NCBI GenBank assembly: GCA_039714535.1
Contig: JBDLJC010000001.1
Coordinates: 73,059-137,058 of the forward strand
Direction: 5' to 3'
DNA: 64,000 nt
Origin: Thermodesulfobacteriota bacterium
GTDB lineage: Bacteria; Desulfobacterota; Desulfobulbia; Desulfobulbales; JAGXFP01
Shown here: piece by piece, positions 1 through 64,000 of the stretch
How positions within the stretch are numbered: the first letter of the stretch is position 1
Layout of the letters: every line of letters begins with the position of its first letter
Notes under the pieces: generated by a model
The model's input: the letters and a program-made list of their open reading frames with translations, nothing else
Database searches by the model: none
What the model was told of the DNA's origin: nothing
Position numbers and translations under genes: made by a program

Positions 1-187
1 ACCCTGATAAGCAAAGGAAATTCTCTGTCGTCCTCATCTTTTCAAACATCCCCTACAGACAAGGTTGCAAAAAAAATTGATAATGAATCTGTTGTCCTCG
101 CAAGAGGGGAAGGACAATGAAAATGATTAACAATTTTACTTCTGGTTTGGTTGACTTCTGCTGGATGGTTTTTTTTTGGGGGGGGAA

Positions 188-574
188 ATGGTCAATAAAA
201 ATACAGGCCCTTTTTCAGAAAAGAGGCGCGCCAAAAGGATCTCTGCTCCTGTTGGCACCACGGCTCTTTTGAGAAATTGCGGCAACCCGCAGGACAAGAT
301 CTATGTCCGGGATATAAGTTTGAATGGCATGCTTGTTTATGATTATAATTCATCGGAAACATATCCGGTGAACTCATCTATAAGTAATATTTTCGTCGAT
401 ATCCCAGCTTGTGAATTAAGCGCTAATAGGAGAATTTGTCTCCTCATCGATAGGGGTAAAGTAGTCCGTTCATTTTATGATCAAGCTGCAGAGGCCGTAT
501 GTTACGGCATCGAATTGACGTATGTGGATTCTTACGTAAAAAAAATGATTGGAGGCTTACAGAATAATATCTAA
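188..574 (+). CDS. PilZ domain protein (candidate c-di-GMP receptor)
   Basis: ORF 176..574. An ATG at 188 follows a G-rich RBS. RRAKR and DISLNG match the PilZ RxxxR and (D/N)xSxxG signatures. Confidence 0.65.
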   Translation: MVNKNTGPFSEKRRAKRISAPVGTTALLRNCGNPQDKIYVRDISLNGMLVYDYNSSETYPVNSSISNIFVDIPACELSANRRICLLIDRGKVVRSFYDQAAEAVCYGIELTYVDSYVKKMIGGLQNNI

Positions 575-783
575 CCGGTAATATGCTTTTAACTGTAAGG
601 TTATTCTATCTTGGCTCAACGGACAAAGGACACCGGGGGACCCAGTCAAGGATTGATAATTAGTTTGTTTTGCTTGGCAATCGGTGGTGTTTTGGCCTTA
701 AAACCCCATTAGCTAGGCTTTAGGGCAAGCTCCTTCGTGTCCACTCGGCTGCAGGTTTTCTCAACCGTTCCCAGGGACCAGAT

Positions 784-903
784 GTGAAATTACCAATTTA
801 TCAAATTGATGCTTTTGCGAGCCAGCCTTTTGAGGGAAATCCTGCGGCAGTAGTGCCTTTAGAGGCGTGGCTGAGTGATGAAGTAATGCCAATCTATTGC
901 TGA
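784..903 (+). pseudogene. N-terminal remnant of a PhzF-family isomerase gene
   Basis: Hand translation gives VKLPIYQIDAFASQPFEGNPAAVVPLEAWLSDEVMPIYC*. It matches the conserved PhzF N-terminus (QVDAF..F.GNPAAV) but stops after 39 codons with nothing downstream. Confidence 0.55.
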
Positions 904-1195
904 ATATAGAAGTGGATATCCTTCATTACAGTAGACACAATAACACCTTCAAACGATTTCCTGCCAGATCACTATACCATATACATGCAGAGAAATAGAA
1001 AGATGGGGTTCCAACCTACTCTTTTGTAATCAAACAAACCCCACAGTATTTATCAAAACATCCTGACATACACTATCGCTTTATAATGGTATATGGATGA
1101 GCTGGAGATATGTTCAATGTGGCCGATAAAAGGTGTAATTGCTCTAAAGCTGGCCTGCCTAACTTAGCATTGAATACTTAAATATTAAACTCTGG

Positions 1196-1223
1196 TAAGC
1201 CTTTAGCGACTGGCAATACTACC
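1196..1223. repeat. Left arm of a 28-bp inverted repeat bracketing the 1256..2197 gene
   Basis: The sequence is taagcctttagcgactggcaatactacc. Its reverse complement matches 2295..2322 at 26/28 positions. Confidence 0.8.
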
Positions 1224-1255
1224 ACGGTTTATACTATAAAAAGGGAGGTGTCCTA

Positions 1256-2197
1256 ATGAAAAAGTTCAGTATTGCGTTATGTTTAGTGTTGTTCCTGGCT
1301 TTTCTTGCTGGTGGTGTTTCAGCGGATGTTGTTGAAGATTTCGAGGATGGTGTTGCGAATGATTGGGAAATCGTTATGGGCGATTGGCAAATTGTTCAAG
1401 ACGTCCAAGCTGATGGCACTTGGGGTAATGTATTAAAGCAAACTGCTCATGACCAGCCCCAAGGCGGGATCGGTAATGCGATGGTAAGGTACGACTGTGG
1501 TTATGAGTGGACTGACTACACCGTTGAAGCTGATGTAAAAATGAATAGCGGCTCCGATTTCTGGATGGCGTGGCGTTCCGGAGTTACTGGTCAGAACTAT
1601 GCCCAATGGTTTAGTGGTGGAACGCTGAGATCCGCATGGAGTGGTGGCGGCGCCTGGGGCGCGTTCGGTTACTCAAAATGGTACTGGCAGTACAATAAGT
1701 GGTACCATTTGAAGGTAGAGATAGACGGGCCAATCCAGAAATTCTATGTGGATGATACATTAATGTTCACCCAGAATCAGTACAAGTATGCATATCAGGG
1801 AACCGTGAATTTCAGAACCCTGCGCTCTTTCATGACCATCGATAATATAGTTGTGACTGGTGTTGACGGCTGTGTAACAATCTTGGATGCTAACGTTGAT
1901 ATCGATCCCGATACGTTGAACCTTAATGCGGGGGGTGTTTTCACCGCTTATGTGACATTGCCTGAAGAATACAGTGTTGAAGAGATTGATACAACAACTG
2001 TGGAGTGTGAAGGAGCTCCTGCAGTAAAGACCTCGATTGAAGACAACGTTTTAATTGCTAAATTCTTTAGAGAAGACCTTATTGGTGTTGAGGTCGGAGA
2101 TGCTGTTACATTGACTGTGACGGGCCAACTCGATGAGGAAACATTTTTCGAGGGAAGTTCTGTTATTAGAGTTATCTCAAAAGGCGGCAAAAAGTAA
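1256..2197 (+). CDS. Secreted protein with a concanavalin/LamG-like (DUF1080-like) N-domain and an Ig-like C-domain
   Basis: Strong RBS (aagggaggtg). Signal peptide MKKFSIALCLVLFLAFLAGGVSA. The W/Y-rich beta-sandwich-like composition suggests the domain family, but that assignment is tentative. Confidence 0.5.
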   Translation: MKKFSIALCLVLFLAFLAGGVSADVVEDFEDGVANDWEIVMGDWQIVQDVQADGTWGNVLKQTAHDQPQGGIGNAMVRYDCGYEWTDYTVEADVKMNSGSDFWMAWRSGVTGQNYAQWFSGGTLRSAWSGGGAWGAFGYSKWYWQYNKWYHLKVEIDGPIQKFYVDDTLMFTQNQYKYAYQGTVNFRTLRSFMTIDNIVVTGVDGCVTILDANVDIDPDTLNLNAGGVFTAYVTLPEEYSVEEIDTTTVECEGAPAVKTSIEDNVLIAKFFREDLIGVEVGDAVTLTVTGQLDEETFFEGSSVIRVISKGGKK

Positions 2198-2294
2198 GAA
2201 GCAAACTTTTGTGTTGGCTGGGTATCTTATAAGCGGTAGGCCTATTTATCCCGCTTAAAACAGTTCCGCAAGAGTATACAGGTGTAAGGTAAAA

Positions 2295-2322
2295 GGTAGT
2301 ATTGTCAGTCGCTAGAGGCTTA
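2295..2322. repeat. Right arm of the 28-bp inverted repeat
   Basis: The sequence ggtagtattgtcagtcgctagaggctta is the reverse complement of 1196..1223 with 2 mismatches. Confidence 0.8.
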
Positions 2323-2598
2323 TCTGCAGAAAAAAAGGACAGATTGAGATACCCCAGGTTTCACGTCCACCAACAAGACAAAGGTGAAATACCCTAGGAA
2401 TCAAAGGGGGCCTAATGCAATACTCACAGCAAATTATCCTCAAAGCGCTGGTATTATATTTCGAATGATGGCTTTTAATGTCTCAATATGTACTTTAAGT
2501 CGCTTAAAAGGCCTTTAAAGACTGAAGGTGTGCACCATGAAAGGGCCTGTCACGCCGGAAGTTGTGAGTTCGAGTCTCGTCAGTCCCGCTATTTTTTA

Positions 2599-2635
2599 AG
2601 AGGATTAGCCTGAAAGGGTTAATCCTCTTTTTTTT
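2599..2635 (+). terminator. Rho-independent terminator
   Basis: AGAGGATTA pairs with TAATCCTCT to form the stem, followed by a T8 run. Confidence 0.6.
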
Positions 2636-2765
2636 GCGCTTGTTTGGTGTCATTTTTTTTACGTCTTGATTGGCTGCGGGAGGTTCAGGTAGACTTAATG
2701 TAAATGATAGTTTGAAGTTGGTGGTCTTTCTCTTTCCGAGCGGGGGACATAAAAAGGAGGTTTGT

Positions 2766-3377
2766 ATGAAGATACTGGTCGTTTATTATTCGATGTATGG
2801 TCATGTCTACCAGATGGCACGGGCAGCCGCTGAAGGAGCTCAGTCTGTAGCGGGGGCGGAAGTTGAACTGCGCCGGGTCCCGGAGACTCTTCCCCTGGCA
2901 GTCCTGGAAAAGATGGGTGCGGTTGAACCCCAGAAGCAGCAGACGGATGTTCCTGTCTGTTCGGTGGATGAACTTGGCGAGGCCGATGCAATAATCTTCG
3001 GAACCCCGACCCGTTTCGGTAATATGTGCGGCCAGATGCGACAGTTTCTTGATTCAACCGGGGGGCTGTGGATGGGTGGCGCGTTGGTAGGTAAAGCGGG
3101 GAGCGTTATCGCAAGCTCCAACACCCAGCACGGAGGTCAGGAGTCAACAATCCTGAGTTTTCATATTACCCTGTTGCATCAGGGTATGGTCGTGGTTGGC
3201 TTGCCTTATGCGTTTCAAGGGCAAATGACCACGGATGAAATCAGCGGTTGCTCTCCCTATGGAGCCTCGACGATTGCGGGCACAGACGGCAGTCGTTCGC
3301 CCAGTGACAACGAACTGGCAGGAGCAAGGTTTCAGGGTGAGCATGTCGCAAAAATTGCCAAGAAACTTACCGCTTAA
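2766..3377 (+). CDS. wrbA: NAD(P)H:quinone oxidoreductase, WrbA type (flavodoxin-like)
   Basis: The internal ATG at 2766 follows aaaaaggagg. [14 protein letters not shown]...[10 protein letters not shown]...QHGGQE is the typical WrbA pattern. Confidence 0.9.
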
Positions 3378-3529
3378 TTAGCGGCGCTCACACTGGTCAA
3401 TCGGCTCCGGCCGTGATCACTACCAGCTTGGGCACTGGCGGCCGGGGCGGGGGGATCATTATTCATGGCATAAGCTCAAGCTGATCTATTCCCCAAGATG
3501 GGGCAAACATATTGAGAAAGGCAGTCAAG

Positions 3530-4939
3530 ATGGAAATTCGCTACGTCGCAGAACAGAATGTCTATATCGCCAAAAAAGCCGGTAATCGCCCCCATGCGTC
3601 AGGCAATATTCCGAAATTATTAGGCGCACGCGTTCACGTCGATCTGACAGCAGAGACAAACGGTTGGGTACCCGTGACCGACGTGCCGAACGCAAAAGGA
3701 AAATGTAACTCAGGATTTATCGAGTTGAATGGTCTTTCCTCCACCCAACAACTTAAAATTTTTTACATTGATGTTGGCCAAGGCGATGCTTCCCTAATTG
3801 AAGCGGAAAAGGCCATGGTCATCATTGATGGCGGCCCCAATTCAGGACTCCATAGTTATTTGAAAAAACGTTTAAACGCACTTCGCCGGGCAGATACTGC
3901 TGCGAATCTTCCTCAAAGGGAGCATCTTTTTATTGACGCGGTCTTTGTCTCGCATTTTGACAAGGATCACTATAAAGGGCTCGTGCGGGTCCTTGAGGAT
4001 CCGAATTACAAGATTGGCACCCTGTATCACAATGGTTTGCCTCGTTATGGAGCCAGCAGTAATAAAGATCTTAAACTCGGCACTATAGTGAAACACAACG
4101 ATGGGACCCGTTCAATCAGCACTGACTTTACCGGGATCAATTCTGCGAGAGCTCTTCTCGGCTCCGGGAATTTCCAGACTAAAAAAGGGAATCACAACGA
4201 TTTCTGGAAGTTTTTGAACGCACTTATCAATGCCCACGACCACCAGGAATCACGCCTCCAGTCGATAAAGCGGCTGGTTGTCCGAGACCCATCAGCCCCG
4301 GCCGTTATCAAAATTGGCGATGACCTTGAGTTTCAGGTGTTGGGCCCGTTAACAACGAAGAAAACAGGTACGACCAGATTGCCGGTGTTCCCCGACCCGC
4401 ACAAAGCCAAGAAGGATGATCACAACCAGGTGCCCAGCCCATCGCATACCATCAATGGCAATAGTATTGTGGTACGACTGATTTATAAGGATACCCATTT
4501 CTTATTTGGTGGTGATCTGAATCAGCCTGCACAAAAATATTTGCGCGATCGTTACGGTGATCATTTCGATATTTTCCACTCTGACGTAAACAAAGCCTGC
4601 CATCATGGCTCATCAGATTTTGATGTGGCCTACTTGCAGGATGTAGCGCCCTGCGCCACAGTGTTTTCATCAGGTGATGATGGTAGTTATGATCATCCTC
4701 TTCCCGATGCCATTGGTGCGGCAGCTAAATACAGCATTGGTGATTTTCCTTTGGTATTTTCAACAGAGCTTGCCCGTGACAACGCCGTGAGTGGCAGGGT
4801 TAAGCTGGGACATATCAATGCTCGATCGAACGGTACTGCAATAGTTATGGCCCAGAAAAAAGAAAGCCCGGGACGATCAAAGAAACTGTGGCATACATTC
4901 GGCGTTCCTTTTGCCGGCCCGTTTGGAAGTCATTCCTAA
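3530..4939 (+). CDS. Metallo-beta-lactamase-fold hydrolase (ComEC/Rec2-related MBL domain, stand-alone)
   Basis: Motifs FYIDVGQGDASLIE..VIIDGGP, SHFDKDHYKGL and ACHHGS..FSSGDD fit the MBL fold. The ATG at 3530 has an RBS. The ORF track starts at a TTG at 3512. Confidence 0.65.
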   Translation: MEIRYVAEQNVYIAKKAGNRPHASGNIPKLLGARVHVDLTAETNGWVPVTDVPNAKGKCNSGFIELNGLSSTQQLKIFYIDVGQGDASLIEAEKAMVIIDGGPNSGLHSYLKKRLNALRRADTAANLPQREHLFIDAVFVSHFDKDHYKGLVRVLEDPNYKIGTLYHNGLPRYGASSNKDLKLGTIVKHNDGTRSISTDFTGINSARALLGSGNFQTKKGNHNDFWKFLNALINAHDHQESRLQSIKRLVVRDPSAPAVIKIGDDLEFQVLGPLTTKKTGTTRLPVFPDPHKAKKDDHNQVPSPSHTINGNSIVVRLIYKDTHFLFGGDLNQPAQKYLRDRYGDHFDIFHSDVNKACHHGSSDFDVAYLQDVAPCATVFSSGDDGSYDHPLPDAIGAAAKYSIGDFPLVFSTELARDNAVSGRVKLGHINARSNGTAIVMAQKKESPGRSKKLWHTFGVPFAGPFGSHS

Positions 4940-5049
4940 TAGTGAAAGCAGCAAAAAATAGGGACAGATTAGATGATCTGTAATCAGGGATGAGTTCGAC
5001 AGGATGTCCAGCGGTAGCATTTAGCGGAATTTAGCTTATTCCCTCTGCT

Positions 5050-5760
5050 TTAGATCTTCAGCATTTTCATCACCAGAATTCCCACTTCATAGAGCAGGTA
5101 GAGCGGTACTCCCATCAAGAGCATATTGACGACGTCCGGGGTCGGGGTGAGGAGGGCGGCGACGATGCTGATGGCCAGCACCGCGTAACGGCGGTTTTTC
5201 TCAAATACCCGGCGTGGAATTATGCCGGTGCGGGAGGCAAAGACCATGAAGATCGGTAATTCGAAGATCAGGCCGAAAGCCAGGATGAAGACCGCCACAA
5301 AATTAACGAACTTGCTTACCGCGATGATCGGTTTTAGTTGGGCCGTCTGAAATTCCAGCAGAAATTTGACCCCGAAGGGCAGGGTGATTGAGTAGCAGAA
5401 CCAGGCCCCGCAGTAGAAGAGGATGCAGGTAAAGATAATGAACCAGTTGCGGGCCGCCTTGGAGATTTTGAATGGTTTGGTCAGGGCCAGCCAGACAAAA
5501 CAGGCAATAACCGGCATCAGGGTGAATACGGCGGAGATCAGGGCCAGTTTGACATGGGCCAGAAATGGTTCGGCCACCGTGAAGAAGGCCAATTCCTGGT
5601 CGAGATGGTTCTGGAAGAAGGTCAGAACCTTCGGCGCCAGGAAATAGAACCCGGCCGCAGTCGCACTGATGACCAGCAGCAGGCCGAGGATGTACTTACG
5701 GGTCTCGTTGATAAAAACGAGGATCTGCTGGAGCGGCGTTGTTTCCTTGGCGTTATCCAT
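5050..5760 (-). CDS. tatC: Twin-arginine translocase subunit TatC
   Basis: 236-aa polytopic membrane protein with a TatC-like pattern. Confidence 0.85.
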   Translation of the reverse strand: MDNAKETTPLQQILVFINETRKYILGLLLVISATAAGFYFLAPKVLTFFQNHLDQELAFFTVAEPFLAHVKLALISAVFTLMPVIACFVWLALTKPFKISKAARNWFIIFTCILFYCGAWFCYSITLPFGVKFLLEFQTAQLKPIIAVSKFVNFVAVFILAFGLIFELPIFMVFASRTGIIPRRVFEKNRRYAVLAISIVAALLTPTPDVVNMLLMGVPLYLLYEVGILVMKMLKI

Positions 5761-5787
5761 CTCTAAAGTTGGGAATTTGGCCGGTCC

Positions 5788-6615
5788 CTAAAGAAGATTT
5801 TCCCTGATGAAGTTAACCGCGTTTCTGAACAGGACCACGCCCTGGCCTTCTTCCGGCAGTTCTTCTCTGGTCCAGCGGGGATGATTGGTGCGGTGGAGGA
5901 ATGCCTCCGGGTGGGGCATCAGGCCAAAGAGACGGCCGCTGGGGTCGCAGATGCCGGCAATCCCATCCGGTGAGCCGTTGGGGTTGTCCGGATACTCCAT
6001 GGTCGGTTGATTGGTCTCCGGATCGGTGTAGCGCAGGGCGACAAGTTTATCTTTCTCGATGCGGTCAAGAACAGCATCGGTCATGGTGACTAATTTGCCT
6101 TCGCCGTGCCGGATTGGATAATAAAGGGTGTCGAGGCCCTTGGTGAAGACACAGGGGGAATCAGGATCAACTTTCAGGGTTACCCAACGGTCCTCGAATC
6201 GGCCTGAATCGTTATGGGTCAGGCTGACCTGGCGGTCATCATAGCGTTGCTCAAAACCGGGCAACAGTCCGGCCTTGACCATCAATTGGAAGCCGTTGCA
6301 GACCCCGATAATCAGTTTGCCCGCTTTAATAAAGCGCTGTAACTGGTCGATCAGTTTTTCGCCGGTATCAATAACCTTGACATGTTTGAAACGGTGGGCG
6401 CCGGCCTGGCCTGCCCCCAGATCGTCGCCATCCAGAAAACCGCCGGGCAGGTTGAGGAAGTGATAGTCGTCCAGCGAGTATTCACCGTGGATCAACTGGC
6501 TCATGTGGACGATATCGACCTGATCGGCGCCGCCCAGTTTGCAGGCGTGGGCCATTTCCGTCTCGCAGTTGGTTCCATAGCCGGTGATGACGATTGCTTT
6601 AACATCCTTGGACAT
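5788..6615 (-). CDS. purQ: Phosphoribosylformylglycinamidine synthase glutaminase subunit (PurQ-like, long form)
   Basis: Class I amidotransferase motifs GVCNGFQ and HPE are present, and the N-terminus is VITGYGTNCE. Confidence 0.7.
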   Translation of the reverse strand: MSKDVKAIVITGYGTNCETEMAHACKLGGADQVDIVHMSQLIHGEYSLDDYHFLNLPGGFLDGDDLGAGQAGAHRFKHVKVIDTGEKLIDQLQRFIKAGKLIIGVCNGFQLMVKAGLLPGFEQRYDDRQVSLTHNDSGRFEDRWVTLKVDPDSPCVFTKGLDTLYYPIRHGEGKLVTMTDAVLDRIEKDKLVALRYTDPETNQPTMEYPDNPNGSPDGIAGICDPSGRLFGLMPHPEAFLHRTNHPRWTREELPEEGQGVVLFRNAVNFIRENLL

Positions 6616-7336
6616 CTGGTACTCCTCCGTTTATTTCTTTTTCGAGGCGATTGAAAAAAACTTCCATGAACTGGTGGCGCTCATCGGCCAGCTGCCGGCC
6701 GATGGGGGTTAGCATCCGCTCCCGGACCCGGCAAAGCTTGACCCGAAATTCCCGGTAGGCCGTGTCCTCAACGGTGTAGGGTGCGGTGGTGTGGATATCT
6801 ATCTCGTGATTGTGCAGTTTGGCCCCGATTTGACCGGCAAAGAGAAAGGCGCGGCCAACGCCTACCGCCCCGATTGAATCGAGCTTGTCGGCATCAAAAA
6901 GAATCTTTGCCTCCAGAGAGAGGGGCGGATTGGCGCTGCGGAACCGATGGCTGGCAATGCAATGGCAGATTGCCGCAATGTCCTCTTCCTTAAAACCGTA
7001 CTCAAGCAGGATCGGCCTGGCCAGTTCGGCTCCCCGGACGGCGTGGCAGATTACGCCTTTGCTGGCCGATTCATCCTGCCTGCCGATGTCGTGCAGGATG
7101 GCGGCGCCGCTGATGATATCGAGGCGACCGTTCATGACCTTGCCGATCTGGAAGGCGGTGGCGAAAACCCGGTCGGCATGATCGATGGTATGACAACCGC
7201 CCTCTGCTTCATAGTAACTGGCGGCAGTCTTGCGGAGCCGGGCGGTAAGCTCTGCGCCCAAAGGTGGTTCAATAGCGCCGGTCTGGAGCTGGCAAGAGTC
7301 GGCTGCTGGGTGGTTGTTAACTGAACAGTTCATCAT
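6599..7336 (-). CDS. HD-domain phosphohydrolase
   Basis: Contains H..DH..RV and ILHDIGR motifs. Confidence 0.7.
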   Translation of the reverse strand: MMNCSVNNHPAADSCQLQTGAIEPPLGAELTARLRKTAASYYEAEGGCHTIDHADRVFATAFQIGKVMNGRLDIISGAAILHDIGRQDESASKGVICHAVRGAELARPILLEYGFKEEDIAAICHCIASHRFRSANPPLSLEAKILFDADKLDSIGAVGVGRAFLFAGQIGAKLHNHEIDIHTTAPYTVEDTAYREFRVKLCRVRERMLTPIGRQLADERHQFMEVFFNRLEKEINGGVPDVQGC

Positions 7337-8012
7337 GGAGCAGGTGGATCGCTGATCTCAACAGTTCCTGATCGGCAATATTTTTATTGGCCCCTGATTC
7401 CTGGCGGAAGGTATCGAGATTGTAGAGAAGGTGCAGGAATCTTTCCTGTTGCCGGTCATCCGGCTTGAAGCCTTCTTTTATCCGAGGGTGATGGAGGACG
7501 GTCATCAGCAGGTCGTTGAACTCGTTATAGGCAGCCAGGGCCTGGTCGGTAAGCCAATTATCGATAGTGACTTCCGGGCCGCTGGCAAAACCCTGGCAAT
7601 GGGGTTCGTGTAAAAGGACGAAAAGTTCGGCTGCTTGACCGTCTTTGTCAAGACAAGCGCCCCGGCCGACCGGGTAGGTGCGGCAGGCGCCCGGGCGATC
7701 CTGATAAACCGTGCAGCCCTTGTCGTTAACAAATGGACAGCTGGCCCGACCGTCATCGACCATGGCCAGGAACACCAGGGGGAAGGTGTCCTCGGCGGTT
7801 TTTTCCACCAGGGCATAGCGGTCCAGAAACTCACCACTGGAGAGGTTCAAAGCCTGGCGCAACCTGAGCACGTCGTAGGGAGACAGGGCCAGATCAAGTT
7901 GGCGGCAGCAATCGGTAAAGCAGGCCACTTCCGGGTGACAGCTGAACTGGAAAGTCTCGTTGTCGTCGAGCCTGCGCACATTTTGGGGCAGGCTGATGTT
8001 GTCCATGGTCAT
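7317..8012 (-). CDS. YkgJ-family (UPF0153) cysteine-cluster protein
   Basis: Cys motifs CHPEVACFTDCC, ASCPF and GCTVY..RPGACRTYP. The start is trimmed to the ATG at 8012, just after the secDF stop. Confidence 0.6.
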   Translation of the reverse strand: MTMDNISLPQNVRRLDDNETFQFSCHPEVACFTDCCRQLDLALSPYDVLRLRQALNLSSGEFLDRYALVEKTAEDTFPLVFLAMVDDGRASCPFVNDKGCTVYQDRPGACRTYPVGRGACLDKDGQAAELFVLLHEPHCQGFASGPEVTIDNWLTDQALAAYNEFNDLLMTVLHHPRIKEGFKPDDRQQERFLHLLYNLDTFRQESGANKNIADQELLRSAIHLLHDELFS

Positions 8013-8016
8013 TTCG

Positions 8017-10602
8017 TTAATTCTTCCGCCAGATATGCAGTAGTGGGCTGGCGATGAAAATTGAAGAATAGGTGCCGACAATTATGCCGAGCAGCAGGGC
8101 CAGGGAGAAATCGTGGATAACCGTGCCACCCAGGACAACCAGCACCACCAGGACCAGCAGCGTGGTCAGGGAGGTGACTGCCGTCCGGCTAATAACATCG
8201 TTAATGCTGTTGTTGATGATTTTAACGAATGATGTCGTGCTACTGGCCTTATGCATATTTTCTCGAATCCGGTCAAAGACGACCACCGAATCGTTTAGTG
8301 AATAACCGGCCAGGGTGAGGAGGGCGGTGACGATCAGCAGGGTAATCTCGATATTAAATAGATAGCAAATGCCCAGGACCACGGTGACATCGTGAAATGT
8401 TGCCAGGGCCGCCGCCACCCCGAATCTTATATCGAAGCGCAGGGCCAGATAGCAGATAACGCCCAGTAACGAGATGAAAATGGCCTGGATAGCCTTGTTG
8501 CGCAGAACCTTGCTGACCGAAGAGCCGATGGCCGATTGGCTTTCCATGGCAAAACCGGCCTCCGGCATATTGGTGTTGAGTAATGAGGTAACCTGTTCGC
8601 TGATTTCGCCGACCGCCTCTTGGGATCTTTTGACCTTGACGATCAATTGGTTCTCATTCTCAACCTGCTGGAGAGTGGCTCCTTTCAGGTCCTTGTTGAG
8701 AATCTTGCGGACATCATCCAGGGCGAAGGGCTGGACCGCCTTGTACTGGACGATGGTCCCTCCTGAGAAATCAACGCCGAGATTGGCCTGGCCCCTGAGG
8801 ATTTGGACAAAGGCCAAGAGGCCGATCAGGACCAGCACCCCGGAGATGGTGAAGGTGATGTTCCTGATCTTCATGTAATCAAGGCTCGGTTTTTTGACGA
8901 GCTCGAAAAAGTTCAGCGGTTTCAGTAACCGTCTGTTGTGCAGGACGTCATAGACGAGCTTGGTGCCAAAGAGGGTGGTGAACAGGTTGAAGGTGACACC
9001 CAGGGAGAGGGTGACGGCGAAACCCTTGATTGGGCCGGTGCCGAACATAAACAGGGCCAGGGCGGTAATCAGGGTAGTGACCTGGGAGTCGATAATGGTG
9101 GAGAAAGCATTGCCGTAACCGCCTTCGACTCCGGATTTAACTGATTTGCCGATGGCAAACTCCTCTCGCATCCGTTCGAAGATCAGGACGTTTGAGTCAA
9201 CTGCCATGCCGATAGCCAGGATGATCCCGGCGATGCCGGGCAGGGTCAGGGTGGCATTCATGGTGGCCAGCCCGGCGAACAAGAGCAGGACGTTGAACAG
9301 CAGGGCCGCATTGGCAATAATGCCGGAGACCCGATAGTAGAGAACCATGAAGACCAGAACCAGGAAGGTGCCCAGTAGGCCTGACATCAACCCCTTATCG
9401 ATGGAGTCCTGGCCGAGGGAGGCGCCGACGGTCATGTTCTGGATAATGTTCAAGGGGGCCGGCAGGGCGCCAACCCTTAAAACGATAGCCAGATCGGAAG
9501 CCTCCTCGTAGGTGAAATTGCCGGAGATCTGGGCGCTGCCGCCAAGGATTCTTTCCCGGATGACCGGCGCCGACTTGACTATATCATCAAGGATAATGGC
9601 AAAACGCTTATTGACATTTTCCCCGGTTACCTTCCCGAAAATCCGGCCGCCTTCACTGGTCAGGTTGAGGCTGACGTTGGGCTCGTTAAAGGTCCCGCCG
9701 ATCTGGGGTTGGGAATCTTTGACCATGTCGCCGGTCATCATGATCGGGCTCTTGATCAACAGCGGGGTAATGGTCTCAATCTCAACGCCGGTGTCACGGC
9801 TGATTCTTTTCTCAAAATAAATTTCGGTATTGGCGGGTAGTCGATTCTGCAGGGCTTCGTTCAGTTGCTGGCGACCGTCACTCTGGATGTTGCCGTCCTG
9901 CCACTGCCCGGCCTGGATGGCCTGGGCGATTAGGCTGTCCAGGTCAACGTCATTCTGGTCAGAGAGAAGTTTGAATTCAAGCTGGGCGGTCTGGTGGATA
10001 AGATCCAAGGCTCGCTTGGGATCTTTGACTCCGGGCAGCTGGACTACAATCTCATCAGCTCCCTGGCGGATAATGACCGGTTCGGCCACCCCGAATTGAT
10101 CTATCCGGTTGCGGACGATTTCCAGGGATTGGTTGACGGCGTTATCTTTGATGAAATTGATTTTAGTCTCAGTGAGGCTCAGGACGATCCGGGGGAATGA
10201 ACCGGCTTCGGATTTGATCTCGATATCAAGATCCTCGGCGAAATCGCCACTAACAACCTCTTCTACGGTGTCCAGGGCGCCGCGGTTAGGCAGGGTGAAG
10301 ACAACCTGGGCCGGGTCCTGGGAAGGGGTTTTGACTACGGTGATCTGTTTTTCGGCCAGTTGGGACTTAAGATTCTGGGTGGCCAGGACGAGGGTGTTTT
10401 CGATAGCCTTATCCAGGTCGACTTTCATGACCAGATGCATGCCGCCCTGGAGATCAAGGCCGAGCCGCAAACCGGCCGGGGCCAGATACTTTTTCCACCA
10501 GTCGGGAACGTTATCGTTGAACGAGGGCAGGACGGAAACGCCGGAGAAAACGATCATGAATAGCAGTAGGAAAACCTTCCACTTCAAGGACTTGTTCATC
10601 AA
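8017..10602 (-). CDS. secDF: Protein translocase subunit SecDF (fused)
   Basis: 861 aa with a SecD periplasmic domain and two 6-TM RND-like modules. Confidence 0.9.
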   Translation of the reverse strand: MMNKSLKWKVFLLLFMIVFSGVSVLPSFNDNVPDWWKKYLAPAGLRLGLDLQGGMHLVMKVDLDKAIENTLVLATQNLKSQLAEKQITVVKTPSQDPAQVVFTLPNRGALDTVEEVVSGDFAEDLDIEIKSEAGSFPRIVLSLTETKINFIKDNAVNQSLEIVRNRIDQFGVAEPVIIRQGADEIVVQLPGVKDPKRALDLIHQTAQLEFKLLSDQNDVDLDSLIAQAIQAGQWQDGNIQSDGRQQLNEALQNRLPANTEIYFEKRISRDTGVEIETITPLLIKSPIMMTGDMVKDSQPQIGGTFNEPNVSLNLTSEGGRIFGKVTGENVNKRFAIILDDIVKSAPVIRERILGGSAQISGNFTYEEASDLAIVLRVGALPAPLNIIQNMTVGASLGQDSIDKGLMSGLLGTFLVLVFMVLYYRVSGIIANAALLFNVLLLFAGLATMNATLTLPGIAGIILAIGMAVDSNVLIFERMREEFAIGKSVKSGVEGGYGNAFSTIIDSQVTTLITALALFMFGTGPIKGFAVTLSLGVTFNLFTTLFGTKLVYDVLHNRRLLKPLNFFELVKKPSLDYMKIRNITFTISGVLVLIGLLAFVQILRGQANLGVDFSGGTIVQYKAVQPFALDDVRKILNKDLKGATLQQVENENQLIVKVKRSQEAVGEISEQVTSLLNTNMPEAGFAMESQSAIGSSVSKVLRNKAIQAIFISLLGVICYLALRFDIRFGVAAALATFHDVTVVLGICYLFNIEITLLIVTALLTLAGYSLNDSVVVFDRIRENMHKASSTTSFVKIINNSINDVISRTAVTSLTTLLVLVVLVVLGGTVIHDFSLALLLGIIVGTYSSIFIASPLLHIWRKN

Positions 10603-10920
10603 TGTGCTCCTTTAGGTCAGAAAAAAGCCGGGCGTGAGCCAGACGGTCATGTGGCTTGTTGATTGCAACAGGTGCGGGATTATAATCTAATCAATTGATA
10701 TTTAAAAGGACAAAACTAGCGAATAATTGCTGGCTGTTTTTTTGGCCGAAATGACCATCGTTTTGCCTTGACATGCTTGATGGGTGCAGTTTTTTTGCCA
10801 AGCATGTTGTAAGATTAGGAAACGGTATTATTATGTCATCTTCTTTTGGTCATTTTCAGGTTGATTTTGATCAGTTTAATTCAACGTTTAAAGAGTTCAA
10901 CCATCTCTTTTGGAGTTTTA

Positions 10921-11301
10921 ATGAAAAGGGTTCAACAGAAGTACCGCGATTTGCCGTCAGACGAACTGGTAAAGATAATATGCCAGGCCGCTGTAGATAA
11001 TAAGGCTGAAAACCTGCTTGCCCTTGATGTTCGGGGAATTTCTGGTTTTGCCGATTATTTCGTGATCATGAGCGGCACCTCGACTCGGCACGTAGCCGGT
11101 CTTGCTGGTGCTATTGAGAAGGAAATCGGCAGTAAACGGATGATGAGCGGCAACACCGAAGGGTTGAGCGATGGTAACTGGGTGTTGCTTGATTATAACG
11201 ATATTATTATTCACATTTTTTATAGTGAAACAAGACAGTACTACGATCTTGAGGGGCTGTGGCACGATGCGCCGCGGCTTGATCTGAGTGATCTCAGGTA
11301 A
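10921..11301 (+). CDS. rsfS: Ribosome silencing factor RsfS
   Basis: AVDNKAENLLALDVRGISGFADYFVIMSGTSTRHV is the RsfS/iojap signature. The ATG at 10921 follows ggag. Confidence 0.85.
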   Translation: MKRVQQKYRDLPSDELVKIICQAAVDNKAENLLALDVRGISGFADYFVIMSGTSTRHVAGLAGAIEKEIGSKRMMSGNTEGLSDGNWVLLDYNDIIIHIFYSETRQYYDLEGLWHDAPRLDLSDLR

Positions 11302-11317
11302 GCCGATGGTGTTGAAA

Positions 11318-11525
11318 AAGTTACCGGTCTACGGCGTCGCAGCACCTTTTCGCAGTCTTCGCTTAGTTGCGAGAGTATCAAGCTAAGACTTTTTAAGTTT
11401 AAATCCTTAAAACCAATTTATTGCAATATATCATTAGGTTGCCTAGCCCGGATAAACCGGAATTTATAAAGGTTCTGGGCTCTGTTTAGTACCCCTCGGA
11501 GTTTTCGCTTAACTGGGGGGGAGCG
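11318..11525. repeat. Copy A of a dispersed MITE-like intergenic repeat
   Basis: Shares the modules ccggtctacggcgtcgcagc and ttttcgcagtcttcgcttagttgcga, plus the core cctcggagttttcgcttaactg (11494..11515), with copies at 23.2, 39.8 and 54.2 kb. Confidence 0.7.
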
Positions 11526-11615
11526 CCTTAACGATATGATGTGATTTATTTAAATAATTTAACTATTTGTAATTTCTTGTCTTAATAACCACGAAAATTA
11601 TTGCTAAGGCACTAA

Positions 11616-13163
11616 ATGAGAGAACGAGGTCCGTTGTTACTCGCCATCCTGGATGGTTGGGGGGTCGGCGCGAAAACAGAAAGCAATGCCGTTCATGTGG
11701 CCAAGACGCCGAATATGGACAGGTTGTGGGCAACATATCCCCATACAACCTTGCTGGCCCACGGCAGCGATGTCGGTCTGCCCGATGGGCAGATGGGTAA
11801 TTCCGAAGTGGGGCATCTGAATATCGGGGCCGGTCGGGTTGTTTATCAGGATTATTCGCGGATCAACCGTGCCCTTGCATCCGGTGAGTTTTTTGCCAAT
11901 GAAGTGTTGGCTCTGGCCATGCATAAGGCCAAGGATAACGACAGCGCCCTGCATCTGATGGGTTTGCTCTCAGACGGTGGGGTCCATAGTCATCTTGACC
12001 ACTTGCTCGGTCTGGTGGAGATGGCTGCCCGAATGGGGTTGGAGAAGGTCTTTGTCCATGCCTTCATGGATGGCCGCGATACCCCGCCTCGAAGCGGCCT
12101 GGGTTATATGGAGCAATTACAGGGCGGACTTGCGCGGATCGGCCTTGGCCAGGTGGCGACGGTTTCAGGGCGTTATTATGCCATGGATCGGGATAAGCAC
12201 TGGGAGCGGGTTGAACTTGCCTGGCAGGCCCTGGTTGGCGGTCGTGGCCTGACTGCGGCCGATCCGGTGTTGGCGGTTCAGGATGGTTATGAGCGGGATG
12301 AGTCCGATGAGTTTATTAAGCCGACAGTAATTATTGATCAGGGGCAGCAGCCGCTGGGACTGGTCAGCGATAACGACAGTGCGGTCTTTTTTAATTTCCG
12401 GGCTGATCGGGCCCGTCAGTTGACCTCTGCTTTTACCCGTTGGGATTTTAATGATTTCGAGACCGGCCGTCGGCCCTCTCTGGCTGGTTATGCGACCATG
12501 ACGGTCTATGACCAGGAATTCGGTTTGCCGGCGGCCTTCCCGCCTACGGCTCTGGAACATATCCTTGGCGAGGAGGTCAGTCGCCACGGTCTTCGCCAGC
12601 TGCGGATTGCCGAGACCGAAAAATATGCCCATGTGACTTTCTTTTTTAATGGCGGCCTCGAGGAGCCCTATGCAAACGAAGATCGGGTCTTGATTCCTTC
12701 GCCGCGGGAGGTGGCGACCTACGATCTCAAGCCCGAGATGAGCGCTTTTTTGGTAACCGACGAGTTGTTGCAGAAACTTGAGGGAGATGATTATGACCTG
12801 ATTGTCCTCAATCTGGCCAACGGCGATATGGTTGGTCATAGCGGCAAGATGGCGGCGGCGGTTAAGGCCTGTGAAGCCGTTGATAGCTGTGTGGGTGCTC
12901 TGGTTGAAGCAATAACCAGCCGGAATGGCGCGGTTTTGATAACTGCCGATCACGGCAATGCCGAGCAGATGATTGACCCGCAGAGCGGCGTCTCTTTTAC
13001 GGCCCATACGGCTAATCCGGTGCCGTTGCTGTTGGTTGCTGAGCGCTATCGTTCCTGTACCCTCGGTGCGGGCGGTGCTTTACGTGATATTGCCCCCACC
13101 GTGCTGGAACTGCTCGGTCTGCCGGTACCAACGGAGATGGATGGCAAGAGTTTACTTTGCTAA
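11616..13163 (+). CDS. gpmI: 2,3-bisphosphoglycerate-independent phosphoglycerate mutase
   Basis: 515 aa with the characteristic iPGM motifs LAILDGWG, GNSEVGH and ADHGNAE. Confidence 0.9.
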   Translation: MRERGPLLLAILDGWGVGAKTESNAVHVAKTPNMDRLWATYPHTTLLAHGSDVGLPDGQMGNSEVGHLNIGAGRVVYQDYSRINRALASGEFFANEVLALAMHKAKDNDSALHLMGLLSDGGVHSHLDHLLGLVEMAARMGLEKVFVHAFMDGRDTPPRSGLGYMEQLQGGLARIGLGQVATVSGRYYAMDRDKHWERVELAWQALVGGRGLTAADPVLAVQDGYERDESDEFIKPTVIIDQGQQPLGLVSDNDSAVFFNFRADRARQLTSAFTRWDFNDFETGRRPSLAGYATMTVYDQEFGLPAAFPPTALEHILGEEVSRHGLRQLRIAETEKYAHVTFFFNGGLEEPYANEDRVLIPSPREVATYDLKPEMSAFLVTDELLQKLEGDDYDLIVLNLANGDMVGHSGKMAAAVKACEAVDSCVGALVEAITSRNGAVLITADHGNAEQMIDPQSGVSFTAHTANPVPLLLVAERYRSCTLGAGGALRDIAPTVLELLGLPVPTEMDGKSLLC

Positions 13164-13240
13164 TTAAGTAGTTACGATATTGCTATGCCCCTCTTGGGTA
13201 TATTTACGAAACCATTAATCTTAAAGACGGCTTGAAGGTT

Positions 13241-14629
13241 ATGAAATACATCAGCACCAGGGGCGGGATTGCCCCGATATCTTTCAGTGAAGCGGTAATG
13301 ATGGGGCTGGCCACCGATGGCGGTCTGCTGTTACCTGAAGAAATCATTCCGGTTGATCAGGCAACATTGGCCGATTGGCAAGACCTGTCTTACCGGCAGT
13401 TGGCCTTTGAGGTTATCTCCCGGTTTGTCGGTGATATTCCCCCGGCTGACCTCAAGGATCTGATCGATCGTTCTTACGACTCCTTCAGCCATCCCGACAT
13501 AACTCCCTTGGTAAAGGTTGACGATATCCATATTCTCGAACTGTTTCATGGTCCGACCTTTGCCTTTAAAGATGTGGCCCTGCAGTTCCTCGGTAATGTC
13601 TTTGAGTATCTCTTGAAGAAATCCGGGGGCAAGATGAATATTCTGGGGGCCACCTCCGGTGATACCGGTAGCGCCGCTATTTATGGGGTCAGGGGCAAGG
13701 ATAATATCAATATTTTCGTCCTGCATCCCCTCGGTCGGGTGAGTCGTATTCAGGAGTTGCAGATGACTACGGTGACCGATGCCAATGTCTTTAATATCGC
13801 TTTGCGTGGCACCTTCGATGACGGCCAGGCCATAGTCAAATCAATTTTTAACGATATTCCCTTTAAGGAGAAATATTGTCTGGGCGCGGTCAACTCAATT
13901 AACTGGGCCAGGATTCTTGCCCAGGTTGTCTACTATCTGTATGCGGCTTTGCGACTGCGTTCCGGCGCAGGGTGTGAAAAGGTTGATTTTTCGGTGCCTA
14001 CCGGCAATTTTGGCGATATCTTTGCCGGTTATGTCGCCAGACGGATGACGCCAGGCCTGATCGGTAAGTTGGTTTTGGCCACCAATGAGAATGATCTGCT
14101 GACCAGATTTGTCAACGACGGTGAGTATTCAGTAGGGCGGGTTACCCAGACCAGCAGTCCGTCGATGGATATCCAGGTCTCAAGTAATTTTGAGCGTTAC
14201 CTCTACTACCTTAATGACCGGGATCCTGAGCGAACCCGGGAGGCCATGGAACGCTTTAGTGCCTCCGGCTGTCTGGAATTTGATCAAGCCAGTCAACAAA
14301 GGGTCAGTTCTGAACTTTGCTCAAGAACGGTGAGCGAGGAGGAGACCGGTTCGACCATCGCCTCTTTTAATCAACGGGGCTATTTACTGGATCCTCATAC
14401 TGCGGTTGGGGTGAAGGCTGCCCGGGATTTTATTGAGGACGGGGTGCCGATGGTTTGTCTGGCCACGGCCCATCCGGCTAAATTCGGCGGCGCGGTGGCC
14501 CGGGCAATTGGCAATGCACCGGATCTCCCGCCTGCCTTGGCAGCCATGCTCGATCAAGACAGCCGTAGTGAAACGCTGGATGCTGATGTTGAGGTGATTA
14601 AGGGGTACGTCGCTCGCCAGGCCTTATGA
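13241..14629 (+). CDS. thrC: Threonine synthase (long form)
   Basis: Starts MKYISTRGG. Contains the PLP-lysine motif PTFAFKD and GATSGDTG. Confidence 0.85.
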   Translation: MKYISTRGGIAPISFSEAVMMGLATDGGLLLPEEIIPVDQATLADWQDLSYRQLAFEVISRFVGDIPPADLKDLIDRSYDSFSHPDITPLVKVDDIHILELFHGPTFAFKDVALQFLGNVFEYLLKKSGGKMNILGATSGDTGSAAIYGVRGKDNINIFVLHPLGRVSRIQELQMTTVTDANVFNIALRGTFDDGQAIVKSIFNDIPFKEKYCLGAVNSINWARILAQVVYYLYAALRLRSGAGCEKVDFSVPTGNFGDIFAGYVARRMTPGLIGKLVLATNENDLLTRFVNDGEYSVGRVTQTSSPSMDIQVSSNFERYLYYLNDRDPERTREAMERFSASGCLEFDQASQQRVSSELCSRTVSEEETGSTIASFNQRGYLLDPHTAVGVKAARDFIEDGVPMVCLATAHPAKFGGAVARAIGNAPDLPPALAAMLDQDSRSETLDADVEVIKGYVARQAL

Positions 14630-14759
14630 TTTAAGGGGCGTAAATCTGCTTTCCAGAGTTGCAATGCGCGGAAAAGCGGATTAGAAACAGAATAAAGTGT
14701 TTTATTCCGGTATATTGGCATAGCGATATTTTCTTGGTGGATATTTTTGAGGGACATTA

Positions 14760-15839
14760 ATGAGGGTTGAGGACCGGATAAAATATTTAAGCTCGATGGA
14801 TCTCTTTCAGCAATTTACCGAGGGGGAGCTATACAAGTTTTTTGCTGAAAATGTTTCAGAAATAGAGGTTCCGCCTGGCGAGGTCCTCTGTCGGGAGGGC
14901 GGCAGTGGCGATGATATGTATATCCTGCTGGTCGGTGAGCTTAAGATCACCAAGGATAACAAGTTTATAACGACCATCAAGCCGGTTGAATATATCGGCG
15001 AGATGGCCCTCATTGAAGATAAACCCCGCTCCGCCACAGTCGAGGCCGTAACCAACAGCACCCTCCTGAAGATTACCAGAGCTCAGTTCCAGGAATATTT
15101 TTCCCAACGGCCCGAATCACTTTTTGCGATACTACAGACCCTGAGCCGCAGAATTCGGCTTAATACCGAGATTATCGCTGAGGAGCTGGAGAAGGCCAAT
15201 ATCATGATCCATGATATGAAGAATCAGATGGCCCCCTTCCTTTTCCTGGATATGCTGGAAAGGAAGGTTTCTGACGAGTCAGCGCTCCGGATGGTTAAGG
15301 TCATGAAGGCGGGACGGGATAATCTTACCGATATGATGGCCGAGTCTCTGGCTGAGGCTAAGCGGAAAAATAGTACCAGAAAGATCGGCAATTTCTCCAT
15401 TCAGGAACTGATTGCCGATATTAAGGAATCCGAGATTAAATCTCATCCTGATCTCCGGAATAGGTTAGTTGAATTTAATATTAAAGAAGATGTGCCGAGT
15501 TTTAATTTTTGCAGGCTGGAGATCCGTCGTGTCCTGGTTAATCTTCTGGTAAATGCCGCCCAAGCCAGTGGCCACACCGAACTCATTGAAATTGGCCTGG
15601 ATTCCAGTGAGAATAATGCGATCATCTACACCATGGATCGTGGTGAGGGTATTGCCGAAGAGATTAAAGACAGAATCTTTGACTCCTGTTTTACGACCAG
15701 GGAGGGGGGGAATGGTCTGGGCTTAGCATCCTGCCGATATATTGTCGAAACGTTACATTATGGCAAGTTGGGTTTTGCCGCCCGAGAAGGCGGCGGCACA
15801 ATCTTTACCTTCACCCTGGCACTTGATGCTAAATTCTGA
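14760..15839 (+). CDS. Soluble histidine kinase with an N-terminal cyclic-nucleotide-binding domain
   Basis: cNMP-binding pattern GEVLCREG...YIGEMALI...PRSATV. H-box IHDMKNQM. HATPase_c N and G boxes LVNLLVNA, DRGEGI and GGNGLGL. Confidence 0.7.
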   Translation: MRVEDRIKYLSSMDLFQQFTEGELYKFFAENVSEIEVPPGEVLCREGGSGDDMYILLVGELKITKDNKFITTIKPVEYIGEMALIEDKPRSATVEAVTNSTLLKITRAQFQEYFSQRPESLFAILQTLSRRIRLNTEIIAEELEKANIMIHDMKNQMAPFLFLDMLERKVSDESALRMVKVMKAGRDNLTDMMAESLAEAKRKNSTRKIGNFSIQELIADIKESEIKSHPDLRNRLVEFNIKEDVPSFNFCRLEIRRVLVNLLVNAAQASGHTELIEIGLDSSENNAIIYTMDRGEGIAEEIKDRIFDSCFTTREGGNGLGLASCRYIVETLHYGKLGFAAREGGGTIFTFTLALDAKF

Positions 15840-16155
15840 AAAATATTTTTTGCCTTATTGTGGTCGGATGATCCCGGGCACTTTATTCCCTGAAAAGTTT
15901 TCTCAATAACATTGTAGTCTGGCCGGTAGTTTTCTTTGGCCACTCATTCCGGCTTCTCTTCGCTGCTTAACGCTAATATTCACAACTTATAGGTCTCCTC
16001 TTAATGCGTGCTGTCCGATGGAGCCTTTTGAGTGGGTTAGGCTAAGAAGTTTTTTTGCAGATTGGGCCGTTCTCCGTTTAAGCTGATTATTTTCGGCCAA
16101 GCCTTGTTTGGGGCTGGTTTGCAGGTAGAAAAACAAGAGTGTTTCAGGTGAAATT

Positions 16156-16992
16156 ATGGATAGCGATATTTTTTCATACCGGCTTCAGGTTGAGAAGGCA
16201 GTTGCTTATCTGGGTAAGAGAATCAGAGAGACTCCGGAAATTGTAATTAGTATTGGTACCGGACTTGGTTTTCTGGTTGACCGGGTTGAGTCGTCCCTGG
16301 TTATTCCTTACGAAGAGGTTCCTTGCTTCCCGCAGGCAACGGTAACCAGCCATGCCGGGAACCTTGTTTTCGGCAAGCTGGCCGGTCGGGCGGTGGTGGT
16401 CCTCCAGGGACGGTGTCATTATTACGAAGGTTATTCGACCAGAGAGTTGACCTTGCCGCTTCGGGTGATGGCCTTGCTCGGCGCCAAGACCTTGGTTGTT
16501 GCCAATGCCGCCGGCGGTCTTAACCCTGCTATTGGTGCAGGTTCATTGATGGTCATTCGTGATCACATCAACTTTATTCCCGATAACCCGTTACGGGGAA
16601 CAAATATTGATGAATGGGGTCCTCGTTTCCCGGATCTTTCGGACGCCTATGATAAAGAACTGCTTGGATTGGCTCGGTGTGGGGCAGAGAGACTTGGATT
16701 TGCTGATGTTGCCGTCGGGGTCTATGGCGCCGTTCCTGGCCCCAGTCTGGAGACGCCAGCCGAGACTCGTTATCTGCATGATTGCGGGATTGATGCCGTT
16801 GGGATGTCGACGGTCCCGGAGGTGATTGTGGCCAAGCATGCCTCGATGCGGGTTCTGGGCGTGTCGGTGATAGCAAATGTCAACGATCCCGATAATTTTC
16901 AGCCGATTATTCTCGAAGATGTTATTGCCCGAACTGGGCAGGTTGTGGGGCAACTGACAAAAATGATCGCAGAGATCATTCCCGAATTTTAG
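16156..16992 (+). CDS. Purine nucleoside phosphorylase (PunA/MTAP family)
   Basis: Trimeric PNP family pattern with SHAGNLVFG, NAAGGLN and GMSTVPEV. Confidence 0.8.
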   Translation: MDSDIFSYRLQVEKAVAYLGKRIRETPEIVISIGTGLGFLVDRVESSLVIPYEEVPCFPQATVTSHAGNLVFGKLAGRAVVVLQGRCHYYEGYSTRELTLPLRVMALLGAKTLVVANAAGGLNPAIGAGSLMVIRDHINFIPDNPLRGTNIDEWGPRFPDLSDAYDKELLGLARCGAERLGFADVAVGVYGAVPGPSLETPAETRYLHDCGIDAVGMSTVPEVIVAKHASMRVLGVSVIANVNDPDNFQPIILEDVIARTGQVVGQLTKMIAEIIPEF

Positions 16993-17110
16993 ATATGTTC
17001 GTTCACCGGGAAGAATGATTTTTTTTGCTATTAGCACTATTTTCAAGTAAATATAAGATATTACTAATGAATGATGCTTTTGCAGACTGCTAAGCTGTGG
17101 AGATGAAAAA

Positions 17111-17299
17111 ATGTTTGGATTGGGAATGCCGGAACTCATTGTTATCCTGGTGATCATTGTGATAATTTTCGGGGCTGGCAAATTGCCTGAGATAGGTTCT
17201 GGAATTGGCAAGGGTATCAAGAATTTCAAAGAGGCCACCAAGAGCGAGGAAAAGGACGAAATTGAGGACAAGAAGGACGAAAATTCTTCTGATAGTTGA
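17111..17299 (+). CDS. tatA: Twin-arginine translocase subunit TatA/E
   Basis: Sequence starts [29 protein letters not shown]. Confidence 0.85.
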
Positions 17300-17356
17300 T
17301 TGCTCTTTTCCTGTAAGAGGGCCCTTGTCGGGCCGTAATATTTTTAAGGTGACATT

Positions 17357-17581
17357 ATGTTTGGATTAGGAACGCCGGAACTCATTGTGATCCTGGGTAT
17401 AGCCTTTTTGGTTTTCGGTGGCAAGAAACTGCCGGAAATCGGTGCTGGACTTGGCAAGGGGATCAGCTCTTTCAAGAAGGGGCTTCGTGAGGTTGAAGAC
17501 AGTGTGCCTGGAGTTAAAGAAGCTGCCGCAGTCAAGGAAGAGATCGACAAGGTCAAGAATCTTGGCAAGGTGGTTGGCTGA
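17357..17581 (+). CDS. Second TatA/TatB-family protein
   Basis: MFGLGTPELIVILGIAFLVFGGKKLPEIG, a tandem paralog of the preceding gene. Confidence 0.8.
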   Translation: MFGLGTPELIVILGIAFLVFGGKKLPEIGAGLGKGISSFKKGLREVEDSVPGVKEAAAVKEEIDKVKNLGKVVG

Positions 17582-17613
17582 TAAACACCAACAAAAAATC
17601 GGCTTTTTAAAAA

Positions 17614-17646
17614 GGGAATCTGGTCTTGTCAGGTTCCTTTTTTTTT
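17614..17646 (+). terminator. Rho-independent terminator after the tatA pair
   Basis: Imperfect stem GGAATCTG paired with CAGGTTCC, followed by a T9 run. Confidence 0.55.
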
Positions 17647-17866
17647 GCTTTCAGGTCAGACGGTCTCAGCTTTGGTCCTGTATTATGGTCTTGGCAACAT
17701 TGAATACTTTCGCGTCAATGTGTCGTCCTTTGCAAAGATGCGAAGACTAATTGGTACAGGGGTGGTGTGCTGTAATTCTGATGGATCGTTTTTATCATCA
17801 AATCGATGAACGAACACCTGGGGAAGGCCCGATTTGTCCAGACCTTCCCCTTTGTCATCGTTTAAA

Positions 17867-18607
17867 TCAGAATGCCATGCTGGCCGAGATGCCGCCATAA
17901 ACATGGCTGTCGTCAGTATCATAACTAACAGCCGCTATGGCAGTTTCCGCTTCATTGGTAAGCGCAAAAGAGTAGTATAACTCCGGGCTGACCGAGACAT
18001 AATCATTGATCGCAAATGTCATTGAGGCGCTTAAGAGCCCGTCGTGAAATTCACTGTAATCAGCGTCGTTATCCAGGTAACCGACCTGGGCGCCAAGATC
18101 CAGGGCCATGCCCTCTGCTATCGCCAGAGACCGACTGATCCCTAAAGTCGCGTATGAACCCGGCAGGTGAGCAATGTCTGTATAGTAGGTCAGGGTCGGG
18201 GTCAAGATGGTATCAACACTTACTGAGATATAAAGCTCCTGGGTGTCAGCACCACCGTCAACGTTATAGTAGATCCAGCCAACTCCGTAGCCGATCATGC
18301 CGGCAGAGCCATCATAGGAAACAGTCATATCAGTTTCATTCCAGTTGGTGGTGTCGAGGCCCATCTCATCGGTATCAAGGTTCCCCCATAAATTTGCGGC
18401 AAAACCCTTGTGGCTGATGGTCATCGATGGCTGCAGGACTACACTGCTGTCACTGAAGGCAAAGCCCCGCCAGACATACTGGCTGTAAGCGCCCATTGTC
18501 AGGTCTGCTTCCGGTTTATCTTCCGCCATTGCATTTCCATAAATACCTGTGGTAAGAGCTAAAGCTGTAAGACCGGTTATCATGATTTTTCTTGCTGTAT
18601 TTTCCAT
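17867..18607 (-). CDS. Outer-membrane beta-barrel protein, TorF/TIGR02001-like
   Basis: Signal peptide present. YSQYVWRGF, alternating beta-strand pattern and a C-terminal F. Sits directly downstream of amt. Confidence 0.55.
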   Translation of the reverse strand: MENTARKIMITGLTALALTTGIYGNAMAEDKPEADLTMGAYSQYVWRGFAFSDSSVVLQPSMTISHKGFAANLWGNLDTDEMGLDTTNWNETDMTVSYDGSAGMIGYGVGWIYYNVDGGADTQELYISVSVDTILTPTLTYYTDIAHLPGSYATLGISRSLAIAEGMALDLGAQVGYLDNDADYSEFHDGLLSASMTFAINDYVSVSPELYYSFALTNEAETAIAAVSYDTDDSHVYGGISASMAF

Positions 18608-18719
18608 TGTTAAGTTCCTTTTGCTTTTTACGGTTAATGAACTACTTGTTTTTGCCGGGACCGACCTTTTCAGGCCGGCCCAATCTGGTTTGCAACTGGC
18701 TCACGCCGTTACCTTTCTT

Positions 18720-20039
18720 CTATTTGCCATTGAATTCTGGGTATGCCTCAAGGCCGCACTCATGGATATCGACACCTTTAAGCTCTTCCTCTTCGCTTAC
18801 CCGAATACCCATAACTGCTTTGATGATGGACCAGGCTATCAGGCTGGTACCGAACACCCAGGCAAAAATTACCCCGATACCGGTAAGCTGAGCACCTAAC
18901 GATACTTCCGGATTGGTAAAAGCCACGGCTATCAGCCCCCAGATCCCGACCACGCCATGTACCGAAATAGCACCTACCGGGTCGTCAATCTTTATCTTGT
19001 CTAAAAAGATAATGGACGCGACGACTAGCAGGCCGCCAGCCATGCCGACAAGGGTTGCGACAAGCGGGGTTGGGGTCAGAGGTTCAGCTGTAATAGCGAC
19101 AAGGCCTGCTAGGGCGCCATTTAAGGCCATGGTCAGATCAGCCTTGCCGAACCACAACTGTGAGAGCAAAAGAGCAGCAACCAAGCCGCCTGCAGCAGCC
19201 ATATTGGTGTTGACAAATATCATGGAGACAGCATTTGCTTCTTCAATATTGCTGATCTTGAGCTCGGAGCCGCCGTTAAAACCAAACCAGCCAAGCCAGA
19301 GGATAAAGGTCCCGAGGGCTGCCAACGGCAAGTTGGAGCCCGGAATGGCCTTAACCTTGCCGTTTACATACTTGCCTTTACGGGCACCCAGCAGCAGAAC
19401 TCCTGCTAGGGCTGCTGAGGCACCACAGAGATGCACAACACCGGAACCGGCAAAGTCGGAAAAACCAAGGGTGTCAAGAAAACCTCCACCCCATTTCCAG
19501 TATCCTTCAACAGGGTAGATAAAACCGGTCAAAACAACTGCAAATGCCAGGAAGCTCCACAACTTCATTCTTTCGGCAACAGCGCCGGATACTATCGACA
19601 TGGCCGTGGCCACAAAGACGACCTGAAAGAAAAAGTCTGCCATAACGGAATAATAGGTTTCGCCTCCACTTTTCAGCACAGCGTCAACAGCATTGTCAGT
19701 GCCAAGCCAAAAACTTAAGCCGGGAATAAAACTGTTTGCCCCGTCACCGTACATAATGTTGTATCCTATAAACATGTACATAATGCAGGCGATGGAGTAG
19801 AGCGCGACATTTTTAGTCAGGATTTCAACCGTATTCTTACTTCGGACCAGACCGGCTTCCAGCATAGCAAACCCAGCGGCCATCCACATGACCAGGGCGC
19901 CTGACATGAGAAAATAAAAAGTATCAATTGAATACGCCAAATTAATAAGGGTTTCGCCAACACTGGGTTCCCCCGCTAATGCGGGACTGGCTGAAAAAGC
20001 AGCCAGGGCCAGGGCGAAAAATGATATTTTCCTAAACAT
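18720..20039 (-). CDS. amtB: Ammonium transporter (Amt family)
   Basis: Amt pattern with a signal peptide. The start is trimmed to the ATG at 20039 (RBS aaggagaagg) to avoid overlap with glnK. Confidence 0.9.
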   Translation of the reverse strand: MFRKISFFALALAAFSASPALAGEPSVGETLINLAYSIDTFYFLMSGALVMWMAAGFAMLEAGLVRSKNTVEILTKNVALYSIACIMYMFIGYNIMYGDGANSFIPGLSFWLGTDNAVDAVLKSGGETYYSVMADFFFQVVFVATAMSIVSGAVAERMKLWSFLAFAVVLTGFIYPVEGYWKWGGGFLDTLGFSDFAGSGVVHLCGASAALAGVLLLGARKGKYVNGKVKAIPGSNLPLAALGTFILWLGWFGFNGGSELKISNIEEANAVSMIFVNTNMAAAGGLVAALLLSQLWFGKADLTMALNGALAGLVAITAEPLTPTPLVATLVGMAGGLLVVASIIFLDKIKIDDPVGAISVHGVVGIWGLIAVAFTNPEVSLGAQLTGIGVIFAWVFGTSLIAWSIIKAVMGIRVSEEEELKGVDIHECGLEAYPEFNGK

Positions 20040-20088
20040 TATTCCTTCTCCTTTTAAGTATTTCATGAAAATCTTCATGATGACCACC

Positions 20089-20520
<432 letters not shown>

Positions 20521-20756
20521 TTATGTGGGGGTAGGATGGGATGTTGTGAGGGGAATAACGATATTGTTATTTGTTTAATAAAAAGAATAACGAAAACGTA
20601 ATAAAAGTGGGGGGGCGTGAAAATAATAAGGCAATATCAAGAGGCAAAGACATTCGATTCTGATTGGAGTTGTTTTGCGGTGTAAAAAATAAAAAGAGAA
20701 TCTGGCTGGGCCAGATTCTCTTTGGTTTGCTAAAGTATTTAAGAGAGCTTTAGGGA

Positions 20757-22040
20757 TTAGTCGTCGAAATCTCCTGCTGGGCCTTTGTCGGTATCCAGCT
20801 CTGTGGCCATGGCGACAATCTTGTCGCCACTCCAATCGGCTGGATCTTCGCTCCTTTTGCATTTCGCACCAGGATCGTGAGATTCGGTCTCTAGGATAGT
20901 CTGGATGGCCAGGGGGGCGGTGTCTTCCGCATTGAAGACGTTGACCAGCAGGTTGTAAACGAAGTCCTCGACCCGTTTTGCCATTCGATCTCTGATCGGT
21001 TGGGGCTGGCCCATGATTTTGGGCTCAAAGGGCAGATTCAGTTTTTTGTAATTACCGCCCTGCCAACCCTCTTTTGCCGCATAGTCCTGCATCTCTTGCC
21101 AGAGGGCTTCAGTTACCCCTTCAGACTTAACCTTAATGAAATCGCCGTTACTGTCCAGTTTGGCATTGCCATAATCGTTAACTTCAAGTCCCCAGGAGAT
21201 CATTTGCAGGGCAGTTGCCACGTTGGCCTTGGTTGATTTGGTAGTGGCGGCGATGGCCCGGAGACGGTCTGAGTTGTTGCCGGAGGTGCCGTGCTGGGCG
21301 CCGGAGATCCCGAACGGCGCCAGTTTTTCATGGATCTCACCGGTCAGTTCAACTTGGATGCCCTGGCCACTTGCCTCTATGCCGTGGGTAGTGCCATTGT
21401 TTAAGGCGATCCAATCCGGAAAAATGTCAAAGGCGTTAAGTCCCTTGATCAGGAAGAGGGCTTCCGCTGAGGATGAAAGTCCCTCACTGCCCTTGATTTC
21501 CCCGATCTCGGTCTCCAGGCCTGCCCAATTAGGGATGACCTGGCTCAGGGTCAGGTTGGCCAATAGATTTTTGTCGTCCGGCATGTGGGAGGCATCGATG
21601 GCAATGGAGGTGATGCCGGCTTCGAAGATGGTGGGGATTTCAACTTTGGCGAAATCCAGATCTTCCTCTTTCTTGATCCCGTAATGATCGGCGTGAATTG
21701 CAACCGGCACCGTGATCTCCATTTCATTGCACAGGGCGTCGACCTGGCGGGCTATGTTCCAGTAATTGACGGCGCAATAGGCATTTGCTCCACCTTCGGA
21801 ACGGGCTATTTCGATGATGATCGCGGCGTTGGCCCGTTGGGCTGCCAGCAGGGCGCCACGGATAACCAGATGGCTGCGGCCATTAGCGGCGATGGTCATG
21901 GCCTTGCCCTTGGCAAGCATGGCCCGGTCAATCACCTTGCCGCTGACCAGCAGGGCCTGGGAGTTGGGGAAAAGTTTAACAACGTTGGGTGGTCGCCCGA
22001 TCTCCAAGGCCTTTTTGAAATCTGCCGACATCTCTGACAT
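20757..22040 (-). CDS. fba: Class II fructose-bisphosphate aldolase (long form)
   Basis: 427 aa with class II aldolase metal and substrate motifs IHADH, DASH and HGTSG. Confidence 0.8.
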   Translation of the reverse strand: MSEMSADFKKALEIGRPPNVVKLFPNSQALLVSGKVIDRAMLAKGKAMTIAANGRSHLVIRGALLAAQRANAAIIIEIARSEGGANAYCAVNYWNIARQVDALCNEMEITVPVAIHADHYGIKKEEDLDFAKVEIPTIFEAGITSIAIDASHMPDDKNLLANLTLSQVIPNWAGLETEIGEIKGSEGLSSSAEALFLIKGLNAFDIFPDWIALNNGTTHGIEASGQGIQVELTGEIHEKLAPFGISGAQHGTSGNNSDRLRAIAATTKSTKANVATALQMISWGLEVNDYGNAKLDSNGDFIKVKSEGVTEALWQEMQDYAAKEGWQGGNYKKLNLPFEPKIMGQPQPIRDRMAKRVEDFVYNLLVNVFNAEDTAPLAIQTILETESHDPGAKCKRSEDPADWSGDKIVAMATELDTDKGPAGDFDD

Positions 22041-22242
22041 ACCGATCCTCCATATGGAAATTTTGAATATGTTTAATAATCTCGAAGCTTAATTGCGCTA
22101 TAGATTGTCCGATTAAAAAACGTGATTACGGTTTCGATCATTTTGTTTAAACATGATACTATAACCGGGTTCCAGGAATAAATAAATTCTCAATAACTGC
22201 AAATTCTTTGTTGGGTGAGATGAAATTTGGTTGGAGTAAGGA

Positions 22243-23238
22243 ATGAATGACATAAAGTTCAAGGCGCTGGTGGTCAGGGAGGATGGCGCGGGTGGTTATC
22301 GGCGAAAGGTTGAAGAGAGAACCTTGACAGATTTACCGGCTGGCGAAGTCCTTGTTCGGGTTGAATATTCGTCTCTTAATTATAAAGATGGTTTGTCGGC
22401 CATTGGCAACAGGGGTGTTACCCGAAGATATCCCCACACTCCTGGAGTTGATGCGGCCGGGCGAGTGGCGGAAAGCATTGACGCCCGTTTTCGGCCCGGT
22501 GACCCGGTCGTGGTTTCCTGTTATGGGCTGGGGATGAATACCGCCGGCGGTTTCGGTCAGTATATAAGGGTTCCGGTTGGTTGGGTTATGCCGCTGCCGG
22601 CAGGACTGACTGCTCGGCAGAGTATGATCTACGGGACCGGCGGTTTTACCGCCGCCCATTCGGTCTGGAAACTTATCAAGCAAGGGGTGCGGCCGGAACA
22701 GGGTAAGATTCTGGTAACCGGTGCGACCGGCGGGGTCGGCTCGTTCAGTGTGGCCATTCTGGCCAGGGAAGGTTTCCAGGTTACTGCCGTGACCGGCAAG
22801 GAAAGCGCCCGCCAATTCCTGCTGGATCTCGGGGCGGCAGAGGTTATCAGTCGCGACCAGGCCATTGATGCCAGCGGCAGAATGATCCTTAAAGGGCGTT
22901 GGGCCGGGGTGGTGGATACCGTGGGAGGCGAAATGCTGGCCACCGCCATCAAGTCGACTCGCTATGGCGGGGTGGTGACCTGCTGCGGCAATGTCGCCGG
23001 GCCCGAATTCAATGCCAGTATTTTCCCTTTTATCCTGCGAGGTGTTACTCTTCTAGGGATTGATTCGGCCGAATGCCCCATGGCCTTGCGCGAGCAGATT
23101 TGGCAGCGGCTGGCCACCGACTGGAAACTCACCGGTCTCGATGATATCTGTACCGAGATTGGCCTTGACGGGATAAGTGAGGCCATTGACCGGATCCTGG
23201 AAGGGGGAATCAAGGGACGGGTTCTGGTGAATCTGTAA
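22243..23238 (+). CDS. YhdH/AcuI-family NADPH-dependent quinone/acrylyl-CoA oxidoreductase (MDR superfamily)
   Basis: YSSLNYKD, the GATGGVGS Rossmann motif and the 331-aa length are typical of YhdH/YhfP. Confidence 0.8.
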   Translation: MNDIKFKALVVREDGAGGYRRKVEERTLTDLPAGEVLVRVEYSSLNYKDGLSAIGNRGVTRRYPHTPGVDAAGRVAESIDARFRPGDPVVVSCYGLGMNTAGGFGQYIRVPVGWVMPLPAGLTARQSMIYGTGGFTAAHSVWKLIKQGVRPEQGKILVTGATGGVGSFSVAILAREGFQVTAVTGKESARQFLLDLGAAEVISRDQAIDASGRMILKGRWAGVVDTVGGEMLATAIKSTRYGGVVTCCGNVAGPEFNASIFPFILRGVTLLGIDSAECPMALREQIWQRLATDWKLTGLDDICTEIGLDGISEAIDRILEGGIKGRVLVNL

Positions 23239-23240
23239 AC

Positions 23241-23462
23241 CTGATGGCGTCGCAGCTAAGCGAAGACTGCGAAAACTATCCAAAGGGCATAGAAATCCGA
23301 TCTCCTGTGTCGTAGCGAAGTATGACTTCGCCGCCGCAAGACCACCACTCCTCAGAGTCTACACTTACCTGTATATCGAGGTTTTCAAAGGTCTCGCTAT
23401 GCGCTCGCTATCTACTTAACCATATTTTAAGTGGTACGATGGATCTTTGTGGAACCATCACA
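23241..23462. repeat. Copy B of the dispersed MITE-like repeat
   Basis: Contains ctgatggcgtcgcagctaagcgaagactgcgaaaa, aaatccgatctcctgtgtcgtagcg and the core cctcagagtctacacttacctg (23350..23371). Confidence 0.7.
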
Positions 23463-23563
23463 CTTGAAGTGAAACGAAAAATGAGGCATAAACAGTAATT
23501 CTTTTTCCCCTTCGATCTTCGATCGTAGTCGGTGGAACATATTATTGATATATATCATCTGTT

Positions 23564-24748
23564 ATGAAATTTAAGACTGATCCATACTTGATTGAGATGC
23601 GTGAGTTGCTGGACGGCCGGGAGGACAAGATCCTTTCTCCGCTTGCGACCAAGAGCCGCGATGCCGTGCGTCGTAATCAGGAAGAAAAGGCCGGGCATCG
23701 CCAGAATTTTTCGGTGGACACCGACCGGATTCTTAACTCTCGGGCCTACACGCGTTATATCGATAAGACCCAGGTTTTTTATATGATCGCCAATGATCAT
23801 ATCACCCATCGGGTTCTCCATGTCCAGTTGGTTTCTAAGATTGCCCGGACTATTGGGCGGTTTATGGGCTTGAACGAGGATTTGATCGAGGCTATCGCCC
23901 TGGGCCACGATATCGGCCATCCGCCGTTCGGCCATGACGGAGAAAAACTTCTGTCCGAGTTGTGTGTGGAACATGGTCTGGCCCCGTTTCACCATAATAT
24001 CCAGTCGGCGGTTTATCTTGACCGGATCGAAAGGGACGGGCGTGGCTGGAACTTAAGTCTGCAGACCCTGGATGGAATCCTCTTCCATGACGGGGAAATT
24101 CATAGTGATGAACTACGGCCGTTCAGGACGCGTGATTTTGTCATGCTTGACGGGGTGATTGAGCAGGTCGTTGATATGGTGCCAGCGGAGCAAACCATGC
24201 CGATGACTTTGGAGGGCTGCCTGGTCAGGCTATGTGATACTATCGGTTACATTGGTCGTGATATTGAAGATGCAATCGAACTGGATCTGATCTGTCGGGA
24301 TGATTTGCCGAGCCCTTGCACCGAGGTTCTCGGTAATTCCAATGGCACTATCGTTTACCGTCTGGTCGCCGATCTGATCAAAAACGGTTGCCAGGAAGAC
24401 AGGATATTTTTTAGCCCCGTTATTTCCGCAGCCTTAAAAGACCTGAAAAAATTCAATTATGAGCAAATTTATTTGGATCCTGTTATAAAAAGAGGCTTTG
24501 TTGACATAAAGAACTGTTATCGGACACTTTTTGAGTCTTATCTTGATGATTTGCAACATGAACATCGAAAATCGGTGATCTTTACCGAATTTCTTGAGCG
24601 AATGGAAAAACATTATCTGGCAGAAAATTCGGCAGCAACAATGGTTCGGGATTTCATTGCCGGAATGACGGACAATTATTTTATGGCACAGGCGGTTATG
24701 GCCGGTTGTAGTATTCCCTCGAAATTACCACGCCCCTTGGTAGATTGA
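23564..24748 (+). CDS. dGTPase-like dNTP triphosphohydrolase (HD domain)
   Basis: DRILNSRAYTRYIDKTQVF, H..HV..V and LGHDIGHPPFGHDGE match the dGTPase family. Confidence 0.8.
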   Translation: MKFKTDPYLIEMRELLDGREDKILSPLATKSRDAVRRNQEEKAGHRQNFSVDTDRILNSRAYTRYIDKTQVFYMIANDHITHRVLHVQLVSKIARTIGRFMGLNEDLIEAIALGHDIGHPPFGHDGEKLLSELCVEHGLAPFHHNIQSAVYLDRIERDGRGWNLSLQTLDGILFHDGEIHSDELRPFRTRDFVMLDGVIEQVVDMVPAEQTMPMTLEGCLVRLCDTIGYIGRDIEDAIELDLICRDDLPSPCTEVLGNSNGTIVYRLVADLIKNGCQEDRIFFSPVISAALKDLKKFNYEQIYLDPVIKRGFVDIKNCYRTLFESYLDDLQHEHRKSVIFTEFLERMEKHYLAENSAATMVRDFIAGMTDNYFMAQAVMAGCSIPSKLPRPLVD

Positions 24749-24749
24749 T

Positions 24750-26579
24750 TTGCAAAACAATGAAAAAACATCGATGACGGGTGCGGTTCTGGATTCGAGA
24801 ACCTTTAACTACTCAATTTTTGGCCGACTCAAGAAATTCCTGCCCGGGGAAAATTCGCTGATGGTGATTATTGCCTCGGCCATTGGTTTGTCGGCCGGTC
24901 TGGCCAATATCGTCTTCAGAACAGTAACCGATTTCGTCCATGAAACGATCTTTGTGCCCGGTGAGGCGATCGTTCACCTGGGTGGCTGGCATATCCTGCT
25001 GCTGCCGTTGATTCCCATGACCGGGATGGTCCTGCTTATTCCCCTCTCCTTAATGTTTCCCGGCAAGGTTAATGGTTACGGTTTTACCAAATTCCTCAAG
25101 AAAGTGAATCTGGAAGGCGGTATTATCAAGTTCAGGAATGTATTCATCAAAATCTTATCCACTGCCCTGACGATTGGTACCGGCGGCTCGGCTGGGGTTG
25201 AAGGCCCGATTGCCCAGGTCGGCGGCGCCCTTGGTTCCCAAGTTGGCCAGTTTTTCCGGGTTTCCGGGGTCAGGATGAAGGTCTACGTGGCCGCTGGTTG
25301 TGCCGGTGGGGTAGGGGCCATGTTCAATGCCCCCATTGCCGGGGTATTCTTTGCCTCTGAGATTGTTCTGCTCGGCACTTATGAAATGAAATCATTCTCG
25401 GCGCTGGTCATTTCCTCGGCGATGGCTACAGTTGTCTCCCGGGCCTATTATGGAGAGTCGCCAGCTTTTCCCATCCCCGCTTATCACTTGGTTAATCCGC
25501 TGGTCGAGATACCTCTCTATATTCTGCTGGGGATCATTATCGGTGTCATAGCTGTGATGCATATCCGCGTTTTTTACGCGATTCGCGACCGGTTCGCCGA
25601 TTTGAAACTGCATCCCCAGGTAAAACCGATCTTTGGCGCTTTCCTGGTCGGTTCTATGGCCATCTTCTTTCCGCAGATCATGGGCGATGGTTACCATTAC
25701 ATTGAGAAAGTGCTGTCTGGTCATGGTCTGGTCAGTGTGATGCTGGCCCTGGTTCTGATGAAGATTGTCGCCACGGCGATTACCCTTGGTTCCGGAGGGG
25801 CTGGGGGTGTTTTTGCGCCGGCCCTCTTTATCGGCGCGGTGATTGGCGGCGCCTTTGGCGGTGTCGCCCATGAGTTGCTGCCGACCTTGACCGCTAATCC
25901 CGGCGCTTATGCAGCGGTAGGGATCGGGGCCTTCCTGGCTGCTGCAACCCACGCGCCGGTTACCGCAATCTTCCTGCTTTTTGAGATGACCGGCAATTAC
26001 CTGATCATCATTCCAATCATGCTTTCCAGTGTTATTGGCACGGTGGTGGCTTCAAAGCTTAACCATGATTCCATCGATACCGTAGATTTTAGCCGTGAAG
26101 GTATTGATATCCACGAGGGTATGGAAATGGCGATTATGAAGTCGATCAGGGTCGGCGCGGTGATCAGTGAGGATGTCGATTTTATCAGCGAAAAAGCCAA
26201 TATCGATCAACTGCTCGCAATCTTCCGGATGGCTGAGCACAGTTTTTATTTCCCGGTGATTGATGAGAGCGGCCGGATGACCGGCATTATATCCATGCAG
26301 GATGTTAAGTGGATTCTCCATGACGAAACCCAGCGGATGGAAGCGCTGGTCGGTAATGTCTGTTCCCGAAAAGTTCTGGTTCTTACCCCGGATGACAATC
26401 TTCACACCGCTATGAATCTCTTCGATTTGAAAGGAATTGAGGAGATTCCGGTGGTTGAGGCCACCGATAATCGCTGGGTTGTCGGGATGCTGAGAAGGCG
26501 CGACGTTTTAGCCCGCTACAATCGTGAAGTACTCAGCAGGGGCATTGGCGAGAAGAAATCGCCGGTGCAGATGCGATAA
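24750..26579 (+). CDS. ClC-family chloride channel/antiporter with C-terminal CBS pair
   Basis: GSGIP-like selectivity motifs GGSAGVEGP and GGAGGVFAP plus a CBS tandem. The start is TTG 24750 or ATG 24774. Confidence 0.85.
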   Translation: MQNNEKTSMTGAVLDSRTFNYSIFGRLKKFLPGENSLMVIIASAIGLSAGLANIVFRTVTDFVHETIFVPGEAIVHLGGWHILLLPLIPMTGMVLLIPLSLMFPGKVNGYGFTKFLKKVNLEGGIIKFRNVFIKILSTALTIGTGGSAGVEGPIAQVGGALGSQVGQFFRVSGVRMKVYVAAGCAGGVGAMFNAPIAGVFFASEIVLLGTYEMKSFSALVISSAMATVVSRAYYGESPAFPIPAYHLVNPLVEIPLYILLGIIIGVIAVMHIRVFYAIRDRFADLKLHPQVKPIFGAFLVGSMAIFFPQIMGDGYHYIEKVLSGHGLVSVMLALVLMKIVATAITLGSGGAGGVFAPALFIGAVIGGAFGGVAHELLPTLTANPGAYAAVGIGAFLAAATHAPVTAIFLLFEMTGNYLIIIPIMLSSVIGTVVASKLNHDSIDTVDFSREGIDIHEGMEMAIMKSIRVGAVISEDVDFISEKANIDQLLAIFRMAEHSFYFPVIDESGRMTGIISMQDVKWILHDETQRMEALVGNVCSRKVLVLTPDDNLHTAMNLFDLKGIEEIPVVEATDNRWVVGMLRRRDVLARYNREVLSRGIGEKKSPVQMR

Positions 26580-26776
26580 TTTCGGGGAATATAGCCGAGC
26601 AATTTTGGGTAAAACACATAGCTGACCTGACAATTTTAAAACCCAGGTTTTAATCAAGACGGTCATTCTTGCTGTTTTAATGATCAGAAAGAATCATAAA
26701 TCTAGACAGACTTATTGTGTTGGCAAGGTATCGAGAATAAAATAATGAGAGTCTGCAGATATCAGCTCAAGGCTTG

Positions 26777-27538
26777 TCACGCCAAGCGATATACAACCGG
26801 CACCACCAGTTCGGCTCTGACAGGTGGACAAGGATAAGGGGCGGCCTTTTTTATAGTGGCGATAGCGTTTTTGTCCAGGGCGGCAAAGCCGGAACTCTCG
26901 ACAATATGCACGTCCTGGATTTTGCCATTTTTGCCAACCACAAAACTCACGATTACTCTCCCTTCCCAGCCCATTCTCCGGGCAATGCGTGGATAAGAAA
27001 TGCCTTTTTGGATATTGTCTTTAATATCGTGAAAGTTTGCTTTAACGTAGAGTTCTTTTATCAGGCCCTTTTCTGTGGAAGGCGTGTTTGTAGCACTGGC
27101 TAACTGGCCACCATGACTTTCTGTTGTAGGTGTCGGGGCCGACGCTGTTACTGTTTCAGGTAAAGGGGTGACTTGGGCCTCATCTATTGTTTCTTCAATG
27201 ATATTTTCTGCTACAGCCTCATCATTAGTCACAGGTTCCGGTTCTTGGGGGATCTCTTTTTCGGCAAGAAGTTCGGTGGGTTGGGTTGGAACCGAGACTT
27301 TTTTAACTATAGGCACTATCGGTGTTTTTGCCGCAGGTTTAAGGGGGGATGGCGCTTTTATGGCCGGAGAGCTCGGGGTAATTTGTTTTTGTGGGGCACC
27401 AGGCTGTTCCACCAGGCTGAAATCAATAATCTTCGCTATATTGGCTGTTGGCGAAAGGCTGCCCATTGACATGAACGAGCAGAGGATAGCCCCATGCAGA
27501 ACAAATGAGATGCCAAAGCCCTTAACGTTATTTCTCAT
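26777..27538 (-). CDS. tonB: TonB-family energy transducer
   Basis: N-terminal TM segment, a Pro-rich linker and a C-terminal TonB domain (YPRIARRMGWEGRVIVSF...). Confidence 0.8.
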   Translation of the reverse strand: MRNNVKGFGISFVLHGAILCSFMSMGSLSPTANIAKIIDFSLVEQPGAPQKQITPSSPAIKAPSPLKPAAKTPIVPIVKKVSVPTQPTELLAEKEIPQEPEPVTNDEAVAENIIEETIDEAQVTPLPETVTASAPTPTTESHGGQLASATNTPSTEKGLIKELYVKANFHDIKDNIQKGISYPRIARRMGWEGRVIVSFVVGKNGKIQDVHIVESSGFAALDKNAIATIKKAAPYPCPPVRAELVVPVVYRLA

Positions 27539-27915
27539 ATCGTCGCCTCGGTCTGCAAGCTCACTTTGCTAAAACCCAATCCCTTCACCAGATCCATCAC
27601 CTCCACAAAAAGCTCCAAGGCAATGGATTTGTCTGCCCGGATCATGATGGGTGTTTTTCTGTCGATTTTTTTCAAGTCCCGGCGCAGCTCTATAAGGCTT
27701 GCTGATTGTGCGTCCAGATAGAGCCGCCCCTGTTTATCGATCTCAACGGTTGCAGTCTGCAAAGGGGGGGCTGTGGAGCTTGTCGCCTTGGGCAATTCAA
27801 CGGGGATGGCCCCGACGGCAATAAAGGTTGAGGTGGTCAGGACGATGGTTAGGAGCACCAGCATCACATCGACCAGCGGAATGATGTTTATGGAGTCAAA
27901 CCCGCTCTCGTCCAT
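27535..27915 (-). CDS. exbD: ExbD/TolR-family protein
   Basis: INIIPLVDVMLVLLTIVL. Overlaps tonB by 4 nt. Confidence 0.85.
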   Translation of the reverse strand: MDESGFDSINIIPLVDVMLVLLTIVLTTSTFIAVGAIPVELPKATSSTAPPLQTATVEIDKQGRLYLDAQSASLIELRRDLKKIDRKTPIMIRADKSIALELFVEVMDLVKGLGFSKVSLQTEATI

Positions 27916-28330
27916 CGTTGATCTCCCATTGCATGATCAGGACCTTTATTTTCCTGAGCAGCAGGTTGTAGATAATGACCGCTGGAATAGCGACCAGAAG
28001 GCCAACGGCGGTGACCTTTAAAGCCAGGGCCAGGCCGATCATGATCTTGTTGCTATCCATGAAACCGCTTTTACCCATGGAGTAAAAGGTCAGCATGATC
28101 CCCAGGACCGTTCCCAGCAAACCGATATAGGGGGCGCTACTGCCGATGCTGGCAATCAGGTGAATCTTGTGGGTTAATTCAAGTTCCAGGCTTTTTTTGT
28201 CGTTGAAATCCTCGATTCTTATTTTTTTAAGCAGCAGAAATCTTTCAATCCCGATACTGATCGCCATAAAGCTCATCACCAGCAGCAGACCGATAATCCC
28301 GTAGTCAATTGCATATTTAAGCCAGTTCAC
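27896..28330 (-). CDS. exbB: ExbB/MotA/TolQ-family proton channel (short form)
   Basis: SSAPYIGLLGTVLGIM motif and 3 TM segments. Confidence 0.85.
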   Translation of the reverse strand: MNWLKYAIDYGIIGLLLVMSFMAISIGIERFLLLKKIRIEDFNDKKSLELELTHKIHLIASIGSSAPYIGLLGTVLGIMLTFYSMGKSGFMDSNKIMIGLALALKVTAVGLLVAIPAVIIYNLLLRKIKVLIMQWEINDGRERV

Positions 28331-28956
28331 TATTGAATTCCCCCATATATTATATTAGCTCCCATCAGGATCATGATCGTCATGGCTATGCCCTGGATGA
28401 TCGGCATGAATTTTTTTACTTCCTGTCTGAGTTTCTGGGAGACCAGAGATAGACTGCCACCGACGAGAAGTAATGGTGAAATGATAATTCCCAGACCGTA
28501 AAAGAGTCCGAAGCCCATGCCGGTCACCATTGAGCCCTGCCCGGCGGCCAGAGTCAGAATGGCGAGCACTGGTGGACAGGGAACCAGGCTGGTTGCTGCA
28601 CCCAGGGTCAGGAGTGAGGCCCGTTTATTACTCTGGTTGCATTTTTTCTGGCAATTCTTCTTGGCGACAAATGGTATTGAGATGGCCACCCCGATTAAAA
28701 TAAGGCCCATCGCCCAAGTATGGACTGGGCTATAGGTCAGTTTCTGGCCAAGATAGCCGGCCAGGCCGCCGAGAAACACGTAGCAGCATATTTTGCCAAG
28801 GCCAAAGGAGAGTGAACTTAACAGTCCATCCAGAAAACCATCGCCGGTGCCCAACAGATATGGGCCAAGATAAGATAGGCAGGTCATGCTGCAGACCGTG
28901 GCGCCATAGAAAAGACCCAGGGTGAAGAGACCTGCTGCATCAAATTCAACCATTGG
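28330..28956 (-). CDS. DsbD_2/UreH-like polytopic membrane protein with Cys motifs
   Basis: Six or more TM segments with VCSMTC and VPCPP motifs. The start is uncertain, 28956 or 28977. Confidence 0.45.
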   Translation of the reverse strand, partial: PMVEFDAAGLFTLGLFYGATVCSMTCLSYLGPYLLGTGDGFLDGLLSSLSFGLGKICCYVFLGGLAGYLGQKLTYSPVHTWAMGLILIGVAISIPFVAKKNCQKKCNQSNKRASLLTLGAATSLVPCPPVLAILTLAAGQGSMVTGMGFGLFYGLGIIISPLLLVGGSLSLVSQKLRQEVKKFMPIIQGIAMTIMILMGANIIYGGIQ

Positions 28957-29872
28957 CCGCTGCTCCCAGATAGTCAAAGGTCTCTCTGGCGATTAGCGCA
29001 GCGCCCAGGGCGGTGGTCATTTGCGGGAATTCCGGCACTACCACCTTGCGCATTAACTCAAATTCCAGGGCCTCAATAAGGCCAGCATTTAAGGCCGGGC
29101 CGCCATCAAAAAACACCGTGTCTTCAATGCCGACTCTTTTGGCCAGCCTGGTGACCCGCCGGGCAATGGAGTAATGGATGCCAGCCACCAGTTCCTCTCT
29201 GCCGTGACCGTTGGCCAGTAAACTGATTATCTCCGATTCGGCAAAGACGGTACAGGTGCTGTTAATGGTCAGTGGCACCCCTTTGGCCTGCTTATGGCAG
29301 CCGCCCAGTTCCGATACATCCATCTCCAGGTTGCGGGCCGTCATTTCCAGAAACCGGCCGGTGCCGGCGGCGCATTTATCATTCATTGTAAAGTTTTTTA
29401 CGTGTCCTTCCTGGTCCAGGCCAATGACTTTGAGATCCTGGCCACCGATATTGATAATGGTCTTGACCTGGCCGGATTGCTCTGCCGCCTTGTTGGCGCC
29501 CATGGCATTGGCGGATATTTCACTGATAGATTCATCCGCCTCTTTAAAGAGCTTGCGGCCATAGCCGGTTGAAAAAATATAGACCACCTCCTGGCGGTCT
29601 ATTTTTTCCCGGGCCAGGAGACCCTCAAAGGCGGCCAGGGTATTTTTATGGAAGTGACTGCCGGTTGGCTGGTAGTCCTGGGCCACGACCTGGTCGCGGG
29701 CATCGGTTAAAACGATCTTGATAGTGGTAGAACCAACATCGATCCCGGCAAAATAATTGCAGTTCCCTGCGGCAGACCGCAGGGGATCTCCGTATGTAAG
29801 GTTGTGTTTATCAGATTCGCTCACTAACCCCGCAGCCTGCAGCGGGGATTGCGTTTCGCTTTGCATGTTCAT
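28946..29872 (-). CDS. BadF/BadG/BcrA/BcrD-type ATPase (CoA-enzyme activase)
   Basis: FAGIDVGSTTIK, the Cys ligand context DKCAAGTGRFLE and GGPALN. ASKHA-fold activase pattern. Confidence 0.8.
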   Translation of the reverse strand: MNMQSETQSPLQAAGLVSESDKHNLTYGDPLRSAAGNCNYFAGIDVGSTTIKIVLTDARDQVVAQDYQPTGSHFHKNTLAAFEGLLAREKIDRQEVVYIFSTGYGRKLFKEADESISEISANAMGANKAAEQSGQVKTIINIGGQDLKVIGLDQEGHVKNFTMNDKCAAGTGRFLEMTARNLEMDVSELGGCHKQAKGVPLTINSTCTVFAESEIISLLANGHGREELVAGIHYSIARRVTRLAKRVGIEDTVFFDGGPALNAGLIEALEFELMRKVVVPEFPQMTTALGAALIARETFDYLGAAANG

Positions 29873-31149
29873 TAGTTCTTCCTCCTTCTGGCCTTGATCG
29901 ATTCAATAAAGGCCTCAATCCTGGTCGATAATTGACCCAGGTCCTCGCTGCTGTAATCGGTCTCCAGATAGAGCATGGGTATCCCGGCCTCAGTCAAGGT
30001 ATTACTGATCTGTTTCTGCTCCATCTCATAGGGCAGGCAACCTGAAAAGGCCTGATAGACAACACCCTCCACCCTATGGCTCTTTACCATCTCCTCAAGC
30101 TTCCGGTTACGATCCGTATTGGGGGTGAGGCAGGGGCAGGTACAGGGCTTGAGATAGCGGTCGGCCAGGGCCGGCACCATGTCATTGAGATTGGTTTCGT
30201 CATAGGCCACGGTATCGTAGAGCAGCCGGTTGGAGGAACAGACCTCGTCCGCCACAATGATGCCGCCGGCCTGCTCGACCAGGATCGGCACCTTGAGGTT
30301 GGGGAAAATAGGGGGGGAACCGGTCAACAGCAGGCGCGGGGCCTGGCGGTTAGTGATGGTAAGATCATTCTTGTTTCGCTCCTCCAGTTCCGCAATAAGC
30401 CTACGCACCGCCCGCCGCCAGCTCGCCATATCGTCAACAAAATAGGCGCTGGTCACCAGGAAGATATCTTTACCGAAGATGAGCGGTGTCTTGGCCCTGC
30501 GCAGTTCGTTGAGCTTGCGGAACAGGCGAGAGCACTCAGCCATTTCAGCAATTACGTCCTGGAGTTTGCTGGAGGTGATCTTGGTGCCGGTTATCTGTTG
30601 CAGATCAAGGGCGAATTTCTTGACCGATTCCTGCCAGTAGAACCTGGCGTCATCGCTATCCTTGGAGGAGGGCATCTCCAGGATGTAGACTGGATAGCCC
30701 ATCTCTTTCAATATTTCAGCGCTTTTCTTTTTTTGATCGCAGGTGGTGGGCACCACCACCGATGCCATAGATTCACCCCAGAGGGACTGATTGAGATGCA
30801 ACATCCCGGTGGTGGCCTTGACTACCGGGCAGGATTTGGCCGGCAGGAACTCAGCGCCCACCTGATCATAGGCGTAGGCGCCGCTGCACATCCGCATGGG
30901 GGTCGCCCCGGCTGCATAGATCAGTTCATCCGGCACCTGGAGACATATGGTGCCGATCACTTTTTTAGCGGTCGGCAGAGAGTGGCCGTCTTTATAAAGA
31001 TTATGGAAAAGATCGTAAAAATATTTCATGGACACCGGGTTGTCCGGGAATTCCGTTAACCTTTGCAAGGTCTCCTCGGTTTCCATGGCCAGGTGGAGAC
31101 CGGTGGTCTTTTGCATTCGGGCAAATCGTTTATCGGTATCACTTTGCAT
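29872..31149 (-). CDS. 2-hydroxyacyl-CoA dehydratase-family protein (HgdB/BcrB-like)
   Basis: About 425 aa with conserved Cys context (MRMCSGAY..., CDQKKK). Its stop overlaps the activase start by 1 nt. Family assignment is moderate. Confidence 0.65.
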   Translation of the reverse strand: MQSDTDKRFARMQKTTGLHLAMETEETLQRLTEFPDNPVSMKYFYDLFHNLYKDGHSLPTAKKVIGTICLQVPDELIYAAGATPMRMCSGAYAYDQVGAEFLPAKSCPVVKATTGMLHLNQSLWGESMASVVVPTTCDQKKKSAEILKEMGYPVYILEMPSSKDSDDARFYWQESVKKFALDLQQITGTKITSSKLQDVIAEMAECSRLFRKLNELRRAKTPLIFGKDIFLVTSAYFVDDMASWRRAVRRLIAELEERNKNDLTITNRQAPRLLLTGSPPIFPNLKVPILVEQAGGIIVADEVCSSNRLLYDTVAYDETNLNDMVPALADRYLKPCTCPCLTPNTDRNRKLEEMVKSHRVEGVVYQAFSGCLPYEMEQKQISNTLTEAGIPMLYLETDYSSEDLGQLSTRIEAFIESIKARRRKN

Positions 31150-32137
31150 TGTTATGCCCCTGCATTCTCTTAAAAAATCCCTCTTCCGTAGATTCATAGA
31201 TTGGCAGGCCCAGGAACTTGACCTTTAAGCAGCCCTCTTCCGGGCACATCTCCACACATTTGAAACACATCATGCAATCATCCTTAACAATATTTTTATG
31301 CTCCAGGTCATCGGCAATCGCCCTGATCCCAACATCGCAGGCCCGATAGCAGTTGCCGCAACGGGTGCATTTGGCGCCGTCCTTGCTGAGCCTCAACAGA
31401 GCAGCCTTGGCAAAGATATAATGAAAGGCGCTCATGGGGCAGAACAGGCAGAAAAAGCGTTTTTTGATAAAGGAGCCGGCCAGGAAAATACCGGTTATCA
31501 ATAGGCCCAGAGCCGTGAAGATCATCTTGGTTTTAGAGCTCAGATCAATGGCCAATTGGGAAAAGTCGCCGCTGAACAGGGGCAAGACGGTGCGGCCCGG
31601 GCAGATCATACAAAAGGGCACGCCAAAATCATGGTTGAGTTTGGGCAGGCCGAAAAATGAGTTGCCCATGCCCATCGGAATAAGGATCAACAGGGCCAGC
31701 AGGATATATTTTATTTTGCCGAGTCTTTGAAAGACCGGTTCCGAATAGTTACCATATCTGACCTTGAACCTGTTGCGGAGGGCGGTGAGCCAATCCTGGA
31801 TAGTGCCCAGGGGACAGGCGAAGCCGCACCAGGCTTTATTGAAGACGATAAAAAAGGCGAAAAAAGTAAGCAGTCCGACGAGGATGCCGATGCCCCGCCC
31901 GGAAAGATAACTTTTCCAAGGTGTTGCCATCTGGTGCTGAAGGCCGAATAGATAGCAGGAACCGCCGCGATGCTCGGTAAAGATACAGCCAAAGGTCGGT
32001 AACTGGTCACCGATGTTGATGGCCAGATAACCGCCATAGACCAGGAGGACAAAAGAGGCGGCCTGAAAATAGAAGCGGAAGCGGCTTAGGTTGGCGTTGT
32101 TGATTGCTCTTCTGAAACTTTTCAGCGCCTTACTCAT
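31139..32137 (-). CDS. Membrane polyferredoxin, NapH/MauN-like (2x[4Fe-4S])
   Basis: Several TM segments, CxxC motifs on loops, and C-terminal CTRCGNCYRAC and CMMCFKCVEMCP. Confidence 0.7.
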   Translation of the reverse strand: MSKALKSFRRAINNANLSRFRFYFQAASFVLLVYGGYLAINIGDQLPTFGCIFTEHRGGSCYLFGLQHQMATPWKSYLSGRGIGILVGLLTFFAFFIVFNKAWCGFACPLGTIQDWLTALRNRFKVRYGNYSEPVFQRLGKIKYILLALLILIPMGMGNSFFGLPKLNHDFGVPFCMICPGRTVLPLFSGDFSQLAIDLSSKTKMIFTALGLLITGIFLAGSFIKKRFFCLFCPMSAFHYIFAKAALLRLSKDGAKCTRCGNCYRACDVGIRAIADDLEHKNIVKDDCMMCFKCVEMCPEEGCLKVKFLGLPIYESTEEGFFKRMQGHNNAK

Positions 32138-33194
32138 CAAGGGAAATCCCCCGATAAGGTTTTTTGCGCCGTTCCCGGTAGAAGTAGATACCACCGCCGG
32201 TGAAGGTAAAGCCCAGCAGACCGATCATCAGCCCCAGTCCGTAGGATGAGTAATCCGCCCGGGCCGGGGAATAATGCCAGGGTAGGGTGGTGATATAACG
32301 AACCCGCTCATATTCCATGTCTTTGAAGACCCCTTGCTCTTCAGCCTCATAGAAGGCGGTCACCAGAAATTTGCCCCTCTTGGTTCGCTTGAAATCAGAC
32401 CATTTTGTCGGATAGTAGTCTCGGATCAACTGCAGGGAGGCGGAACCATTTTTATCGGTGACCACTTCCTTGACCCACTTTTCTGCGGTCTGCAATTGGA
32501 CCTTGGCTCCAATCAATGGTTTACCGTAGCTCAACGCGGTAATGGTCAGCATTTGGCCGGAGGTCACCTTGGCATGAAAGTTGGAGTCCCAGAGATCAGC
32601 GATGATAATCTCAAGGGGCAGAGTATTCAGGGCTTGGGGTTGGGTGCGTTCCATATCAAATTTATGATCGTGCCCCCATCCACAGCTATGGTGCATGGTC
32701 AGCCATTGGGCCGAACGAACCACCAGAACATGGTCTTCCACGCCCTGCTCAAGCAGATAAACATTGTTGGCCCCATGCCCCGGCCCCTCGCCAAAAGGGG
32801 TTGGAAAAGAAAGGTTGGGCTTGACTCCCAACTGCAGGGTCGGCTGGATGATTGAGCCATCCGGGCGACGGACAAAGGCCTCTATTTGGGCCAGGCGTTG
32901 GTGTCCGTTAAAGTAATAGGTGCGAACCGGTTGGGGACGATGCTCGGATTCCTGGGCCGGGCGCTGGCCCTGCTGCCTTCTCTGGCCTCCTCTGGCAGCA
33001 GCCCTTACTGGTTGGGCGCCATGTTGTTCACATTTTTCTGCATTCAGAGCCGGGGCGGGGGAGAGACGTAAAGGTGTTAGCCTCCGGGCCTGGGCCTGCC
33101 CCACGCTCATGGTCAAGAACAAAGCAACGATCACCGTCAGGCAGCAGGGTAAGTGGCATCTCTTCATAGTTATCCAGCTCTGGCGGGAAGCCAT
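32130..33194 (-). CDS. DUF4198-like periplasmic protein with a C-terminal TM anchor
   Basis: Signal-like N-terminus, beta-sandwich-like core and a terminal TM. A TAATG overlap links it to the receptor gene stop. The domain call is tentative. Confidence 0.45.
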   Translation of the reverse strand: MASRQSWITMKRCHLPCCLTVIVALFLTMSVGQAQARRLTPLRLSPAPALNAEKCEQHGAQPVRAAARGGQRRQQGQRPAQESEHRPQPVRTYYFNGHQRLAQIEAFVRRPDGSIIQPTLQLGVKPNLSFPTPFGEGPGHGANNVYLLEQGVEDHVLVVRSAQWLTMHHSCGWGHDHKFDMERTQPQALNTLPLEIIIADLWDSNFHAKVTSGQMLTITALSYGKPLIGAKVQLQTAEKWVKEVVTDKNGSASLQLIRDYYPTKWSDFKRTKRGKFLVTAFYEAEEQGVFKDMEYERVRYITTLPWHYSPARADYSSYGLGLMIGLLGFTFTGGGIYFYRERRKKPYRGISLDE

Positions 33195-35230
33195 TATTTA
33201 CTGCTGCCTCCAAACCTGTAGGAGAGACCGGCAAAAACTGTCAGTGGCGCCCCGGAATAAAGGTTCATCCCGGCGCTATCGTCACTTACATAAGCGGCGT
33301 ATTGTTCGTCGGTCAGATTGAGGACATGGCTCCATGCCGACCAGTTTTGCCAGTCATAGCCGACTCGCAGGTTGAACAGGGTCGGTCTGGTGTATTGGTG
33401 GAGATTGGCATCATCGGCATACTGTGAGCTGATCTCATCCATTTCAAGTTCCACCTCCAGATTACGGGTCGGGATAATGGTAAGCCTGGTATTGAGATGG
33501 TGTTTCGGAGACCGGGGCTGCCGGTTGCCGCTGTAATCGACGCCACCGGTGGTATAAACATCGTACTCGTTGAGGGCGTAGGTGTAGGCCACGGTCAACC
33601 GGACGTTGGCGCTGGGGGCGATGGCCGCCATGATCTCGGCGCCTTCCTGGGAAGACTCTCCGGCGTTGACGTACTTGGTGTTAGGGAAGGGATCATTGTT
33701 GACGACAATCTTGTCGGTGATATCCATCGAATAAATTGAGGTGTCGAGTTTCAAGCGCTTCTGCCAGAAGACGGTCCGCAGGCCAACTTCATAATTTTTG
33801 GCCTCTTCCGCTTGCAGTTCATTGTTGTCATAACGAGAGGTCCACAGCTGGCTGGTAGTCGGGACGACAAAGCCTTCCGAGTAACTGAGATAACCGTTCA
33901 CTGATGGTGAGATGTCGTAGGTCAGTCCAACCTTGGGGCTGAATTTGGAGAATTTCTTGTCGACGCCTGTACCGCCCAATAAGTCGTCAACTTCATATTT
34001 GGCTGAGTCATAACGGCCGCCGACGATGAACCTCAGATTTTCAAGAGGCGAGGTTTCCAGCTGTAGATAGGGGGCGCTTACCCTGGTCGTGATGTCATAG
34101 GATTTGTCAAGGCCCAGAAGGGTGTATGAGGTGTAAAGGTTCAGGAGTAAGTCCTTGCTCACATCCAGATCGAAACTGTTGGTCTCCTTGCTGCCGCTGA
34201 CCATATCGAGGCCGGTGATGATCTTGCTGCGGCCCAGGGAGAAATTATGGCTGTATAAAAGCTGCAGGTCAAGATCCTGGGTGTCAGAGGTTGTCATGCT
34301 GCCAACATAGACTGGACCTTGTTGACGAATACTGTAATTGGGGATGCCCTCTGTTTCGATATCGCGAAGGGCCAGAGTGGCGCTTAACTCTGATTCAGTA
34401 AAAAAATAGTTGTAGGACAGGGCTGGAGCAATTTTGTCGGTTTTACTATAGGTGAAAGTCTGGTAACTGTGCTGCCAATCGCTGTAGAAATCGACTTCGC
34501 TCAAGGTGCCTGGAGATTCTTTTTCAGAGCTGAGTAAATCGATTTTGAATGACAGCAGCGACTCATCGTTCGGGGTGAAATTGGTTTTAATCGTGCCGGC
34601 CTTTTTATCCAAAGCGTTGTTGTCGCGCCAGCTTTCGCTGTCAACCAGGCTCAGATCGATATTGAATCCCAGGGGGCCACTGCCGCCGCTGCCGGAAAGA
34701 CCGCTGCGCCACTGCTGATAAGTTCCCAACTCGCTCCATATTTTAACCTGGGGCTCTGCTGATGGGGTCTTGGTGATCACATTGATGATGCCGCCGATGG
34801 CATTGCTGCCGTACAGGGCGGAGGCCGGACCCTTAATGATCTCGATCCTGGCAATATTGTCGCCGTTCATTTGGCTGAACTGACTGGAACTGCCGGAACC
34901 ATAGCTGGCGGTCGGCACCCCATCAAGCAAGACGATGGTGTACGGATTGGTAAAATGGGTCGGGACCCTGATGGCGGTCAACTCTGCTTCTCCGCCAAGG
35001 TTCTGGGAGTTGATGCCCGGCAAGCGGCTCAGGAAGTCGGTGGGGTTACGGGCTTTAACCTTTTCCAGTTCCGGTTCGGAGAGCACATTGACGGCGACCG
35101 TGGTGTCTTTAATCTTCTCGCTGACCCGGGAGGCCGTTACCACCACTTCATCAAGCTCCGCTTGTAATTCCGCCGCATTCAACCACCCCGGCATCAGGGT
35201 TATCGTCATAATCATCAATAGGTATCGCAC
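33194..35230 (-). CDS. TonB-dependent outer-membrane receptor
   Basis: TonB box-like ELDEVVVTASR, a plug domain and a barrel ending LSYRF. The start is trimmed to GTG 35230 after AAGGAG. Confidence 0.9.
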   Translation of the reverse strand: MRYLLMIMTITLMPGWLNAAELQAELDEVVVTASRVSEKIKDTTVAVNVLSEPELEKVKARNPTDFLSRLPGINSQNLGGEAELTAIRVPTHFTNPYTIVLLDGVPTASYGSGSSSQFSQMNGDNIARIEIIKGPASALYGSNAIGGIINVITKTPSAEPQVKIWSELGTYQQWRSGLSGSGGSGPLGFNIDLSLVDSESWRDNNALDKKAGTIKTNFTPNDESLLSFKIDLLSSEKESPGTLSEVDFYSDWQHSYQTFTYSKTDKIAPALSYNYFFTESELSATLALRDIETEGIPNYSIRQQGPVYVGSMTTSDTQDLDLQLLYSHNFSLGRSKIITGLDMVSGSKETNSFDLDVSKDLLLNLYTSYTLLGLDKSYDITTRVSAPYLQLETSPLENLRFIVGGRYDSAKYEVDDLLGGTGVDKKFSKFSPKVGLTYDISPSVNGYLSYSEGFVVPTTSQLWTSRYDNNELQAEEAKNYEVGLRTVFWQKRLKLDTSIYSMDITDKIVVNNDPFPNTKYVNAGESSQEGAEIMAAIAPSANVRLTVAYTYALNEYDVYTTGGVDYSGNRQPRSPKHHLNTRLTIIPTRNLEVELEMDEISSQYADDANLHQYTRPTLFNLRVGYDWQNWSAWSHVLNLTDEQYAAYVSDDSAGMNLYSGAPLTVFAGLSYRFGGSSK

Positions 35231-35454
35231 TAATATCTCCTTGGAATATTTTAAAAAATAAAAATGGCAGTGGTGCTGTCTTTCAATAATTGGACCAGAT
35301 TTAAGTAAATTCAACCCTACCACCATGTAGCAGGGTTGAAAATGTGGCAAATTGTCGCAGGATGATCAAATTGCTTAGTTGGGAAAGTTAGCTAGGGTGG
35401 TAATTGCGGCTAGGAGTTGTCTGTCGCGGTGGGAATTATTTTTAACAAAGCAAA

Positions 35455-35484
35455 TTGACACCCAAAAAATTGTGTGAATAGAAT
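35455..35484 (+). promoter_or_regulatory. Candidate sigma-70 promoter for the cytochrome gene
   Basis: TTGACA, an 18-nt spacer and TAGAAT, about 105 nt upstream of ATG 35590. Confidence 0.35.
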
Positions 35485-35589
35485 TAATCCAGATGATGAT
35501 CTTTTAAATCAAGTTAAATTAAGAGGAGGGCTAAAACAACAGGTCTAAGGTGGTGTTTATGGAGAGATCATTCAAATTTGGAGGGAGAG

Positions 35590-36810
35590 ATGAAGAGGGT
35601 TAAATATGGGCCGGCAGTGCTGGCGGTGTTATTTTTTGTCGTTCTATCGGTTCCACTAACGGGAACGGCAAGAGAGGCAAACACTATTGATGAACTGGTT
35701 GGCATGTTCGATGATGCCAAATGTGGAGATTGCCACGCAGAGCTTTATGAACAATGGCAGAAATCCTGGCATGCCAAGGCGGTAGTCTCGTCCCTTAAAG
35801 GGATGCGTAATTTTATTAAAGTAGGTTTGGCCAAGGAATGGAATAAGCCCGTCGATCGGACCCAGATTTTAAAATGCCTGGATTGTCACGCTCCAGCGGT
35901 TAATTTTGCCTCGGATAAACTGGCTAAGAAGATTGGTGGTTTGATCGTGACCGCTTTTGAAAAGAAGGGCACGAAAGCTGGTAACAAGGCCAAGGCCCAA
36001 TTGGCTCGTTTGAATGTCGGCTGTCTGTCCTGCCATAATATCAAGGCCACCAGTGTGGCCCGGGGCTTGCGGGGCGATCCGGTCAAGGGTGCGGTTTATG
36101 GCCCCCATGGCTATGATTCGGACGGGCATACCACCATCGAAAGTGTCGAACTTACCCGTTCGCTGTTCTGCATGCAGTGCCATGGTAAATATAATGCCCC
36201 GGACGGCGAGACCATCCAGTGCAATACCCTTTCCGGCAGCTATCAGAACACCTACTACAATTTGGGTGGATCCCAAACCTGCCAAGAGTGCCATATGAAG
36301 AAAGGCCATCTGTTCCCCGGTGGTCATGATCTGGAGATGGTTAAGCAGGGTCTGGGCCTTGAGGTCCAGGTCACCCCATACCAGCATCTGCCCGGTAAAG
36401 TCCCCGGGGTGAAGAACAAGAAAGCCTGGGTGCCCAGTGCCGTTGTCACCGCTCTTGTCGAAAACAAGTCCGGCCATCGGGTTCCGGACGGCTGACTGTG
36501 GTCAGGCAAAGTGGTCCTGGATGTGACCGCAAAAGATGACAAAGGCAAGGAACTCTTTAAGGCAGACAAAACCTGGTTTGAAATCGGCGTTGATACCGAT
36601 CGCTTTATGCGCTATGGCGCTTGGCAGATCAAGGAAATTATCGACCTGACCCTTCCTCCGATGCAGACCCAGACCGAGCAGTACCTGATGCATTTCACCA
36701 CCGAGACCGAGAAGGTCAATATCGAAGTGAAACTCTGGTATTATATCAGCGGCGGTAAGGGGGACGTGATCTACAGTTTCAACAAAACCCTGGAATTTGA
36801 GCTGGAATAA
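35590..36810 (+). CDS. Pentaheme c-type cytochrome interrupted by an in-frame TGA at 36493..36495 (selenocysteine candidate or pseudogene)
   Basis: Signal peptide and five CxxCH motifs (CGDCH, CLDCH, CLSCH, CMQCH, CQECH). ORFs 35578..36495 and 36511..36810 share one frame. No RBS precedes the second ORF. Confidence 0.6.
36498..36530 (+). promoter_or_regulatory. Hairpin starting 2 nt after the in-frame TGA (SECIS-like candidate)
   Basis: GUGGUCA (36498..36504) pairs with UGACCGC (36524..36530), giving 7 bp including one G-U. The loop is 19 nt and can add GG/CC pairs. Confidence 0.35.
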
Positions 36811-36830
36811 ACAAAACAGCAGCTCAATAA

Positions 36831-36863
36831 AAAAGCCCCGGCAATGAGCCGGGGCTTTTTTTG
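36831..36863 (+). terminator. Rho-independent terminator
   Basis: AGCCCCGG pairs with CCGGGGCT to form the stem, followed by a T7 run. Confidence 0.8.
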
Positions 36864-37072
36864 TTTTAACTATTGCCTATCTGGCCTGACTAATAATCAA
36901 CAAAGGCAATATCAACCGAAGGACGCATGGTTGATTGGGGCGCCATCACCTGAAATTAAGTGGCGGCCCGCAGGGAAATTCCGTTATATAACCTAAAGTT
37001 CTTCATCGGTAAATAAGTTGCCAGAATCTGCGCTTTAGCAGACCTGGGAGGGTTTAAAATATCACGAGAATT

Positions 37073-37984
37073 CTAAACAGATTGCTCTGTGGCTAGTTGC
37101 CAGAAGGCTTTAACGCTGGCTCGCTGCAGATTTTTTTTTGTCGAACAAAGGCCAACAACATACGGTTCAAGCTTTGGTGAATTATCAAGAATTACCACCT
37201 TGTCTCGAAAAGGACTACGTTCAAGAACAAGTTGTGGCACAATACCTATGCCACAACCAAGGGTAACCATAGGAATAATAGCCTCATTGCCGGATACCTC
37301 GGAGGTTATATTCGGGGTAACCCGATTCTTCTTCATCCATTTATCCAGCCTCCTTCGGGACAACCCGGTTTGTGGAAGTACCAATGGTGCACGGTTAAGA
37401 TCCAGTTGCCCTGATAGGGTCATCGGGGTCGAACCATCCAATTGTTTCGGGGCGATGAACACCAACGGCGTGGTAGTGATAGGCAGAAATTCAATCCTGG
37501 ACCGATTGCGATCCGGCAAGGCGGCAACAGCCAGATCAATCTCACCTGTCTGCACTTGCAGTACCGATTGCTCTGCTGCACCGGTGCGCAATTCAAGTTG
37601 CACCTCCGGATAGGTACTTCGATAAGATTCAAGTAAATGGGGAAGTAAACTATACACTGCGGTGATCGAGGCATATATTGATAAACTGCCCACCACAGAT
37701 TGCCCGTCCTTAATTGTAGAGCGAAATCTCTGCCACTCCTGGATGGTCTGGCGCGCATAAATACGGAATTGCTCTCCTGCCGCAGAAAGAGAGACGGTTC
37801 TGTTGTCGCGCAAAAAAAGAGGCTGCTCTACTTGCTCTTCCAGGCGCTGAATGGTTCTGGTCAACGCCGAAGGACTCATATTACAAGCCTGGCTGGCCCG
37901 GCTGAAATGCAGATGCTCTGCCAGGGTCAGAAAGATTTCAAGCTCACGAATATCCATATAATCAAGACTCAAAGGGTTGAACAA
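37073..37984 (-). CDS. ilvY: LysR-family regulator, IlvY-like (divergent from ilvC)
   Basis: LysR wHTH (ELEIFLTLAEHLHFSRASQACNMSPSALTRTIQRLE). Divergent arrangement with a long-form ilvC, as in enterobacteria. Confidence 0.7.
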   Translation of the reverse strand: MFNPLSLDYMDIRELEIFLTLAEHLHFSRASQACNMSPSALTRTIQRLEEQVEQPLFLRDNRTVSLSAAGEQFRIYARQTIQEWQRFRSTIKDGQSVVGSLSIYASITAVYSLLPHLLESYRSTYPEVQLELRTGAAEQSVLQVQTGEIDLAVAALPDRNRSRIEFLPITTTPLVFIAPKQLDGSTPMTLSGQLDLNRAPLVLPQTGLSRRRLDKWMKKNRVTPNITSEVSGNEAIIPMVTLGCGIGIVPQLVLERSPFRDKVVILDNSPKLEPYVVGLCSTKKNLQRASVKAFWQLATEQSV

Positions 37985-38132
37985 TTAGTCTAAAACACTC
38001 ATGTTGCATATTTCGCAACACAGCGTACCAAACAAATCAATTTACGCAACACAAAAAGCAACGTAAGATTGGCTAATTAAAAATTTAAAAGTTACAATCT
38101 CTTCTTCAAAACATAAATATCAGGAGAAAATT

Positions 38133-39611
38133 ATGTCTGAAAACTATTTCAACTCGCTGCCCTTCGGTCGCCAGCTCCAGGAACTTGGCTCCTGCCGGTT
38201 TATGGAAGCTAATGAATTCACCAATGGTTGCGATTACGCTAAAGGGAAAAAGATTGTCATCGTCGGATGTGGCGCCCAGGGCCTGAATCAGGGTCTTAAT
38301 ATGCGTGATAGCGGCCTCGATGTCTCCTACACCTTACGGGGCGCTGCAATCGCCGAAAAACGCGAGTCATTCAAAAACGCTTCTGAAAACGGTTTCACCG
38401 TCGGTACCTACGAAGAACTCCTGCCAACCGCAGATATCGTTATGAACCTGGCGCCGGACAAACAACACAGCAACGTCGTCGAGACCGTTGTGCCAATGAT
38501 GAAGCAGGGCGCGACCTTCTCTTACGCGCACGGTTTCAATATCGTTGAAGAGGGCGCCCAGATCCGTTCCGACCTGACGGTCATCATGGTTGCCCCCAAA
38601 TGCCCCGGTTCTGAAGTACGGGCCGAGTACGTTCGTGGTTTCGGTGTTCCTACCTTGATTGCCGTTCACGGGGAAAATGATCCCAATGGCGACGGCCTCG
38701 AGATAGCCAAGGCACTTTGTTCCGCCCAAGGTGGTGATCGGGCCGGTGTCCTTGAGTCTTCTTTCGTTGCCGAGGTCAAGTCTGACCTTATGGGCGAACA
38801 AACCATTCTCTGCGGCATGCTGCAAGCTGGCGCCCTGCTCTGCTTCGACAAGATGACCGAAAACGGGATCGATGCCCCCTATGCCGTAAAACTGATCCAA
38901 TACGGCTGGGAGACCATCACCGAAGCACTCAAGCACGGTGGCATAACCAATATGATGGATCGTCTCACCAATCCGGCCAAATTAGTAGCATACGACCTGG
39001 CCGAGGAACTCAAAGATATTATGCGGCCCTTATTCGAAAAACACATGGACGATATCCTCTCAGGGGATTTCTCCAAAACCATGATGGCAGACTGGGCCAA
39101 TGACGACGTTAATTTACTTACCTGGCGTGAAGCAACCGGCCAGACCGTTTTTGAGAAGACCGAAGCCGCCGGTGAGATTTCCGAGCAGGAGTACTTCGAT
39201 AAGGCAATCCTGATGGTTGCCATGGTCAAGGCCGGGGTTGAGCTCGCTTTCGAAACCATGGTCATGTCCGGAATTGAGGCAGAATCAGCCTACTACGAGT
39301 CACTCCACGAAACTCCTCTGATTGCCAATACCATCGCCCGGAAAAAACTCTACGAAATGAACCGGGTTATTTCCGACACAGCCGAGTATGGCTGCTACCT
39401 TTTCGCCCACGCCTGTGTCCCGCTGCTGAAGGATTTCATGGGTTCGGTCAATACCGATGTAATCGGTAAAGGATTGGAAATTAAAGACAATGGCGTTGAC
39501 AACCAGACCCTGGTCCAAGTTAACGCTGAGATCCGCGAGCATCTGATCGAAGAGGTAGGCCAGGAGTTGCGTGCTGCCATGAACGGTATGCAGGCAATAG
39601 CTTCCGCCTGA
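38133..39611 (+). CDS. ilvC: Ketol-acid reductoisomerase, class II (long form)
   Basis: 492 aa with MSENYFNSL...[20 protein letters not shown], the E. coli-type IlvC pattern. Confidence 0.9.
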
Positions 39612-39635
39612 TCTTTATCAATATAGCCACAAACT

Positions 39636-39670
39636 AAAAGACCCTGCCATTGGCGGGGTCTTTTAGTTTT
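39636..39670 (+). terminator. Rho-independent terminator after ilvC
   Basis: AAAAGACCC(T)GCC pairs with GGCGGGGTCTTTT. Confidence 0.75.
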
Positions 39671-39804
39671 AAGTTGCCGGAATCTTCAGAGCACGATTCT
39701 ACCTGCTTTATGCCGGCATTAAATGAAACTTTTCATTCTCGCTCCCACCACAATCTTCCGGATATACAGTGCATGTGTCCCCCTGATTAATACCACAAGG
39801 GTTC

Positions 39805-39930
39805 TGTTAAATCCCCCTCGGAGTCTATCGCTTACCTGCGGGGGGGCACTCTTTTCAGTACCCCCTTGAGGGGCGTATAAGTCTCGATGTCTCGCGAACT
39901 CGCCTATCGGTTTGAGCCGACAAGCAGCTC
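39805..39930. repeat. Copy D (partial) of the dispersed repeat, containing the left 29-bp island-flanking arm
   Basis: Core cctcggagtctatcgcttacctg (39816..39838). The segment ggcactcttttcagtacccccttgagggg (39845..39873) is the exact reverse complement of 48612..48640. Confidence 0.75.
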
Positions 39931-39939
39931 AACTCAGCT

Positions 39940-40875
39940 TTATCGGGTCAGCGTTATCCTCGTGCTGCTGCGGACGATCTTGTTGTTTATCTGGTCTTCG
40001 ACAATGCCGATTATCCTATAATCACCGATAGGGTCTGAGCTGTCCAGAACCAGAGCCAGTTCCTGCTCGGCCATAATAAACGCCGGGTGAGTCGGGGCTT
40101 TGCCATCTGCCCTTGCGTAACGGCGACGGTTCATCATCGGCTTGCCGGATGGGTCCACCAGGGTAAAAGAAGATATTTCATAGGAAAAATTTCCGTCAAT
40201 GTCCGGGGTAAATCCGGTGACCAGAAATGAGATGTAGATCTCCTGGTACGGTTTTATCGTCTTCAGAAGTTCCAGGCTGATCCTAGAGGCCGGTGGCGCT
40301 TCCAACCATTCCCGGGCATGACCAGGCGAATCTGAGGTGACTATCAGCAGCTTCAAGTCGCCTTCGGCTTTTGGTTCCGGATATATTGTTTCCATAGCAG
40401 GGGGAATGACTTCTTCTGGCTCAGTTCCAGATTCTTCCTCCGGCACTATATCGGCAACGACCGCATTAGCGACAGATGGCTCTCGGATAGTAACGAGCAA
40501 TCCGTCAGGCTGTTCGCGTATCGTGTAATCAAACAATTCATCAAGATTAGAATCAAAAACCACTCTGAACCCATCAGTCCTCCGTCCTGTTCTGACTCGG
40601 GCGAGAGCGGTTCCTACCTGTTTGACAGGGGACGGACCCGTAAGCCTCACGTTCTTAATGTCTAAATACATGCGATCAGGACGATTTTCTTCAACATTTT
40701 TCTTAAGCTGGAATTTGCGGTAGTCCTTTATAGCTCCGTCTGCTTTCAGGTGAACTTTAGTTTCGTTAGCTGCGCGCTCAATTTCGATATCGAAAAGTAC
40801 GGTTGCATTAGCCCGGGCAGTGGGGTGTATAGACAGGCCTAACAGCAGAAATAATAATACTCTGGTCAATTTCAT
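39940..40875 (-). CDS. Secreted protein with an AMIN-like N-terminal domain
   Basis: The start is trimmed to ATG 40875 (RBS gggagag). Signal peptide MKLTRVLLFLLLGLSIHPTARA. The AMIN-like stretch is DRMYLDIKNV..FRVVFD. Confidence 0.45.
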   Translation of the reverse strand: MKLTRVLLFLLLGLSIHPTARANATVLFDIEIERAANETKVHLKADGAIKDYRKFQLKKNVEENRPDRMYLDIKNVRLTGPSPVKQVGTALARVRTGRRTDGFRVVFDSNLDELFDYTIREQPDGLLVTIREPSVANAVVADIVPEEESGTEPEEVIPPAMETIYPEPKAEGDLKLLIVTSDSPGHAREWLEAPPASRISLELLKTIKPYQEIYISFLVTGFTPDIDGNFSYEISSFTLVDPSGKPMMNRRRYARADGKAPTHPAFIMAEQELALVLDSSDPIGDYRIIGIVEDQINNKIVRSSTRITLTR

Positions 40876-41069
40876 TCTCTCTCCCATTTTTAGAACCGTT
40901 TCATTCTGATCTCTATCCCGGATATTATAGGGAACATTCCCGAGTCTGTCTCCTATAATATGAATCTGTTGTCCCGGTTTTGTTAAGTGTTGTTTGCATT
41001 CAATAAGCATGACCGAGGTTCCTTTTAAGAACAATAACGCCAGCCATAGTTGTTTTTGACGATTACCGG

Positions 41070-41447
41070 TTAGGTTCGTGAGCCACTATAGCTCATTTCA
41101 ATTAGGGTGTAATAAAATCCTTTCACTGCGGCCACCGAGAAAAATACCATGATAGCCATGGCCTGCATGTCCACTGATTGCGGTACTAGCAACTTTGCGT
41201 CTTTGATAAGCATGATCAAAACGGCCACATTGACCATGGTTCCAATGCCGAAATGTACCAGCATCTTGGGCAAAAGGTAAAATTGATACATTATCCAGGT
41301 GACAAGGTCGGCAAGGACAAGGCAGTTTAGAAAGCTTTGCATAGCCACGGAAAGATGTAGTCCGTCAAAATAAAAAACCCACGCCCACAGGCCATAAAAG
41401 ACAGAGCGCACTAAGATGTTGGCATTATGTGTGAGTATGGAGTCCAT
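41070..41447 (-). CDS. Small integral membrane protein (about 4 TM), unknown function
   Basis: 125 aa, hydrophobic and AT-rich. One unit of the cassette-like array. Confidence 0.5.
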   Translation of the reverse strand: MDSILTHNANILVRSVFYGLWAWVFYFDGLHLSVAMQSFLNCLVLADLVTWIMYQFYLLPKMLVHFGIGTMVNVAVLIMLIKDAKLLVPQSVDMQAMAIMVFFSVAAVKGFYYTLIEMSYSGSRT

Positions 41448-41471
41448 AATTGATCATATGTTTAAAGATTT

Positions 41472-41548
41472 GGGTGAGGGGCGCGCCCAAAACTTGCCCG
41501 ATTAGGCCGCCACGCTTCTTCGCGTCCCTCGCTACCCTTTGCTTAGAT
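41472..41548 (-). repeat. attC-like imperfect palindrome (unit 5)
   Basis: In gene direction GAGGG(A)CGCG pairs with CGCGCCCCTC. It shares an identical 19-bp box acttgcccgattaggccgc (41492..41510) with 42035..42053. The R boxes are non-canonical. Confidence 0.4.
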
Positions 41549-41986
41549 TTATTTAGGGCCAATCGAAACATTTTCACTTTTTGGAAGGTTGTTATTTAAT
41601 AGATCTATTAATTTTAACGAGCTTCCTGAGAATCGGCGACTAGAAATAGATTTGGTCACTCTATCTTTTGTTATCGCGACAGAAATTGTTGCTTTGTGTT
41701 CTGGCCACACAGCATAGTCTTCTGTTGCCATAACCTCTTTAAAAACCTTATGAGCAAGGGTCTTTATTTCAATGATTATTGTTGGGGCCAGATCAATAGC
41801 TTTTTCAGTAATTTCTGTTGGACTGGCATAACGTAGAATTGTAAATTGCCCATCTTGATGGATATTAAACGATGTTGTGCCAGTGAGGCCAACAGTTGGC
41901 TTTAAAGTGATAGAAATAGATTCGCTGGAAGCAAAGCAGGTGGCCGAAAAGAATAGAAACCAAAAAATTGATATTATAATTTTCAT
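41549..41986 (-). CDS. Small secreted protein, unknown function
   Basis: The start is trimmed to ATG 41986 (RBS gaggt). Signal peptide MKIIISIFWFLFFSATCFA. Confidence 0.5.
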   Translation of the reverse strand: MKIIISIFWFLFFSATCFASSESISITLKPTVGLTGTTSFNIHQDGQFTILRYASPTEITEKAIDLAPTIIIEIKTLAHKVFKEVMATEDYAVWPEHKATISVAITKDRVTKSISSRRFSGSSLKLIDLLNNNLPKSENVSIGPK

Positions 41987-42013
41987 GTTGTTACCTCGAA
42001 AATCTAACGATTT

Positions 42014-42088
42014 GCATAACCAGCGGGCCACAGGACTTGCCCGATTAGGCCGCATTCGTTCACACGGTCTGATATGCGCTGGTTCGGA
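42014..42088 (-). repeat. attC-like site (unit 4)
   Basis: Gene direction reads TCCGAAC-CAGCG...GGCCTAATCGGGCAAGT...CGCTG-GTTATGC. The terminal AACCAGCG and CGCTGGTT pair. It lies 28 nt upstream of the next ATG. Confidence 0.5.
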
Positions 42089-42163
42089 GATTTTTGTCGT
42101 TTGGTTTATTGGTTAGTTAACCTGATTTATTTTTGGGAGACAGGAGCTGGCTACGGGCTGGTT

Positions 42164-42538
42164 TCAGGAGTTATTTTCAAGCAGTCTGATTTCCTCTTCT
42201 AATTTGTCGATCTTTGCCTGTATTTCAGGCCGCGGATCCTCTTCGAGAATGAATTCATTCGGCAGCCCTGTTATCTCGCATATTCCAACTTCTGATTCCA
42301 TTTGGGCAATAGTTTCATCTATCTTCTCGAGTGTATCCACATACACCTGCTGTTCTGCCTTTTTGTTGCTTAACAATTCTTTAATGTCTTGCTCGCTTTT
42401 AAATGACAGCTCTATGGTTCTCTGGAAAGACTTCCATTGGTCGAAGAACTGCCCAGCATATACTTGGGATTCTGGTTGTGTCGGCCATAGAGAAAAAACC
42501 GACAGTACAGTAAAAAGTATGATAAAAAAATATTTCAT
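42164..42538 (-). CDS. Small secreted coiled-coil protein, unknown function
   Basis: Signal peptide MKYFFIILFTVLSVFS and E/K/Q-rich heptad-like sequence. Confidence 0.5.
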   Translation of the reverse strand: MKYFFIILFTVLSVFSLWPTQPESQVYAGQFFDQWKSFQRTIELSFKSEQDIKELLSNKKAEQQVYVDTLEKIDETIAQMESEVGICEITGLPNEFILEEDPRPEIQAKIDKLEEEIRLLENNS

Positions 42539-42603
42539 AGCTACACACCCCTTTGAGGTTAATAATACAGTATAAACTGTCTACCTAAGTCGAGATTTTT
42601 ATA

Positions 42604-42629
42604 CGGCCTGGCTAATGCGCTGGTTATGC
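42604..42629 (-). repeat. Orphan half of an attC-like site
   Basis: GCATAACCAGCGCATTAGCCAGGCCG starts 3 nt after the stop at 42632. It resembles the 5' half of the 42014..42088 site. I found no matching 3' half. Confidence 0.35.
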
Positions 42630-42631
42630 AT

Positions 42632-43255
42632 TTATTTCGTAGTTTTGGGGATCATGTTGGTGAAATTATTGTCAGATAATATCTTTTTGATCACTTCGTT
42701 TATAGAGGTCAAGATTACTTTTGTCATAATTGTGTCACTAGGGCCAGTGTAGGTTCGCTTAATGTTTTTTGAGTAATAAGGCCCTATTTTTATCGACTTC
42801 CCATTTGTGTTTTTAATTTCTATTTCAATCTGAACTTCGCCGTAAACATCCCAGTATAATGCGGTAACATCTGTGCCAATCCAAAAATCTAATATTTTAC
42901 CTGTTATGGTAAGATTCTCGTCGATGTTATTAGTGCTATACCCATTATTTGTTAATTCGCGACGGAACTCATTATGGATTATTTCTGCAATAGGCCGCTC
43001 AACGGACACATCATTTACTGGCAAACCTAAACCAGCCTGTTTGCCTCCAATCAGTTCGGGTGCTTTATTCTTGGTACGAATATCTTGAAACATTTCGAGT
43101 GTGATATTGGATGTGATTTGGTTAGTGCTTGTCGTACTTGGTGCTAGACTATCTTCGAATTTCAATGTAGATGGCCCTAAAGAAAGGCAACCTGAGGTAG
43201 AAAGAAGCAGGGCTATTATTAAACAGTAAAAATATTTGGTGTTAAAAAATTTCAT
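42632..43255 (-). CDS. Lipoprotein (YajG-like?), unknown function
   Basis: Lipobox LLSTSGC. 207 aa. The family guess is weak. Confidence 0.55.
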   Translation of the reverse strand: MKFFNTKYFYCLIIALLLSTSGCLSLGPSTLKFEDSLAPSTTSTNQITSNITLEMFQDIRTKNKAPELIGGKQAGLGLPVNDVSVERPIAEIIHNEFRRELTNNGYSTNNIDENLTITGKILDFWIGTDVTALYWDVYGEVQIEIEIKNTNGKSIKIGPYYSKNIKRTYTGPSDTIMTKVILTSINEVIKKILSDNNFTNMIPKTTK

Positions 43256-43279
43256 TTTTTCTCCATTTATTAGTGATTT

Positions 43280-43717
43280 TTAATCATGTTTATTGAATAT
43301 GCTGTTGATAACCTCATTAACCATTTCTGCTGGTGTTTTTCTGGTAAGGGAAGTGTGGTATGAATTGCCAGATGCTAAAGGAAAATTGTTTTTTGGGTCT
43401 CTTATTTTTATCGTAAGTTCTATCATATACATGGTTAAATCCCAAATCCATTTGTCTTTATACGTGACTATAGCATCAACCCCTTCTGGTGTTTCAACTC
43501 CAGAAGTTACTTGATATCCAATTTCCTTAAGCTTATTGGCTATTAATATATTTATTTCTCTGCCATCTGGTGCAAATTTAGTTACATGAATTGATTTGAT
43601 GCTGGCAAGATTGGCATTTGGGGCAATGTTAGCTGTTGCACGATTAAAAGCACAACCTGAGGCTAGTATAGTGATGATAAGTAACAGGCTTATATTTAGG
43701 AGTAACTTATATTTCAT
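43280..43717 (-). CDS. Lipoprotein, unknown function
   Basis: Lipobox ILASGC. 145 aa. Sits 24 bp upstream of the next lipoprotein gene, so both appear to belong to the same unit. Confidence 0.55.
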   Translation of the reverse strand: MKYKLLLNISLLLIITILASGCAFNRATANIAPNANLASIKSIHVTKFAPDGREINILIANKLKEIGYQVTSGVETPEGVDAIVTYKDKWIWDLTMYMIELTIKIRDPKNNFPLASGNSYHTSLTRKTPAEMVNEVINSIFNKHD

Positions 43718-43732
43718 TTTTTCCCTATTGAG

Positions 43733-43855
43733 GCATAACGTTAAAACTCAGCGGAGCAAATGGGCAGTGCGGACTTGGTAAATTGCACGTATACACAGCA
43801 GTTTACAACTTGATCAAACCTGCCTCTTTTGTTCCGCTGGACTGCCTTGTTATGT
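43733..43855 (-). repeat. attC-like site (unit 2)
   Basis: Gene direction reads ACATAAC-(9 nt)-CAGCGGA ... TCCGCTG-(9 nt)-GTTATGC. The R-like boxes CATAAC and GTTATG are complementary, followed by an unpaired 9-nt spacer and a 7-bp inner stem. Confidence 0.5.
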
Positions 43856-43881
43856 GTTCTCTAGGCTTTACCAAGGTCTGG

Positions 43882-45528
43882 CTACAAGTACCATTCTGTC
43901 TTTATTTCACCAATATCTGCTTCCTTCCATTCTTTTTTCCAAAGCTCCCAAAACGGAATATCATTTGACGAAGGTGGCAAAACACATTTATCTATTTTTA
44001 CTAATGATGGTAGGACGATAGATTCTCCAACCAATAATGCTTCTCCGGCTTGCAATGAAGGGAGTTTATCCGTTAAGTTTCCAAGTGTGTCAGGCAATAA
44101 TCTTTTCACATAATTTTGATCAATTGGGTTTGTTAAACGCATTGCAATAAAACTATTACATTGCGAAAATATTGTTTCGGATATCTCAGAAGGTCTTTGG
44201 CTAGACAATAAGAGAGTTACTCCATACTTACGCCCTTCTTTTGCTATTCGCTCAATTGAATTTTTAGACGCCCGATATTTAACTAAATCACTTCTAGGGA
44301 CATATTTGTGAGCTTCCTCATAAACAAGTAAAAATGGAGTATCATTGTTTATTTTTTCTTCTGGATCTTTTTTTGCTCTCAATCTTTTATAGAAATATCC
44401 GTACTCAAATATAATCCTTGATATCAAAGAAACGGTAATACTAAGAACATCGAATGGGACTCCACTTAAATCCAATATAGTTACATTACTTTTTGCACCA
44501 TCTTTATTTCCGATTAATTGCTTAATTGTATCCTCAAATGAGATGTTTTTACTTTCTTCTCCAAGCAAGAAGTCTAATCTTTTGTCATTTAGCTTATTTT
44601 CTAATCGACTGACGAAGTTGGTTAATTTCCCAAACAATGTCCCTTGCTTTGTTGTGCCAGCCTTAGCTCCATCAATCATCTCTGTATTCTTGCTGTTTGC
44701 AAAATTTAATACTTCTTTAATGTCAAACATTAATGGGGAGTCATAATGGATTTTTGCTTTATCAGTTTCACTGCCGGTAAATTTGGCAATTCTATCTGCA
44801 ACTACTGCTTCTTTAAAAACATTACGTTGATTATGGTCATTTGCTTCTGTGTCAATGAAGAGTTCTTCTAGTTCTTCACTTGTTAGAAGCCAGTATGGCA
44901 ATCGTAAATCTGCTATTCCAAGGTTGATAGATTCAGGAAATGCTGATTTGTATTCTGAATGAATATCAAAGATAATGACATGAGAGTTATTTAATGCAAA
45001 AGTCCCGTCTTTGCCCTCTACAGCTTGTTGAATTATTTTTGTCACAGTATGTGATTTTCCTGATCCCGTTGATCCAATGACCGCGATATGTTTATTGAAA
45101 AAATTGTTTCCATTTACGGGTACTCGAATGTTAGAGTTTGACGATAAAGATGAGAATGTAAATTTTTCTTCGTTAACTATTGATTCTGCGTAAATGGCCA
45201 AAATTTCTTCTTCTTTTGCGGGTTCAACTTTTTTCGGTGGGATTGCAATTGTGTCTCCGCCTCGTTGAAATTTATTATCTTTGACAACTCCAAGAGGATT
45301 GGCCTCAATGATGTACCTACGCTTTGCGACACCTTCTTCTGCTACTTCTATCAGAAAATTATCAATTATTGCGATAAGAGCGATATCGTCATCGTCAGAA
45401 ATACGTATGTAAGATCCGATCTTTAAGGTCTCAGCTGCTGATTGAATAAATTCGTCATCAACAGCTATTTTGACTTTATTGGGATACACAGAGATTACTT
45501 CCGCATTCACCTTGTCTTCGTCTGCCAT
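43882..45528 (-). CDS. herA: HerA-family ATPase (DUF87/HerA-FtsK fold), partner of DUF4297
   Basis: 548 aa. N-terminal HAS-barrel-like region and Walker A VIGSTGSGKSH. The start overlaps the stop of the upstream gene (TGATG). Confidence 0.85.
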   Translation of the reverse strand: MADEDKVNAEVISVYPNKVKIAVDDEFIQSAAETLKIGSYIRISDDDDIALIAIIDNFLIEVAEEGVAKRRYIIEANPLGVVKDNKFQRGGDTIAIPPKKVEPAKEEEILAIYAESIVNEEKFTFSSLSSNSNIRVPVNGNNFFNKHIAVIGSTGSGKSHTVTKIIQQAVEGKDGTFALNNSHVIIFDIHSEYKSAFPESINLGIADLRLPYWLLTSEELEELFIDTEANDHNQRNVFKEAVVADRIAKFTGSETDKAKIHYDSPLMFDIKEVLNFANSKNTEMIDGAKAGTTKQGTLFGKLTNFVSRLENKLNDKRLDFLLGEESKNISFEDTIKQLIGNKDGAKSNVTILDLSGVPFDVLSITVSLISRIIFEYGYFYKRLRAKKDPEEKINNDTPFLLVYEEAHKYVPRSDLVKYRASKNSIERIAKEGRKYGVTLLLSSQRPSEISETIFSQCNSFIAMRLTNPIDQNYVKRLLPDTLGNLTDKLPSLQAGEALLVGESIVLPSLVKIDKCVLPPSSNDIPFWELWKKEWKEADIGEIKTEWYL

Positions 45529-46736
45529 CAGATGATCTCCTTTATATTTCCTAAATCATTAATCTGGATAACAACACTTTTCACATCCACGTTGGGTATT
45601 GAAAGATAGGGTTTATCAAAATAGAATTGATAAACTTCTTTTGTCTTAGTGACATGGGTCAATGTATCAGTTATGTGAGTTTCTTTTGTTAATATTTTTG
45701 CTTTAATATTGTTACTGCTGTCTGCTTTTGTGGCAATTGATTTTGCTGAAAAGTCTGCCCCAGAAAAGGGGAAACCGTCTCTAAACTCAAAGCCTTCATC
45801 GTACAATTGTTTTTTCAATTCTAACAATCTACCGTCAGATATATTATTAAAATGAATATATGGACAATACGTTTGAGGTTCCCTCTTTTTTAGGTTTGAG
45901 TACCGTTTTGAAATTATAAATACTAAATCTTTTAATTCGCCGATGGCATAGTTTGCTGGCAAGTCGATTAAAAAGAAACGCTCAAAAGGTCGCTTGTTAA
46001 GTCTTCTGAAATATCTGTCCTTTAACTCTTTATGGTATTTTGCTTTTCCTTTTAGTTCAAAAAACCATTTATTGAAAAGGACAGTTTTGCGATTAATTCT
46101 TTTTAAAAAATCCTGCTTTGAAATTTTTCTGTCGTTAATATTGTTTTCAATTGCAATTTTCCGTATTTCATTCAAAGCATTATTATAGAAATAGTATTCA
46201 GCATCAAAAAGATCGCAGGAAAATGTGCCTTTTAAAAGGCTTATGATATCATCGAATTGTTCAAGATATTCTTTTGCATTAATATCGATTGATAATGTAT
46301 CTAAAAAGTTCTGTAACTCTCTATCATTAAGTCCCAAATCCTCATGATGTTTTTTTTGCGTCCCATCTACTTTGTAGCTTAAAAATTTATCTTTCAAGAA
46401 ATTTACATCTATTGGCAAAGTAAGCTTGTTATGCCCGGACTTGTAATGCCCATATAGGTGATATTTAATTTGAGGTTTATGTTCTGATTTAGCTTTCCCA
46501 AAATGAGAAAGCATAAATCTGATTGGTTTAGAAATTACAGAGTGATTATATTCCGTTTTTGAATAATACTTACACTGTATTGCGATTGTTTCCAAAGATG
46601 TTGCAATGTCAATATCTTCAACACCTTCAACTACAATCTCGTCTGTATCATTAGAGAGACTCAATAATTGTAGGATTGAGTAATCGAACTGATAGAAATA
46701 TCCTTTAATTGTGTCTGTTGCACTTCTATTGCTCAT
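45528..46736 (-). CDS. DUF4297 (Cap4-like PD-(D/E)xK nuclease) domain protein
   Basis: The N-terminus TIKGYFYQFDYSILQLL...VEGVEDIDI...IQCKY matches the DUF4297 pattern (GxxYQ, E.xED, QxK). 402 aa. Confidence 0.75.
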   Translation of the reverse strand: MSNRSATDTIKGYFYQFDYSILQLLSLSNDTDEIVVEGVEDIDIATSLETIAIQCKYYSKTEYNHSVISKPIRFMLSHFGKAKSEHKPQIKYHLYGHYKSGHNKLTLPIDVNFLKDKFLSYKVDGTQKKHHEDLGLNDRELQNFLDTLSIDINAKEYLEQFDDIISLLKGTFSCDLFDAEYYFYNNALNEIRKIAIENNINDRKISKQDFLKRINRKTVLFNKWFFELKGKAKYHKELKDRYFRRLNKRPFERFFLIDLPANYAIGELKDLVFIISKRYSNLKKREPQTYCPYIHFNNISDGRLLELKKQLYDEGFEFRDGFPFSGADFSAKSIATKADSSNNIKAKILTKETHITDTLTHVTKTKEVYQFYFDKPYLSIPNVDVKSVVIQINDLGNIKEII

Positions 46737-46774
46737 GGAGTCATCTTTGATATTAGAAATTTAGTCTCTGCCAC

Positions 46775-46865
46775 ACATAACGCTATGCATCACCAGTGGC
46801 GCCCATTGACTTGCCGCGTCAGCGCCGCAGACGTTCCCGCCATCTGGTGAATGAAATTGTTAAAT
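46775..46865 (-). repeat. attC-like site (unit 1)
   Basis: Gene direction reads ATTTAAC-(9 nt)-CACCAG[A]TGGCG ...35 nt... CGCCACTGGTG-(9 nt)-GTTATGT. The first box fits RYYYAAC. The inner stem has one bulged base. It starts 3 nt after the stop at 46868. Confidence 0.5.
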
Positions 46866-46867
46866 GA

Positions 46868-47998
46868 TTATTTATCTTTTAGAACTTTTAAATCAGAAAC
46901 AGCCTCGAGCAACCAAACAGAGCCTTTCCGCTCTAAAAAACCTTGAACTTCCAACAACTCTCTAGATTTATGGGCCTCAATAGCCTGAAGATATTGACTT
47001 ATCCCTAGCTCAATTCTCACATCGATATTTCCATATTCCTCATGATAGTGTTTAAGAATAATAGTTCTTTTGCCATCCTCACTTGTTGGATCATTGCTAT
47101 GCAGGTTTACAACCTTTCCAATAATTAGTGTCTTTTCCGGCGATACTTCTTTCAGCTTTTCTGCTGCATATTTCAAATATGAAATTTCCTCATCACCAAA
47201 CGTTTTTGATTTGAAATCTGACACATCTTCAGTTGGAGGTAAATTGGTGGCCCATTGAACAGACAATTCTACTGGTATTTCAAGAGCCTCTCCCATTTCA
47301 ACGATGGCTTCACACATTCTTGAGTTGAACCCAGAACTAAAATTGGCGACCAAAATTTCTGGGTCTTTCTTGGATACAGCTTCAGTTGTGTTCTTTATGC
47401 CTCGCACAATCCTCTCAATAACTTTCCTTTCAATAGGAGGCGAAAATAAGCCTTGTTGTTTGAATTCTTCAATTACTGGTGTTTCAATAGAGAAGCCAAA
47501 ACTGCCCTGGAAGGTGTGGCCAAACCTTATTTTCTCGGCCATCTGATAGCCAACAGTCGAAGGGTAATTATGATGAGGTAGTGCATTCTTTTCAGAACAT
47601 GCGCTATATACAAAAAGATTGCGAATACCGTTCACTTCTTTTTTGGCAAGTTCTAGAGGGATGCTAGACAGGGACTTGTCGTTAGGTGAGATCTTTATAA
47701 AAAAATTATCCCTATTAAAACATTTCAAAAGACCAGCTAATATTGACGGTTCTATTTCGTAAAGATTAGATATTAATAAAAAAACGTCGTACATTCTTTT
47801 GTCAAAATCTTCAAAGTTGTCAGAGCGTGGAAGAAACAATTCAAGAGGAACACCCGCATCATTTTTAGGACCGTGAAAAACTGATAATTTCCTATTCCGA
47901 TGAACTATTTCTTTCCAATCTTTTGATTTTAAAAATGACTTTAAATCAAACAGTGAAATTCCTCTGATAAGCTCAAAAGGGGATTTTATTTCTGTCAT
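46868..47998 (-). CDS. 376-aa protein with no domain I recognise, translationally coupled to the DUF4365-like gene
   Basis: Long AT-rich ORF. ATGA overlap with the upstream gene. No TM segment, signal peptide or nucleotide-binding motif is recognisable. Confidence 0.6.
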   Translation of the reverse strand: MTEIKSPFELIRGISLFDLKSFLKSKDWKEIVHRNRKLSVFHGPKNDAGVPLELFLPRSDNFEDFDKRMYDVFLLISNLYEIEPSILAGLLKCFNRDNFFIKISPNDKSLSSIPLELAKKEVNGIRNLFVYSACSEKNALPHHNYPSTVGYQMAEKIRFGHTFQGSFGFSIETPVIEEFKQQGLFSPPIERKVIERIVRGIKNTTEAVSKKDPEILVANFSSGFNSRMCEAIVEMGEALEIPVELSVQWATNLPPTEDVSDFKSKTFGDEEISYLKYAAEKLKEVSPEKTLIIGKVVNLHSNDPTSEDGKRTIILKHYHEEYGNIDVRIELGISQYLQAIEAHKSRELLEVQGFLERKGSVWLLEAVSDLKVLKDK

Positions 47999-48507
47999 GA
48001 CAAATCCCCACTGCTAACTTTTGTGATTAAATTCTTTATTGTGCTTGGCGTTAGAAGTTGTTCCCGAGGTATTTTGACCCTGACAGTAGATGTATTTTTT
48101 GTGGGTTCGCCACTTACTGAGAAATAATAGCAACATTTTTTTATCGTCAACGATTCTTCAGATACACAAATCCATTCTTTAATATCTTTTGGAAGGCACA
48201 TAACCACAAGAAAGCAGGGAATAGTAGAATTGTTTCTACGATACAAAAGCTTGTTGTATACGTCTGCATCTAGGTCATAAATTACATGGTTTTCATCCAC
48301 ACCCAAATTTATTGTCGCTTTAAGTTGGCAGTCAAATATGCCACCCATATCCATTCGTTTTCCATCAATGGAATCGACTCGCCGAACTGTAAGGTCAACA
48401 CCATAGTCATGATTGACTATGTCATATGTTGCCCCAGCTCTCGAGACAATGGCGCTAACCAAAGACACGCTCATGGATTCTTCGATAGATTGGATGGGAG
48501 TGGTCAT
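47995..48507 (-). CDS. DUF4365-like PD-(D/E)xK (restriction-endonuclease-fold) protein
   Basis: 170 aa. The layout SIEES...HDYGVDLTV...FDCQLKAT fits the E / D.G(I/V)D / Q.K motif arrangement of DUF4365. Confidence 0.6.
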   Translation of the reverse strand: MTTPIQSIEESMSVSLVSAIVSRAGATYDIVNHDYGVDLTVRRVDSIDGKRMDMGGIFDCQLKATINLGVDENHVIYDLDADVYNKLLYRRNNSTIPCFLVVMCLPKDIKEWICVSEESLTIKKCCYYFSVSGEPTKNTSTVRVKIPREQLLTPSTIKNLITKVSSGDLS

Positions 48508-48611
48508 TATTAGTATTTATTTGTTGTTGGTTATATTTTGCATTTCACCATCGATTGGCAGGCACCTTTGCCTTGCTATCTAAATGTTGAAGCAGTTTTC
48601 AGGCATTTTCA

Positions 48612-48640
48612 CCCCTCAAGGGGGTACTGAAAAGAGTGCC
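48612..48640. repeat. Right 29-bp arm, exact inverted copy of 39845..39873
   Basis: The sequence is cccctcaagggggtactgaaaagagtgcc. Confidence 0.85.
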
Positions 48641-48814
48641 TTGTTTGTAATATCTCGATATTTTATCGACGACCTTAATAGCCGGTAGCCAATATGATAT
48701 ACCTATCATTTTATTTCGGTTGATACCAGAAAAAAGGGGACGGGCTTTAAGATCTCAAACCGAGAAGGATTTTTGTGTTGGCATCTGAGATAAGAAAGGA
48801 AGGTTGGGAGAAAT

Positions 48815-48848
48815 AAAAAAGGTTTTCGCTTGATAAACGGAAAACCCC
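48815..48848 (-). terminator. Rho-independent terminator (minus strand)
   Basis: The minus strand reads GGTTTTC(C)G-loop-CGAAAACC followed by T6. It lies 22 nt past the small ORF stop at 48870. Confidence 0.6.
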
Positions 48849-48869
48849 TGAAGCATGGTCGGCGGCTCC

Positions 48870-49064
48870 TCAAAACCAGCCGCTTTGCCGGCACCACTCT
48901 TCCTTGATCTCCTCAATCTGGTTCCGGTAGGGTTCCACCGGACTTTCCTGGCCGCATCCCGTGCAGACTACTGTGGCATTGTGTCAGCGGCCCCGGAGGA
49001 AGGCGGTCCCGCCGCAGAACAGGCAGGTGAGTTGCAGGTCGTTATCGGGCTCTGTTGTATTCAA
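48870..49064 (-). other. Small zinc-ribbon-like ORF with an in-frame TGA (48984..48986)
   Basis: Hand translation gives (L)NTTEPDNDLQLTCLFCGGTAFLRGR-TGA-HNATVVCTGCGQESPVEPYRNQIEEIKEEWCRQSGWF*. Two CxxC knuckles flank the TGA. The only candidate start is a weak TTG with a poor RBS. Confidence 0.3.
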
Positions 49065-49086
49065 CTTGGCTTGCCTGTTTTTTAAT

Positions 49087-49125
49087 AAAAAAAAGGGTTT
49101 CCGATTAATAACCGGAAACCCTTTT
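49087..49125 (-). terminator. Rho-independent terminator after tRNA-His
   Basis: The minus strand reads GGGTTTCCGG-loop-CGGAAACCC followed by T8. Confidence 0.75.
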
Positions 49126-49133
49126 GAATTTCG

Positions 49134-49211
49134 TGGGGTGAGTGATGGGATTTGAACCCACGGCCTCCTGGGCCACAACCAGGTGCTCTAACCAACTGAG
49201 CTACACCCACC
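49134..49211 (-). tRNA. tRNA-His (GTG anticodon)
   Basis: The reverse complement folds as a cloverleaf with G-1 and acceptor GTGGGTG/CACTCAC. The anticodon arm is CCTGG-TTGTGGC-CCAGG, the T-arm is GTGGG-TTCAAAT-CCCAT, and CCA is encoded. Confidence 0.9.
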
Positions 49212-49291
49212 ATGCATATCTGAACAGCAAGCAACTATTTACTAGAAAGATTTTCTTTTAGCAAGGTCAAATTGGCCAGAGACCACTTCTA

Positions 49292-49957
49292 TTATTTATT
49301 AGCGGTTTCCTTGCCGCAATGCTTGCAGATCTTGGCCTGGGCCTTGATGATTTCGGCGCAGTAGGGGCATTCCATCCGGTTATGATGTTTAAGGATTTTG
49401 ACGATGGCCAGGTTGGCAAGCTGCTCGATTGCGGTATGGCGGAATTTATGGGCCCGGATCGGGTCGATGCATGCCAGGTCATTAAGTTCGGTAAGCAGTT
49501 CACAGGCCCGGTGGCGGCTGTCCAGGTGGGCCTCTTCATCGGTTACCAGGAAGATGACCGGCTCCAGGTTTTTCTCCGCTACACAGGTATCGAGTTGGGC
49601 GCGGGCCTTTTTCTCATCCTCATAGCGAACGTTGCCGGCGCCAATCTTATCCGGATCGACAATGCTGCCGGTAAAGGCCTCTTTGCTGCCGACCATCATC
49701 GTCCCGCCTTTCTCTTCGTTGGGGAGCAGCATGTAACGGCAGGAAGCGGCATGGCCGTATTGTTCCTCAAAATGTTCCCAGCTTTTCTTGAAAACAGGAC
49801 AATCGTCATTAAGGCAGATGAAAATCAGTTCGGTACCCCAGCCCAGTCCGTCACCAACGTGATATGGCGGGGTGTGACAGCAGGAGAGCTGTTCGTTGCA
49901 GTGCGGGCAATCATGTTTCTGCCTGGCTATTTCATAGCAGCGCTCATCCACAAACAT
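49292..49957 (-). CDS. Cys-rich hypothetical protein with a C-terminal zinc ribbon
   Basis: The start is trimmed to ATG 49957 (RBS ggaggt). Contains CPHC..CC, CLNDDC and CPYC..CKHCG. Confidence 0.55.
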   Translation of the reverse strand: MFVDERCYEIARQKHDCPHCNEQLSCCHTPPYHVGDGLGWGTELIFICLNDDCPVFKKSWEHFEEQYGHAASCRYMLLPNEEKGGTMMVGSKEAFTGSIVDPDKIGAGNVRYEDEKKARAQLDTCVAEKNLEPVIFLVTDEEAHLDSRHRACELLTELNDLACIDPIRAHKFRHTAIEQLANLAIVKILKHHNRMECPYCAEIIKAQAKICKHCGKETANK

Positions 49958-50408
49958 TTTGAATCTACCTCCGGTAATGCGTTGAGAATCTCGTAACGGA
50001 TCGGTGGTTATAACCACCTTGAACCGGCAACAGGCCAACAACGATCGTTTGGATTTTAGTCGAGATCATTTTATATGCTTAAGAGGCTGAGAAAATAATG
50101 CATAATGTTATTGTGGTCAATGGGAGTTGAGAATTAATCGTAAATATAAGAAAACGGTTTTTCAGTTGATTGGTTTTGCGCCAACCTCGGCCCGACTCAA
50201 ACCTGAAAACAAGTTTGAAACAATTTTAGCTGTTTTTTTTGCCATTATGATATACCTTTACCTCCTTTGTGGACTCGATTCCATAAAAGTGGCAACGGGT
50301 TGGTTCTCTTTTTGTTGCCGGTAATGATTGTCGTCAAGAATTTATGCACGGGCCCCTATAAATCTTACAGGCCTGTTGTCTGTTAACTAACCAATACTAT
50401 TGAAGATT

Positions 50409-51473
50409 ATGGAAGAGATAAAGAAGTCCAGATACGCAGAAGCCGGTGTTGATATCGACAAGGGCAATGATTTTATCGATAATATTAAGCCCCTGGTCTC
50501 CGCTACCTTTAATCGCGGCGTCCTTACCGATATCGGTGGTTTTGGCGGCCTGTTCGCCCTGGGCAGTGATCGCTATGAAGATCCGGTGCTGGTCTCTTCC
50601 ACCGATGGGGTGGGGACCAAGCTGACCGTGGCCCAGCTTTGCGGTAAACACGATACAATCGGGATCGATCTGGTGGCCATGTGTGTTAATGATGTGGTTG
50701 TCTCCGGGGCCAAGCCGTTGTTTTTTCTGGATTATTTTTCCATTGGCAAATTGGATAACGAACTGGCTGTCGATGTTGTCAAGGGAATCGCTGAAGGCTG
50801 TAAGATCTCCAACTGTTCTTTGATTGGCGGTGAGACCGCCGAGATGCCGGGGATTTATAAAGAAGGTGATTACGATCTGGCCGGTTTTGTCGTAGGAATC
50901 GCCGAGAGGGACGATATTATTGATGGCACCGATATCCGGGTTGGCAACAAGATCATTGGTTTGGCCTCCAGCGGGGTGCATAGCAATGGTTACTCCCTGG
51001 CCCGCAAGATCTTCTTTGAGGAGCACGGCTTCGGGGTTGATACCCATCTGGATGAATTAGGCTGCACGGTTGGCGAAGAGTTGCTCAAACCCACTCGTAT
51101 CTACGTTGAGCCGCTGTTGAACATCATCAAAAATTTCAAAGTTCATGGTTTGGTTCATGTTACCGGTGGCGGTTTCTTCGATAATATCCCCCGGGTATTG
51201 CCCCAGGGGTGCAAGGTCAAGATTGAAGACGGCAGTTGGGCGGTTCCGCCGGTTTTCAGTTATATGTGTAAGCAGGGCAATGTTTCACCGGAAGAGATGT
51301 TCCGGACCTTCAACTGCGGGATTGGCATGGTTGCCTTTGTTGATGGTGATCAGGCCGATGATATCTGTTTTCAGTTGGCGGCCATGGGTGAGACCTCTTT
51401 CGTGATTGGTGAGGTTGTGGCCAAGGGCGATGATGAGCCGGTGATCGAGATTGACTGCGAGGCAAACTTCTAA
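50409..51473 (+). CDS. purM: Phosphoribosylformylglycinamidine cyclo-ligase (AIR synthetase)
   Basis: Contains YAEAGVDIDKGN, DGVGTK and GGETAEMPG. Confidence 0.9.
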   Translation: MEEIKKSRYAEAGVDIDKGNDFIDNIKPLVSATFNRGVLTDIGGFGGLFALGSDRYEDPVLVSSTDGVGTKLTVAQLCGKHDTIGIDLVAMCVNDVVVSGAKPLFFLDYFSIGKLDNELAVDVVKGIAEGCKISNCSLIGGETAEMPGIYKEGDYDLAGFVVGIAERDDIIDGTDIRVGNKIIGLASSGVHSNGYSLARKIFFEEHGFGVDTHLDELGCTVGEELLKPTRIYVEPLLNIIKNFKVHGLVHVTGGGFFDNIPRVLPQGCKVKIEDGSWAVPPVFSYMCKQGNVSPEEMFRTFNCGIGMVAFVDGDQADDICFQLAAMGETSFVIGEVVAKGDDEPVIEIDCEANF

Positions 51474-51532
51474 GCAGTTCAAGACAAACAATGCGGCTAT
51501 AGTGTGGCCGCAGATGGAGAGTTAGAGGGTAT

Positions 51533-51570
51533 AAAAAAAGGGGCGGTCGCTGATGCGGCTGCCCCTTTTT
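51533..51570. terminator. Bidirectional terminator hairpin between the convergent purM and mogA genes
   Basis: An A7 run, a GGGGC...GCCCC stem, then a T5 run. Confidence 0.6.
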
Positions 51571-51589
51571 ACATTGATTCTCGGGCAAT

Positions 51590-52099
51590 TCAACTTCTGC
51601 CGCAGTCCTTCTGGCCACCCTTTAACTTATATAAGGCGTGGGGCAGGGCGTTAATAACCACCAGCAGATTTTCGGTGGCGGCTTTTTCACTGCCCGGCAG
51701 GTTGATGATTATGCTTTTCTTCCTGGCGCCGGCCAAACCACGGGAAAGAATGGCCTTAATGGTTTTGCTGATATTCTCCATCCGCATCGCCTCACTAATT
51801 CCCGGGATCTCATAGTCGAGGATGGGGCGGGTTGCTTCCGGGGTAATATCTCTGGGGCTTAAGCCGGTGCCGCCGGTAGTTATAACCAGATCGATTCCCT
51901 CTTGATCGACCCAGTCGATTATAACCCGTTGGATTTCAGCAATCTCGTCCGGCACCATTGAGGTGGCGCTTAACGAAAAGCCATGCCGGCCAAGAATCTT
52001 GCCGAGGGCCGGGCCGCTGGTGTCTGCCCTTTCCTGACGGGAGCCCCGGTCACTGATGGTAAGAACACCGCAGTTGTAAGAATGATTAATCTCAGGCAC
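51590..52099 (-). CDS. mogA: Molybdenum cofactor biosynthesis protein MogA/MoaB family
   Basis: Contains VLTISDRGS...DLVITTGGTG.SPRD..PEAT. Confidence 0.8.
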   Translation of the reverse strand: MPEINHSYNCGVLTISDRGSRQERADTSGPALGKILGRHGFSLSATSMVPDEIAEIQRVIIDWVDQEGIDLVITTGGTGLSPRDITPEATRPILDYEIPGISEAMRMENISKTIKAILSRGLAGARKKSIIINLPGSEKAATENLLVVINALPHALYKLKGGQKDCGRS

Positions 52100-52101
52100 G
52101 G

Positions 52102-54171
52102 TTATTCCTTTGCGGCTTTGGCCTGTTCGATGATTTTTTCTGCCAGGTTCATCGGGACTTCTTCATAATGGGAAAATTCGGACTTGAATGAACCGCGGCC
52201 GGCGGTAATCGAATTCAAATCCGGGGCATACCTGAGGATCTCCGCCATGGGGGTCTGGGCGTTGATAACTTCAAGCTTGTTCTCGGAATCCATACCCATT
52301 ACCCGACCGCGTCTGCCATTAAGATCGCCGATTACATCGCCGACATATTCTTTAGGGATCATGATGGTCATATCCATGATCGGTTCGAGGAGGACCGGGT
52401 TCGCCTCCTGGGCCCCTTTTCTAAAGGCAAGTGCGCCGGAGAGTTTGAAGGCCATTTCCGACGAGTCAACGGCATGGAAAGAGCCGTCGACCAAAGATAC
52501 TTTGATGTCTACCACCGGGTATCCGGCGATTATTCCCTTCTCCATTGCCTCTAAAACGCCCTTTTCAACCGCAGGGATGTACGTTTTGGGGATGACGCCG
52601 CCAACGATCTTGTCCTCAAAGGCAAAGCCCCCGCCCTTGGCCAGCGGGGCGAGCTCGATCCAGCTATCGGCATATTGACCGTGGCCGCCGGTCTGTTTCT
52701 TGTGTTTGCCCTGGACCCTGGCCTTGCCCTTGATGGTTTCCTTGTAGGGGATTTTTGGCGCTTCAAGTTTCATCTCAACCCCGAATTTACGCTTAATCCG
52801 CTCGCCAATTACTTCCAGGTGGATTTGGCCAACGCCGGAGATCAGGGTTTGTCTGGTTTGCTGGTCCCTGGTAAGTTTGAGGGTGGGGTCTTCTTCAAGC
52901 ATCTTGCTGAGAGAGGCGTGGAGCTTTTCCTCGTCTTTTTTATCGTCGGTGGTAATGGCGTACGAGATGCTTGGTGCGATCGGGACCAGTTCATCGAACA
53001 CAACCGGGTCATCAGCACTGCAGATAGAGTCGCCGGTGACGGTTGCTTTGAGTTTAGCTATGGCAATAACCATGCCCGGCCCGGCGCTGTCAACTTTGCT
53101 CTGATTTTTCCCTTCCATCAGCAGAAGATGGCTGAACTTTTCGACGGTATCTTTGCTTGAATTATAGAACGAGTCACCGCTTAGGGTGCCGGATACCACT
53201 TTAAGGATGGTAAGACGACCGGCATATGGGTCGGCTATGGTCTTGAAGACTTGGGCGGAAAAAGGGGCATCCAGGGTCGGCTGGCGTTCGATAATATCGC
53301 CGGTCTTGGGGGCGGTGCCAATCTGGGCCGGGCAGTCGCACGGTGCTGCCATAAAATCATTGATTAAGTCAAGCAGGAGGACTGTGCCTGAATTGGCGGT
53401 GGCTGCGGCTAAGGTAACCAGGCTGATATCGCCGCTTTTGACGGCTTTTTTCAGGCCACTGTGCAGATCTTCATCGGTTAGTTCACCTTCTTCAAGGAAT
53501 TTTTCGATCAGCTCGTCGTCGGTTTCAGCGACCTGCTCCATGAGATTGTCCCGATATAGGGCAAGATCGTCAGCCATGTCCTCCGGGATTTCACTCTCTT
53601 TAACCGTACCGTTATCGCCGGCAAACATGTACGCTTTCTGGGTGAGGACATCGATTATTCCCTTGAAGTTGTCTTCTGAGCCAATGGGTAAATGGATAAC
53701 GGCCGGTTTAAAGGGCAGTTCGTTTTTGATCCCAGCCAGGGTCGTCTCAAAATTGGCCCTTTCCCGATCCATTTTGTTGATGACGATAAACGAGGGCAGG
53801 TGCTGGTTACAGACAAAATCGGCAATCTTTTCGGTCTGGCTCTTGAGGGCTTGGTTGGCTTCTATGACGAAGAGGGCATTGTTGGCTATTTTGGCCGCGA
53901 AGGCGGCATCGTTTAAAAAGTTATCGTCACCGGGGGTGTCGATCAGATAAATCGAGTTCTTTTGCCAACTGTAATGGTTGAAGGATGCGTTGATTGTTGC
54001 CTTGTGCCTGATTTCCTCGGCATCGAAATCCATCACCGAAGAACCATCGTCCACCTTGCCGAGCCGCTTGGTTTTGCCGGCGGTAAAGAGTAGAGCTTCT
54101 GTCAAGGATGTTTTGCCGCTTTTACCGTGACCGAAAATTGCTACATTCCGAACCAGATTAATATCCTGCAT
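52102..54171 (-). CDS. Elongation factor G family GTPase (EF-G paralog)
   Basis: G1 motif GHGKSGKT, DTPG and NKMD. 689 aa with EF-G domains II-V. Confidence 0.85.
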   Translation of the reverse strand: MQDINLVRNVAIFGHGKSGKTSLTEALLFTAGKTKRLGKVDDGSSVMDFDAEEIRHKATINASFNHYSWQKNSIYLIDTPGDDNFLNDAAFAAKIANNALFVIEANQALKSQTEKIADFVCNQHLPSFIVINKMDRERANFETTLAGIKNELPFKPAVIHLPIGSEDNFKGIIDVLTQKAYMFAGDNGTVKESEIPEDMADDLALYRDNLMEQVAETDDELIEKFLEEGELTDEDLHSGLKKAVKSGDISLVTLAAATANSGTVLLLDLINDFMAAPCDCPAQIGTAPKTGDIIERQPTLDAPFSAQVFKTIADPYAGRLTILKVVSGTLSGDSFYNSSKDTVEKFSHLLLMEGKNQSKVDSAGPGMVIAIAKLKATVTGDSICSADDPVVFDELVPIAPSISYAITTDDKKDEEKLHASLSKMLEEDPTLKLTRDQQTRQTLISGVGQIHLEVIGERIKRKFGVEMKLEAPKIPYKETIKGKARVQGKHKKQTGGHGQYADSWIELAPLAKGGGFAFEDKIVGGVIPKTYIPAVEKGVLEAMEKGIIAGYPVVDIKVSLVDGSFHAVDSSEMAFKLSGALAFRKGAQEANPVLLEPIMDMTIMIPKEYVGDVIGDLNGRRGRVMGMDSENKLEVINAQTPMAEILRYAPDLNSITAGRGSFKSEFSHYEEVPMNLAEKIIEQAKAAKE

Positions 54172-54191
54172 GGATGCCTCCGTTATAGAAG

Positions 54192-54372
54192 TTTGATGGC
54201 GTCACAAAAAATCCGATCTACGGCGTCGTAGCGCCTTTTTGTTCGTTCGGCATACCACATGTATGGCCTCACTCACAAAAACACATTACTCCTCGGAGTC
54301 TCACTCCGTTCGCTTACCTGTTTATCGAATTTTTTGCTTAGCCATCCCGAGACTTTTTACGAGACCATCAAA
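54192..54372. repeat. Copy C of the dispersed MITE-like repeat, with terminal inverted repeats
   Basis: Terminal repeats are tttgatggcgtc (54192..54203) and gagaccatcaaa (54361..54372), complementary at 10/12. The internal modules aaatccgatctacggcgtcgtagcg and cctcggagtc...cgcttacctg (54291..54320) are shared with copies A, B and D. Confidence 0.7.
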
Positions 54373-54865
54373 TTTAACCGGTAAAATATCAAGCTATGCA
54401 GATGTGCCGGGTCGTGGGCGATGTTTTGTCCGATGATCCTGGGAACCCGGCAAACTGTTTGGTGCGTATTGTGCGATACTTCGAGACCTTGTAATCGTTA
54501 ATTCTTACTATCAGGGGGCCTAATCTCAAAGGAAAAATTCTCATTTAAGAAAAAAATATTGGGGTGAAGGTTGTCAGTAACAAACGGTAAAGAGAAATAA
54601 GGGCAGATAACTTAATCACTTGCTATAAACCTGGATAAATTTTCCTGTAAGCATTATTAGGCTGGAACTGGTCTTGAAAATCATGAGTTTTGCCGGTGTT
54701 GGGTGTCGTCGCTGTTGTCATCCGCCCCGCAAATTGCTAAGTTTGCCTTGGAATTAATTGTTTTCCGGTCATTACTGAAGCTCAGTTACTTTGGAAATAT
54801 TTGTTAACCTTCTGATTTATTGATCAAATGGCAGCCAGAAATTATTTAGATAAGGACTTTTCTCA

Positions 54866-56461
54866 ATGAAAAAACCGGCAAAGGATACCGGCCGTATTGC
54901 CCGGTCGGCCGGCACGGTCAGTATTGCCGTGCTGTGCAGCAGGGTACTTGGCCTGATCAGGGAGCAGGTCTTTGCCTTTCTGTTCGGCGCCGGTTTTGCC
55001 TATGATGCCTTTGTGGTCGCCTTCCGGATTCCCAATCTGCTTAGGGACCTGTTCGGCGAAGGAGCATTAAGTGCCGCCTTCGTCACGGTTTTCTCTGATT
55101 ATGAAGTCAATCGTAGTAAGCGGGATAGCCTGCGGTTGGCCGGAAATGTCATGGTCTTTTTTGTAATTATCTTGAGTGTGATTACCCTGTTGGGAATCTG
55201 GCAGGCTGAAAATATTGTCCGCTTGCTGGTCCAAGCCAAGTTTGAGTTGACTCCGGGCAAGGTGGAATTGACCAGATTGATGACGGTCATCATGTTTCCC
55301 TTTTTGATTTTGGTCTCGTTATCTTCGGTTTGTATGGGAATCCTCAACACCCGCGGCCATTTCTTTATTCCCTCGGTGTCCTCCGCCTTCTTTAATCTGG
55401 GTTCGATACTCGGTGGCGTCGGCCTGGCCTTGGTTATGCCTAAGTACGGCCAGCCGCCAATTGTCGGCATGGCTGTTGGTACCCTGATCGGTGGGGTGCT
55501 GCAGCTGGTCGGCCAGTTCCCTTCCCTCAAAAAGGCCGGTTTTCGTTTCGTGCCGAATCTTGATCTGACCGATCCCGGTCTGCACCGGATTATTCGGTTG
55601 ATGGTGCCGGCGGTGGCGGGGTTGGCCGCCCTGCAGATTAATGTGTTCATCAATAGCTTTTTCGCCTCGTCGCTTCAGGAGGGCAGTCTGTCCTGGCTGA
55701 ATTACGCCTTTCGGCTCTTCATGCTGCCGGTGGGGGTGTTCGGGGTGGCCGTTTCCATTGCCGCCCATCCGGTTATGGCTCGTCAGGCGGCAACCGGCAG
55801 TGTGACCGGTCTCAAAGAGTCATATGTATCGACCTTGACGATTGCTTTTTGTCTAACGATTCCAGCTGCCGCCGGTCTCATTATCCTGGCTGAACCGATA
55901 ATCAGGCTGATCTTTCAGTATGGGCGCTTTGATGCATTTGCAACGGCCATGACCTCCCAGGCCCTGGTCTATTACGCGATCGGCCTTGCCTCTTATGCGG
56001 CGGTCAAGGTGACGGTGCCGGTTTTCTATAATATTAACCATACCCGTACGCCGGTGGTTGGGAGTTTCCTGGCCGTGCTGATAAATCTGCTGGTAATTCT
56101 GCTCTTGATTGATCATCTCCAGCACCGGGCTCTGGCTCTGTCGATCTCCTGTGCCATGACCGCTAATTTTATGTTCCTGTTTGTTGTTCTTTATCGTAAG
56201 TTGTCGGGTCTGCCCCTGCAGTATCTGGCGGGGGGATTTATAAAGGTGTTGCTTGCCTCATTGGCTATGATCGGCTGGTTGCTGGCGTTGGATGGTCTCT
56301 TGGGCTTGCGGGCGGCAGGCAGCAATATTATTGTCGATATGTTGATGCTGGCCATCTGCATTACTTCAGGGGTAGTTGTTTACGGAGTGGTGCTTTACAA
56401 GCTGAATCTGCCGGAGTTACAACTGGTTGTCGAAAGGCTGAAAGAAAGATTGTCCGGTTAG
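54866..56461 (+). CDS. murJ: Lipid II flippase MurJ
   Basis: 531 aa with 14 TM segments. LSRVLGLIREQVFAFLFGAG..DAF..AFRIPNLLR. Confidence 0.9.
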   Translation: MKKPAKDTGRIARSAGTVSIAVLCSRVLGLIREQVFAFLFGAGFAYDAFVVAFRIPNLLRDLFGEGALSAAFVTVFSDYEVNRSKRDSLRLAGNVMVFFVIILSVITLLGIWQAENIVRLLVQAKFELTPGKVELTRLMTVIMFPFLILVSLSSVCMGILNTRGHFFIPSVSSAFFNLGSILGGVGLALVMPKYGQPPIVGMAVGTLIGGVLQLVGQFPSLKKAGFRFVPNLDLTDPGLHRIIRLMVPAVAGLAALQINVFINSFFASSLQEGSLSWLNYAFRLFMLPVGVFGVAVSIAAHPVMARQAATGSVTGLKESYVSTLTIAFCLTIPAAAGLIILAEPIIRLIFQYGRFDAFATAMTSQALVYYAIGLASYAAVKVTVPVFYNINHTRTPVVGSFLAVLINLLVILLLIDHLQHRALALSISCAMTANFMFLFVVLYRKLSGLPLQYLAGGFIKVLLASLAMIGWLLALDGLLGLRAAGSNIIVDMLMLAICITSGVVVYGVVLYKLNLPELQLVVERLKERLSG

Positions 56462-56568
56462 CGGCTAAGCCGTCGTTCAAAAACAATTTTAATCTTGAGA
56501 TGGTTTGCGCGGCATCAGGATGTTGTAACGAAGTGGTCAGGAATTTTATGGTTTTTTCGTAACGGCTC

Positions 56569-57315
56569 CTAATTCCCTGGGGCCAGGGTTCTTAATAACT
56601 GGAACTGGGATAGAATGGCGGGTACGGCGGTATCGACCCTGAGGATGCGGGGGCCGAGCGAGAAACAGCTGAAACCCTGTTGGCGGAACAGGTCTATTTC
56701 AAAATCCACCCAGCCGCCCTCCGGGCCGATGGCGATTAGGGACGGACTGGCTGATTCGGCTAATAGGGACGGGGTGAGTTCTTTTTCCCCGCCGGGATGG
56801 GCGACCAGCTTGACCGGGCAATCTTGAACGGTTTCGGGTAAATAGTCTTCGACAAAGGGCCGAAAGCGGTGGTGGATGGATATTTCCGGCAACCTGGTGT
56901 CCATGGCCTGCTCCAAACCAAGGAGTAGGTACTCGCGGAGGTTGTCCTCGGTCAGGAGGGAGGCCTTGAAAAAGCTTTTCTCAACCCGGTTGGCGTTGAT
57001 CAGGAAAATCTTTTCAATACCTAGTGAGGCGGCTTGGGCCAGGACCCTTTTTAGCATGATGGGCCGGGGTAGGGCGAGGATTAGGCTGGTCGGTGTTTTT
57101 GGCGGCGGCGGGGTGTCGGTCTCGACCGTCACTACGACTAGGCCGGGCTCAATATTATGGATCAGGCCGGAGCCAATCAAGCCGTTGATAATCCCGATCC
57201 GGATCGTATCGCCTTTCTTGCTGCGCAGGGTTTTGCGAATATGGGTGGCTCGGCGGCCGGTGAGGGTTACTGATCGTTCTTTTATTTCCAGGGGATCGAT
57301 GAGGATCAGGTTCAT
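56569..57315 (-). CDS. rsmE: 16S rRNA (uracil1498-N3)-methyltransferase RsmE
   Basis: Has a PUA-like N-terminus, and IGPEGGW near the C-terminus. Confidence 0.85.
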   Translation of the reverse strand: MNLILIDPLEIKERSVTLTGRRATHIRKTLRSKKGDTIRIGIINGLIGSGLIHNIEPGLVVVTVETDTPPPPKTPTSLILALPRPIMLKRVLAQAASLGIEKIFLINANRVEKSFFKASLLTEDNLREYLLLGLEQAMDTRLPEISIHHRFRPFVEDYLPETVQDCPVKLVAHPGGEKELTPSLLAESASPSLIAIGPEGGWVDFEIDLFRQQGFSCFSLGPRILRVDTAVPAILSQFQLLRTLAPGN

Positions 57316-57393
57316 GGTATCTACTTTTAATGAATTCCAGCTGCTGTTTTGTCTGTTGAATATAATCGAACAGAGAAGGTAAACTAAATCTCC

Positions 57394-58686
57394 ATGCTGT
57401 TGATCTATAACCTGTTACAAATAATTCTGGTAATTTTTCTGCTGCCGATTCTGCTGGTGTTCGTGTTACTGACCCCTAAATATCGCAAGGCAACGTGGCT
57501 GCGGCTCGGTTTTGGTTTGCATGATCTGGTGCGGCATCTTTCGGTTGGCCGACCGCGGATCTGGGTCCATGCCCTGTCGGTTGGCGAAGTCTCTTCGGCT
57601 CGGGCCCTGGTTCGGAGACTCAAGCAGGAGTATCCCGATGGCGTCTTGATCTTTTCGGCCTCGACCAGTTCGGGCCACAGATATGCGGCCTCGGTCTTGG
57701 CTGGGCAGGTGGATATACAGGTGCCATTTCCCCTGGATCTTTTTTGGAGTGTGGAGCGATTTGTCCGGCTTCTTGCCCCGGATGTTTTTGTCTTGGTCGA
57801 GACGGACCTCTGGCCGAATTTCCTTGCTTCACTCGAACGCCATGGCGTCCCGGCCTTGCTGGTCAATGGGCGAATATCCGCAGAGTCGTTTCAGAAGTAT
57901 CTTCGGTTCAGGTTCCTTTTTACTCCCCTGTTCAGGAGCTTTAAATATATGGCCATGCAGACCGAGGCCGATGCCGGGAAGATGAAACAGCTGGGGGTAT
58001 CGGCTGATCGTTTGCTTGGCCTTGGCAACCTCAAGTACGGGGTGCTGGATGAATCGGGCCAACCCAGTCTGAGCAGGCGAACCCTGGCGGCCGAGGAACT
58101 GGCCGATAAACGACTCTGGGTTGCTGGTTCCACCCATCCAGGCGAAGAGGAAATAATCCTCAAGGTATATCAGCAGTTACGGCGGGTCTTTAATGATCTC
58201 TATTTGATCATCGCGCCGCGTAATGTCGAGCGTGGGGGGGAGATAGCTGCTATGGCCGGCAACTTAGGTCTTAAGGCGGTCCGTCGTAGTGAGGGGGGCA
58301 GTCTGGCCGATGACCTGTTAATCCTTGATACACTTGGTGAGTTGGCCGCTGTTTACGGATTAGCTGACTTTGCCTTTGTCGGCGGGAGTCTGGTCAGGGA
58401 GAGGGGCCATAATCCTTTGGAACCGGCGGCCTTTGCCAAGCCCGTTATCTTTGGGCCCTATATGGAAGATTTTACTGAGATTGCCGGGGATCTGCTTGCT
58501 GTTGGCGGGGCATGCAGAGTTGATGGTGAAAAGGCGATGATCTCGATTCTTGAAAAATGGCTGGGCGACGATAAAGACCGGCAGGCGGCCGGGCAATGTG
58601 CGGCTCGTTTTGTCGAAGATCAGGGTGGGGTGACGGCTAGGCATGTCGACCTGGTGCGCCAGGTAATTAATGAGAGAAAAGAGTGA
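57394..58686 (+). CDS. waaA: 3-deoxy-D-manno-octulosonic acid transferase
   Basis: IWVHALSVGE and the C-terminal GGSL...GHNPLEPA are characteristic of KdtA. Confidence 0.85.
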   Translation: MLLIYNLLQIILVIFLLPILLVFVLLTPKYRKATWLRLGFGLHDLVRHLSVGRPRIWVHALSVGEVSSARALVRRLKQEYPDGVLIFSASTSSGHRYAASVLAGQVDIQVPFPLDLFWSVERFVRLLAPDVFVLVETDLWPNFLASLERHGVPALLVNGRISAESFQKYLRFRFLFTPLFRSFKYMAMQTEADAGKMKQLGVSADRLLGLGNLKYGVLDESGQPSLSRRTLAAEELADKRLWVAGSTHPGEEEIILKVYQQLRRVFNDLYLIIAPRNVERGGEIAAMAGNLGLKAVRRSEGGSLADDLLILDTLGELAAVYGLADFAFVGGSLVRERGHNPLEPAAFAKPVIFGPYMEDFTEIAGDLLAVGGACRVDGEKAMISILEKWLGDDKDRQAAGQCAARFVEDQGGVTARHVDLVRQVINERKE

Positions 58687-59720
58687 TGAATAAATTGCGC
58701 CGATTGGCCTTTCTTTTGGGGCGGCCGCTGTCTCCCCTGTACGGAGCCCTGATGAGAAAAAGGGCCGATTGGTACCGATCCGGGGTCATGGAGAGTATCG
58801 ACTTGTCTGTACCGGTGATCAGTGTCGGTAATCTGACCATGGGCGGCACCGGTAAAACGCCGCTGACAATATATGTCGCCGAATGTCTGTTGGCCGCCGG
58901 TTATAAGCCGGCGATAGTTAGTCGTGGTTATGGTGGTAAAGCTCGCCAGGAGGTTAATCTGGTTAGTGACGGTAAACAATGCCTGCTTGATGTCGTCCAG
59001 GCTGGAGATGAGCCCCGCTTAATGGCCGAGGCCCTGTCGGGAGTAGCTGTCGTCACCGGGGTGAAAAGACCGGTAGCCGCGGATTTTGCGGTTAAAGAGC
59101 TGGGGGTGGATGTTGTCATTCTGGATGACGGTTTTCAGCACATGGCCCTGCAGCGCGATCTTGACTTGGTCCTGTTTAAGGCTCCAGGTTTTATGGGGAA
59201 TGGCCGAGTCTTTCCAGGCGGTGAACTGCGGGAACCGGTCAAGGCCCTGGGCCGAGCCCATGCCTTTGTGCTTACCGGGATTGATCGTCAAAATCAACTG
59301 GCGGCGGAGGATTTTAAAAAGTTTCTTGGCGAGGAATTCCCTGGCAAACCGGTTTTTATGGCGGGATATCGTTTTAAGTCTCTAATTGATCAGGCCGGCG
59401 AGTCGGTTGGCAAAGAGGTTCTTAATCAAAAGCTCTACGGTTTTTGTGGGTTGGCTGAACCGGGTGGCTTTTTGCGGACAATCAGTGAGCAGGGGGGGAG
59501 CCTCTTTGGTTTTTCTGTTTTTCCTGATCATCATCCCTACACTGTGACTGATTTGGATAATCTGGTTGCCGCTGCCGGTGATTTTGGTTGTGATGCCCTG
59601 TTGACTTCGGAGAAAGATATGGTCAAGCTAAGGGATCTTCCCTGTCGTCTGCCGATTTACGCTCTCACTGTTGAATTAGATCTTCCCGCATCGTTCCGGA
59701 GCCTGTTGCTGGCCATTTGA
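58683..59720 (+). CDS. lpxK: Tetraacyldisaccharide 4'-kinase
   Basis: P-loop VGNLTMGGTGKTP, SRGYGG and DDGFQH. Confidence 0.85.
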   Translation: MMNKLRRLAFLLGRPLSPLYGALMRKRADWYRSGVMESIDLSVPVISVGNLTMGGTGKTPLTIYVAECLLAAGYKPAIVSRGYGGKARQEVNLVSDGKQCLLDVVQAGDEPRLMAEALSGVAVVTGVKRPVAADFAVKELGVDVVILDDGFQHMALQRDLDLVLFKAPGFMGNGRVFPGGELREPVKALGRAHAFVLTGIDRQNQLAAEDFKKFLGEEFPGKPVFMAGYRFKSLIDQAGESVGKEVLNQKLYGFCGLAEPGGFLRTISEQGGSLFGFSVFPDHHPYTVTDLDNLVAAAGDFGCDALLTSEKDMVKLRDLPCRLPIYALTVELDLPASFRSLLLAI

Positions 59721-59989
59721 GTTTTTTGCCGTCGACCTTCAGTTAATCTGACAACGTTAAGGTGTTTTGATTTGCCATCGTTGTGTTTTTTTTTCCACAA
59801 ATATCCGATGTCTTTCTGGCGTTGTTGTGTTTTCGTCCTGTTTAACCCCTTGTTTATGCATGTTTTTGCGTGGTAGTCGTTTTTGTCGTCATTGTGGCCC
59901 GTTAATTGCACTGATACTGGCGAGGGTTGCACTGTGGTTGTAACCACATACATTCTGAATACAAGAGAAATTAAGATATTGGGATCCAC

Positions 59990-60988
59990 ATGAAAGGCTT
60001 TTTGAAGAAAATTCATCCTCACCAACATACCCTGAGTAAAGAGATTAGTTTCAGTGGTATCGGTTTGCACTCCGGGCTGCCTATCGCAATGAAGATCAAA
60101 CCGGCCAAGCCCGATACCGGTATTCGCTTTTTTCGTACGGATCTTCAACAAGAGATTCCCGCGATGATGGACAGGGTAGTTGATACCACTCTGGCAACGA
60201 CTATCGGGGCAAACGGTGCTTCTGTTTCGACCACGGAACATCTGCTGGCCGCTTTGGCCGGACTGGGGATCGACAATGCACTTGTCGAATTGAATGGTCC
60301 CGAGGTTCCGATCATGGATGGCAGCTCCGCTCCTTTTGTTCACATCATCAAACGAATTGAACGCAAGCGTCAGGATGTCTGCCGGAAATTACTCAAGATT
60401 ACCAAGGAGATATCATTTCAGGCCGGTGACACCATGATCCGCTTGCTCCCGTACGATGGTTATAAGGTTACCTGCGAGATTGATTTTGATCATCAGTTGA
60501 TTCGCAAGCAGAAATATACGGTGGATGTCAATTCCAAGAGGTTTATTAAGGAGATCTCTGCGGCCCGGACCTTTGGCTTCATGGATCAGATTGAGGAACT
60601 CAGGGCCAATGGCCTGGCACTTGGCGGCTCCCTTGCAAACGCGGTGGTTATCGATCAGACCAAGGTGCTTAATATTGAGGGGTTGCGCTTCTCTGATGAG
60701 TTTGTCCGCCACAAGGTTCTTGATCTTATCGGTGATCTGGCTCTGCTTGGCTGCCAAATAATCGGTCGTGTCGTGGCCTCAAAATCTGGTCATGGTCATC
60801 ATCTTGGTTTGATGAAGGAGATTGTGGCCCATCCGGAGTGTTGGGAATTTGTGACTCTGGAGAAAAACGAGAAAGAGGGCGTGCTGGCCAAAGTAGTTTC
60901 CTCGACCAAGGAAGCTGGCAACTTGATCCTGCCCTTTCTGGTTCCCTCTAATCCGGTGGCAACGGCACCTTCTTTGCGAGGCTCCTGA
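59990..60988 (+). CDS. lpxC: UDP-3-O-acyl-N-acetylglucosamine deacetylase
   Basis: Contains GIGLHSG, TTEHLLAAL, HKVLDLIGDL and SGH. Confidence 0.9.
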   Translation: MKGFLKKIHPHQHTLSKEISFSGIGLHSGLPIAMKIKPAKPDTGIRFFRTDLQQEIPAMMDRVVDTTLATTIGANGASVSTTEHLLAALAGLGIDNALVELNGPEVPIMDGSSAPFVHIIKRIERKRQDVCRKLLKITKEISFQAGDTMIRLLPYDGYKVTCEIDFDHQLIRKQKYTVDVNSKRFIKEISAARTFGFMDQIEELRANGLALGGSLANAVVIDQTKVLNIEGLRFSDEFVRHKVLDLIGDLALLGCQIIGRVVASKSGHGHHLGLMKEIVAHPECWEFVTLEKNEKEGVLAKVVSSTKEAGNLILPFLVPSNPVATAPSLRGS

Positions 60989-61023
60989 TTGCCAAAAGAT
61001 TAGATTGAGATATTTTGCTATCA

Positions 61024-61062
61024 AGGCCCAGCGGAACTTAGTTTCGGCTGGGCCTTTTTTTT
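61024..61062 (+). terminator. Rho-independent terminator after lpxC
   Basis: AGGCCCAGC pairs with GCTGGGCCT to form the stem, followed by a T8 run. Confidence 0.8.
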
Positions 61063-61173
61063 AGATTAGTAAAAATATATTTGTCATAGTCAGGTATTTT
61101 CTCTACTATCACTTATCTAAATATTCTTTGAATCTTATGATTTTGACTATTCTTGGCTCTAATGGAGATAAAT

Positions 61174-62010
61174 ATGGAAATAACAGGCAAGATTGGCTTC
61201 CTCGGGGGTGGGCAGATGGCGGAGGCCCTCATCAAAGGCATTGTTCAGGCTGGGCTTTTTGCTGCGGAGCAGATTGTCGCGGTTGATCTGGCCGAAGAGC
61301 GCCGACAACTGTTGGCGGAGCAATATATGGTTAATGTGGCAGAAGACTCTGCTGGGTTGTCTGATTGTGCAGTCGTGGTTCTGGCGGTTAAACCTCAGGT
61401 GTTACCCGGTCTTCTGCAGAGTACGAGGGCGCATTTTAACAAGAGGCAACTGGTGATCTCAATTGCCGCCGGGGTCTCTCTTGGCGTCCTGGAGTCAAGT
61501 CTTGCCGGCTGTGATTGCCGGCTGGTTCGGGTGATGCCCAATACCCCGGCGTTGATAATGGAGGGCGCCGCAGCCCTGTGTGGCGGTACTCTGGCCAATG
61601 ATGATGACCTGAAAATTGCTACGGCCATTTTCGATGCTGTTGGTAAGAGTGTGGTTCTTAGTGAAGCGGAAATAGATGCTGTAACCGGCTTGAGCGGTAG
61701 CGGTCCCGCTTACGTGTTCTCTTTTATTGAGGCCCTGATTGATGCTGGGGTCAAAGTCGGTCTTAATCGGGGTGTTGCCGAAACCCTTGCCTTGCAGACG
61801 ATCTTGGGTTCGGTGAAGCTGGCCATTGATACCGGGAAGCATCCGGCTGATTTACGGGGGATGGTTACTTCGCCGGGTGGCACCACCATTGCCGGTCTTC
61901 ATGAAATGGAAAGGGCGGGCTTCCAGGGTATAATAATGGATGCGGTTGAGGCGGCCACCAACCGTTCTCGCGAACTTGGTGAGATTGCGGCTGAGCGAGT
62001 TGGTAATTAA
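61174..62010 (+). CDS. proC: Pyrroline-5-carboxylate reductase
   Basis: IGFLGGGQMAEA, VKPQ and SPGGTT. The ATG at 61174 follows ggag. Confidence 0.9.
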   Translation: MEITGKIGFLGGGQMAEALIKGIVQAGLFAAEQIVAVDLAEERRQLLAEQYMVNVAEDSAGLSDCAVVVLAVKPQVLPGLLQSTRAHFNKRQLVISIAAGVSLGVLESSLAGCDCRLVRVMPNTPALIMEGAAALCGGTLANDDDLKIATAIFDAVGKSVVLSEAEIDAVTGLSGSGPAYVFSFIEALIDAGVKVGLNRGVAETLALQTILGSVKLAIDTGKHPADLRGMVTSPGGTTIAGLHEMERAGFQGIIMDAVEAATNRSRELGEIAAERVGN

Positions 62011-62831
62011 TGAGAATAAGTAAGGTCGGCATAATTCTCAAGCAGGACTCTGATGCATCGAGGCGGATTGGTATCGAACTTGCGGCCTGGCTGCAGGAGA
62101 GGTCAGTAGACTCCATCCTTGATCAGATTACTGCCGATATGGACCTGCTCGTCATTCTTGGTGGTGATGGCACCCTGCTGCACGTTGCCTGTCAGGCCAG
62201 CCGTTTTAAAATCCCGGTGGTCGGAGTCAACCTGGGCAGTCTTGGTTTTTTAACTGAAGTATCTGTTGAGAATCGTTATGAGGCCCTGGAAAAGATTCTG
62301 GCCGGTTCGGTGGTTATTGAGGATCGGCTGATGCTTAAGTCCAGACTCTGCCAGGGCGAGTCTGGGACCTCAGATTGGTCCTATGCCTTGAATGATGTGG
62401 TCATCAGTAAGGGCAATATTGATCGCCTGGCCAGAATGGAGGCCTGGGCTGATGATGAGTTTATTACATCTTACCGGGCCGATGGTCTTATCTTTTCTAC
62501 TCCGACCGGTTCAACGGCTTACAATCTGTCGGCCGGTGGCCCCATTATCCATCCGGAAATGCATTCTATCATGCTTACGCCAATATGCCCTTTTATGTTG
62601 GAAAGCAGACCAGTTCTTTTGCCACATACCGTCAGGTTGATGACCAGGGTTGCCGGTCAAACCGACGACATTAAAGTTATTGTCGATGGCCGTTCAACAT
62701 TCGACATGGCTGACGGCGAGCATTTGGAAGTAATGGCGGCAGAGAATCCTCTCCGTCTGGTTTGTTCACCCCACAAGGGTTATTTTGAAATCCTGCGAAG
62801 TAAACTTAATTGGGGCGGTAAAACTATCTGA
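62010..62831 (+). CDS. nadK: NAD kinase
   Basis: Contains GGDGTLL, GSLGFL, DGLI.STPTGSTAY. Confidence 0.9.
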   Translation: MRISKVGIILKQDSDASRRIGIELAAWLQERSVDSILDQITADMDLLVILGGDGTLLHVACQASRFKIPVVGVNLGSLGFLTEVSVENRYEALEKILAGSVVIEDRLMLKSRLCQGESGTSDWSYALNDVVISKGNIDRLARMEAWADDEFITSYRADGLIFSTPTGSTAYNLSAGGPIIHPEMHSIMLTPICPFMLESRPVLLPHTVRLMTRVAGQTDDIKVIVDGRSTFDMADGEHLEVMAAENPLRLVCSPHKGYFEILRSKLNWGGKTI

Positions 62832-63146
62832 TCAAGCGTTCTCTTCATCCGGGTTTATGGTCTGGTCTTCTTTCTCTTTAGCCATTGCGACTTTCCCGGC
62901 TTCGATAGCTTCATTCAGTGCTTTTTTCTTCTCGTCCAGATATTCCCGACCCCGATCCAAAGCTTCATCGGTTTTTTCCTTGAGCCCCTCCGGCAGGTTT
63001 TCTTTGAAATCGGCGCCGTATTCCGCCAGGATTCCCCTTGCTTCTTCACCGGTCTTGGTGGTCAGCAGCAGGGCGGTGGCTGCACCCAGCAGGGCACCGG
63101 TCAAGAAGATTGTGAATGATCCAGAACAGCATTCGTCTTTACTCAT
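62832..63146 (-). CDS. YtxH-domain protein
   Basis: An N-terminal hydrophobic helix (GALLGAATALLL) followed by a charged helical tail. Confidence 0.55.
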   Translation of the reverse strand: MSKDECCSGSFTIFLTGALLGAATALLLTTKTGEEARGILAEYGADFKENLPEGLKEKTDEALDRGREYLDEKKKALNEAIEAGKVAMAKEKEDQTINPDEENA

Positions 63147-63561
63147 CTGATTGCGCCTCCATGGTTTTTTTTGATTTCGGTCCGTGGATAAGATTGAAAA
63201 AAGATCTTATGCCGGTGCCGATGGTGTCGAGTTTGGTGATAGCCGGGGTCAGAGCCGATCTGATAAGGTTGCTGGTAAGCAATAGTGACTCGCCGGCATA
63301 TTTGGCGGTATTGATAATGGCGTCGGTTTGGGCAAGTTTGGTATTGATGTGATTAGACATCATCTGCATTTCCGTGGCAGTGCTGTTCAGTGAAGCAAGG
63401 ATAGAGGGGAGATTCTGATTGAGATTGTCCATCACCATTTCTGCACGACGAGCGGTCTGTTTGAGTTGGACGAGGAGGGGAATCAGAAAGAACATTAAGA
63501 TTATTATCGAAATGCCCGCAATGATCAGAAACAGATCTGTCAGGTTTAAGGTCATTTCCAT
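63139..63561 (-). CDS. DUF948-like membrane-anchored protein
   Basis: A single N-terminal TM segment followed by a coiled region. Commonly paired with YtxH proteins. Confidence 0.5.
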   Translation of the reverse strand: MEMTLNLTDLFLIIAGISIIILMFFLIPLLVQLKQTARRAEMVMDNLNQNLPSILASLNSTATEMQMMSNHINTKLAQTDAIINTAKYAGESLLLTSNLIRSALTPAITKLDTIGTGIRSFFNLIHGPKSKKTMEAQSDE

Positions 63562-63770
63562 GTTAGTTGGTCTCCTTGCTGTAGGCTCATCTCTTTACAG
63601 TCAGGATATCAGATTAGATACAGATGAGCAATAGGATGTGTAGTAAGAAATCTTGGCCGTGCAAAGCAGGCTACGGGTTGCTTGGATTTTTGGCGATGGT
63701 GATGCTGGTACCCAACGATGGGATCACTATAGGACTGGCTCGGTCTTGTTGATGGCGGCCATTTTCCCGG

Positions 63771-64000
63771 TCAGGATGATTTGCTGATCTGGTACTTTTT
63801 CATTTTATACTGGAGCAGGCTTTTGGTGATGCCGAGGTTTTCGGCGGCGTGGGCCTGGATGTAATTGTTGTCGAGCATGGCAATTTCTATGAGATTCTTT
63901 TCTATGTTGTCGAGAAAGTCAGGCAATTTTACTCCAGCTGGAAGTTCGGTTAGAGATGTATTCTTACTTCCACCACTACTTGTCGGTAAAGGCTTGGTCT
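63771..64000 (-). CDS. C-terminal part of a Fis-type HTH regulator (probably a sigma-54 enhancer-binding protein), 5' end outside the window
   Basis: Hand translation ends ...LIEIAMLDNNYIQAHAAENLGITKSLLQYKMKKYQISKSS*, which is a Fis-type HTH. Confidence 0.6.
   Translation of the reverse strand, partial: TKPLPTSSGGSKNTSLTELPAGVKLPDFLDNIEKNLIEIAMLDNNYIQAHAAENLGITKSLLQYKMKKYQISKSS

Follow-up and report, generated by a model that had tools for sequence, protein, structure and literature searches.

A probable integron cassette array without an integrase carries two predicted anti-phage systems in a Thermodesulfobacteriota genome

The 64-kb stretch of Thermodesulfobacteriota DNA analysed here (the window) contains a low-GC island at about 41.03-48.6 kb, with 34-42% GC compared to approximately 50% in the flanks. 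Between 41070 and 48507, every ORF of 120 aa or more is located on the minus strand, and this agrees with the co-orientation of the genes reported in the original prediction. The neighbours of the island encode EF-G, MoCF, an AIRS-family protein, a zinc-ribbon protein, an AMIN protein, KARI and a LysR regulator, and the DNA upstream of the first gene contains a tRNA-His, a terminator and a small zinc-ribbon ORF. The genes and the palindromic sites S1 to S5 that follow them can be arranged in six co-oriented units: the PDC-M02 pair with S1, the DUF4297-HerA pair with S2, a lipoprotein pair with S5, a 124-aa protein with S3, a 145-aa protein with S4, and a 125-aa membrane protein. No recognisable attC site follows this last unit, and the homology with related genomes, in the AMIN gene module, picks up again at 40981.

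Table 1. Features of the island and its borders. R1 is a home-made surrogate model, and its E-values are rough.
Feature	Coordinates	Strand	Basis or remark
tRNA-His(GTG) with terminator (49091-49125)	49134..49210	-	upstream neighbour, outside the array
Inverted repeat, right arm	48601..48640		29 nt perfect, 40 nt at 88%
Cassette 1 gene A: DUF4365 protein, 170 aa, PADLOC candidate defence component PDC-M02A	47995..48507	-	Pfam PF14280 E 9e-21; PADLOC PDC-M02A E 5e-58
Cassette 1 gene B: 376-aa protein PDC-M02B	46868..47998	-	PADLOC PDC-M02B E 2.5e-111
attC S1, intact, 91 nt	46775..46865	-	model R1 24.5 bits, E 2.8e-4, full-length; strict pattern match
Cassette 2 gene A: DUF4297 nuclease component of the DUF4297-HerA system	45528..46736	-	PADLOC DUF4297 E 4e-164; PDB 8xav DUF4297 E 1e-93
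Cassette 2 gene B: HerA ATPase, 548 aa	43882..45528	-	Pfam DUF87 E 4.5e-33; PADLOC HerA E 2.5e-275
attC S2, intact, 123 nt	43733..43855	-	model R1 30.1 bits, E 8.9e-6
Cassette 3 gene A: 145-aa predicted lipoprotein (LASGC lipobox)	43280..43717	-	translation
Cassette 3 gene B: 207-aa Lipoprotein_16 family lipoprotein	42632..43255	-	Pfam PF03923 E 3e-9
attC S5, decayed	42557..42629	-	R'' exact complement of S2 R'; terminal TTAACC exact complement of next unit's R''
Cassette 4: 124-aa predicted secreted protein, 555-nt unit	42164..42538	-	ORF, signal-peptide-like N-terminus
attC S3, weak (GGTTAAC ... GTTAGAT)	42002..42122	-	model R1 11.6 bits, E 0.86; boundary rule
Cassette 5: 145-aa predicted secreted protein, 542-nt unit	41549..41986	-	ORF, translation
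attC S4, decayed, after the 145-aa ORF of cassette 5	41460..41548	-	lineage model R2 15.1 bits, E 1, identical limits
Last unit: 125-aa predicted membrane protein	41070..41447	-	ORF, translation
Inverted repeat, left arm	39845..39884		approximately 30-nt insertion in AMIN 3' UTR relative to L102

Two of the units encode predicted anti-phage systems. The genes of the first unit overlap by 4 nt; the 376-aa PDC-M02B protein has no match in Pfam and no sequence match in the PDB. In the second unit, the adjacent DUF4297 and HerA genes overlap by one base in an operon-like manner, and both proteins are full-length matches to the known system (PADLOC, PDB 8xav). Among the smaller proteins, the 145-aa predicted lipoprotein has no family match in Pfam or PADLOC.

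The sites S1 and S2 have the anatomy of intact attC sites. attC sites are characterized by the core boxes RYYYAAC and GTTRRRY with the conserved triplets AAC...GTT, and the extrahelical base(s) on the L'' side of the L''/L' stem give them their strand selectivity. In gene direction, S1 reads ATTTAAC-AATTT-CAT[T]CACCAG[A]TGGCG...CGCCACTGGTGATG-CATAGC-GTTATGT and S2 reads ACATAAC-AAGGC-AGT[C]CAGCGGAAC...GCTCCGCTGAGT-TTTAAC-GTTATGC. In both, the R box has 7 nt, the spacer has 5-6 nt, and the L stem carries a bulged base following its first 3 bp: In S1, CAT[T]CACCAG[A]TGGCG pairs with CGCCACTGGTGATG, and in S2, AGT[C]CAGCGGA pairs with TCCGCTGAGT, the bulged base being a G on the bottom strand. 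The unpaired spacers (AATTT and CATAGC in S1, AAGGC and TTTAAC in S2) fit the spacer columns of the covariance model without indels, except for one inserted base. The AAC and GTT triplets are present in S1, S2 and also S3 (GGTTAAC/GTTAGAT), and the R' boxes of S1 and S2 (GTTATGY) depart from the consensus by a T at the fifth position. DNA folding, which had been proposed as a check, gave a 12-bp L stem containing a bulge for S1 and, for the bottom strand of S2, an R stem, an internal loop and a long L stem. The 9-nt unpaired spacer of the original prediction was not correct: it is actually a canonical 5-nt spacer followed by the first 3 bp of the L stem and one extrahelical base, and the two sites are thus more canonical than initially described.

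The sites were evaluated with a covariance model (R1) that is a home-made surrogate built from only 16 class 1 attC sites of plasmid records rather than the model of IntegronFinder, and that was run on the whole window with the filters switched off. Its top two matches were S2 (30.1 bits) and S1 (24.5 bits), exactly at the positions where these sites had been predicted (43733..43855 and 46775..46865), and both are significant, although the E-values are rough. S3 followed with 11.6 bits, and no other match was below an E-value of 3. For comparison, real attC sites that had been held out of the model scored 16.6 bits (after dfrA1), 47.1 bits (cmlA1) and 54.6 bits (dfrA7), and the best match in 1.28 Mb of unrelated loci had 13.1 bits, a value that S3 does not reach. 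Only S1 and S2 matched a strict structural pattern in the window, and about 15 matches were found in 2.57 Mb of control strands at equal stringency, so that the two sites exceed what chance would give. Six sites were aligned to the model, four of them significant (S1 and S2 among these) and two marginal; in this alignment, 92.6% of the L-stem cells are paired, compensatory changes are present in six of nine L-stem pairs, and the pairing drops to 27-42% if the partners are slid by one to three columns. The outer R positions of these sites pair less well than the L stem, as is expected for chimeric R' boxes.

A further regularity concerns the borders of the units. As the integrase exchanges strands at G|TT in the R' box, the six terminal nucleotides of R' become part of the following cassette and pair there with its own R'' box. 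This is what we observe for four cassettes: the R'' box at the 3' end of the unit is perfectly complementary to the TTxxxx sequence at its own 5' edge (TTATGT/ACATAAC, TTATGC/GCATAAC, TTAACC/GGTTAAC and TTAGAT/ATCTAAG). Of the variable bases, 16/16 are complementary across the cassette as compared to 10/20 within a site, a count that is somewhat circular as the boxes of S4 and the right end of S5 were placed partly via the sequence predicted by the rule. We interpret this complementarity as the footprint of an IntI-type enzyme that would have cut at G|TT. The rule is also obeyed in another locus (L084), the flanking sites of which were not detected by model R1. The DUF4297-HerA cassette extends over 3,042 nt (46780..43739), and this pair can indeed be regarded as a two-gene cassette as had been suggested. 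For the DUF4365 pair, the proposed assignment to a cassette holds with respect to its own attC site (S1), but a 5' boundary is not recognisable: the predicted TTAAAT was not found.

In the promoter-distal half of the array, the sites are degraded. The palindrome noted at 42014-42088 (TCCGAAC-CAGCG...CGCTG-GTTATGC) is present, but the site that encloses it is better delimited as S3, with GGTTAAC as R'' and GTTAGAT as R'. S3 also encloses the box GGCCTAATCGGGCAAGT, which had been proposed as a shared central element and which indeed occurs exactly twice in the window (41492-41508 and 42035-42051); moreover, S3 is related to S1 (z 12.6) and to a site of a related genome (L102:8633-8716). In the gap after the 145-aa ORF of cassette 5, a site is present as predicted, but it is decayed: S4 (ATCTAAG-CAAAG-GGT[AGC]GAGGGACGCG...CGCGCCCCTCACC-CAAATC-TTTAAAC) has mutations in both conserved triplets, AAC to AAG and GTT to TTT. 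It is 77% identical to the site after parE in L102. The presumed orphan half-site at 42604-42629 (GCATAAC CAGCG...) exists as well but can be extended to a decayed full site, S5, the left half of which is intact (GCATAAC-CAGCG-CAT[T]AGCCAG) while the right half has lost the L' pairing and ends with A|TTAACC, that is with ATT in place of GTT. S5 was detected by neither R1 nor R2. The view of the array as a decayed remnant is appropriate for its promoter-distal half; S1 and S2 are structurally intact. The loss of pairing or of the conserved triplets suggests that the distal units are fixed in place, whereas the DUF4297-HerA cassette, with S1 and S2 intact, could potentially be excised as a circle if IntI were supplied in trans.

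The analysis of homologous loci provides further information on the junctions. A DUF4297-HerA homologue elsewhere (64% and 84% amino acid identity) carries a homologous attC site (32 bits), the L'-spacer of which is joined to GTTGGGC... in locus L091 and to GTTATGT and the start of a cassette in locus L092, and the two sequences diverge right after the GTT. The homologues in L085 and L086-89 have no such attC sites, indicating that the system also moves by other routes. In the related genome L102, a different cassette array is present directly upstream of the same AMIN module, with genes for ParDE, DUF3465, NfeD/Band_7, TM_HPP, a GTPase, a 90-aa ORF and a cold-shock protein; an attC site of this array (L102:9026-9149) reaches 28 bits and shares 78% identity with S2. 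A remnant of an IS element is located at the 5' edge of the L102 array.

CALINs are defined as at least two attC sites on one strand that lie within less than 4 kb of each other and that have no integron integrase nearby (Cury et al. 2016, PMC4889954). Here, S1 and S2 are 2.9 kb apart and S3 is another 1.6 kb on, all on the same strand, and two of the five sites (S1 and S2) are significant under R1. The statement that no tyrosine recombinase is visible was confirmed: in a tblastn search with IntI1, no integrase was found within 4 kb of the sites or elsewhere in the 64-kb window (best E-value 4.5), and the same search recovered the tyrosine recombinase of a control locus with an E-value of 1.5e-16. 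Based on the scores of the surrogate model, the anatomy of R boxes, spacers, L stems and extrahelical bases, the compensatory changes in the L stem, the complementarity of the boundaries, the switch at the GTT junction and the different array at the locus of the relative, the island is very probably a chromosomal integron cassette array without an integrase, as had been proposed, and would have been assembled by an IntI-type tyrosine recombinase acting on folded single-stranded attC sites. Our data also support the idea that the two predicted anti-phage systems, PDC-M02 and DUF4297-HerA, reside in the array as cassettes. Features of a complete integron are not visible upstream of the first cassette: there is no intI gene, no Pc promoter, and no attI site, the latter being unrecognisable without knowledge of the cognate integron. 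With no Pc and no attI, and with no terminator at S1, expression of the cassettes would have to come from promoters within the cassettes or from read-through.

It is conceivable, if less likely, that the array is part of a sedentary chromosomal integron that is still active, with an integrase encoded elsewhere in the genome acting in trans. CALINs whose genomes encode IntI at a different location have been discussed (Cury et al. 2016, PMC4889954). The scores of S1 and S2 are like those of functional attC sites, and attC sites of the same family are combined with other cassettes in the relative, as in lineage-specific chromosomal integrons. On the other hand, three of the five sites are degraded, S4 even in both triplets, and there is no evidence for any intI gene within the 64 kb covered. 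More improbable is the possibility that the array moves or inverts together with the AMIN gene as one block (39845-48640) bounded by inverted repeats of 29-40 nt, so that the cassettes would represent an older layer within a more recent unit that is mobile or invertible, in a manner comparable to the mobilisation of integrons by flanking MITEs. The perfect 29-nt repeat occurs only twice in 64 kb and exactly brackets the array and the AMIN gene, its left arm is an insertion of about 30 nt relative to L102, and its right arm, 93 nt upstream of the DUF4365 start, coincides with the drop in GC content and with the end of the Logan contig L001 at 48636. However, neither a transposase or invertase between or beside the arms nor a target-site duplication was seen, L102 has the same arrangement of AMIN gene and array without these repeats, and a short repeat that contains a hairpin and occurs in two copies could be a REP-like element placed there by coincidence. 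Finally, an ordinary defence island beside the tRNA-His gene, with palindromes that are terminators or REP-type repeats unrelated to integrons, is very unlikely and already largely refuted: the island does adjoin the 3' side of a tRNA gene and contain two predicted defence systems, closely related DUF4297-HerA pairs do occur in plain defence islands without attC-like sites, and S3, S4 and S5 are poor palindromes, but S1 and S2 are far above background in a model trained on unrelated class 1 attC sites, and the boundary complementarity and the GTT junction switch would remain unexplained.

The outcomes that were expected to contradict the original prediction did not occur. The sites are not terminators, as no T-run follows any of them and none was called terminator-like, and they are not dispersed REP elements, as they are confined to the array within the window. 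The corresponding locus of L102 harbours different cassettes rather than a single indivisible block. A genomic island targeted to the tRNA gene, which would have an integrase gene beside the tRNA and a direct repeat of the tRNA 3' end at the opposite border, was rejected as well: there is no integrase in the 64 kb, and no repeat of at least 13 nt of the tRNA elsewhere in the window.

If the cassette-array reading is correct, it takes the integron stockpiling of anti-phage systems, a recent result, beyond Vibrio and clinical plasmids into an uncultured Thermodesulfobacteriota lineage, with a well-characterised and comparatively large system riding on an attC site and with direct junction evidence from metagenomes. 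It is tempting to speculate, with considerable reservation, that DUF4297-HerA (3 kb, two genes, about 950 aa) circulates between distant phyla as an integron cassette with its own attC site, that such cassettes are stockpiled in integrase-less arrays beside a conserved AMIN gene in Desulfobulbales-like bacteria, and that the 29-40-nt inverted repeats point to a second, non-IntI route that moves or inverts the entire array. Such a circulation would contradict the supposed restriction of integron-borne immunity to small systems. In practical terms, excision assays could make use of a cassette of defined length (3,042 nt) and two intact attC sites, and the lineage-specific attC family may serve as bait for additional cassettes in sediment metagenomes.

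The island resembles the known CALINs (PMC4889954) in having two or more co-oriented attC sites within less than 4 kb of each other, each after an ORF, no intI gene and degraded distal sites, and the IS remnant in L102 fits the proposed origin of CALINs by disruption. It differs in that the call is based on a surrogate model rather than IntegronFinder with two significant sites only, and in that the array and a neighbouring core-like gene are bracketed by a short inverted repeat. As in sedentary chromosomal integrons, promoter-distal defence cassettes are found among small secreted-protein and ORFan cassettes, and attC families are common to the lineage; however, unlike in Vibrio, the host is a Thermodesulfobacteriota MAG, and the array has no integrase. 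In the V. cholerae integron, the DUF4365-domain defence protein Divona has been reported, and integron defence systems were stressed to be among the smallest (Darracq et al. 2024, bioRxiv 10.1101/2024.07.02.601686; Kieffer et al., bioRxiv 10.1101/2024.07.02.601719), whereas the DUF4297-HerA cassette has 3.0 kb and encodes 950 aa. The class 1 attC sites, such as those of aadA1, aacA4 and blaOXA-732, share with S1 and S2 the 7-nt R'' box ending in AAC, the 5-nt spacer, the 3 bp with the extrahelical base, and then the L stem, the 5-6-nt spacer and GTT; the L'' of the blaOXA-732 site (AAT[C]CAGCGGA) even closely resembles that of S2. In contrast, their R' box is GTTAGRY rather than GTTATGY, the variable regions are unrelated, and attI1, Pc and the 3'-conserved segment of class 1 integrons are absent here. 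The DUF4297 and HerA proteins themselves are full-length matches to the known anti-phage system (PADLOC; PDB 8xav) with nothing distinctive, and no paper mentioning both DUF4297 and integrons was found in the literature searched; judging from the sequence, what is new for this system is its genetic vehicle, a cassette that appears to be bounded by attC sites. No new mechanism is revealed: the array belongs to a type of element that is already known, but its host is new and its defence cassette exceeds the usual size.

The island stands out from its surroundings by composition: GC drops to 34-42% over 41.0-48.8 kb and is about 50% in both flanks. As the original prediction had stated, its ORFs are co-oriented, every one of them on the minus strand. 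The island starts directly 3' of tRNA-His(GTG) and the terminator of this tRNA, and all flanking genes are housekeeping genes: those for EF-G and for MoCF, AIRS-family and zinc-ribbon proteins on one side, and those for ketol-acid reductoisomerase, a LysR regulator and a protein with an AMIN domain on the other. The window holds no repeat of the tRNA-His 3' end. In addition to two gene pairs recognized by PADLOC, the island encodes a 145-aa lipoprotein, a 207-aa lipoprotein that belongs to Lipoprotein_16, small secreted proteins of 124 and 145 aa, and one membrane protein of 125 aa. The DUF4297 and AMIN proteins are identical to NCBI MEN8134003.1 and MEN8133996.1, respectively, both encoded on a 146.8-kb contig of a Thermodesulfobacteriota MAG. 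Plasmid homologues of DUF4297 and PDC-M02B share at most 46% identity and were uninformative as a comparison. Between tRNA-His and the island lies a small GC-rich zinc-ribbon ORF (CLFCGG...CTGCG) with one in-frame TGA. This TGA might encode selenocysteine, mark a pseudogene or come from a sequencing error; the AIRS-family gene near this ORF is possibly SelD-like.

Positions of the features in the window, and boundary sequences of the cassettes (numbered in gene direction)
Feature	Position	Strand	Evidence or sequence
DUF4365 gene	47995-48507	-	PADLOC candidate PDC-M02A, E 5e-58
376-aa partner of DUF4365	46868-47998	-	PADLOC candidate PDC-M02B, E 2.5e-111
DUF4297, full length	45528-46736	-	PADLOC E 4e-164; PDB 8xav E 1e-93
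HerA, full length, paired with DUF4297	43882-45528	-	PADLOC E 2.5e-275
attC site S1	46775-46865	-	R1 24.5 bits, E 2.8e-4
attC site S2	43733-43855	-	R1 30.1 bits, E 8.9e-6
Weak site S3	42002-42122	-	R1 11.6 bits, E 0.86
Decayed site S4	41460-41548	-	boundary rule
Decayed site S5	42557-42629	-	boundary rule
Cassette 2			5' edge TTATGT; 3'-end R'' ACATAAC
Cassette 3			5' edge TTATGC; 3'-end R'' GCATAAC
Cassette 4			5' edge TTAACC (42562-42557); 3'-end R'' GGTTAAC
Cassette 5			5' edge TTAGAT; 3'-end R'' ATCTAAG
Inverted repeat, left copy	39845-39884		GGCACTCTTTTCAGTACCCCCTTGAGGGG
Inverted repeat, right copy	48601-48640		GGCACTCTTTTCAGTACCCCCTTGAGGGG
tRNA-His(GTG)	49134-49210
Zinc-ribbon ORF with in-frame TGA	48870-49048	-
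AIRS-family gene	50400-51473

The palindromes between the genes were searched for with a surrogate covariance model, R1, trained on 16 different class 1 attCs from integrons in plasmid records (aadA1, aadA2, aadA5, aacA4, catB3, arr-3, dfrA17, dfrA27, blaVIM-2, blaIMP-4, blaIMP-19, blaOXA-4, blaOXA-732, blaCARB-2, qacG2 and a DUF3788 cassette), with the training alignment in register at both ends. The textbook structure was imposed: seven R pairs, a 5-nt spacer, three L pairs, one extrahelical base and six L pairs, with the variable region as inserts, followed by a 5-6-nt spacer. When both strands of the window were searched with filters off, the top two matches, S2 and S1, had exactly the limits that the original prediction had given for its two main palindromes; apart from S3, all remaining matches had E values of at least 3.6. 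The top score of R1 across 1.28 Mb of unrelated genomic loci was 13.1 bits. Class 1 attCs outside the training set reached 54.6 bits (dfrA7) and 47.1 bits (cmlA1), with lower scores for an unassigned site at locus L105 (23.1 bits) and for the site after dfrA1 (16.6 bits). By these calibrations, S1 and S2 score as functional attCs do and lie far over the background; S3 is outside the functional range and not above the background. A rule-based scan for the canonical architecture, separate from R1, matches S1 and S2 only in the window; from a set of about 20 class 1 sites it recovers 15, and at the same stringency it gives roughly 15 matches in 2.57 Mb of control strands. A first crude palindrome scan was discarded: it missed S2 and produced a chance match within the EF-G gene (53598-53712).

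The alignments to R1 reveal the anatomy of the two intact sites. S1 reads ATTTAAC, AATTT, CAT[T]CACCAG[A]TGGCG ... CGCCACTGGTGATG, CATAGC, GTTATGT, and S2 reads ACATAAC, AAGGC, AGT[C]CAGCGGAAC ... GCTCCGCTGAGT, TTTAAC, GTTATGC. The region previously described as a 9-nt unpaired spacer actually comprises the canonical 5-nt spacer, the first three L pairs and the extrahelical base. On the bottom strand (the plus strand of the window) the bulged C of S2 becomes a G, just as in model attCs, and the L'' box of this site is close to that of the blaOXA-732 attC. Six sites were aligned to the model: S1, S2, S3, the site after the HerA homologue at locus L091 and two sites at locus L102, with S3 and L102 8633-8716 as marginal matches. 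In this set, in which the counts are tilted towards the R1 structure because the alignment was fitted to it, 92.6% of the L-stem cells are paired, compensatory changes are present in six of the nine L pairs, and L pairing is only 27-42% once the partners are slid by 1-3 columns; the outer R positions pair more weakly than the L stem. That the palindromes might be terminators, an alternative named along with the first description of the sites, is not borne out: likeness to an intrinsic terminator was looked for at the island sites and found at none.

Recombination at G|TT leaves a footprint in integron arrays: the six bases that end an R' box are part of the cassette that follows. Since these bases belong to that cassette, the R' end should pair with the cassette's own R'' and not with the R'' of its own site. 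Across cassettes, the variable positions are complementary in 16 of 16 cases as compared to 10 of 20 within sites, with the boxes of S4 and S5 being weaker evidence because the boundary rule itself was used to locate them. Two decayed sites are recovered by this rule: S5 has kept the canonical left half and lost the L' pairing, and S4 has kept its architecture with changes from AAC to AAG and from GTT to TTT. A lineage-specific model places S4 at exactly the same position, but with an E value of 1. The unit lengths are 3,042, 1,176, 555 and 542 nt. The 5' boundary of cassette 1, predicted to read TTAAAT, is unrecognisable, and the closest match is C/TTAAAG at 48745-48751.

DUF4297 homologues with 64-68% identity are present in many lineages. 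At L091, the DUF4297-HerA pair is followed by an attC that scores 32 bits with R1 and shows homology to S2 in its R''-spacer-L'' portion (ACATAAC AAACT CAT[C]CAG...). L092, a locus from another sample, carries the same cassette, preceded by the 3' part of the L091 attC. The two sequences are identical through ...GAAAGCCCCTGATGAGGGCGTT and then split at once (ATGT... in L092 vs GGGC... in L091), so that the switch falls on the canonical crossover. The arrangement (L091 2900-3002 and L092 1-60) is compatible with an excised circular form, with a tandem copy or with a neighbouring cassette that has the same attC. In the low-GC genome of L084, the boundary rule holds for the pair and its neighbours at three junctions in a row; since R1 misses the flanking sites despite this fit, they are regarded as attC-like only. 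At L085 and L086-89 the pair is found in ordinary contexts without attC-like sites, and the integron is therefore one of several vehicles for DUF4297-HerA. The size of about 3.0 kb of many homologue contigs was rejected as a sign of cassette-bounded assembly; the layout of L090 differs.

The surroundings of the AMIN homologues, which are different in every genome, gave no empty site, but they led to a second array. The AMIN gene of L102, a related metagenome contig, has 85-88% DNA identity to that of the window, and directly upstream of it lies a different low-GC array without an integrase (L102 3600-9500). This array contains a ParD/ParE toxin-antitoxin cassette and genes for DUF3465, NfeD and Band_7, TM_HPP, a GTPase, a 90-aa ORF and a cold-shock protein, with palindromes after the genes and an IS remnant (DDE transposase fragments, 2779-3608) at its 5' edge. 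One of its sites (28 bits) has 78% identity to S2 over the whole length including the variable region, the site after ParE has 77% identity to S4, and the site behind the GTPase gene is similar to S3, with the central box noted in the original prediction also present. Because of these homologous sites, we conclude that the attCs of the window belong to lineage-specific families on unrelated cassettes. The cassette content at the AMIN locus varies between relatives, and homology between the window and L102 restarts at window position 40981, the 3' edge of the array. The AMIN module (39730-40981) shares 79-88% DNA identity with L101, L102 and L103, with different flanking genes in all of them. 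The module includes a conserved leader that resembles a promoter and carries TATAAT boxes; as the NCBI protein has 311 aa, the TTG start at 41034 in the ORF list is probably too far upstream. Scanning genome contigs with the neighbouring ilvC gene revealed no empty site: LysR-ilvC is kept in them, and the right side is unconserved and lacks tRNA-His. The taxonomic signals of 38133-39611 and 39940-40875 conflict, the nearest ilvC relatives being labelled Desulfuromonadales (Malonomonas, Geopsychrobacter; 90-94% aa identity) and the nearest AMIN relatives Desulfobulbales/Desulfurivibrionaceae. Possible causes are horizontal transfer, a chimeric contig and MAG labels that are not reliable.

The 19-mer box GCGGCCTAATCGGGCAAGT is no widespread repeat. 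It has one match in JGI metagenome contigs, in an unrelated proS intergenic region without integron context (L083 3244-3262, between prolyl-tRNA synthetase-like and aminotransferase-like genes of an unrelated high-GC organism), which is probably due to chance. The AMIN gene and the whole cassette array are exactly enclosed by an inverted repeat, perfect over 29 nt (88% over 40 nt), of which the window has only these two copies. The left copy is an insertion of roughly 30 nt relative to L102, and neither a transposase gene nor a target duplication was seen beside the copies. The window is matched at 100% and 99.95% identity by Logan contigs of SRR27843389. These break at 42567/42596 (near the decayed S5 and not at GTT), possibly owing to strain SNPs, and at 48636, near the right repeat arm; both breaks may reflect strain variation in this sample.

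A tblastn search with IntI1 picked up a tyrosine recombinase in a control locus and none in the window, L084, L091, L092 or L101-L103. Since no integrase was found within 64 kb, the element is a CALIN, a cassette array without an integron integrase (Cury et al. 2016, PMC4889954). Our literature search found no paper connecting DUF4297 with integrons. Defence systems are already established as integron cassettes (Darracq et al. 2024, 10.1101/2024.07.02.601686; Kieffer et al., 10.1101/2024.07.02.601719); the former study reported a DUF4365-containing system and stressed the small size of integron defence systems. Thus, the array is a sound case of a type of element that is already known rather than a new mechanism, and what is new is, modestly, the host, and the cargo, a 3-kb DUF4297-HerA cassette. 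Its attCs are reminiscent of sedentary chromosomal integrons, in which lineage-specific attC families are attached to unrelated cassettes.

Follow-up and report, generated by a model that had tools for sequence, protein, structure and literature searches.

A standalone DREN-type nuclease and its partner protein in a Thermodesulfobacteriota genome form a copy of the candidate defence module PDC-M02

Described relatives of the locus

Among characterised proteins, the DREN domain of SPARDA comes closest to the nuclease treated here; a preliminary description of the locus, made by reading its sequence, did not name it. The SPARDA nuclease has a DUF4365/DREN PD-(D/E)xK fold with a DxGxD..QxK active site, is fused to an APAZ domain, and is accompanied by the gene of a short Argonaute (MID-PIWI). 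In isolation the DREN domain is an inactive monomer; within the filament it forms an active tetramer. In the SPARDA nuclease TmuRE, Q62/K64 have been named as the potential active site, and Q62A/K64A is an inactive mutant (PMC10810196). The same domain occurs in EAT16, an injected eCIS toxin that is toxic on expression in E. coli and loses this toxicity upon point mutation of its DxGxD..QxK residues (PMC11297309). Divona, from a Vibrio integron cassette, likewise employs a DUF4365 domain as effector in a conflict system, in a single fused protein that joins it to a RecB/Mrr-like nuclease, plus crr6. Neither EAT16 nor Divona has a partner of the type described below. A further system of related logic is DUF4297-HerA (Gao_Her_DUF), in which a PD-(D/E)xK-type nuclease is assembled by a controlling partner, here a Cap4-like DUF4297 protein with the HerA ATPase.

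A last relative is known from genome surveys. PDC-M02 is one of 145 candidates predicted by “guilt-by-embedding”, all lying inside BREX, DISARM or type I RM loci; it is defined in Table S8 of that work as cassette CAS_00021, count 894, FAM_01850>>FAM_00842 (Payne et al. 2024, bioRxiv 10.1101/2024.01.29.577857). No experimental characterisation of PDC-M02 was found in the literature searched, which also covered DREN + OB-fold and two-gene OB-fold systems; the eight PADLOC candidates put to the test in one study do not include it. The module is widespread, including on plasmids and in temperate phages, and its larger protein is mostly devoid of any known fold, leaving a real gap.

Gene content and assignment to PDC-M02

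The two genes considered here, A and B, reside in a cable-bacteria-related Thermodesulfobacteriota MAG, within a 64-kb window (the whole stretch of DNA that was analysed). Against the models of PADLOC-DB v2 (v2.0.0), both proteins give strong, full-length matches to PDC-M02. Residues 5–166 of A align to positions 4–165 of the 170 in PDC-M02A (PDLC04290; E 4.6e-58), and all 25 PDC-M02A models match it; residues 13–373 of B align to positions 12–377 of the 379 in PDC-M02B (PDLC04333; E 2.5e-111), and each of three separate B fragments matches PDC-M02B alone. The arrangement also agrees, with A followed by B, adjacent and on one strand, and nothing structural sets this copy apart. Outside the PDC models, the sole PADLOC match is a marginal one to the pAgo-associated REase model, spanning the nuclease part (E 0.036). 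Judged by these alignments, the locus is a new copy of the catalogued candidate PDC-M02 rather than something unrecognised, and routine annotation with PADLOC would name it PDC-M02 beside DUF4297-HerA. The earlier statement that the pair corresponds to no named system thus does not hold. The same description had allowed that a prior annotation within a named system would count against its reading; such an annotation exists in a weak sense, PDC-M02 being listed as a candidate and not as a validated system.

Table 1. Features of the locus and its surroundings, in window coordinates
Feature	Position	Strand	Basis or remark
Gene A	47995..48507	(-)	170 aa ORF; PADLOC PDC-M02A; standalone DUF4365/DREN-type PD-(D/E)xK nuclease (predicted)
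D34-Y-G-V-D38 codons of A, DxGxD half of motif	48394..48408	(-)	sequence and conservation
Q61-L-K63 codons of A, QxK half of active site	48319..48327	(-)	sequence and conservation
ATGA stop/start overlap of A and B	47995..47998	(-)	read in sequence; translational coupling
Gene B	46868..47998	(-)	376 aa ORF; PADLOC PDC-M02B; family-specific partner protein
B residues 1-105, small alpha/beta N-terminal domain	47684..47998	(-)	model secondary structure
B residues 106-282, central domain	47153..47683	(-)	alignments of 29 and 38 homologues
B residues 283-376, OB-fold-like barrel	46871..47152	(-)	model and Foldseek
Imperfect inverted repeat TCACCAGaTGGCG...CGCCAcTGGTGA	46790..46850		in 131-bp spacer, B to DUF4297
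DUF4297-HerA neighbour, separate defence system	43882..46736	(-)	PADLOC models
DUF4297 gene	45528..46736	(-)	PADLOC E 4.3e-164
HerA gene	43882..45528	(-)	PADLOC E 2.5e-275
tRNA-His	49134..49210	(-)	upstream of island; ARAGORN, Rfam

Much of the genetic layout had been read correctly beforehand. Both open reading frames are present on the minus strand where they had been placed (Table 1), and the stop of A indeed overlaps the start of B; a Shine–Dalgarno-like GGGGA is seen on inspection ~9 nt upstream of the latter. With such HMM E-values, and with synteny conserved as documented below, A and B are by their sequences real genes and not chance ORFs. The pair had further been described as part of an AT-rich island, directly adjoining a DUF4297-HerA module, and this too is borne out: GC content is 37.5% in the pair and 33.6% in DUF4297-HerA against ~50% in the flanks, and DUF4297 and HerA follow on the same strand, 131 bp downstream of B. 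No further genes intervene between A and its neighbours, and the remaining low-GC ORFs (41070–43717) have no PADLOC matches. This leaves four genes, A, B, DUF4297 and HerA, as the island's whole defence content.

The nuclease and its partner protein

Protein A matches Pfam DUF4365 (PF14280) over profile positions 1–137 of 139, with an E-value of 9.2e-21 and a score of 74.8 bits (gathering cutoff 24.3), which confirms the family first proposed from its E / D-x-G-(I/V)-D / Q-x-K layout. That layout is present and intact, as E10, D34-Y-G-V-D38 and Q61-L-K63, with Q61 and K63 corresponding to Q62/K64 of TmuRE. Across 68 orthologues the five residues E10, D34, D38, Q61 and K63 are 88–100% conserved (D34 97%, D38 100%, Q61 99%, K63 100%). 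An AF2 model of A (pLDDT 85.6) was compared with the PDB by Foldseek. The top 14 matches are all SPARDA DREN-APAZ chains, with E down to 2.8e-8 and TMq of 0.54–0.65, the best entries being 9qcc, 9vx6, 9jt2, 9jsz, 9qbp and 9qbq (E 3e-8 to 7e-5). Hjc resolvases and EcoRV come after them, the archaeal Holliday-junction resolvases at E 2e-4 to 1e-2. A phmmer search of A against PDB sequences returned chance matches only; the relation to SPARDA emerges from Pfam and fold comparison alone. The protein consists of the DUF4365 domain only, 170 aa in all, and is not fused to APAZ. Taken together, sequence and model show A to be a standalone DREN-type (DUF4365) PD-(D/E)xK nuclease whose predicted active site is intact.

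Protein B is a different matter: it finds no match in Pfam, NCBIfam or the PDB sequences. As had been noted, it lacks an NTPase motif and a transmembrane segment, its maximum 19-residue hydropathy being 1.36. No Walker A motif is present in either protein, and neither matches a STAND or Avs model; the analogy with Avs/AVAST NTPases drawn at the outset fails for want of an NTPase. The family is nonetheless large, with 4659 cluster representatives at E<=1e-3 in a representative library of 1.84 billion proteins, and most of the best 150 of these 4659 are 370–400 aa long. The AF2 model (pLDDT 87.1, pTM 0.81) divides into three parts. The small alpha/beta N-terminal domain conserves W28, L56-P57, D64 and D97, and has no PDB fold match among the Foldseek hits listed. 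Most of the near-invariant residues sit in the central domain: YSACSE136, F159-G-H-T-F-x-G-S-F-G-F169, P188..R191..E-R196..R-G200, N225-x-x-M-C229 and W249. This domain has no structural or sequence relative in Foldseek, PDB sequence and Pfam searches, and its conservation marks it as a candidate ligand-binding, catalytic or interface site.

The C-terminal part is a barrel of five strands in which a helix separates strand 3 from strand 4 (E285–300, E312–319, E323–330, H333–344, E348–358, E361–373). Its Foldseek matches in the PDB are SSB, RPA32/14, PriB, Stn1-Ten1, RMI and the OB domain of PolC; a viral SSB and DnaE_OBF are also among the fold matches of B. The PDB matches have weak E-values, 6e-3 to 7e-2, with probabilities of 0.9–1.0 and TMt of 0.45–0.55. 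Scanned against Pfam down to weak hits, 38 diverse B homologues shared no recurrent family and gave a single OB-fold match, one homologue hitting tRNA_anti-codon at E 1.2e-3. The modelled barrel may accordingly be called OB-fold-like, at E-values of 6e-3 at best. The OB folds of RPA32/14, Stn1-Ten1 and RMI1/2 mediate protein contacts, not DNA binding. Since several of the matched folds are of this kind, and since the barrel of B is slightly acidic (14 K+R, 16 D+E), sensing of nucleic acid by the barrel is a guess. Structure prediction, which the preliminary description had recommended, yields an OB-like barrel at the C-terminus; for the remaining ~280 residues no structural counterpart turned up, and three quarters of the length of B is without a known fold.

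Two possible relatives of B were considered. As an analogue of APAZ or Argonaute it finds no counterpart: no such match occurs among the 50 Foldseek PDB hits listed, with SPARDA structures present in the target set, and B has neither fold nor sequence similarity to APAZ or MID-PIWI. No Argonaute gene adjoins A, and with B unlike either component, sensing by PDC-M02 is not expected to be guide-RNA based. Separately, a BFVD fold match of B pointed to DUF6575 and hence to a possible link with a validated Vassallo PD system. Searches turned up no PD system assigned to DUF6575. PD-T4-10 is of similar size, but HHpred in its own paper found no DUF4365, and the B fragments match only PDC-M02B. The likeness of the B model to DUF6575 is probably only a distant fold relation.

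Inheritance, proposed function and rival readings

Outside this genome the two genes travel together. Of 80 genome loci spread over many phyla, 73 have A as the immediate upstream neighbour of B; the 4-nt overlap recurs in 47 of the 73 orthologous pairs, and 64 of them are spaced within +/-40 nt. The order A-then-B is kept in 16 of 17 IMG/VR contigs, and Leptospira phage LE1 and prophages of M. abscessus share it. Sixteen plasmid records carry B homologues, three of them with an annotated DUF4365 gene under or beside the match; a scan of viral contigs with patterns from the A alignment, which were too narrow, gave no matches. The comparison of neighbourhoods proposed earlier therefore finds the pair conserved, and these gene arrangements show A and B to be, as far as sequence can tell, translationally coupled and co-inherited in many bacterial phyla as well as on plasmids and in temperate phages. 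A is the more conserved partner in 63 of 67 pairs (median identity 36.7% vs 29.7%), and the identities of the two correlate with a rho of 0.44; the slower divergence of A fits a pair of sensor and effector.

The pair also appears independent of its present company. Relatives at 87% and 79% identity lie in other neighbourhoods, among TA genes or by a large helicase, without DUF4297-HerA, and similarity to relatives stops ~40 nt beyond the A and B ORFs. Because close relatives carry the pair elsewhere without these neighbours, genome comparison shows A-B as an apparently autonomous two-gene unit that moves independently of them. DUF4297-HerA shares an island and a general logic with the pair, unlike it in belonging to unrelated families and in possessing an ATPase where PDC-M02 has no NTPase. 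Across homologue loci, defence-type neighbours include an HmaB/PglX-like methylase with HEC-01, type IIG RM, methyltransferases, Septu PtuA, and TIR, GIY-YIG and FRG genes; many copies stand alone amid housekeeping genes. Positions are accessory and patchy, such as a prophage end or the inside of RM or Hma-type loci.

We favour, at a probability of roughly 55%, the reading that this PDC-M02 member is a candidate anti-phage or anti-plasmid module in which B, as sensor and regulator, would assemble the nuclease effector A into an active oligomer. In the uninfected cell A would be kept monomeric or inactive. On meeting a trigger, B would bring copies of A together in that active form. Candidate triggers are a single-stranded nucleic acid or a phage protein, either of them recognised through the OB-like barrel, or alternatively a ligand for which the conserved central domain would provide the binding site. 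The assembled A would then degrade DNA non-specifically and so stop the invader and probably the cell with it, as in abortive infection. This activation model is taken from SPARDA, with which the pair likely shares the logic of a nuclease inactive alone, sensor-driven assembly and non-specific DNA degradation. The analogy covers only effector A, because B bears no resemblance to APAZ or Argonaute, and the two systems differ plainly in that the SPARDA nuclease is fused to APAZ whereas A is free. Much of the earlier proposal of a minimal sensor-plus-nuclease system or toxin-type pair is retained in this form, being favoured by the intact DREN nuclease, strict synteny, coupling, occurrence on plasmids and in temperate phages and, at times, RM, Hma or HEC-01 neighbours; what falls away is its claim to be nameless.

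A bolder version of the sensor–effector reading, which we hold only tentatively, is that PDC-M02 is an Argonaute-independent DREN system and B a new sensor, its OB-like barrel joined to a central domain of unmatched fold in which E136, H161, T162, S166, R191, R196, N225, C229 and W249 would form a ligand or catalytic site. The new link lies in finding SPARDA's assembly-activated DREN domain paired with a non-Argonaute, OB-barrel-containing partner, and it makes a concrete and cheaply testable hypothesis. If it is true, DREN would be a portable effector, placed by induced oligomerisation under several unrelated sensors, and B would represent a new sensor class of bacterial immunity in thousands of genomes, plasmids and prophages.

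The strongest competitor, which we nevertheless consider unlikely, is a toxin–antitoxin or addiction module in which A is a DNase toxin and B its stoichiometric inhibitor, stabilising the mobile elements or islands that carry them, with phage defence secondary. Tight coupling, residence on plasmids and prophages, and the toxicity of a DUF4365 protein in E. coli would all suit such a module, as would the TA genes found adjoining the pair (PIN/PhD, HipA-like, Gp49/HI1420, MazE). The properties of B argue against it. At 376 aa B is large, it is encoded downstream, and it combines the OB-like barrel with a strongly conserved central domain, where a type II antitoxin would be a small DNA-binding protein beside its toxin; no antitoxin-type DNA-binding fold (HTH, RHH, AbrB) is detected in B by Pfam, model or Foldseek. 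PADLOC models of TA type do not match, and the lone SPARDA DREN domain, inactive as a monomer, requires an activator and not an inhibitor.

Less probable again is an accessory role in the recombination or repair of mobile elements, with A a Hjc-type structure-specific endonuclease and B an ssDNA-binding partner that targets it. In its favour, archaeal resolvases rank second among the fold matches of A, the OB folds of SSB, RPA, PriB and RMI are similar to the barrel of B, and temperate phages carry the pair; but the resolvases are outranked by the collateral DNase domains of SPARDA, PDC-M02 was catalogued through its embedding in BREX, DISARM or type I RM, and its patchy, accessory distribution includes no copy found within a replication or recombination gene block.

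That A and B belong to a four-gene system with DUF4297-HerA, or to an integron cassette bounded by attC, draws on the common orientation of all four genes across a spacer of just 131 bp and on a bulged palindrome in that spacer flanked by RYYYAAC-like and GTTRRRY-like heptamers, but is largely refuted and highly improbable, since DUF4297 and HerA are absent beside the pair in the two closest relatives inspected gene by gene and in four more distant homologue loci and are not among the commonest PADLOC families of 124 neighbour proteins at 31 loci, and since the palindrome, with no second site like it, lacks conservation in the sequence that follows B in relatives and folds no better than shuffled sequence (z = -1.4, second fold -1.1; 21 of 200 shuffles equal it), with no integrase among the ten larger ORFs of 35.5–50 kb scanned with Pfam and no direct repeat derived from the tRNA anywhere else in the window. 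The preliminary description had called this element attC-like. A palindrome it is, an inverted repeat of 12 pairs with one bulged base, probably outside the A-B module; the likeness to attC is unsupported, and where a cassette would show attC, IntI and a cassette array, the spacer offers a single imperfect palindrome of non-significant folding.

A separate thought, that the island might be an integrative element at tRNA-His, meets the same lack of direct repeat and integrase. The tRNA was the only match of an Rfam scan, and a terminator scan places a strong terminator hairpin after it, at 49091–49125.

Locus organization and family assignment

Gene A, which encodes a 170-aa nuclease of the DUF4365/DREN type, and gene B, which encodes its 376-aa partner, lie exactly where the preliminary description placed them. 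An ATGA at 47995–47998 is common to the A stop and the B start, and a GGGGA stretch is found ~9 nt upstream of the latter. The pair has a GC content of 37.5% and the next two genes 33.6%, compared to about 50% in the flanks. Those two genes, DUF4297 and HerA, form a separate neighboring defence system downstream of the pair, on the same strand and beyond a 131-bp spacer. Upstream, ~600 bp without a convincing gene lead to tRNA-His.

Features of the A–B locus and domains of the B protein
Feature	Position	Strand	Basis or remark
Gene A, 170 aa	47995..48507	-	ORF
Gene B, 376 aa	46868..47998	-	ORF
B, small alpha/beta domain	residues 1–105		AF2 model
B, central domain	residues 106–282		AF2 model
B, five-strand barrel, helix between strands 3 and 4	residues 283–376		AF2 model
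DUF4297	45528..46736	-	PADLOC DUF4297-HerA model, E 4e-164
HerA	43882..45528	-	PADLOC DUF4297-HerA model, E 2.5e-275
tRNA-His	49134–49210		upstream of pair, strong terminator hairpin beside

In PADLOC-DB v2.0.0, both proteins match over their full length the two models of the phage-defence candidate PDC-M02 (A to PDC-M02A, E 4.6e-58; B to PDC-M02B, E 2.5e-111). The sole other PADLOC match of A, to an Argonaute-associated REase model, was marginal, and fragments of B matched only PDC-M02B. The earlier proposal of a defence module was reasonable, but its notion of an unnamed system was wrong. PDC-M02 is cassette CAS_00021 (FAM_01850>>FAM_00842, count 894), which carries the entry “Assign as candidate PDC-M02” in Payne et al. 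(2024, Table S8). The 145 “phage defence candidates” of that paper were drawn from genes found inside BREX, DISARM, and type I RM loci, and its authors call them untested. A later study of eight PADLOC candidates did not include PDC-M02 among those tested. A literature search found no paper naming PDC-M02, and searches on DUF4365, DREN with an OB-fold, and two-gene OB-fold systems found no characterization of the A–B pair. Every sequence-level membership test places the locus in both PDC-M02 and DUF4365/DREN; it is a further copy of an already catalogued candidate family. What remains of interest is the uncharacterized partner B and the possibility that a DREN effector is controlled here by a sensor other than Argonaute.

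The nuclease and its partner

A covers the whole Pfam DUF4365 profile (E 9.2e-21) and, at 74.8 bits, lies well above its gathering score of 24.3. The active-site motif read from it earlier is indeed present as E10, D34-Y-G-V-D38, and Q61-L-K63, conserved in an alignment of 68 A orthologues at 88% (E10), 97% (D34), 100% (D38), 99% (Q61), and 100% (K63). Published DUF4365 mutants lend support to the DxGxD..QxK motif. In TmuRE, the nuclease of SPARDA (short prokaryotic Argonaute with a DREN-APAZ nuclease), Q62 and K64 are named potential active-site residues and their double mutant is the inactive control (PMC10810196); in the eCIS toxin EAT16, single mutations in three of the four conserved residues abolish toxicity (PMC11297309). 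When the AlphaFold2 model of A (pLDDT 85.6) is compared with the PDB, DREN domains from the DREN-APAZ proteins of SPARDA take the top 14 places (9qcc, 9vx6, 9jt2, 9jsz, 9qbp, 9qbq; E 2.8e-8 to 6.6e-5; TMq 0.54–0.65), with archaeal Hjc resolvases and EcoRV ranked next. A is therefore a predicted DREN-type nuclease with an intact active-site motif.

B, in turn, has no sequence relative in Pfam, NCBIfam, or the PDB and, as described before, lacks a Walker A motif and a hydrophobic segment. Its family is nonetheless large and uniform: searched with a profile, 1.84 billion representatives yield 4659 proteins at E<=1e-3, of which 1086 reach E<=1e-30, and most of the best 150 listed measure 370–400 aa. 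The confident AF2 model (pLDDT 87.1, pTM 0.81) comprises three parts. All 50 PDB matches listed by Foldseek are OB folds, each covering about 90–120 residues, and none among them matches either of the first two parts. Those matched by the barrel include SSB, RPA32/14, PriB, Stn1-Ten1, RMI, and the PolC OB domain, with probabilities of 0.9–1.0 yet weak E-values (6e-3 to 7e-2); in one distant homologue, an OB-fold family of Pfam, tRNA_anti-codon, is matched at E 1.2e-3. Because of these weak E-values and the single Pfam match, the barrel is labeled “OB-fold-like” only. As it is slightly acidic and several of its matched OB folds are protein-binding, nucleic-acid binding by B is not established. 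In homologue alignments, the near-invariant residues fall mostly in the central domain (E136, F159, H161, T162, G165-S-F-G168, P188, R191, R196, G200, N225, C229, W249), a clustering that suggests a functional site there. Among viral predicted structures (BFVD), the best match is the homologue from phage LE1 (E 1.9e-29), followed by two more distant full-length matches of the predicted fold: a 270-aa Myoviridae protein (E 1.7e-9) and the metagenomic phage protein A0A8S5QA00 (E 1.8e-8), annotated “DUF6575 domain-containing.” DUF6575, to which B may be related in fold, probably only distantly, is listed among the domains of validated E. coli PD systems (Vassallo et al., 2022).

An autonomous two-gene unit

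The synteny of the two genes is borne out widely. Of 80 genome loci with a relative of B, 73 carry A directly upstream on the same strand, and the pair occurs in 16 of 17 IMG/VR loci; of the seven exceptions among the genomes, four are at contig edges and three look decayed. The phyla include Proteobacteria, Chloroflexota, Chlorobiota, Bacillota, Cyanobacteriota, Planctomycetota, Verrucomicrobiota, Acidobacteriota, and Saccharimonadales. The 4-nt overlap recurs in 47 of the 73 pairs, and 64 are within +/-40 nt. Identity is higher for A than for B in 63 of the 67 pairs compared (medians 36.7% and 29.7%), and the two identities correlate (rho 0.44), a sequence pattern consistent with genes that are inherited together while B evolves faster.

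Sixteen plasmid records carry B homologues, three of them with an annotated DUF4365 gene under or beside the match. Leptospira phage LE1 carries the pair (LE1-0038/0037), and in M. abscessus prophages it forms genes 1–2 at the left end. Prophage ends are a typical site of prophage-encoded defence or exclusion genes. In one such prophage, Mycobacterium phage prophi102-2 (L087:398-2160), the pair occupies the extreme left end, and WXG-motif (ESX-type) proteins follow a few genes later.

The window derives from a Thermodesulfobacteriota MAG, a relative of cable bacteria. The pair of Ca. Electrothrix gigas, whose B is 87% identical, has nif-related genes on one side and HipA-like, PIN/PhD, and HI1420-type TA genes on the other; in a second relative (79%), it adjoins MNT/HEPN genes and a 1383-aa AAA_11/AAA_12 helicase with a DUF559 protein. 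DUF4297-HerA is absent beside the pair in both. Nucleotide similarity to relatives stops ~40 nt beyond the two ORFs on either side, so the mobile unit is the two genes alone. On chromosomes, plasmids, and temperate phages alike, the two genes behave as one autonomous unit. Neighborhoods elsewhere are mixed, many housekeeping and some defence-like, the latter with an HmaB/PglX-like methylase and HEC-01 ATPase, type IIG RM and methyltransferases, Septu PtuA, or TIR, GIY-YIG, and FRG genes. A Chlorobiaceae MAG (L031:7438-9113 and flanks) exemplifies the “embedded” context behind the PDC-M02 designation: within one same-strand block, proteins of 940 and 319 aa without known function precede the pair, and the methylase (1179 aa) and HEC-01 ABC ATPase (E 8e-205) follow it.

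Proposed mode of action, alternatives, and surroundings

Sequence and models together show a DREN-type nuclease with an intact motif and a coupled, co-inherited, family-specific partner bearing an OB-like barrel. In SPARDA, DREN activity needs a sensor-driven filament that gathers four DREN domains, and activation leads to non-specific DNA cutting and cell death (bioRxiv 10.1101/2025.04.08.647717). By analogy, free A would be inactive by itself; B would sense an infection cue via its barrel and/or central domain, and would then assemble A into an active oligomer. The APAZ and Argonaute that define SPARDA, and the NTPase that defines Avs, are absent from the locus.

A toxin–antitoxin arrangement, in which B inhibits A, is an unlikely alternative that nonetheless survives best; TA genes flank the pair in Ca. 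E. gigas, and the pair itself lacks the defining features of classical type II TA pairs. Less probable still is a recombination or repair accessory, an Hjc-like nuclease with an SSB-like partner, for which the structural matches to Hjc, ranked behind SPARDA, and to SSB may be cited. A four-gene system with the downstream genes is highly improbable given the two relatives, as is an integron cassette, whose defining features the locus lacks.

The spacer palindrome, TCACCAGaTGGCG...CGCCAcTGGTGA (46790–46850), can pair into a stem of 12 pairs and one bulge, with RYYYAAC-like and GTTRRRY-like heptamers at its sides. The “attC-like” label given to it earlier is not supported: it folds no better than shuffles (z -1.4 and -1.1), does not recur in relatives at the position downstream of B, and has no second copy of its type, nor was an integrase found among ten larger ORFs scanned against Pfam (35.5–50 kb).

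A search for a duplicate of the tRNA 3′ end that would mark an island boundary found none. Directly 3′ of tRNA-His, a 16-pair hairpin with a T-run (49091–49125), a textbook intrinsic terminator, parts it from the island. Between tRNA-His and gene A, an in-frame TGA breaks a small zinc-ribbon-like CxxC...CxxC ORF (48870–49064, minus strand; LNTTEPDNDLQLTCLFCGGTAFLRGR*HNATVVCTGCGQESPVEPYRNQIEEIKEEWCRQSGWF*), whose Pfam matches are all weak (Zn_Ribbon_TF at E 1e-3, the Lar restriction-alleviation family at E 0.03); a pseudogene, a selenocysteine codon, or chance could explain it. Past HerA, the low-GC region continues through five small minus-strand ORFs (41070–43717), one matching Pfam Lipoprotein_16 (E 3e-9). 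None matches a PADLOC defence model, so the “island” consists only in part of defence genes. The same region holds a perfect 19-nt direct repeat, ACTTGCCCGATTAGGCCGC, at 41492–41510 and 42035–42053 (spaced 543 bp), the first copy just downstream of a 168-aa ORF (41549..42055) and the second at its 5′ end.
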